A DNA stretch of 62,169 nucleotides, filler included, from Kipferlia bialata (taxonomy: Eukaryota), in the NCBI GenBank assembly GCA_003568945.1. It is 6 parts of 5 records of this genome, joined end to end, with 100 filler letters (N's around TTAATTAATTAA, not from the genome) between each part and the next. Parts side by side here need not be neighbours in the genome. Positions count along the whole stretch, not along the records: positions 1 to 14,557 come from BDIP01000802.1; 5 more parts are not named here. The stretch is one strand, 5' to 3'. Each line of letters opens with the position of its first letter. Position 1 is the stretch's first letter. The notes under the pieces are model-generated. The model searched no databases. It saw nothing but the letters and a program-made list of their open reading frames with translations, and was not told the DNA's origin. The position numbers and the translations under genes are program-made. This document shows, piece after piece, positions 1 through 62,169 of this stretch.

Positions 1-188
1 GGGCCATGACTGGAGGTAAGAGCATCTATATCTCCCCCCCCCCCCCCCCCCTCTCTCTCCCCATATATATATATATTTATATTATAGAATGGTTATACAA
101 TATGCCTGTAAAGAAGAGTGTCTATACATGACTGGATGCGGGACTTCCCCCCCTCTCTGGATATCTCTGTGCTCCCCCCCCCCCCCCC

Positions 189-220
<32 letters not shown>

Positions 221-951
221 GCCTCTCTGGATCTCCGTGCTACCCCTCCCCCTCTCTTTCTATTTACCTCCCCCTGTGTTTGCTCCCTCTCTCTGCTCTC
301 TCTCTCTTGCTCTCTCTTTGCACCCCTCCTTGAATCCCATATCATCGTTATCCCATTACATGCTCCAATTCTTGTTGTATTGTTATATTACATTGTCATG
401 TTGATCTCTCTCTGGTGTTCTTCTTTCTGTATCACTCTCTCTCTCTCTCTATATATATATATATTTATATACTTGAGTATTTACCCCTAGGCATCACCGG
501 TGACTCCAAGTGGTTGATGACATAGACACACACACTCTCTCTCTCTATATATAAATATATATGTGTAGTTTTATATGTCTATTAACTCCTAGGCATGGCT
601 GGTGACTCCAAGTGGTTGATGACTGTGCTCACCACGTCCCAAGGATGGGGGTACGTGTATAAGCATATAGACTCATTTATATATGTATATGTATACACAC
701 ACACATATATATGTATTGGTGATGATACGTGTGTGTACATATGTATATACATAAAGTTGATGACTGTACTCACCACGTCTTCAGGATGGGTGTAAGTATG
801 TGTGCTATAATGAGTGTCAAACGAATGTGTGATGATTTTCAGAATGCATGCAGATACAGTCGTGGATTCTTAAATAAATACCAATTTCTAATGTGTGAAT
901 ACATAACATGCCACTGTAACCCCCTAGCGAGGTCACCTCCATCATAGTCAA

Positions 952-998
<47 letters not shown>

Positions 999-3900
999 CG
1001 ATCTATATATATGTCTTTCTCTCCCTTACCCTAGCGAGGTCACCTCCATCATAGTCAACCACCGTTCCACTCCTGAGTCTGAGTATGTGTACCACAGCAC
1101 CATAGAGGTATCGTACAGTACATATATATACATATATACACTAATATAGTATAGAGATATATACATGTAGTGCCACCCCTGAGTCTGAGTATGTGTACCA
1201 CAGCACTATAGAGGTATGTATATATATATATACAGTATATGGTATACATTATAATGTGATTAGTAGTTACATTAGTATTACTACAATAATGTACATATAG
1301 TGCCCCTGACTCTGAGTATGTGTACCACAGCACTCTAGAGGTATGCATGAATATATATATATGTATATATATATATATAATTACACACAATTCATATATA
1401 TATTAGAGGTATATATATAGTGCCCTCCCTGACTCTGAGTATGTGTACCACAACACCATATAGGTATTTTCACACACTTAGATATATACAGCACTATCGA
1501 GTTACACATATATATTGCTTGTATAATTATGTGAATCTGTATAGATATGTCTCCCCCCACCTCTCTCTCTCTATATATATGTATATATAAATACACTCCT
1601 CTGACCCTCAGGAGCCATCCAACTACGATGGCGGTGACAACGCATGGGCTGATCGGAGGTATATATTGGTGGTTGGGAGTATATACCTGCACACATACAT
1701 ATTTGTATATATAGTATATGTGTTATTGTAAGGATTCTCATCGTGTTCTATTGTATCTAACCCCAGCAAGTACCTTTCCCTCTATGGTAACACCCAACGC
1801 TTAAGTGATATAAGTATTGACTTTTGTATTGCTTTCAATCTCTACATATACATATATATATTGGGTATACCCATTTATGTAGTTCTAACCATAGCAAGTA
1901 CCTCTCCCTCTATGGTAACACCCTGGTAGTGGGTAGCAAGTACTCACACTACGACAATCCCGGTAACCTGGGGTCGGTGAGTGATATGTATCTCTCTCTC
2001 TCTGTGAAATACAGTAGTATCCTAAGCATTAGTTCAGACGAGTATGTGAACATACAATGTTGTGTATTCTAACCCAGGGCTCTGCCTACATCTACCAGTA
2101 CACCGATGCCTCTGATGCATGGACACTGGTGGCAGAGATCAGAAACAGAGACTGTGCGTAGACACTTGTACTATACTAGTATAGTATAATGTCTACTTTT
2201 ATATTGTTGTCCTCCGACCCTCCACCTGACAATACGTCTGGTGTTGTTCATCTACTATTATATTATTCCTATACAATAGTATTCTGTTTGTTTCAGTATT
2301 CAACTATGCGTGTCCGTATATCCACATACAGTACATTTATAAGGATCTTCTCACCCCCTAGCCGACAACACCTTTGGCGTTGTCCTGGCCCTGACAGAGA
2401 CACACATCCTAGTGGGTATGGATGTACATATATGAATATGTATGTGTGTGTCTATATAGTGATTCATTAGTGTAAAGTGTATGTTCTTATATACGTGTAT
2501 TGTGTATATGTATATATGTAACGGTACTGGCCCTGACAGAGACACACATCCTAGTGGGGATGGATAAGAATTTGTATATGCATATTGTATATGTCATTGG
2601 AATATCATCAGAATTCTTCATCACAAAGAAGTGTGGTTGCAGATCAGGTGTACTCATGTGCTAGATACTGTGCTACCCACCAAGCGGCTCCAAGCTCCAT
2701 GCCAACTACTATCACCTTGGCAGAAGAATTTCTTCAATATGCATTACAAATCTATATATGTGAAGATGACGTATTGACCCACCAGGTGGTTCCAAGCTGA
2801 ATGCCAACTACTACGACCTGGGCAGGGTCACTCTGTACGACTGCTCTGCGGCACTAGAGGGCTCTCTCTCTCTCTCTGCTTCCCTCTCTACATGCAAGTC
2901 TGTCCTTGATGTCGTCTCTCCCTGTGACGGGACTGCTGGCTCATGCAAGTTTGGAGAGTACAAGATGTCTAGAGACCAGGTACACTATATACATATATAT
3001 ATATATATATCTGTGTGTGTATATACATGCATGTATGTCGCTGGGACATGCAAGTTCGGGGAGTACAAGATGTCTAGAGACCAGGTACACTATGTATATA
3101 TATGTATATATACACATAGATGTGTGTATACATGCATATATGTAGCTGGGTCATGCAAGTTCGGGGAGTACAAGATGTCTAGGGACCAGGTAGAGTATTT
3201 ATCTATCTATCTATATGTATGTGTGTGTGTATACATGCATATATGTAGCTCGGTCATGCAAGTTCGGGGAGTACAAGATGTCTAGGGATCAGGTACAGTG
3301 TCTTGACATTGATATGTGAGTATATCTATATACACGTATGTATATATGTATATGTCTATATACTAACCCTTAGGACGCCTCTCCCTATTCACATGAATAT
3401 TTATACTAAACATGCGCATATATACACTATGTACATATTGCTAACTATTAGGACCCCTCTGCTCGTGTCACCGTGGTCACAACCCTTGATACCATACAAA
3501 ATATACATACTATTATATAGTATGTCATATCTAATCACAGGACCCCTCGGCTCCTGTAACCATGGTTACTACCCTAGATATGGGCATACACACATCAATG
3601 CCAATCAGTGCAGTGGCAGGTATATATGCATATATGGTATATATAATAGATGTACAATTTGTGCACATATTAGTATACACACATCCATGCCTATCAGTGC
3701 AGTGGCAGGTATGGACATGTAAATGTACATATTTAGTATGTATATATATAGTTATTGGTATCCACACATCAATGCCAATCAGTGCGGTGGCAGGTATATG
3801 CATACACAATTGTATAGATACTGAATGTATATTTGTACTGTTGTCTACCATCACTGACGATCAATGCGGTAGTAGGTATCTATATTTCTCTCTCCATTTG

Positions 3901-6900
3901 TCTCTCGTGGATTGATATCATTGTCTGTCTGTCTCTCTCCCCCTATATATATATATATATACATACATGTAAGTGTACTAACCCTCAGTCTCCTTTGACC
4001 TTGATGCCCTCACCTACTCCATGACCACCTCTTTCTCTCTCTCTCTCTCTATCCCTCTCTCTCTATATATATCTCACCCCAAGTATCTTTCCATCTGGAT
4101 GCCCTGACCTACCCTCCACTCTCTCTCTCTCTCTCCCTCTTAACCTCAGTATCTTTCGATCTGGATGCCCTCACCTACTCCATGACCACCCTGACACCCA
4201 CCATGGGGGATGACCTGGAGATTGGTATGAGAGTACATAGTACTATAGATAGTTGTATACGTGACCTGGAGATAGGTAAACATGTTGGGTGTAGCTCGGT
4301 CTCTCACCAGACCCTCTCTCTATCTCCCTCTTTGTCACTCTCTACTTATATCAAATAGTCACTCTAGGTGCTCTCTCCCTGACCAGTGGTGTCCTGGCTG
4401 TGTCTATCCAGGACAGCAACGCTCTTTCTCTCTCTCTTCCCCTATATGTATGTATGTATATATATATATACTTGTGCTCACTTTAGGTGCACTATCTCTC
4501 ACCAGTGGTGTCCTTGCTGTGTCTCTCCAGGACAGCAACGATGGCTGGAGCAGCCCATCCTACAATGTAAGTATATTCTTTTGTTGGCCAAACAAACACG
4601 AGTCAGAGAAAGATAGAGTATACTGTCTCTGTCTTATTCTATCTTTGGAAGAATCCATCCTACAGTATCAGTATTTGTGTTTCTCTCCCCGTTTTTCCTT
4701 CTCATCATGTCTTCTCAATCTCTGTTCTCTGTTCTCACCCTCCAGACCAGTGAGCAGTTGTACACCTTTGAGTGTGATACGCCTTCTCTCTCTTTCTCTC
4801 TCCATCTATATATGTATGTATATGTAGATATCTCGCCCCTCCAGACAAGTGTTCAGCTGTTCACCCTTGAGCGTGACTCATATTCTCTCTCTTTCTCTCT
4901 ATATTTGTATTAATATGTATTAATTACTATCTCACTCCCTAGAGTAGTGTACAACTCTACTCCCTTGAGCATGACACCCCAACAAACACAGACAAGTGGA
5001 CTCTTAAGGCAGAAGCTGATAAGTGAGTGTATAGTATGTTAATATATGTATATATCAATGTAAATTTCCAGTGAGCAGGCTATTCATGTACATCAATATA
5101 TATATATGTGTGTATATGTTCATTGTATACTGTACAGACACCCTCATTCTCTGATATCTGAGACACAGTGATATATGCACCGTTACCTATATCACAGTAC
5201 CTGATTTATTGTCTTGTATTCTCACCCTATGTGTTTATACATCATATGTGTTACTGTATATATATACCATATGTATACTGACTTTCAGCGACATATGCTT
5301 CGACTCCCCCGTCCCCTACTGTGGCACAGACTTCAGTGCATATATATATATGTATACATATTATATATTAATATACATGTATTCTAACATACAGTGACAT
5401 CTGCATATCCTCCCCCGTCCCCTACTGCGGCACAGACTTTGGTGCATATGTCACCCTCTCCCCACCCTCACCTGACGGCACTCTCTCTGTTGCAGTGCGT
5501 ACTGACCACTGCACACCATCAGAGCTAGTCATAGACAGCTCTACCGTTAAGGATACGGGTTGCGTCGTCTTTATGGACATCGTGCAACTTGAGACGTCTG
5601 GAGCGTCTGGAGCGTCTGATGCGTCTGATTGGGAGTTTGTTGTAACCGGTGCAGTGAGGGCTATGACTGGGTGAGGTCTGGCTGAGGAGTATGATGATAC
5701 ACCCATACAGTACACTGACACAGACACAGTGGCAGTGGGTAACAAGCATGACCAAATACACTACAGGTTAGTATATATTTGTATATATATATACTATTAT
5801 AAGGAATTTATTCCTTGGAGTATCTGGACTAATCCCAGTGCCTATACCATCAGCCCCTCCTCCACTGCACCTGAGGTACCCACCTCTGTGGCAGTGACAC
5901 CCACAGCCATAGTCCTAGGTATGTATACTATAGTATGTATCTATATGTGATTGAATATTCAATCTGATATATATTGTATTTACTCACAAGTGTGACAGTC
6001 ACACCCACGGCCTTAGTGCTAGGTAGGAGATTACATACAGAGCATATGCAATAGGGCATGTATATAAATACAGGTGTGTTGTCCCTACCATTGTGGTAGT
6101 GACACCCACCGCCATTGTATTGGGTATGTATACACTCTTCAGTCTGTCAACTAATATGTTTAGACGCTGTCTCTATCATATATATCATCAGTAGCCTGGT
6201 GTCATTAATACGAATTGTTACCTGATGTCTAGATGAGCTGATATGTATCTGGTATTCTATTTACTTATGTTTACTATATTTGAATTGTGTTTTTAGACAT
6301 ATGTCAGTTACCTCTAACCGCAGGCCAGCTGATGATCGATGACCTCAGCATCTCCTTCCCCAGGGAGGACGGTACAAAGATATATAGTAAGGTATACTAG
6401 TTATACATTGAACACTTTTATATGCATATATATATAGGTGGGCGAAGCATCTCCTTCCCCAGGGAGGACGGCACAAAGACATACAGCAAGGTGTGTATGG
6501 TATATATCAATACATCAATTAGGGATAATTGTAAAGTGTACAGTTAAGTATACACGCATATATAGCATCTCCTTCCCAAGGGACGATGGCACAAAGATAT
6601 ACAGCAAGGTGTNNNNNNNNNNNNNNNNNNNNNNNNNNNNNNNNNNNNNNNNNNNNNNNNNNNNNNNNNNNNNNNNNNNNNNNNNNNNNNNNNNNNNNNN
6701 NNNNNNNNNNNNTATATTTCTTTTTACCTTAGGACTCAGTAGTACTTGTGTCCATGGGTGACCAGACATTCCTGGCCACCCCTGATGCCACCCTGTCTGC
6801 ATACACTGTGCCATCCATCATGTTGACACTGGAGACAGTTCGTGATGCATTGACACTAGAGATAGAGTACTATGTACCTACAGGTATATACTATCTATAT

Positions 6901-8754
6901 TATATATACTGTATATACTCTGTCTGCATATAGTGTGCCATCCATCATGTTGACACTGGAGACAGTGTCAGAGGACTTGACTTTAGACATTGAGTACTAT
7001 GCACCCTCAGGTATATACTATGTATACTGCATTTACCATATATACATACATACATACATATGTATATATGTATGTATGTATACACTGCGCCCTCCATCAT
7101 AGACCTACACCTGGACCTATAGTACTACGCTAGTTTTAGTACATGAATACATATCTATCTATCCATATATTGATTAATGTGATGAGTATGTAGGCCATAG
7201 GTGCAGTTGGACATATGATGCTGTGAAGATGTCTCTCCACACTCTACATCTTTACGGTTTCATTGTATATATGAACTTAAGATACTCTACCATACTACTC
7301 CTCTCATCTTACTTTAGGTGTCAGTAACCTGGTCAATGCCTGTCCCACCTTCCAGCAGAGTGTACCCATGCCTGTCAGTGGGGGGACACCCAGTGCTATT
7401 AGTGTAGACCCCATATTCCTTGGGTATGTATATGTATAGTATGTATAGTATGTATAGTATGTATGGGTGAGTCCAACTACACTGTCCATTCCTAGCACAC
7501 GTATATATGTGTATATACGTGTGTATATATGTATACCATACGTATATATGTAACAGACGTGCATGTGTATATACGTATATATATATGTATATGTGTATAT
7601 ATGTACATACTCACCCCAGGTGGGAAGAGGACGGAGAGGTCAACGACTTCACTGTACAGCTGACCAACCAGTACGGGGCACTGATAGCAGATGGGAGGTA
7701 TATATGTTATTTTACATATGTATATAATAACAAAACACGCATATTAATGTATATATATAAAGATTGATATCATACTCTCTCTATATGACGCATAGCTATG
7801 TATATTTGATCTGTCTAATGACTTAGGGAAGTGCACCTTGGTACCTCTGAGGACACAGAGACACCCATGGCATACGATGCAGACACTGCTACATATTCCG
7901 TAAGGTATGAGGGGACACACATTTGGAATTATATGCAAATATGTATGTATATACTGAGACCCATGGCATACGATGCAGACACTGCTACCTACTCTATTAG
8001 GTACGAGGGTATATTTGCATGAATATAAATATGTATATATATATGTATATATCTCTCAGGACTCCGAGTCAGTGATGGCATACGATGCAGACACGGCATC
8101 ATACTCGATAAGGTAAGAATTATAATAGAATTGTATACATATGTATATCCATATGCAGTTGTGTACTGAGACAGTGATGACATACGATACAGAGAGAGCT
8201 ACCTATAGTATTAGGTATGATGATTCATTAGATTCATAGATATACAAGTACAATTGTGCCATGGTACCCCCATGAGATACGATGCAGGGACTGCAACGTA
8301 GTATCTTAGGTATGAGGGTATTGTCACAGCTCTATATGAACATGTCTTCGATACACACTAATATGTCACATATGTATTTGTACATGGCCAATCACCTGCA
8401 TATATACGCATTGTGATACAAATCACAGCCTCCTCACTCTGGGAGTGGTGCCTCAATCGACACCCTTTACACACACACACATATATGTATATACATTCAC
8501 GTATATTGTATATGGCACCCCTAGTATACCCTATCTTTATATATCTTACCCCAGCCTCCTCACTGGGAGCGATGCTTCCACCAACACCCTGTACCTGACA
8601 GCATACTACAGTGGGACACACTACACAACGACACAGAGGTACTGCAGTGTATATACCGTAACACTATAGTCAAGACAAAATGCTCAATATTGTTCTCCCC
8701 TGACTCTACTAACTAGTAGCTTATGCTTCAGTGACATAATCATCTTTGCCTCCA

Positions 8755-8791
<37 letters not shown>

Positions 8792-10471
8792 CACCCTTCA
8801 TCTCTCACTCCAGTCTATACTTCAGTGACATGATCACCTTTGCCTCCATCTCCCCATCTTCTGTCCAACTGCACATGCCAACCACATTCCATGTGCAGTT
8901 CACAGACGCTGTAGGTGTGTATATAGTATACATATATACATATATAGTTATATGTTTATGGATATATATGTATATATACCTCCGTCCAACTGCACATGCC
9001 AACCACATTCCATGTACAGTTCACAGACGCTGTAGGTATATAGAAAAGTAAATCCCATATATATACATATGTATATTCTATATACATAACAGGAGATAGT
9101 GAGAGAGATATGCCAACCACATTCCACGTGCAGTTCACAGACGCAGTAGGTATGTATAATGTATATATATACACACACATATATATATATAGATATATAC
9201 ANNNNNNNNNNNNNNNNNNNNNNNNNNNNNNNCATATATATATATAGATATATACATGCCAACCACATTCCACGTGCAGTTCACAGATGCAGTAGGTATA
9301 TAATATAGTTATATATATATATATATATATATATGCCAACAACATTCCACGTGCAGTTCACAGACGCAGTAGGTATGTATGGATATGTCACATATACATG
9401 TTGAGGGAGAGAGAGGTAGATAGCGAGAGAGAGATACCAACCACATTCCACGTGCAGTTCACAGATGCAGTAGGTATATACCATATGCAGACTCATTTTT
9501 AGTATGTATATGCAATTACACATACGGAATTCAAAATTCTACCCTATTCAGAATTATTTTGTATTTATACCAACATAGACATAACTATTTACCTGTCAGC
9601 CACATCGTTAACTGACACATTGAAAACACAATTGTTGTGGGATATAGTATTACTATCGATAACTGCTTAATGTAGAGTATTTCTGTTACTGATTGAATAT
9701 GCATATGTATTTCACTTTCTTTTCACTTTCTTAGGCAACCAATTCGTATATATACATACCTTAAACTTGTATCAGACCTGTGCAGTAGTGTTCCGTCTGT
9801 CTCACTCCCAGGCAACCTTGTGGGAGGTGTTGAGAAGGGATTCGGAACAACCATCGGGTAAGTTCTATAGTGTTGTTATCCATTACATTGTGTGTATTTA
9901 GAGTAATTGCAGACACTGTTCGTGGGACACCAGATGACACCATCCATATTGCATTGTCAGATAGTATATGATCTGAGTCTCCATGTATGCTCTCACTCTG
10001 TATATGCGTGAGTGTCTCGCCCTATCTCTCTATGTATGTCTTACCCCCAAGCCGTTATTCAATTCTCTCTCTCTATATATATATACTTCTATCCATATAT
10101 TTCAGTCATATCTCGATCTTTTCCCCTAGGCGGATCACCACATATGATACCCATCGTCCCTCTTTCTCTCTCTCTCAATGTATGAATATATCTAAGTATA
10201 TATATGAATGTCTAACCCCTCAGCTGGAGCACCACTGACGACACCCAGCGTACACCTCTTGTCTGGGACCTAGAGACACTGTCCTACGTGGGAGTGCTGG
10301 TGCCAGACCACGACTCAGGTAGCACGATATATATATATATATATATACGTATACACATACATATATATGTATGGGTATATATATGTGTATAATAATGCTG
10401 CTGTAGCTTGTGTTCTCTGTCCTACGTGGGAGTGCTGGTGCCAGGCCACAACTCAGGTATAGTGGTAAACA

Positions 10472-10507
<36 letters not shown>

Positions 10508-11384
10508 CGAGTATATCAATATATATATATCATGTTACAGTATGTTTACACTGACATAATGGGGAGTGCTGGTACCAGACCACGACTCAGGTACTATTTC
10601 ACTTCTGTCCCTCTATGATTATATGTATACAATGGTACACTTGAAGTGTTTGTAGTACACCGCTCTGTATCTCTACAACCCTGACGTACCACACTAATTG
10701 GGTGTGTAGGTTCTCTATCCATCTGTATACATAGTATTGCTTACTGTATATGGATAGAATAGCTAACCATCAGACTCTGACACCGATCTGGACTACCAGG
10801 ACTGGATAAATATGTATATATGTAGTCATATATCCATATCAATCGTATCTACGTATGTGCATGAGTATATCTATTTCTCTAACCCCTTAGACTCTGACAC
10901 TGATCTGGACTACCAGGACTGGGTGTATGTGGAGGTGGACGGGCCATTTGGATCCATCCAGTACCAACAGGTGAATGGTAGACAGTGATATATATGAATG
11001 GGATGCCCACACACATATGTATGGTTATATATGTGTGTGTGTATGTGGAAGTGGACGGGCCATTTGGGTCTATTCAATACCAGCAGGTTAGTACTTACAT
11101 ACACACATACTTACCATCTTAATGTGATTATGGTGTACCTGTACTGATGCATATATATACATGTGTATACATTACACACATGGATGTAGGAGACTGGTGG
11201 AACTATACATATGCATGAATATATCCATATACTTATCCCAGGTCCCCAGCATTCATGGTATACATGGTATCTCTATCTTCCACATATACATATATATGCC
11301 TACTCACCCCAGGTCCATGTGCATGAGCCACTGGAAGGAGTCACAGTGTATATAGTACTGTATATATTCATATTCATATAGTAT

Positions 11385-11431
<47 letters not shown>

Positions 11432-12963
11432 GTAACCCCAGGTCCATGTGCATGAGCCACTGGAAGGAGTCAGCACATTGCTACCAGGTAACCATACTGT
11501 CCATGTATATAGATATGGAATTGTGTCATCCAATCACGTATATATCATCATACGTCTTACCTCCCAGATGGAGCAGACCACTACAACTAGACCTAGGCCT
11601 CTCTCTCTCTCTGTCTCTCTCTCTCTATATATATATATATACATATTAATACATATTTACTCATTATCCAACATCCCAGATGGAGCCGACCCCACTGCAA
11701 CTAGTATTTATGCCTTTACCTTCATGTATACAATCTTATGTATCTCCATAAATATATCTCCATAAATATATCTCTCAACCTCCAGATGGGGCAGACCCCA
11801 CAGCAACTGGCCCTGTCGCTGCATGGGATGACCTTCTATTCGTACTTGATCCAGCCAACGCCATTGTCAGAGTCTATCGCGTAGATATCGACATTGATAC
11901 TTCAAACACAGATGGGGGTGATGATATTACCTACACCCTCCTGGTTGAGGAGACTCTGTGGTACAGCAGTGCTGCATACAACGAGTATGACACCTTTGAA
12001 ATGGTGTATGACGATGCATCAGGGTACGCATAGCACATACATGCACATATATACACACATATATACTTATCTATGTCTGTACTACTATGTACCACACACA
12101 TATGTGTCTATATACAAAAGATGATTTGAGTATGACACCTTTGACATGGTGTATGACCATGCATCAGGGTGTGTTTGTAAAACTACATATAATGTAAATG
12201 GAATGCACTACATAGTGGATATACCATATGCTACATGCAATATATAGGTCTGTATACAACGAGTATGACACGTTTGACATAGTGTATGACCATGCATCAG
12301 GGCACGTTAGTATGGTTACTCTATGTATGTATGTACATATATATATAGATTCTGGATATTATATATGCTCACCTTCACGACCGTCCATTACACTATATAT
12401 TCTTGTCATTAGGTAATAGTCTTACCCGGATACGTTGCTATCAGTACCCAGGACTATTACATTGATTGTATACTCTATTCACATATACATATATATATAT
12501 ATGTACTTGTACTGATCCACAGATACCTTGCCATCCTGTATATACTCTATTCAATTATCTATATATATGTATGCATGTATCAATATCTCTCTATTGACTG
12601 ATCCCCATATCTATATATATGTATCAATATCTGTGTATTGACTGATACTCATATCTATATATACGTATCGATATCTGTGTATTGACCGATACTCATATAT
12701 ATATATATATATATCAATATCTGTATATTGACTGATACCCAGATACCTTGCCATCCTGTCCCAAGACATTGGGAACCTGATGATACTGAGGGTGGATGAT
12801 GTAGAAGGTACTAGTAGTATGTGTATACATTCACATATTCTATATATACCAGTTTGATAACCAGATACTATATCAATATATATATGTATATATACAAACT
12901 TATGATTCTGAGGGTGGATGACGTGGCAGGTACAAGTAGTATATATATATCTGCGTATGATCT

Positions 12964-13005
<42 letters not shown>

Positions 13006-14290
13006 ATACATAATATTGAAATGTCTACTACTTACCCTCAGGCTCCCTGACCCATTGAGTATCTGGACCAGCCTTAGTTCTTCTGTATACTTGTTGATAT
13101 GTATATATATTCATACATACATTCTCATGTCTAGGCACCCTGACCCCCATTGGGTCTCTTGTCCAGACAGACACACACATTTACACTCTCTTCCATATAC
13201 TTACTATGCTTATATATATATACTTGTAATCCTTCCTTATCTTTGGCACCCTGACCCCCATTGGGTTCCTGCGCTAGACCATGTATATATATATATATAT
13301 GTATATATATGTATATATGCTTAACGATTAGGAACCCTGACCCCCATTGGGTCTCTTGTGCAGACAGACGGCACAGAGGAAATAGCAGCAATGGCAATGG
13401 CTGAAGGTATGATATTGTGTGATGTGGATATATACTTAGTATATCTGGCTCCCTGTGTCTGACTGTGACACCGCTTTCAGTCATTCTCTTTCTCCCGATG
13501 TCCCACTCTATATGAAGTATTCTAAGTGTAGACACCCTCTTCCTGACCTGTGACTCTGGTGTCAGTCTCTCTCTCTCTCTCTCTTACTCCCTCTCTCTCT
13601 ATGTATATAACCCATGTTCTTACTCCAGGCACCCTCTTTCTGACCTGTGACTCCGGTGTCAGTCTCTTTCTCTCTCTCTCTCTTACTCTATATCTTCCTC
13701 TCTCTCTGTTATTACCTTTCTTACTCCAGGCACCCTCTTCCTGACCTGTGACTCCGGTGTACGTGTGTTCACAACATCCAATGGACAGGTACATATGCAC
13801 ATAGAAGAGTAGTGTATTTAAGTAGTAGTGTATCTATCTGGTTACATATGTCAATATTGATGTGATCTCACCACATCCACTGGAGTACAGTGTAATGACT
13901 ATAAATGTGTATATTGGTATATCAATATGTATGTTTACAAACACATATATTCATTGCTAATGACCCAGTGGACAGAGGAGGAACCCATCTTCATCCAGTT
14001 TGGGAGCAAGCTGGATGAGAGTCGCCTGGCCTTTGACGGAGTCACAATGGCTGTATCTGTGACATACACAGATGAGGTATATACATACGTATATATACAT
14101 GAGATGGCATTTCTATTCATGTATATATGTAGTGGGTATCCGTAGATGTTATTATGTGATATGTAAACATCAGTTGTATTATCATTGTAGAGTAACAGAG
14201 GTAATGGATACCCTGTCAATGTGATCCTTACCACAGGTGCTCCTGTACAGAAGAGACGTCTACACAGGACTCTGGGCCATGGTGCAGAAG
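1..14290 (+). CDS. Large multi-exon FG-GAP-type beta-propeller plus Ig-like repeat surface/secreted protein; partial at both ends
   Basis: Phase-compatible GT-AG exons stitch to SKYLSLYGNTLVVGSKYSHYDNPGNLGS|GSAYIYQY, DNTFGVVLALTETHILVGGSKLNANYYDLGRVTLYD and YCGTDFGAYVTLS (FG-GAP pattern FG..VAL....LVVG...G.AYIY). Ig-like segments follow (NDFTVQLTNQYG, PTTFHVQFTDAV), then a second propeller-like region (GPVAAWDDLLFVLD, RLAFDGVTMAVSV, VLLYRRDVYTGLWAMVQK). One in-frame TGA at 5672 is unresolved. Confidence 0.75.
921..1470 (+). repeat. Exon-echo array around exon 1035-1107 (1 acceptor echo, 3 donor echoes)
   Basis: cctgaStctgagtatgtgtaccac...ag|gtat repeated with TA-rich spacers. Confidence 0.9.
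8860..9480 (+). repeat. Exon-echo array: 5 donor echoes of MPTTFHVQFTDAV|gt, spanning a scaffold gap
   Basis: ccaaccacattccaygtgcagttcacagaygcwgtag|gt repeated at about 8980, 9110, 9255, 9335 and 9435. Confidence 0.9.
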
Positions 14291-28376: not shown

Positions 28377-28921
28377 TTAGTGTATATTGAGATGCCTATA
28401 AAACACTGTCTCAATTGAATGCGTAGTGTTTGAGGGCATGGGCATAATTTACGAGGCAGAATAGACACATTGAGGGGTCTGATATTCACTCTCAATTGAA
28501 TAGTGCTTTTAGTAACTGCTACTAGTGGTATTCGAGTGCGTGGCATGGGCATAGTCTACTGGGCAGATTAGACAAATTATGCCGATCCATTCATTTTACC
28601 GGTATTGACTCCAAAAACACTGCACCCTTATGAAGAATTAAGCACAAGTTTCGTAAGACTACCGCACGTACATCATTTACTTGGATATGGTGCTCTTACA
28701 GGGTCATATTGTGTACTCTACCTCCTTGGGCATGTGGTGGAAGATTGAGAAGAGAGTGGTGGAAGATTGAGAAGAGAGTCCTAATAATTCTAGATTCACT
28801 TTGACACCGTTTGATTCCATCATTCTAAGTGCTCACATCGGTGCAGAATCGACGCATCTCTCTTTGCAGTATCATCTAGCTGCCTCCCCCCCCCTCTCTC
28901 TCTCTCTTACGGTTCCCTAGG

Positions 28922-29048
28922 ATGCTACATCTTCTTTGTCTGGTTCTGGTGGTGGGTTGCCTTGGCGTGAGTGTCCTTGCAGGTGAAGCAGCACAGTTTG
29001 ACTTCAACACAGACACTGCCACTTTGCTGTCACGCCTAGAGGCACCTG
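28922..29048 (+). CDS. First exon of a signal-peptide-bearing protein; truncated by contig end
   Basis: ATG-MLHLLCLVLVVGCLGVSVLAGEAAQFDFNTDTATLLSRLEAP followed by a gtgagt donor; hydrophobic N-terminus with a V-x-A cleavage-like site. Confidence 0.65.
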
Positions 29049-29167
29049 GTGAGTAACCCCCTCTCTCTCTCTTCTCTCTCTATTTCTCTCTCCATTTCTC
29101 TCTCGAGCAATATGGAGTACCCCCATACACTCACAAACATATCATTTGTGATGTTGCTTATACCGAT

Positions 29168-29202
<35 letters not shown>

Positions 29203-29212
29203 CTCCCCCCCC

Positions 29213-29312
29213 NNNNNNNNNNNNNNNNNNNNNNNNNNNNNNNNNNNNNNNNNNNNTTAATTAATTAANNNNNNNNNNNNNNNNNNNNNNNNNNNNNNNN
29301 NNNNNNNNNNNN
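29213..29312. other. Artificial contig linker
   Basis: N44-TTAATTAATTAA-N44. Confidence 0.98.
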
Positions 29313-29598
29313 ACTTTGGTTACCAGCGGAAAGGTAACCAAAGTAACCGTTACCCTGAGACCCTTGAAGTTTTCCATTTCGTAGTTTCGGTATTATCTTT
29401 GTCACCAGAGAGCCTCGAGGGCTCTGCTGAGTTGGTGTAGTTTTAGAGTGAGAATATTTGAAATATTACATTTCATGCCTGCGAATTACCCTAGGACCTA
29501 AGGCTTAGGTGATGATTACATATACATTTACTGTTACCACTTAGTGGGACACGAGACAATACAGCTCACAACAGCACAAGGTCTACACTAAAAATGCT

Positions 29599-31040
29599 TC
29601 ACGACATGAACTTGCGAGGGTATACACAACCATAGCCAATGCTGAGTGCATACACGCCCTTCACTTCCGCCTTGCTGTAGTGTGGCGCATTGTTCCATAA
29701 GGTGTGGAGGTGTACTCTCTCGCAAGTGACCCCCTTTAGCCCCCGAGCCTCATGCAGAGGCACCGACCATCCACTATGCACAATGTTCGTGGATGCGCAC
29801 TGTACATCCCTGACCCCCCAGTCGTCCCACCCCCCACTCACGGTGTCATACGCCAGAAGGTGGACATACGACACTTCCACCTTCACCCCGTACCCCACCC
29901 CGCCCGACTTGTCCTTGCACACAATATGGCGCCCGAGGACTAGGAGAGGGGTGACGAGCGGTGTTTTCTCGGATGGACCCCACCCGGCAGAGGGAGAGAA
30001 GGTACACATCCGTCTTGCCGTGAACACATACGCAGTGCCCCCCACGACAAATGTGCCCGTAGGGTATAGTGTGCTGCAGCCGACGTGTGCTGGGACCTGT
30101 GCTACCCTGACCCACCCGTCTGGGCCAACAGCACTCTCCACCTCTCTATGTTCATCCCATCCCTTTCTTGTTGTGAGAACACCTGGGTCCTCAATGCTCT
30201 CTCCTTTCCCCTTAACACTATGAATAAGCGTGCCTTCAGTACATACACTACCTACACTACCTACAGTGCCTATATCACTGGGGTTGTAGCAATATAGAGA
30301 GCATTGGGACCCTTTTGGGGCAGCACTGTCCCACTGAATGCTGTACAGACAGCCGTCAAGACAGAACAGGCACAGGGAGGTGAGTGTGGTATCCTCTTCG
30401 GAAGAGCACGCAGGGTCTGACCAAAGGACTCCCACCTCCAACGAATCCAGCGCGAGCCTCGCAACCCTGCTACACTCGCAGATATACACGCAGCCATCGA
30501 TGCAGGCCAGCTTTGCCCCAGCTCTGACCGGGACAGACCACTCCACATCCCCACCTGGGGTGGCGCCTACCTCGTGCAGAGTTCCGTCGCACAACAGGGA
30601 CACCAACCGGGCCTTGGGATTAGGGCTCCAAAAATATAGAAATATAGAATATCATTATTAAACAATATATTCTATCTCACTTGGGATTAGACTGCTAAGG
30701 ACAGGGAGTGAAACAAGAGAGAATACAGAGATACATGGGATACCCTTGTGGATAGTGGCACGCCATCAAACTCTTGAAACATGGCATCCAATCCCTCTGC
30801 AAGAGGTGTCAGGGCGAGAATCTGCCGTGGGCCGACTGGGACTAGCTCCGTGTCTGCATGCAAGAAGCCGCCGTAGACTAGGTCATCAGGGAACCTGGCA
30901 TAAGTTCTTGATTGAACGATTGAATGATTGGTTGATTGAATGATTGATTGAGGACTTTGATTGATTGGGACATAAATATCATCACTGACGCACCTGACAA
31001 CCTCAAAGCATGCTTTACTATGGGTGGAACCGCCTTCCAT
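29599..31040 (-). CDS. Divergent kelch-like beta-propeller protein, 3 exons (31040-30994, 30894-30744, 30612-29599)
   Basis: 335-aa terminal exon with kelch-like blades (AKLACIDGCVYI, LFCLDGCLYSI, TFVVGGTAYVF, LLVLGRHIV, LLAYDTVSGGWDDWG). Upstream exons join in phase via gtgcgt...ccag and gtatcc...ctaatcccaag introns. Confidence 0.65.
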
Positions 31041-32234
31041 TCACTGAACTGCAAGAATTCTGGAGTTTGGAGAGGTTTGAGGAGGGGAGCGGGATATAGT
31101 GGGGGTTGGGTGGGGGGGGGGGGTTGCAAACCACACCTGTCAATCAGTTCAAGGGACAAACCGATGTGACTGACCGTCCATGAGTTCATTTGGGTGTATC
31201 AGAGACTACTGTATACAGGTAGAGGGAATGAGAGCGAATGTGGAGGGGGGGGGGGGGCAGAAGTGATTCTGCTGTTGTACTTGTAATCCACCTTCAAGAC
31301 CGAAGAAACACGTGAATGCTCTCTCAATCACCTATGGGTCTTGTTTGGTCTCAGTTGTCCCGAACACCTTGGGGATAAGAGGGAGAAACGTGACGGTAGG
31401 GAGAAAAGGAGGGGAGGAAGGGATAGAAGGCAAGGTGTGTATAAATGAGAGAGAGAGAGACCTGTTCCTCCAATTAGTCTGGTAGTGTATTAGATACTAT
31501 CATACAGAGTCCTACGCAATATCTATTTATATATATATACTATATGTGTATATAGATGTCACACACATATAGAATCCACAGTGAGAGATAGATCTAGGTG
31601 AGAGAGACCTAATCTGCCTGTATATATGTAGACATTTACACCGAGATTAGAATGATTCTAATAGAATGGGAACACAGGCCCGGGGGGGGGGGGTAATATC
31701 AGTATCAATGCTGGGGGGGGGAAGGTGAGTGAGTGTGTGACACTCCAACGGATAGTAAGAGTGTCTGACTCAGACGGTCTGAGTAAGAGAGAGGCAATAT
31801 GTACATCCATACCAAAGTCTTCCCCCCCCAGTATTTACATATGCAAAAGTGATTTCTAGCGTGCATTCACTGGTTGAACATGTATCTCACCTCAACCTGT
31901 GGGAACGTGGAGAGAGGGTTCCGCTTGCTATTCAAAAGCAGTTCTGGTAACTCTTCAAGAATCACACGAAGGGTGTAGTTGTTTTTGATTGTCAAAACTA
32001 CACCGATACACCCACTCTTCCAGCTAGATCAACAATGCCTGAATACATACATAGATACTCATACTATTTCTTACACTGACACACAGGCACATCATGTCTG
32101 TGTCCACAGTGACACTGCTGTGCATTATTCTCTACATGCGACACTCTATGTGCCGTTAAATATACTGAAGATTTTCACTTACACAAGGCATATCATGTCT
32201 CTGTCCACAGTGACACTGATATGTACTACTCTAT

Positions 32235-32459
32235 TCATGTCGTTCTCACTATATATACACTGATACTGACGCCTAGACATATCATGTCCCTGTCCACAGT
32301 GACACTGGACGAGACAGAGACATAGGTAGCAGAAGAACATATGCAGAGAGAGAGGACAGATACCGAAGGAGTACATGATGTGGATAGTGTCGTGTAGACA
32401 GAGCAGTAGGGAGACACGTTGGTCCATCATGACAGGCAGAGCACACGTGTATCCTTCTG
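32235..32459 (-). CDS. Probable terminal exons or relic of an unidentified gene (...HHVLLR|VTVDRDMICL...)
   Basis: Acceptor-like sites and a gtatct donor are present. The nearest echo of VTVDRDMICL differs only at synonymous positions in this frame. Upstream exons could not be reconstructed. Confidence 0.3.
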
Positions 32460-33088
32460 CTTGTGTTAAGGATAGCTGGCTAATAGAGAGATTAAAGTCA
32501 ATTCCAGTGTATTGTTAGATTGTCAATAACTGGTTCCAGTGTAGTTGTATAGCAAGAGTTTGAGGGTAAGGATAGATAGGTTGTCCTAAGTGAGTCCAAA
32601 TAATATGAGTCGAGGTTGATGTTGCATCGAGGTTCCCAATAGCCCTCAGTGCATGAGTTAGGACCCTATGTTAAGGCTTGTGTAGCATTTGGAGGGGAAT
32701 TTGGTATCAAGGTCCACAATGAGTTGGTAGGCTAATCGACTCGGCACGAGTCGGTTGGGTCTGGAGTCGACTCACCCTACCCCACCTCTGCTAGAGGAAA
32801 CCACCCCATACAGAGAGGCTCTTAGTAGGCTAAGTAAAGGCAGACAACCCGTAGAAATAGGTTGGGTCTTGATTCGACTCACCACGGCGAATCTTCTGAT
32901 ACATGAGTCGACTTTTGCATATCCATCTTGCGTATATGTGAATGTCTAGGGTGAACTTCAAGCCCAACCTCCCTTGGTAAGTATCACCACCAATATCAGA
33001 CACTGAGTCTATTCAAATACGTTCAGAGTCACACTCTGGCATTGTATATACGGAAAGTAACAAATCCATCAAAGACACCACCCATCAG

Positions 33089-33125
<37 letters not shown>

Positions 33126-33320
33126 CCCTGGCCTAAAGGGTGCATGTCGTGTTAGTAAAGTCCATTCTCTCTCTCTCTCTCTCTTTCTCATTTCCTCTCA
33201 ATCATCACTCTCTTTCTCCAGTGAGTCCAGGCTCAATAGGTACCTCTAACACCTACAGCAGCGGTCTCTCGGCTCTGTAAAGCAAGGTATGCACCAACTC
33301 CAACAGCAACATCACATAGC

Positions 33321-33705
33321 CTATAGGTGGTTGCGAGCAAGGGCCCCAAAGTACACCTGAGGGTCAGAAACAGTAATACTACATATACTAATATATAATA
33401 ATAGTATATAACATATGGGAAACTAAAAGAAATCTTGGGAAACACCCCTATGAGAGAGACAGTATTCTCACATACTCTACAGGATGGTTACATTGACGTT
33501 ACGGGCGAGAGAGGTCAGGTACATCTGGAGAGGTAGAGACACAATGAGGGTTCAGCGAGAGAGAGGAAGGCAGAAAGAGAGAGAGAGAGAGAGAGAGTGA
33601 GAGAGAGAGTGAGAGAGGGATACCTTGACGCTCTGAAGGTTCTCAGACAAGGCATTGCGAGAGGCATCCTCGATGTCGACACCTGGGAGGTAAGTAGACA
33701 CACAT

Positions 33706-33737
<32 letters not shown>

Positions 33738-36700
33738 CTAGAGTTGCCACATTAGTGAATATACCCACCAAGCTCCACGTTGCACTGTATGCATACATAC
33801 ACAAAATAACCGTCATACACAAATATATACCCACCTAGCTCTACGTTGCGCAGTGCCTGTTCGACCAGTCTACTCACAGCAACCTCCTGGCCTCCTGACA
33901 TTAAGGGTGCAGAGGGGTAAAATGGTAGGAACCACGAGTTCACTCATATGAAAGAGAGGTATAATAGGGTCATCATACCCCACGTACCGAGTGTCTGGAC
34001 GTGCTCTCCTACATATATAAATATTATTGTACATATACAGATATATATTTATATAGAGAGAGAGAGAGAGAGAGAGAGAATGAGGTATATACGGTCATCA
34101 TACCCCACGTACCGAGTGTCTGGACGTGCTCTCCTATGTAGACACCGAGGGTCTGGGAGTGAGGGGGGGTGGAGAGAAAGAATAACGGGAGAGAGAGAGA
34201 CTTGGTGAGGAGGCAAGAGACGGAAGACAAAGCACAAGAGAATTATGTGTATATAAGAACCCCATATATATATAGAGTCGCATATACACACCTCCTTGGG
34301 GGTGTCTAGCCCTGTGAGCTGGAGTATACACAAATGCAAAGATACATATACATAATATATATAAATGTATATATATATATATCTGTACATACCTCCTTGG
34401 GGGTGTCTAGCACTGTGAGCTGGAGTATACACATATACAAATATATATATATACATAATAATATATTATTATAAATATATATATATATACCTCCTTGGGG
34501 GTGTCCAGCACTGTGAGCTGGAGTATACACACACACATATATATGCAAAGATATATATACATACTAATATACATATATATATATATAAATATGTCTGTAC
34601 ATACCTCCTTGGGGGTGTCTAGCACTGTGAGCTAGAGTATACACACATATATATATGCAAAGAGATATATACATATATACATAATAATAATATATATATA
34701 TAAATAACACTATATATATATATACATATATATATACCTCCTTGGGGGTGTCCAGCACTGTGAGCTAAAGTAGCTGGAGTATACACAAATGCAAAGATAT
34801 ATACACATAATAATATATATATATATATATATGTCTGTACACACCTCCTTGGGGGTGTCTAGCACTGTGAGCTGGAGTATACGCATATGTACAATAATGC
34901 ATATGTATATATATATATATACATATATATATACCTCCTTGGGGGTGTCTAGCACTGTGAGCAGTGGCAGGACAGGGATGGCCATGGTCCAGGAGAACTT
35001 GTCAGCCAGCAGGATGCTGGGGGTGAGGGTGATAGATTTACAACACAATTACATATAATCAATGTAATCATAAGGGTGATAGGTTATTATAATACAGTTT
35101 CATATAAACATAATCATATTCTATATATAAGGCAATTAACAAAGCATGATGCTGAGGGTGAGGTGTATACATAGAAATTCTCATGAATAGTAGCTATGTC
35201 CTACTACTACAGAGAAGTATCATATACCTGTAGTATCAGTGGTATGAATGTATCCACACACTACAATATATTTAAACCTGTTCGGCAATGTATAGTCACA
35301 TACAAACATATATTAACATGTAAATATAATATACATGGACTTCCACCACTTACCTATCCAGCAGGGTCTTCAGACACTCAGGCAGCCGTGGCTTCAACAG
35401 AGTGTCCAGTCGCCTAAGGGTAAGCATGAACGTCACTATGAAAAGTCTCTAAAAGAAAAGAATAGAACTGAATCGATCAAAATCATCGAATGACAAATTC
35501 TTTACCTGGCACAGGTGACATCGCTTGCATCGAAGTAGGATGGAATGTCACTGGTGGTGGAGAGCCTGACACCTGGGGATTAGACACACACAGACATATA
35601 TATATATGTGTGTATATGTATATATGGGACAAAAAATGAGACACTTTGACAACATATATATATATATATGTATATGGAATGTCACTGGTGGTGGAGAGCC
35701 TGACACCTGGGTATCAGAGAGAGATATAGAAAGAGAGAGAGAGAGAAGTTAGCTCAAATACACACGACCATATAAGTCCAATATATACAATTATATTCAA
35801 GAGAGATACCCTATATATATATACATACAAATATATACAGTACCTGCCACATATGTGAGACATGCATTCAGGGCACCGACTGCCTTGTCTCTGACACTGG
35901 GCTGGAGGTGGCCGATGAGACCAAGGGTCTGGGGTGAGTTATGACAAGTATATAGGAAACAAATACAATGGTCTCAATATATACATAGAGTGAGAGCGAG
36001 CGAGAGATAAGACAAAAGGACAGAGACGAGGAAATACCTGTGAGAATAGGGCCAGCAGCAGTTCATCGCTGAGTGCATTGGTGTATGAGGGCAGGGTCTT
36101 GTACATGCACATGACCTGGGAATGAGGGATAAAGGGACAAACATGAGTATACATACAGATTCATGCACATGTGTATAAATATATGTATGTGTAATACGAG
36201 TATGTAATGTATCGACATGACCTGGGAATGAGGACGAAGAGGAAGTTCAGGTCAAGACGTTACAATCATATAAACATATATAAATCCACAACCCATACAT
36301 ATTACATATATTATTCTAACTCACCACATCACTGCCTGTCATAGCGAGCTTAGACACAGTGGACAGCTCATCGACTGGGGGGTTAGAAAGGTGGTAGAGA
36401 GAGAGAGAGAGAGAGAGAGATATGCCATAGGTAGATTCAGGGTCGGAGAGGGACATTTGTGGTACAAAACTCATTAATACATAATGATTATAATATATGT
36501 ACATATACAATATCAATAATATATTGGTGGTACCTGACACCGCAGCATAGGCCGTGAGCACAGCAGCCAGACAGTCCTGAAGGGTGAGAGACACAATTAA
36601 GGAATACACATGTTTCATTAGTAACAGCATAGTGTTAATGGTATTATTAATTATGCGAGAATGTGGATACCTGTAGGCACGTGTCTCCAAACAGCTCAAA

Positions 36701-38116
36701 CACACACACGTCCACCACGGTGTTTGACATGATGGAGTGCAGGGCCTTAAGCATGACTGGGAGTGAGAGAGAGTTATATATACTAATATACCTATATATA
36801 TACATGTAAACCAATTAAAGAATACTGATAGATTTATGCATATACATAATTATATGGTGTTTGACATGATGGAGTGCAGGGCCTTGAGCATGACTACGGT
36901 TAGAGTGATTTACATATATATTAATACTAACCATAAAGACTCAAATGTTGACAAACCCATATATAGAAATTAACCCATATATACATTTCGCCATGATGGA
37001 GTGCAGGGCCTTGAGCATGACTGAGGTTTAGAAATATATATATATATATATGTATATAGAAGAATCTTACACTAAAGGATTATATGCGTATATACACATA
37101 TGATTATGGAGTGCAGGGCCTTGAGCATGACTGGGAGTGAGAGTTATATATATATATACAAGACATACATAACAATATAAGTATATATATACGTATAGAT
37201 AGACTGGGAGTTAGTCACACAGAGTAACCGTATATATATATAGAGAGAGAGAGAGAGAAAGAGAGAGACTTCAACAACCACACCTGTCAATGGCTTGAGT
37301 ACTGTCTTGTATGGCTCCTGGTTCTTGGTCAGCTGGGTCTGGGCCTAAAGGGTAAGGTACAGATAAATCAATACACAACAATGAATACTTGGATGGCCAA
37401 ATATTCATGTGTATGAAAACAATATTGGCAATACCTGCAGCATAGGAATCACCCCTGTGAATATCCGTGTCACGTGCTGTGTCAGCTGGATAGTGACAGT
37501 GTCACGGCCAGAGGAGGGGGACCTCAGACGGACATTGCTGGTGTTATTCATACAATACTCTTCTATATTAACGTATATATATATACACAATTAGAGTGTC
37601 ACGGCCAGAGGAGGGGGACCTAAGGCGAACATTGTTGGGGTTAGATGTGTACATATGCAAATAATATACATAGAGAAAGAGAGACCTAAGATGAACACTG
37701 CTGGTGTTAGGAATGGTATATTAATAATAATAATAGAGTAATATGAATATATAATTAGGAGGTACTACCAGAACAAAATACACATACTATAACTATTACT
37801 ATGTCTGTGCATGCCTCGAGTATGAGTCTGAGCAAGAGAAACCCAACTACATTTGGTATATGTAGGTATATATATATATAAATGTGTGTGTGTATGTGTG
37901 TGCAACATACCTGTCTGTGCATGCCTCGAGTATGAGTCTGAGCAAGGGTACCACCAGGGGGAATGGTAGAGAGGCAAGGAGGGTGGGGTCGGCCAGGCGC
38001 TGGAGGTGAGTACTAATAGAAAGGAAACAGAGACAGAGGTGTGTGAGAGAGAGACAGAGAGAGAGAGAATGGCAAGAAGGGTGGGGTCGGCCAGGCGCTG
38101 GAGGTCAGAAGAGAGG

Positions 38117-38155
<39 letters not shown>

Positions 38156-41100
38156 ATGGCAAGGAGGGTGGTCAGCCAGAAACTGCTATACATAATAATA
38201 ATATTACCAAGATGTTGCAAATGAATATGGAAGAGAGCATACACACACATACATAGACAGAGAGTTCTGGATGGGGATTGGGACCAGAGAGACTCTGGGG
38301 ATCAGAATACAGAAGGACACTAGAAAACCAACACTTCAGATATCTAAACACACTTCACCGTAATCAGAATATGAAAAAGTCTTGTTTTCATGTACTGCAC
38401 TACAATGTACCTTGAGAATTGGCAGGAGTTCCCTAACAATCTCACAACTATAGAACTGTTCAGTACAGCAAGAACAACATGTAACTGTGTAAAACTAAAC
38501 TACAATTCTTCAAATATACCTTGAGAATTGGCAGGAGTTCCCTGACAATCTGGTCCTTGAACACAGACCGGGCCTGGACACCCCTCATGAGGCCCCTGGG
38601 GTTAGAACGCAATAAAGAATGAATATATATATAGAATATATATAAATATTGAATCTCACCTGGCAGCTCTGAGGCTGAATAACAGCTCTGAAGCTTAGTG
38701 TATATATACTTCCAATGAATATAACATGACGTTCTTCATAATTATACCTTGCCGCTCTGAGGCTGATTAACAACTCATTGGGAGGCACTGTCTGGCCCTG
38801 ACTGAAGGAGACAAGGGGGACGAGGGAGGGGTGGAACAATAACCTAAGAGGTTAGAGAGAGAGAGAGATATATGGATTGAAGACCAGGGGGACAAGGGAG
38901 GGGTGGAACAATAACCTAAGAGGTTAGAGAGAGAGAGAGAGATATGGATTGAAGACCAGGGGAACAAGGGAGGGGTGGAACAATAACCTGAGGGGTTAGG
39001 TATGGATATATATACATATATATATATCTATATGTATATATATACTGAAGGAGACATATACTGAAGGGGGGCTAGGGGTAGAAGAGGATCCTAAGAGAGG
39101 GAGAGGGAGATGGATACCTGTGGAACAGCTTGTGTGTCACTGGCTTTCCCATCAACAGACCGATGGGAGTCAGGGCATCCTGGAGGTCCTGAAAATCAGA
39201 ACCAATATAGCTTATTTATGTGTATATGTATATGTATGTGTATATGTATATGTATATGTATGTGTATATGTATACCTTTCCGGCTGCCAGGATGACTGGG
39301 AGGGGACACACTACAAAAGCGGTAATATATATAAACATATATGCATCACTGAATACCTTTCCGGCTGCCAGGATGACTGGGAGGGGACTGTTGGCTGGGG
39401 GTCTGCACAGGGTGAGGGGGTTGCGGTGGATGAGAAGGCCTGGGGTGAGGGTATATATATTAATATATATATACTACTATATATATGTATATAGTGGTAG
39501 TGTGTATAGCAGGGTGAGGGGGTTGCGGTGGATGAGGAGGCCTGGGGTGAGTATATATATATTAATATATATGTATATATATATGTATATATATATAGTT
39601 GTAGTGTGTAAAGCAGGGTGAGGGGGTTGCGGTGGATGAGGAGGCCTGGGGGTGGGGGTATACTATATACATTATATATATATATATATAATATAAACAC
39701 TATTATATATATTGATTCATTGGGGTGGATGAGGAGGCCTGGGGGTGGGGGAAGAATTCCATAATTATATAATACATATATTATATATATTTTATATCTA
39801 TATTATATTGTGAAGAGTAAATATATATATGTATTAATGTGTATAGGGTTGCGGTGGATGAGGAGGCCTGGGGTTGGGGTATCTTATACATAGAGTTAGT
39901 AGCATTCATAGATACATATGTGGGAGAGGGGATAAGAGGTGACACTCACCTAGCGATGGCAGTCTCTCGAGGGTGGAGGTCTTGACAACGTCCTGGGAGG
40001 TCAGAGAGAGGCGAAAATATGGAAGAAACATCTCCAAATACGAAGGAATGTGTTCTGAACGATGTCTTGACAGATTACCCAAGGGGTATGTCTATCCGTA
40101 CCTTTCCGAAGCTCTGCAGCACATTGTGTCCAAAACAGCAATGTAGATTGACTTAATAAGGATACAAGATGATGGCATCCTAATACAGAGTTGTATATAT
40201 GGCACAAAACAATAGTGCTGATACCCTTACCTTTCCGAAGCTCTGCAGCACGTTGTGGACAGTCTTCAACAGCCATGGGAACCTGGGGTACTTGGTCAGA
40301 ACACGGGTGATCCTGGAGGGTCAGGGATGTCGATACTACCTATACACATGAATTAGAAAATATACATACATATATAATAAAATATAATTATTCTTAAAAT
40401 ATAATTATTATATAATAAAATATACAAACATATATATAACTAATAATAATATTAATTAATTACTTGGTCAGAACATGGGTGATCCATAGGGGGTGAGAAT
40501 GACACATTCAGAGTCTCTCTACCTGCATATACGAAGGCATACATACACACTATATTGACAATAATCATACACCGGGGGCCAAGAGAGCGTTAGCACGAAA
40601 TCATACATACACACATAAAAATACCCAATTAATACACCTTGCCAGCAGGGCGTAGAGGACCTCATCTGTACTATACATATACGCACACGTATATATATAT
40701 ATATATATATATTTCCTATATACACACCTTGCCAGCAGTGCATCGAGGACCTCGTCTGTGGTAGGCTCTCCTGCTGAGAGAGAGACAGGCACAGGGGCAG
40801 TGGAGCCTGGTATAAGAAATATATCAATACATATATGTCCATATACAGAGAGAGGCACAGGGGCACTGTTCTGTTACAGGGTCATATATATGAGTGTACC
40901 AATATAGAAACACAAATATACGGATAGAGAGAGAGAGAGACATACAAAAATACAGTGGAGGTTGGCACCAGGCCATACTATGGAAACAAATACTCAGTGC
41001 ATTTACCAACCCCTACCTGATGCCCTCCGCTCTGTCTTTGCAATCACGATATGTCCTGCACATATTCTTATACTTATCCTATACATATTATACTATATAC

Positions 41101-42088
41101 ACGATATTATACTATATACAATATAGCACATATACTACCTGATGCCCTCCGCTCTGTCTTTGCAATCACGCTAGACAGTACACTGGACAGGTGGATGGCA
41201 GACCTGCGCATAAAAGGGTGTGGAGATTAACACTGATCACAGACTGATGAGTATGAATATTAACTGATACCTCTCGAGGAATAGGCCAGCTGGACTGTCG
41301 TATCTGGCAGGCATGGACTGGGAGTGAGGGATGAAGAGAGAGAGAGGGGGGTGAGGGAGAGAGAACTACACTGGCGAATGAGTATACAATGATATACATA
41401 CACGAAGTACCTCGAGTGTCCTCCAGAGGTTGACGACCAGTTCCCGACCTGGGGGGGTGGACATGATGGCCTGGGTATAAGGGATGTAGGAAGAGAGAAC
41501 TAGGGCAGAAGTATTGGTGTATTTGCAGGACCTTAGTGAAGACACATACACAAATCTATCAATGAATGCGTCTACCTGTGTGATCTCTGTGATGACACAG
41601 TATGTGAATATAATACATACAATGAATATGTATATAATACATACAATACATGTACCTGTGTGATCTTAGTGATGAGCAGAGTGGTGGCAGCCAGTCTGGC
41701 AACGGCACGGGTCCTGGGAGTAAGAGGATATATAAATACATTTAGAGGGAGACATAAAGAGAAAGAGAGCGAAACATACTGGTGCATACTGGTACATTTG
41801 TGCATACCTGTCTGGCTCGCTGTCCCCCGAGCATGCCCTCGCCACCAGTGCCTGCAGAGTGGCATTAGCTGGGTCACTGTGGGGTGAGAAAGACAAGGGG
41901 GTGAAGGGGATATGAAACATACTGAGACCGATTGGGTGTGTGATATATATAGTTATGCTTATAGAGATATAGAGAAATGAAAGAGATAACGCACGTTGCA
42001 TCCCCGACATGGAGGCAGAATGCATGGAGGTCCAGAAGGAGAGACATGTCAGGGGACTGGGCACAGAGCTCATCGACACCTGAGGGAT

Positions 42089-42122
<34 letters not shown>

Positions 42123-42234
42123 CATGTCAGGAGACTGGGCAAAGAGCTCATCGACACCTGAGATAAGAGAGAGAGAGAGAGAGAGAGAGACATGTCAGGG
42201 GACTGGGCACATAGCTCATCGACACCTAAGGGAT

Positions 42235-42273
<39 letters not shown>

Positions 42274-62169: not shown

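What the first reader, a model, noticed from the sequence alone, without database searches (positions are those of the whole stretch)
7827..8320. Four echoes encoding the same peptide with different codons, including a TCN-to-AGT serine switch
Exon end GCT ACA TAT TCC GTA AG|gt (ATYSV). Echoes: GCT ACC TAC TCT ATT AG, GCA TCA TAC TCG ATA AG and GCT ACC TAT AGT ATT AG. The most distal copy carries a TAG. Serine kept across TCC/TCT/TCG/AGT and V/I exchange imply long protein-level selection on each version, while the spacers share little. More than two deeply diverged versions are hard to explain as a diploid assembly artefact, although this gene family probably has paralogs that could be donors.
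Basis: partly seen in the sequence, partly recalled or inferred. Interest (0 to 1): 0.8.

Follow-up and report, generated by a model that had tools for sequence, protein, structure and literature searches.

The report
Displaced exon ends fill protist introns
In a free-living relative of Giardia, about half of the intron DNA examined is made of roughly 100-base repeats that each hold a spliced-out copy of the neighbouring exon's end, likely the scars of DNA repair from genetically different chromosomes and so possibly a record of past outbreeding.

Summary
The four echoes are real (ends at 8000, 8112, 8214, 8309, each followed by GT), but they are one case of a window-wide feature of this Kipferlia bialata DNA. 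64 of 100 introns in four unrelated genes carry 134 partial copies of the flanking exon end or start, each adding about 106 nt; they make up 51% of intron DNA. A spliced contig uses only the host exon. Copies differ from the host mostly at silent sites (0-fold/4-fold ratio 0.22, 95% CI 0.17-0.28), while a neutral tandem duplicate of a selected exon gives 0.50-0.58 in simulation. Copies farther from the exon are more decayed (17 vs 3 arrays). So each copy was a working, already diverged exon end that was displaced and then decayed. 'Same peptide' holds for echoes 1-2 only; the serine switch sits in a decayed copy. Best mechanism (0.55): repair from a diverged homolog that starts in the exon, runs into non-matching intron and is end-joined, pushing the old exon end into the intron. 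No donor allele was found, and no long reads were available.

The parts
7620..7697 (+). upstream exon (exon 18 of the mapped model) of the gene for P0001
   Evidence: protein mapped letter for letter; its end is the loose end before the host exon in contig X2-2
7827..7904 (+). host exon, the only copy found in the spliced contig; ends ...ATYSV AG|gt
7905..7955 (+). spacer 1: intron start after the host donor site
   Evidence: sequence; weakly similar to the intron start after copy 1 (p=0.044)
7956..8002 (+). donor-type echo 1 (PMAYDADTATYSI) with GT; 3 synonymous + 1 non-synonymous codons vs host
8061..8114 (+). donor-type echo 2 (DSESVMAYDADTASYSI) with GT; preceded by CAG but without a branch-point motif
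8165..8216 (+). donor-type echo 3 (TETVMTYDTERATYSI) with GT; AGT serine at 8207-8209; 5 non-synonymous codons in the last 12
8266..8311 (+). donor-type echo 4, most distal and decayed; TAG at 8299-8301; GT kept
8426..8470 (+). acceptor-type echo of the next exon's start, preceded by CAG, with one gap
8555..8638 (+). downstream exon, joined directly to the host exon in contig X2-2
595..14290 (+). gene for P0001 (named hypothetical protein KIPB_003950, partial); 49 echoes analysed in 30 introns
17545..28376 (+). WD40-repeat gene (P0004); 38 echoes in 31 introns
28433..28571 (+). two echoes of the WD40 gene's last codons including the stop, downstream of the gene and not at a splice site
33324..43780 (-). 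gene for P0006 (KIPB_003955, no clear Pfam family); 39 echoes in 32 introns
44194..46077 (-). DnaJ-like gene, eight exons drawn by hand (label from recalled HPD and CxxCxGxG motifs); 7 echoes in 7 introns

Best explanation
The echoes are spliced-out copies of exon ends that likely were working exon ends displaced into the intron when a break was repaired from a diverged homologous chromosome. Inferred steps: a break falls in an exon 20-55 nt from its edge. One end invades a diverged allele through the remaining exon homology and copies that allele's exon end plus about 65 nt of its intron. The new strand now ends in intron DNA that does not match the other break end, so annealing fails and the ends are joined by polymerase-theta-type end joining. 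The donor's exon end becomes the working one; the resident end, with its splice site, lands about 106 nt further into the intron and decays. Repeated events push older copies outward. The mirror event gives acceptor-side copies. Exact local duplications also expand some arrays. Shown: the anatomy, the silent-site bias, the outward decay and the skipping in one spliced contig. Inferred: the donor, the break position and the enzymes.
For: Anatomy: 123 of 134 copies lie within 3 nt of the splice site; intron length = 142 + 106 x copies, r=0.87; donor-type copies always precede acceptor-type copies, 0 violations in 64 introns. Diverged at birth: 0-fold/4-fold ratio 0.22 (CI 0.17-0.28, 84 arrays) against 0.50-0.58 simulated for a neutral duplicate of a selected exon; 0.19-0.25 in each of the four genes; same without CpG sites (0.23); a two-phase fit gives 0.18-0.31 silent substitutions per site at birth. 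Copies differ from each other with the same bias (0.39, CI 0.24-0.62, 28 arrays). Silent differences are directionally balanced (GC>AT 67, AT>GC 69) while replacement-site differences run towards AT (91 vs 46; P=0.005), as expected for allele differences plus later decay. Distal copy more diverged in 17, less in 3, tied in 8 of 28 arrays (P=0.003). 31 copies with at most one exonic difference have intron flanks only 50% identical to the host's (2 of 31 reach 90%), which a fresh tandem duplicate would not show. Echoes of a stop codon without a splice site point to the edge of homology, not splicing. At least 15 nt of exon always remain uncopied. A published table lists PolQ, Spo11, Msh2, four Dmc1 and five Rad52 for K. 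bialata and no Ku70, Rad51A or Brca1 (PMC8516963 supplement); failed strand annealing rescued by polymerase theta makes tandem duplications in worms (PMC8654963, passages); Dmc1 stabilises mismatched joints (PMC6719624, abstract).
Against: No donor was found. P0001 and P0006 are single-member clusters at 90% identity, and the WD40 gene's two other copies are identical in protein over 473-491 aa, so a homolog diverged by 0.2-0.3 at silent sites is not visible in this proteome; the donors must be past alleles or lineages. The echo-echo interval includes 0.5 (14% of bootstraps). Loss of GT/AG is not higher in distal copies (4 of 49 vs 9 of 84). Junction microhomology was only inspected by eye and none stood out. 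XPF and Rad10, which clip non-matching tails, are present. The 15-nt limit may reflect erosion or selection against near-complete exon copies. DNA contigs did not lay across the array, so its long-range order rests on the assembly. Gene models come from a predictor (three) or by hand (one).
Confidence: 0.55

Rival explanations
1. Echoes are born as exact tandem duplications across the junction (slippage or sister-templated repair) and are later refreshed by unequal exchange or gene conversion with working exon ends of diverged alleles. It needs the same allelic diversity but two steps.
For: Some arrays have near-identical copies and spacers (2935-3299, 38809-38999, 42034-42268). Flanks are more alike than unrelated introns overall (P=5e-11 donor, 1e-8 acceptor). 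Several copies are patchworks, identical far from the splice site and diverged near it (echo 1 here; mismatch 0.14-0.15 within 12 nt of the donor vs 0.08-0.12 at 12-35 nt).
Against: Refreshing distal copies would blur the outward age order, which is clear (17 vs 3). Only 2 of 31 near-identical copies have near-identical flanks.
Confidence: 0.2
2. Echoes are kept by selection as spare or alternative exon ends, used through rare splicing or through DNA collapse between host and echo.
For: Low dN/dS; GT kept in 71 of 77 and AG in 48 of 56; indels in only 11 of 133.
Against: The spliced contig uses the host only. 10 of 77 donor-type copies have an acceptor-like signal, five from one array and none of the four here. 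7 stop codons among 1596 codons (some at ragged far ends), outward decay and AT-directed replacement changes.
Confidence: 0.08
3. Assembly artefact: a short-read assembler stacked exon-intron junctions from several haplotypes of a mixed culture.
For: Unit length (median 106 nt) is close to a 100-nt read and echo length (20-55 nt) to common k-mer sizes (recalled); the published draft of this species that I read is a SPAdes assembly of Illumina reads (PMC5874029); no DNA contig laid across the array.
Against: 0.96 of 255 sampled words are held by run X1; 19-28 would be missing if the nine junctions in that stretch were not in reads, about 10 are (P=1e-4 to 0.035 by assumption). X1 may be the window's own sample, so this tests the assembly, not a second individual. 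Stops, lost GT/AG and ordered decay cannot come from stacking working alleles.
Confidence: 0.09
4. Echoes were captured from paralogous genes.
For: The gene has a K. bialata family, and P0007 is nearly identical to P0001 over residues 634-733 and much less so after, which shows exchange between family members or a mosaic copy. The closest paralog's version of this exon is not among the hits: P0010 ends just before it and P0007 starts after it.
Against: Paralogs that cover this exon (P0008, P0009; 33-35% overall) differ far more than the echoes do. Echoes occur equally in genes with no diverged close paralog found (the short-query searches are weak). Where P0007 has Y in exon 24, the echo has the host's F.
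Confidence: 0.08

Closest known systems
Tandem duplications from failed synthesis-dependent strand annealing rescued by polymerase-theta end joining (helq-1 C. elegans; PMC8654963, passages read)
   Same: Head-to-tail duplication next to a break, explained by extension on a template and failure to anneal to the second end; K. bialata lists PolQ and lacks Ku70.
   Different: There the template is a sister copy, so the repeats are identical, about 100 bp to 10 kb (median about 1 kb) and need a mutant. Here units are about 106 nt, sit at coding/non-coding edges, were already diverged at silent sites, and fill half of the intron DNA.
One-sided invasion: homologous recombination at one end, end joining at the other (plants; cited in PMC9299229, passages read)
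   Same: One homologous and one non-homologous junction.
   Different: Described for transgenes and induced breaks, not as a standing genome-wide architecture between natural alleles.
Intron gain by tandem duplication (PMC3265369, abstract read)
   Same: A short duplication that carries splice signals.
   Different: There a duplication creates a new intron; here copies span existing junctions, lengthen existing introns and are spliced out.
Tandem arrays of mutually exclusive exons (Dscam type; search listing and recalled)
   Same: Tandem versions of one coding segment with silent-site divergence.
   Different: Those are whole exons with both splice sites and appear in mRNA; these are half exons with one site, and decay.

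Membership tests
Failed-annealing / polymerase-theta tandem duplication | direct head-to-tail duplication in cis | tested here: met
   all 134 copies are direct and in the intron next to their exon
Failed-annealing / polymerase-theta tandem duplication | copies identical at birth (sister template) | tested here: not met
   ratio 0.22 vs 0.50-0.58 simulated; birth divergence 0.18-0.31; a minority of arrays are near-identical
Failed-annealing / polymerase-theta tandem duplication | microhomology or templated inserts at the junction | tested here: inconclusive
   junctions of low-divergence copies inspected by eye only; donor sequence unknown
Failed-annealing / polymerase-theta tandem duplication | dependence on polymerase theta | not testable with these tools
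   gene listed for the species; no genetics
Mutually exclusive exon array | each copy has its own acceptor and donor | tested here: not met
   10 of 77 donor-type copies have an acceptor-like signal, none of the four here
Mutually exclusive exon array | copies appear in mature mRNA | tested here: inconclusive
   one spliced contig uses the host only; contigs drop rare forms
Intron gain by tandem duplication | the duplicated segment supplies the donor and acceptor of a new intron | tested here: not met
   host donor joins the next exon's own acceptor; all five copies lie inside one intron
Haplotype-stacking assembly artefact | junctions absent from reads | tested here: not met
   0.96 of 255 words held; 19-28 expected missing; indirect, no spanning contig
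Haplotype-stacking assembly artefact | every copy is an intact working allele | tested here: not met
   stops, 13 of 133 lost GT/GC or AG, ordered decay
Paralog capture | a paralog matches the echo better than the host does | tested here: inconclusive
   not so for P0007-P0012 at protein level, but the closest paralog's copy of this exon was not retrieved and no genome was held

The most novel reading that the evidence does not exclude
Kipferlia introns are built by repeated allele replacement: each repair event from a diverged homolog leaves the previous working exon end in the intron, so half of the intron DNA is an ordered fossil record of former alleles. One genome would then record outcrossing between lineages differing by 20-30% at silent sites in a free-living fornicate.
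Probability: 0.45. Interest if true: 0.88.

Novelty: new variant of a known kind. Interest (0 to 1): 0.72.

Why it matters
It gives a testable account of how introns grow in the intron-rich free-living relative of Giardia, and links a visible genome architecture to that group's unusual repair kit (no Ku, no Rad51A, Dmc1 and polymerase theta present). If donors are diverged alleles, the arrays are direct evidence of outcrossing and let former alleles be read and ordered from one genome. They also pose a splicing question: the cell picks the right site among intact decoy donors and branch-point/acceptor sites about 100 nt apart. I found no description in print: the genome paper has no occurrence of 'duplicat' or 'tandem', and five searches plus one on decoy sites listed nothing on it; subscription journals are not covered.

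Tried and rejected
No whole genome is held for this window, so a genome-wide donor search was not possible. No RNA holder is on record for the stretch; run X2 is a guessed RNA run with a small share, used only for the one spliced contig it laid. DNA contigs of X1 gave one unrelated 33-nt piece on 7790-8460; a hole proves nothing, and a wider lay over neighbouring arrays was not obtained. Two scans of metagenome contigs for other Kipferlia populations found no relative (P0004: 388 pattern matches, none confirmed; P0001: 22, none confirmed). Three look-ups of earlier findings returned nothing. Pfam gave no family for P0001 and only a sub-threshold hit for P0006; my working label 'exportin-like' for P0006 in the notes is a guess. 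Rejected: neutral tandem duplicates of the current exon (simulation); a CpG or base-composition cause of the silent-site bias (expected 0.07, observed 0.26); echo 2 as a micro-exon (no branch motif; not in the contig); the serine switch as proof of selection (3 of 8 doubly changed serine codons of 144, one in a threshold-score hit). No echo was found at the P0006 stop or the WD40 start (scores 14). Polarity against paralogs: host matches the outgroup in 33, echo in 7, both 1, neither 31 of 72 amino-acid differences; this fits decay on the echo side and does not separate the models. Dropped before counts: a spurious 6-nt last exon of the P0001 model, and 1 of 134 hits lying 62 nt from the splice site.

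Full report
Source and gene. A 79-residue exon segment matched one protein exactly, named hypothetical protein KIPB_003950 of Kipferlia bialata, a free-living fornicate (P0001). P0001, P0004 (WD40 repeats) and P0006 map letter for letter on the window as 31-33 short exons each (median exon 76 nt). I drew eight exons of a DnaJ-like gene by hand. The window is several scaffolds joined by N-flanked linkers.

Observation. The host exon is 7827-7904. Over the last 12 codons they differ from the host by 3+1, 4+2, 2+5 and 2+5 synonymous + non-synonymous codons, the last including TAG. So copies 1-2 encode nearly the same peptide and copies 3-4 are decayed. A fifth copy, of the next exon's start, lies at 8429-8470. 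One contig of run X2 (depth 14.5, no differences) covers the host exon, and its loose ends are the end of exon 7620-7697 and the start of exon 8555-8638: it skips all five copies. Rare forms would not show in contigs.

The feature is general. Aligning each flanking exon to each of 100 introns gave 134 hits in 64 introns (78 donor-type, 56 acceptor-type); 4 of 1000 non-cognate pairs reach the threshold; 123 hits lie within 3 nt of the splice site. Copies are mostly 20-55 nt, spacers a median 67 nt, units a median 106 nt; donor-type copies always come before acceptor-type ones; GT is kept in 71 of 77 and AG in 48 of 56. Units take up 14,585 of 28,512 intron bases. The WD40 gene's last codons and stop are also echoed twice downstream, with no splice site.

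Real or artefact. Unit and copy lengths resemble read and k-mer lengths (recalled values), and the draft genome paper for this species used SPAdes on Illumina reads and inferred diploidy (PMC5874029, parts 1-2 of 6 and term passages read). Against an artefact, run X1 holds 0.96 of 255 sampled 31-letter words of 6713-9201; with nine junctions absent from reads, 19-28 words would be missing, and about 10 are (P=1e-4 to 0.035). X1 may be the window's own sample, and its contigs did not lay on the array. Stop codons, 13 of 133 lost splice dinucleotides and ordered decay are not what stacked working alleles would show. I put an artefact at 0.09.

Selection signal. Across 133 copies (1596 codons) mismatches fall 125/111/346 on codon positions 1/2/3; dN/dS is 0.25, and 1.7-1.8 in the wrong frames. 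With each of 84 arrays weighted once and ragged far ends trimmed, the 0-fold/4-fold ratio is 0.22 (CI 0.17-0.28), and 0.19-0.25 in each gene. A duplicate that decays neutrally beside a selected host gives 0.50-0.58 in simulation with the same detection threshold. Base composition and CpG do not explain it. Copies also differ from one another mostly at silent sites (0.39, CI 0.24-0.62), which excludes 1 but not 0.5.

Two phases. On shared positions the distal copy is more diverged than the proximal in 17 of 28 arrays, less in 3, tied in 8 (P=0.003); 4-fold differences rise from 0.19 to 0.27 and 0-fold from 0.05 to 0.11. Silent differences are balanced in direction (67 vs 69), replacement-site differences run to AT (91 vs 46; P=0.005, copies not independent). 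A two-phase fit gives 0.18-0.31 silent substitutions per site already present at birth, depending on the assumed constraint. Intron flanks are related to the host's but only about 47% identical (31-35% for unrelated introns), and 50% even for 31 copies with at most one exonic difference. The copies therefore look like other alleles' or former alleles' junctions that then decay. Against this, GT/AG loss does not rise with rank.

Donor. The P0001 family has K. bialata paralogs at 33-64% identity; those covering this exon are far more diverged than the echoes, though the closest paralog's version was not retrieved and P0007 is a mosaic with about 100 nearly identical residues. P0001 and P0006 have no second cluster member, and the WD40 gene's other copies are identical in protein. 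No present donor is visible, so the donors would be past alleles or lineages. Two metagenome scans found no other population.

Mechanism. The simplest single process that gives a direct duplication at an edge of homology, with a diverged version and the oldest copy outermost, is repair from a diverged homolog: invasion in the exon, synthesis into the donor's non-matching intron, failed annealing, and end joining to the resident exon end. The published repair inventory fits (PMC8516963, section 8 and rows of Supplementary Data 2 read): PolQ, Spo11, Msh2, XPF, Rad10, four Dmc1, five Rad52 and Brca2 are listed for K. bialata; Ku70, Rad51A-D and Brca1 are not; HELQ is not in the table. Failed annealing plus polymerase theta yields tandem duplications in worms (PMC8654963, passages), and Dmc1 stabilises mismatched joints (PMC6719624, abstract). 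These steps are inferred, not shown here; confidence 0.55. Exact duplication with later allelic refresh gets 0.20, artefact 0.09, functional spare ends 0.08, paralog donors 0.08.

Novelty. The repair route is known; its use between diverged natural alleles as a standing builder of intron DNA was not found in the searches run (listings only) or in the genome paper. PMC6679479 (passages), PMC9299229 (passages) and PMC3265369 (abstract) do not describe it in what I saw. I score it a new variant of a known kind, interest 0.72.

Noticed in passing
window 14558-14657, 29213-29312, 43867-43966, 51546-51645, 56876-56975: N runs around a 12-base all-frame stop linker: the window is six scaffolds joined end to end, so neighbouring genes across these points are unrelated.
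   Followed up: yes
window 23283-28376 (P0004 vs P0002, P0005): The C-terminal half of the WD40 gene is recorded on three scaffolds with identical protein sequence: recent segmental copies or assembly redundancy.
   Followed up: partly
P0007 vs P0001 residues 634-733 (window about 8875-11487): A family member is nearly identical to P0001 over about 100 residues and much more diverged after, suggesting a conversion tract or mosaic.
   Followed up: partly
all four gene models: A branch-point-like CTNAH motif lies within 20 nt of the acceptor AG in 89 of 100 introns, and in 36 of 56 acceptor-type echoes, so many decoy acceptors are intact yet skipped.
   Followed up: partly
window 14658-16800, minus strand: Another short-exon gene with both echo types (for example four copies at 15830-16224 and three at 14841-15159); not modelled or counted.
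   Followed up: no
window 14240-14557, 38809-38999, 42034-42268, 12520-12760: Young near-exact tandem duplications including spacers, some wholly intronic (12520-12760), show that exact local duplication also operates.
   Followed up: partly
window 45500-62169: GC-richer scaffolds with longer exons show few echoes in the self-comparison.
   Followed up: no
window 22278-22314: One GC donor site (AG|gcacgt) in the WD40 model, whose echo has GT.
   Followed up: no
window 60033-60606, minus strand: ORF pieces with GAGI, GIPDFRS and TQNID motifs suggest a sirtuin-like gene (motifs recalled).
   Followed up: no

What the first reader, a model, noticed from the sequence alone, without database searches (positions are those of the whole stretch)
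10765..11092. Unspliceable echo with six substitutions, all synonymous
Exon 10891-10970 ends TAT GTG GAG GTG GAC GGG CCA TTT GGA TCC ATC CAG TAC CAA CAG|gt. The echo 11042-11086 reads TAT GTG GAA GTG GAC GGG CCA TTT GGG TCT ATT CAA TAC CAG CAG|gt. That is six differences, all third-position silent (YVEVDGPFGSIQYQQ in both), yet the echo is preceded by (TG)n with no acceptor. Neutral decay of an intronic duplicate should not respect codon position. Either this sequence diverged while coding (captured allele or paralog) or it is still used somehow.
Basis: seen in the sequence. Interest (0 to 1): 0.88.

Follow-up and report, generated by a model that had tools for sequence, protein, structure and literature searches.

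The report
Introns stacked with old exon-edge copies
In this single-celled eukaryote most introns hold short dead copies of the neighbouring exon's edge that differ from the working exon mainly at silent positions, likely because DNA repair copied from a divergent version of the same gene, which would make the introns a record of past alleles.

Summary
It is one case of a window-wide pattern. In four gene models, 137 copies of exon edges (median 36 nt, repeat period about 106 bp) lie in 64 of 100 introns: 5' edge plus acceptor upstream, 3' edge plus donor downstream. The right null is pN/pS 0.5, not 1, because the live exon drifts silently. Observed 0.22-0.34 rejects it (p=4e-12), and echoes differ from each other with the same bias. 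The intron flank of single echoes is no closer to the exon's own flank than unrelated flanks are, yet often keeps a branch-point motif. Lost GT/AG and a few stops show decay. Best reading (0.5): one-ended repair on a divergent allele or homeolog, closed by microhomology joining, then array expansion. Rivals: ongoing conversion or indirect selection (0.25), assembly artefact (0.1). One held-out gene showed little bias. Reads could not be tested. A matching protein is named Kipferlia bialata. This scan noted similar echoes in sea urchin genes, where the silent bias was reported weaker.

The parts
10891..10970 (+). Working 80-nt exon (phase 2; SDTDLDYQDWVYVEVDGPFGSIQYQQ), exon 23 of 30 in gene model g1
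   Evidence: peptide present in database protein P0001
10971..11035 (+). Intron filler between working donor and echo, ending in (TG)n that resembles the exon sequence at the junction (possible microhomology, inferred)
11036..11088 (+). Downstream echo: last 45-51 nt of the exon plus GT, six silent differences in 11042-11086, no acceptor; its intron flank is unrelated to the exon's own (score -3.5, null mean 12)
10762..10805 (+). Upstream echo: CTAAC branch-like motif, AG and first 32 nt of the exon (10774-10805), 1 silent difference, no good donor
593..14290 (+). Gene g1, 30 exons modelled, 53 echoes, pN/pS 0.22; protein named 'hypothetical protein KIPB_003950, partial [Kipferlia bialata]' by the source; no Pfam family at cut-off
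17545..28376 (+). Gene g3, 32 exons modelled, complete open frame, weak WD40 hit (E 0.03, below cut-off), 39 echoes, pN/pS 0.29
33477..43782 (-). Gene g5, 33 exons modelled, open frame, 38 echoes, pN/pS 0.29
44194..46531 (-). Gene g6, DnaJ-like (PF00226 E 2.6e-5 on one exon, below cut-off), 9 exons modelled, 7 echoes, pN/pS 0.48
14709..16774 (-). Gene g2, first exon not resolved, 10 echoes, held out; the 9 scored give 9 silent / 17 replacement differences
8981..9475 (+). Array of five downstream echoes of exon 8814-8914; the outer four share two silent differences from the exon that the nearest lacks
3040..3294 (+). Array of three junction-sharing echoes of exon 2786-2979, all differing from the exon at the same three silent sites; the outermost has a different intron flank
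34290..34872 (-). Array of six near-identical downstream echoes of exon 35016-34935 with an alternating variant; four have an acceptor-like site that would give 27-nt in-frame units

Best explanation
The echoes are dead, decaying copies of exon edges with their splice site, likely left behind when a break inside an exon was repaired by copying about 100 bases from a divergent allele or homeolog of the same gene and the ends were then joined without full homology. Steps: (1) shown: each unit is an exon edge, one splice site and intron filler, about 106 bp, always in tandem on the matching side of its exon. (2) Inferred: one broken end invades the other gene copy where only exons are alike, copies out into that copy's intron, cannot re-anneal because the introns are unalignable, and is joined to the other end at a short microhomology. 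One version of the edge stays in the exon, the other becomes the echo; which is old is not shown. (3) Inferred: only events that copy a single splice site survive, since the outermost donor and acceptor are still chosen. (4) Shown in part: existing units are then multiplied, giving junction-sharing arrays; inferred to be by unequal exchange, which keeps bringing in coding-filtered edges. (5) Shown: echoes decay afterwards. The silent bias is thus mostly divergence gained while both versions were coding, about 0.16-0.19 per silent site above the replacement level.
For: Pooled mismatch rate 6.2%, 5.8%, 20.3% at codon positions 1, 2, 3 over 137 echoes; 308 silent / 237 replacement; pN/pS 0.25-0.34 for kappa 1-8, bootstrap over 86 exon ends 0.23-0.39 at kappa 4. 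Nearest echo per exon end only: 191 / 129, silent share 0.60 against 0.41 for a same-copy snapshot, p=4e-12; 59 ends above and 16 below pS=2pN, of 86. Changes unique to an echo while a farther echo has the exon's base: 26 / 26, ratio 0.31-0.35, p 3e-5 to 1.4e-4. Flank of 55 single echoes scores like unrelated flanks (11.9 vs 10.9, p=0.22; 5 of 55 above the null's 95th percentile) at 89% edge identity; 51 inner echoes have related flanks (26.4); simulated same-copy flanks with 10% decay are recognised in 98-100%. 16 of 42 single or outermost upstream echoes carry a CTNAC branch motif (background 4.4%), 7 of them where the exon's own acceptor lacks it. Junction-sharing families differ from the exon at 17 silent / 1 replacement fixed sites. 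pS minus pN stays 0.16-0.19 from single to outermost echoes while pN doubles (Fisher p=0.036). Replacement differences run GC to AT (104 vs 59), silent ones are balanced (112 vs 119). At least 15 nt of exon always remain uncopied. K. bialata is listed with polymerase theta, Rad52 and Spo11 and without Ku70, and fornicates are reported to lack Rad51A and hold two Dmc1 paralogs (PMC8516963). Failed strand re-annealing closed by polymerase theta gives tandem duplications in C. elegans (PMC8654963). Crossovers in a hypervariable fungus favour exons (PMC4209137 abstract).
Against: No donor copy was found: one protein only for exon 11788-12021 among 136 candidates of 138-2000 aa, none among 93 shorter candidates, nothing in metagenome contigs, no genome held. 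Ploidy, sex and diversity of the species are not known from my searches. Differences within 16 junction-sharing families are still silent-biased, 30 / 19, which capture at birth alone does not explain. Inner flanks have diverged about as much as a 28% substitution simulation while inner edges show only about 5% replacement change, so either filler mutates some threefold faster or edges are protected. Allelic introns must be nearly unalignable at silent divergence near 0.25. Held-out gene g2 gave 9 / 17 and g6 0.48. The balance of silent changes is also expected if both copies mutate alike, so one search does not separate this reading from the first rival. Microhomology at junctions was seen by eye, not tested. 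The C. elegans duplications use the sister chromatid and are mostly longer.
Confidence: 0.5

Rival explanations
1. Old same-chromosome duplications whose edges are kept protein-compatible afterwards: gene conversion from live exon alleles refreshes the echo, and echoes with harmful changes are removed because conversion or array collapse sometimes puts them back into the exon.
For: Silent bias persists within junction-sharing families, 30 / 19, and between echoes, 16.3% vs 5.6%. 12 echoes of 20 nt or more are identical to the exon, several with unrelated flanks. Identity drops right after the splice dinucleotide. Replacements are more conservative than random single-base changes (p=7e-4).
Against: Edge conversion does not explain branch motifs kept or gained in otherwise unrelated flanks (16 of 42; 7 where the exon lacks one). 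pS does not scale with pN across ranks. Homogenisation alone lowers silent differences unless the donors are themselves divergent alleles, which merges this with the best reading.
Confidence: 0.25
2. Assembly artefact: pieces of divergent haplotypes or strains strung in tandem by a short-read assembler at microsatellites.
For: Each echo with its flank looks like a piece of a functional divergent copy; the period (median 106) is near a common short-read length and most edges are 55 nt or less; the published K. bialata draft is a short-read SPAdes assembly from a culture purified by gradients (PMC5874029), though whether the window comes from it was not established; pN/pS 0.23 would suit orthologs.
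Against: Functional haplotypes cannot carry lost splice sites: 13 of 133 echoes lack GT/AG, 7 of them clean changes plus one GC and 5 in poorly aligned ends; 2 stops lie over 30 nt from the junction and 3 echoes have net frameshifts. Farther echoes are more diverged (13.2% vs 7.9%, 30 arrays, p=0.003). 16 families share junctions. Order is right in 19 of 19 introns with both kinds. Most junctions are N-free. No second protein copy.
Confidence: 0.1
3. Plain tandem duplication of the junction on the same chromosome, then neutral decay; the silent bias comes only from selection on the live exon (the reading given in this scan's sea-urchin note).
For: It explains polarity, period and decay. g2 (9 / 17) and g6 (0.48) fit it. 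A minority of echoes have near-identical flanks.
Against: Predicts pN/pS of 0.5 or more against the exon and about 1 for echo-specific changes; found 0.23 and 0.31-0.35. Predicts recognisable flanks; single echoes have none.
Confidence: 0.07
4. Echoes are spliced into mRNA as alternative exon ends or micro-exons.
For: 66 of 77 carried donors and 37 of 56 carried acceptors still score like true sites; four 27-nt in-frame units at 34319-34872 and two upstream echoes (18 and 27 nt) have both sites.
Against: Only 2 of 56 upstream echoes have a good donor (null 4.7%) and 6 of 81 downstream ones a good acceptor (null 3.4%, p=0.06) at the inner end; the finding's echo has none. The database protein of g1 follows the echo-free model. 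The terminal exon of g3 also has echoes, after its stop codon.
Confidence: 0.05

Closest known systems
Human F7 intron 7 37-bp VNTR whose first unit spans the exon-intron boundary (PMC1557585, abstract read)
   Same: Tandem copies of an exon-intron junction leave silent downstream donor copies; the most upstream donor is used.
   Different: One locus with near-identical units. Here about two thirds of introns, both donors and acceptors, about 106-bp units, coding-filtered edges and unrelated flanks.
Tandem duplications from aborted synthesis-dependent strand annealing closed by polymerase theta, C. elegans helq-1 and brc-1 (PMC8654963, passages read)
   Same: Head-to-tail duplication of the copied tract; proposed here as the mechanism.
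   Different: There the template is the sister, sizes run from about 100 bp to 10 kb, and the copies are identical at birth. Here copies appear to have been divergent at birth and sizes cluster at 78-143 bp.
Tandem exon duplication and mutually exclusive exons (PMC9013439, abstract read)
   Same: Exon-like copies in introns next to the parent exon.
   Different: Those are whole exons with both splice sites and often expressed. Echoes are partial, with one site.
Intron gain by segmental duplication of an AGGT-containing exon stretch (PMC3265369, search listing only)
   Same: Local duplication that copies splice signals.
   Different: That creates a new intron. Echoes lengthen an existing intron by about 106 bp each and add none.
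Exon-biased crossing-over in hypervariable Schizophyllum commune (PMC4209137, abstract read)
   Same: Recombination between divergent alleles is drawn to exons, where similarity is high.
   Different: Describes reciprocal crossovers in a cross, not retained duplicate edges.

Membership tests
Junction-spanning tandem duplication (F7 IVS7 type) | Direct, adjacent copy that spans one exon-intron boundary | tested here: met
   56 of 56 upstream and 80 of 81 downstream echoes reach the matching exon end; 2 of 1226 hits in non-adjacent introns, 1 of 200 inverted
Junction-spanning tandem duplication (F7 IVS7 type) | Intron part of the unit is a copy of the exon's own flank | tested here: not met
   Not for single echoes (5 of 55 above null 95th percentile) and barely for outermost (4 of 27); met for inner echoes (20 of 51)
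Junction-spanning tandem duplication (F7 IVS7 type) | Copied splice sites stay silent in mRNA | not testable with these tools
   No reads were available; only the predicted protein agrees with the echo-free model
Mutually exclusive tandem exons | Copy has both splice sites and covers the whole exon | tested here: not met
   At least 15 nt always missing; missing site not enriched
Theta-mediated tandem duplication from aborted repair synthesis | Microhomology or templated insertion at the junction | tested here: inconclusive
   Junction contexts listed suggest short TG, CT or TA overlaps; no statistical test, since fillers have diverged
Theta-mediated tandem duplication from aborted repair synthesis | Organism has polymerase theta; duplications depend on it | not testable with these tools
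   Gene listed for K. bialata in the supplement of PMC8516963; dependence untested
Captured divergent allele or homeolog | Coding-type divergence beyond drift of the live exon, also between copies | tested here: met
   not met in g2 and weak in g6
Captured divergent allele or homeolog | A donor copy matching an echo exists elsewhere | tested here: inconclusive
   None in protein or metagenome searches; no genome or reads to search
Intron gain by tandem duplication | A new intron separates the two copies, both in the mRNA | tested here: not met
   Open frames run through the exons without the echoes

The most novel reading that the evidence does not exclude
In Kipferlia bialata about half of the intron sequence of echo-rich genes is a stacked, roughly age-ordered archive of former alleles of the exon edges, laid down by Dmc1-driven repair on divergent homologues in a cell without Ku. 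One genome would then record hidden hyperdiversity (silent divergence near 0.15-0.2) and genetic exchange in a lineage where sex has not been seen, and would show a route of intron growth that runs on allelic divergence.
Probability: 0.35. Interest if true: 0.86.

Novelty: new variant of a known kind. Interest (0 to 1): 0.7.

Why it matters
If real, it is a gene-wide mode of intron growth with a tight unit size, in the one intron-rich fornicate whose intron abundance has been read as ancestral. It gives hundreds of natural tests of splice-site choice, because strong spare donors and acceptors sit about 100 nt from the working ones in a short-intron genome. If the capture reading holds, old alleles and past recombination can be read from a single assembly, and the reduced repair kit of metamonads (no Ku, no Rad51A, polymerase theta present) gets a visible genomic footprint. 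If it is an artefact, gene models and intron statistics of this assembly need revising.

Tried and rejected
Nested insertion of a whole exon cassette into the old exon (suggested because the two echoes of 10891-10970 abut): rejected; upstream and downstream counts are uncorrelated per exon (rho 0.02) and per intron (rho 0.01), and long exons keep short echoes. A paralog elsewhere in the window: the 8 distant self-matches are all microsatellite or simple repeat. Automatic gene finding took echoes for exons and misframed part of g5, so models were curated by hand. Rows dropped before the pooled counts: 10 hits of g2 (frame then unresolved; 9 scored later) and 1 low-complexity hit, of 148. Direction of change as a test between capture and protection: not discriminating, since echo-private silent changes are GC to AT skewed too (29 vs 15). 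No whole genome held. Metagenome scan: 595 pattern matches, none confirmed. A 44-aa exon of the gene at 51.6-56 kb found no candidate. Pfam gave nothing at cut-off for the g1 protein. Earlier notes on this genome or sequence: none. Print: searches showed no description of such echoes in Kipferlia or of allele-captured exon edges; the genome paper has no 'duplicat', 'ploid' or 'heterozyg' in its main text; its supplements were not read and subscription journals are mostly outside the library. Read-level tests (junction support, splicing, second haplotype) remain open.

Full report
Observation. The exon 10891-10970 and the echo 11042-11086 are as described: 6 differences in 45 nt, all at codon position 3, all silent, all transitions. 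The echo keeps GT and has no acceptor. The same exon also has an upstream echo, 10774-10805: branch-like motif, AG and the first 32 nt. A dead copy is compared with a live exon that goes on changing at silent sites, so pN/pS near 0.5 is expected without any puzzle. Under that null 6 of 6 silent has a chance of 0.0025-0.016, weak for one pair chosen from many.

Setting. The window is six pieces joined by N-spacers with a stop-codon linker, plus three inner N gaps. I curated four gene models by coordinates, g1 (30 exons), g3 (32), g5 (33) and g6 (9); all have open frames. One g1 exon matches, at 100%, a single protein that its source names KIPB_003950 of Kipferlia bialata; my model agrees with it at 923 of 928 residues, the finding's peptide included. 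The other three models have no outside check beyond weak Pfam hits.

Anatomy. Aligning each exon to its two flanking introns gave 148 hits. I dropped 10 from g2 and 1 low-complexity hit, leaving 137 at 86 exon ends; 64 of 100 introns hold at least one. The same search gives 2 hits in 1226 exon by non-adjacent-intron pairs and 1 in 200 inverted tests. 56 of 56 upstream echoes reach the exon's 5' end and 80 of 81 downstream echoes its 3' end. Edges are 17-94 nt (median 36), at least 15 nt of exon is always left out, the period has median 106 bp (5-95%: 78-143), and intron length rises 106 bp per echo from about 130-150 bp. In 19 of 19 introns with both kinds, donor-type echoes come first. By that unit size echoes make up roughly 14.5 of 28.7 kb of intron.

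Silent bias. Mismatch rates are 6.2%, 5.8% and 20.3% at codon positions 1, 2 and 3; pN/pS is 0.25-0.34 for kappa 1-8 and the bootstrap over exon ends gives 0.23-0.39 at kappa 4; kappa at fourfold sites is about 1.5 and the strict alignment cores give 0.22. With one echo per exon end the count is 191 silent to 129 replacement, p=4e-12 against the 0.5 null. The bias is not only drift of the exon. Changes unique to one echo while a farther echo has the exon's base number 26 silent to 26 replacement, against about 25% silent expected. Echo-echo mismatch is 16.3% at position 3 and 5.6% at positions 1-2. Against this: g6 gives 0.48 on 7 echoes and the held-out g2 9 silent to 17 replacement on 9 echoes.

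Decay. 13 of 133 echoes lack the GT or AG; 7 are clean changes, several behind an intact branch motif, one is GC, and 5 lie in poorly aligned ends. Of 7 stop codons, 2 are more than 30 nt from the junction, 2 are 6 and 11 nt from it and 3 are within 2 nt and doubtful; 3 of 6 gapped echoes have net frameshifts. Replacement differences run GC to AT. Outermost echoes are more diverged than nearest ones (13.2% vs 7.9%, 30 arrays, p=0.003); pN doubles while pS minus pN stays at 0.16-0.19. This fits a fixed coding-type offset plus later neutral decay of about 5%.

Flanks. For 55 single echoes the intron flank is no closer to the exon's own flank than unrelated flanks are (p=0.22), at 89% edge identity; 27 outermost echoes are barely closer (p=0.05); 51 inner echoes are clearly related. 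A slight likeness remains in the first ten or so intron bases (0.46-0.47 vs 0.33-0.36). Yet 16 of 42 single or outermost upstream echoes carry a CTNAC branch motif (background 4.4%), as often where the exon's own acceptor lacks it (7 of 18) as where it has it (9 of 24). These flanks look like intron ends that evolved as working splice sites in another copy of the gene. In 16 junction-sharing families the fixed differences from the exon are 17 silent to 1 replacement, as expected if one divergent edge was set down and then multiplied. Differences within the families are 30 to 19, still biased, which needs repeated input from coding copies or some protection.

Mechanism. I favour one-ended homologous repair on a divergent allele or homeolog: invasion in the exon, where the copies are alike, synthesis of about 100 nt into a dissimilar intron, and microhomology joining to the other end. 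Selection keeps only events with one splice site. Unequal exchange then multiplies units. The anatomy, bias, flanks and decay are shown; the repair pathway, the donor and the direction of replacement are inferred. The species' listed repair genes fit: polymerase theta, Rad52 and Spo11 present, Ku70 absent (supplement rows), Rad51A lost and two Dmc1 paralogs in fornicates (section read). That Dmc1 tolerates mismatches and favours homologues is recalled, from no call. Precedents: PMC8654963 (passages) and PMC4209137 (abstract). No donor was found, and ploidy and diversity are unknown.

Rivals. Ongoing conversion or indirect selection (0.25) explains the bias within families but not the independent branch motifs; it can act together with capture. 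An assembly artefact (0.1) is suggested by the read-like period and by the short-read method of the published draft (PMC5874029, passages and one section; not shown to be this window's source), but decayed splice sites, shared junctions, order and the distance gradient argue against it; reads are needed. Plain duplication (0.07) fails in g1, g3 and g5. Use in mRNA (0.05) lacks the missing splice sites.

Known and new. Junction-spanning tandem copies are known (F7 IVS7, PMC1557585 abstract), and this scan noted them in sea-urchin genes. I found no report of them in Kipferlia, nor of coding-diverged edges with foreign flanks at this density (searches; PMC6679479 and PMC9860276 passages). Supplements of the genome paper were not read. 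Verdict: real feature with high probability, new variant of a known kind, interest 0.7.

Noticed in passing
window 43967-62169 against 1-43866: Local exon-like repeats fall from 2.7-3.4 per kb in the three AT-richer pieces to 1.45, 0.57 and 0.39 per kb in the three GC-richer pieces; echo load varies strongly between genes or regions.
   Followed up: partly
window 22314-22316 and 22412-22433 (+): In my model the working exon 22278-22314 ends at a GC donor while its identical 20-nt echo carries a GT; a good test of first-donor choice.
   Followed up: no
window 28433-28464 and 28542-28571 (+): The terminal exon of g3 has two echoes that end at the stop codon, in the 3' untranslated region, so a donor is not needed for echoes to form.
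   Followed up: partly
window 34292-34872 (-): Six near-identical echoes with an alternating silent variant; four have an acceptor-like site giving 27-nt in-frame units, possible micro-exons.
   Followed up: partly
window 22762-22779 and 13629-13655 (+): Two upstream echoes have a good donor at the inner end, 18 and 27 nt, both in frame.
   Followed up: no
window 14558-14657, 29213-29312, 43867-43966, 51546-51645, 56876-56975: Spacers of 44 N, a 12-nt all-frame stop linker and 44 N join six separate pieces; neighbouring genes across them are not linked.
   Followed up: yes
window 51650-56000 (+): Many-exon gene whose fragments resemble the splicing factor Prp6 (recalled likeness, not confirmed; one search found no candidate), with few echoes.
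   Followed up: partly
window 58900-60650 (-): Exon fragments with sirtuin-like motifs (recalled, seen).
   Followed up: no
window 32071-32307 and 50986-51227: Three-copy repeats of the echo type outside the modelled genes.
   Followed up: no
window 50746-50792: Not examined for echoes: long low-complexity exons of the gene at 46.9-51 kb (-) seem to lack them, by eye only.
   Followed up: no
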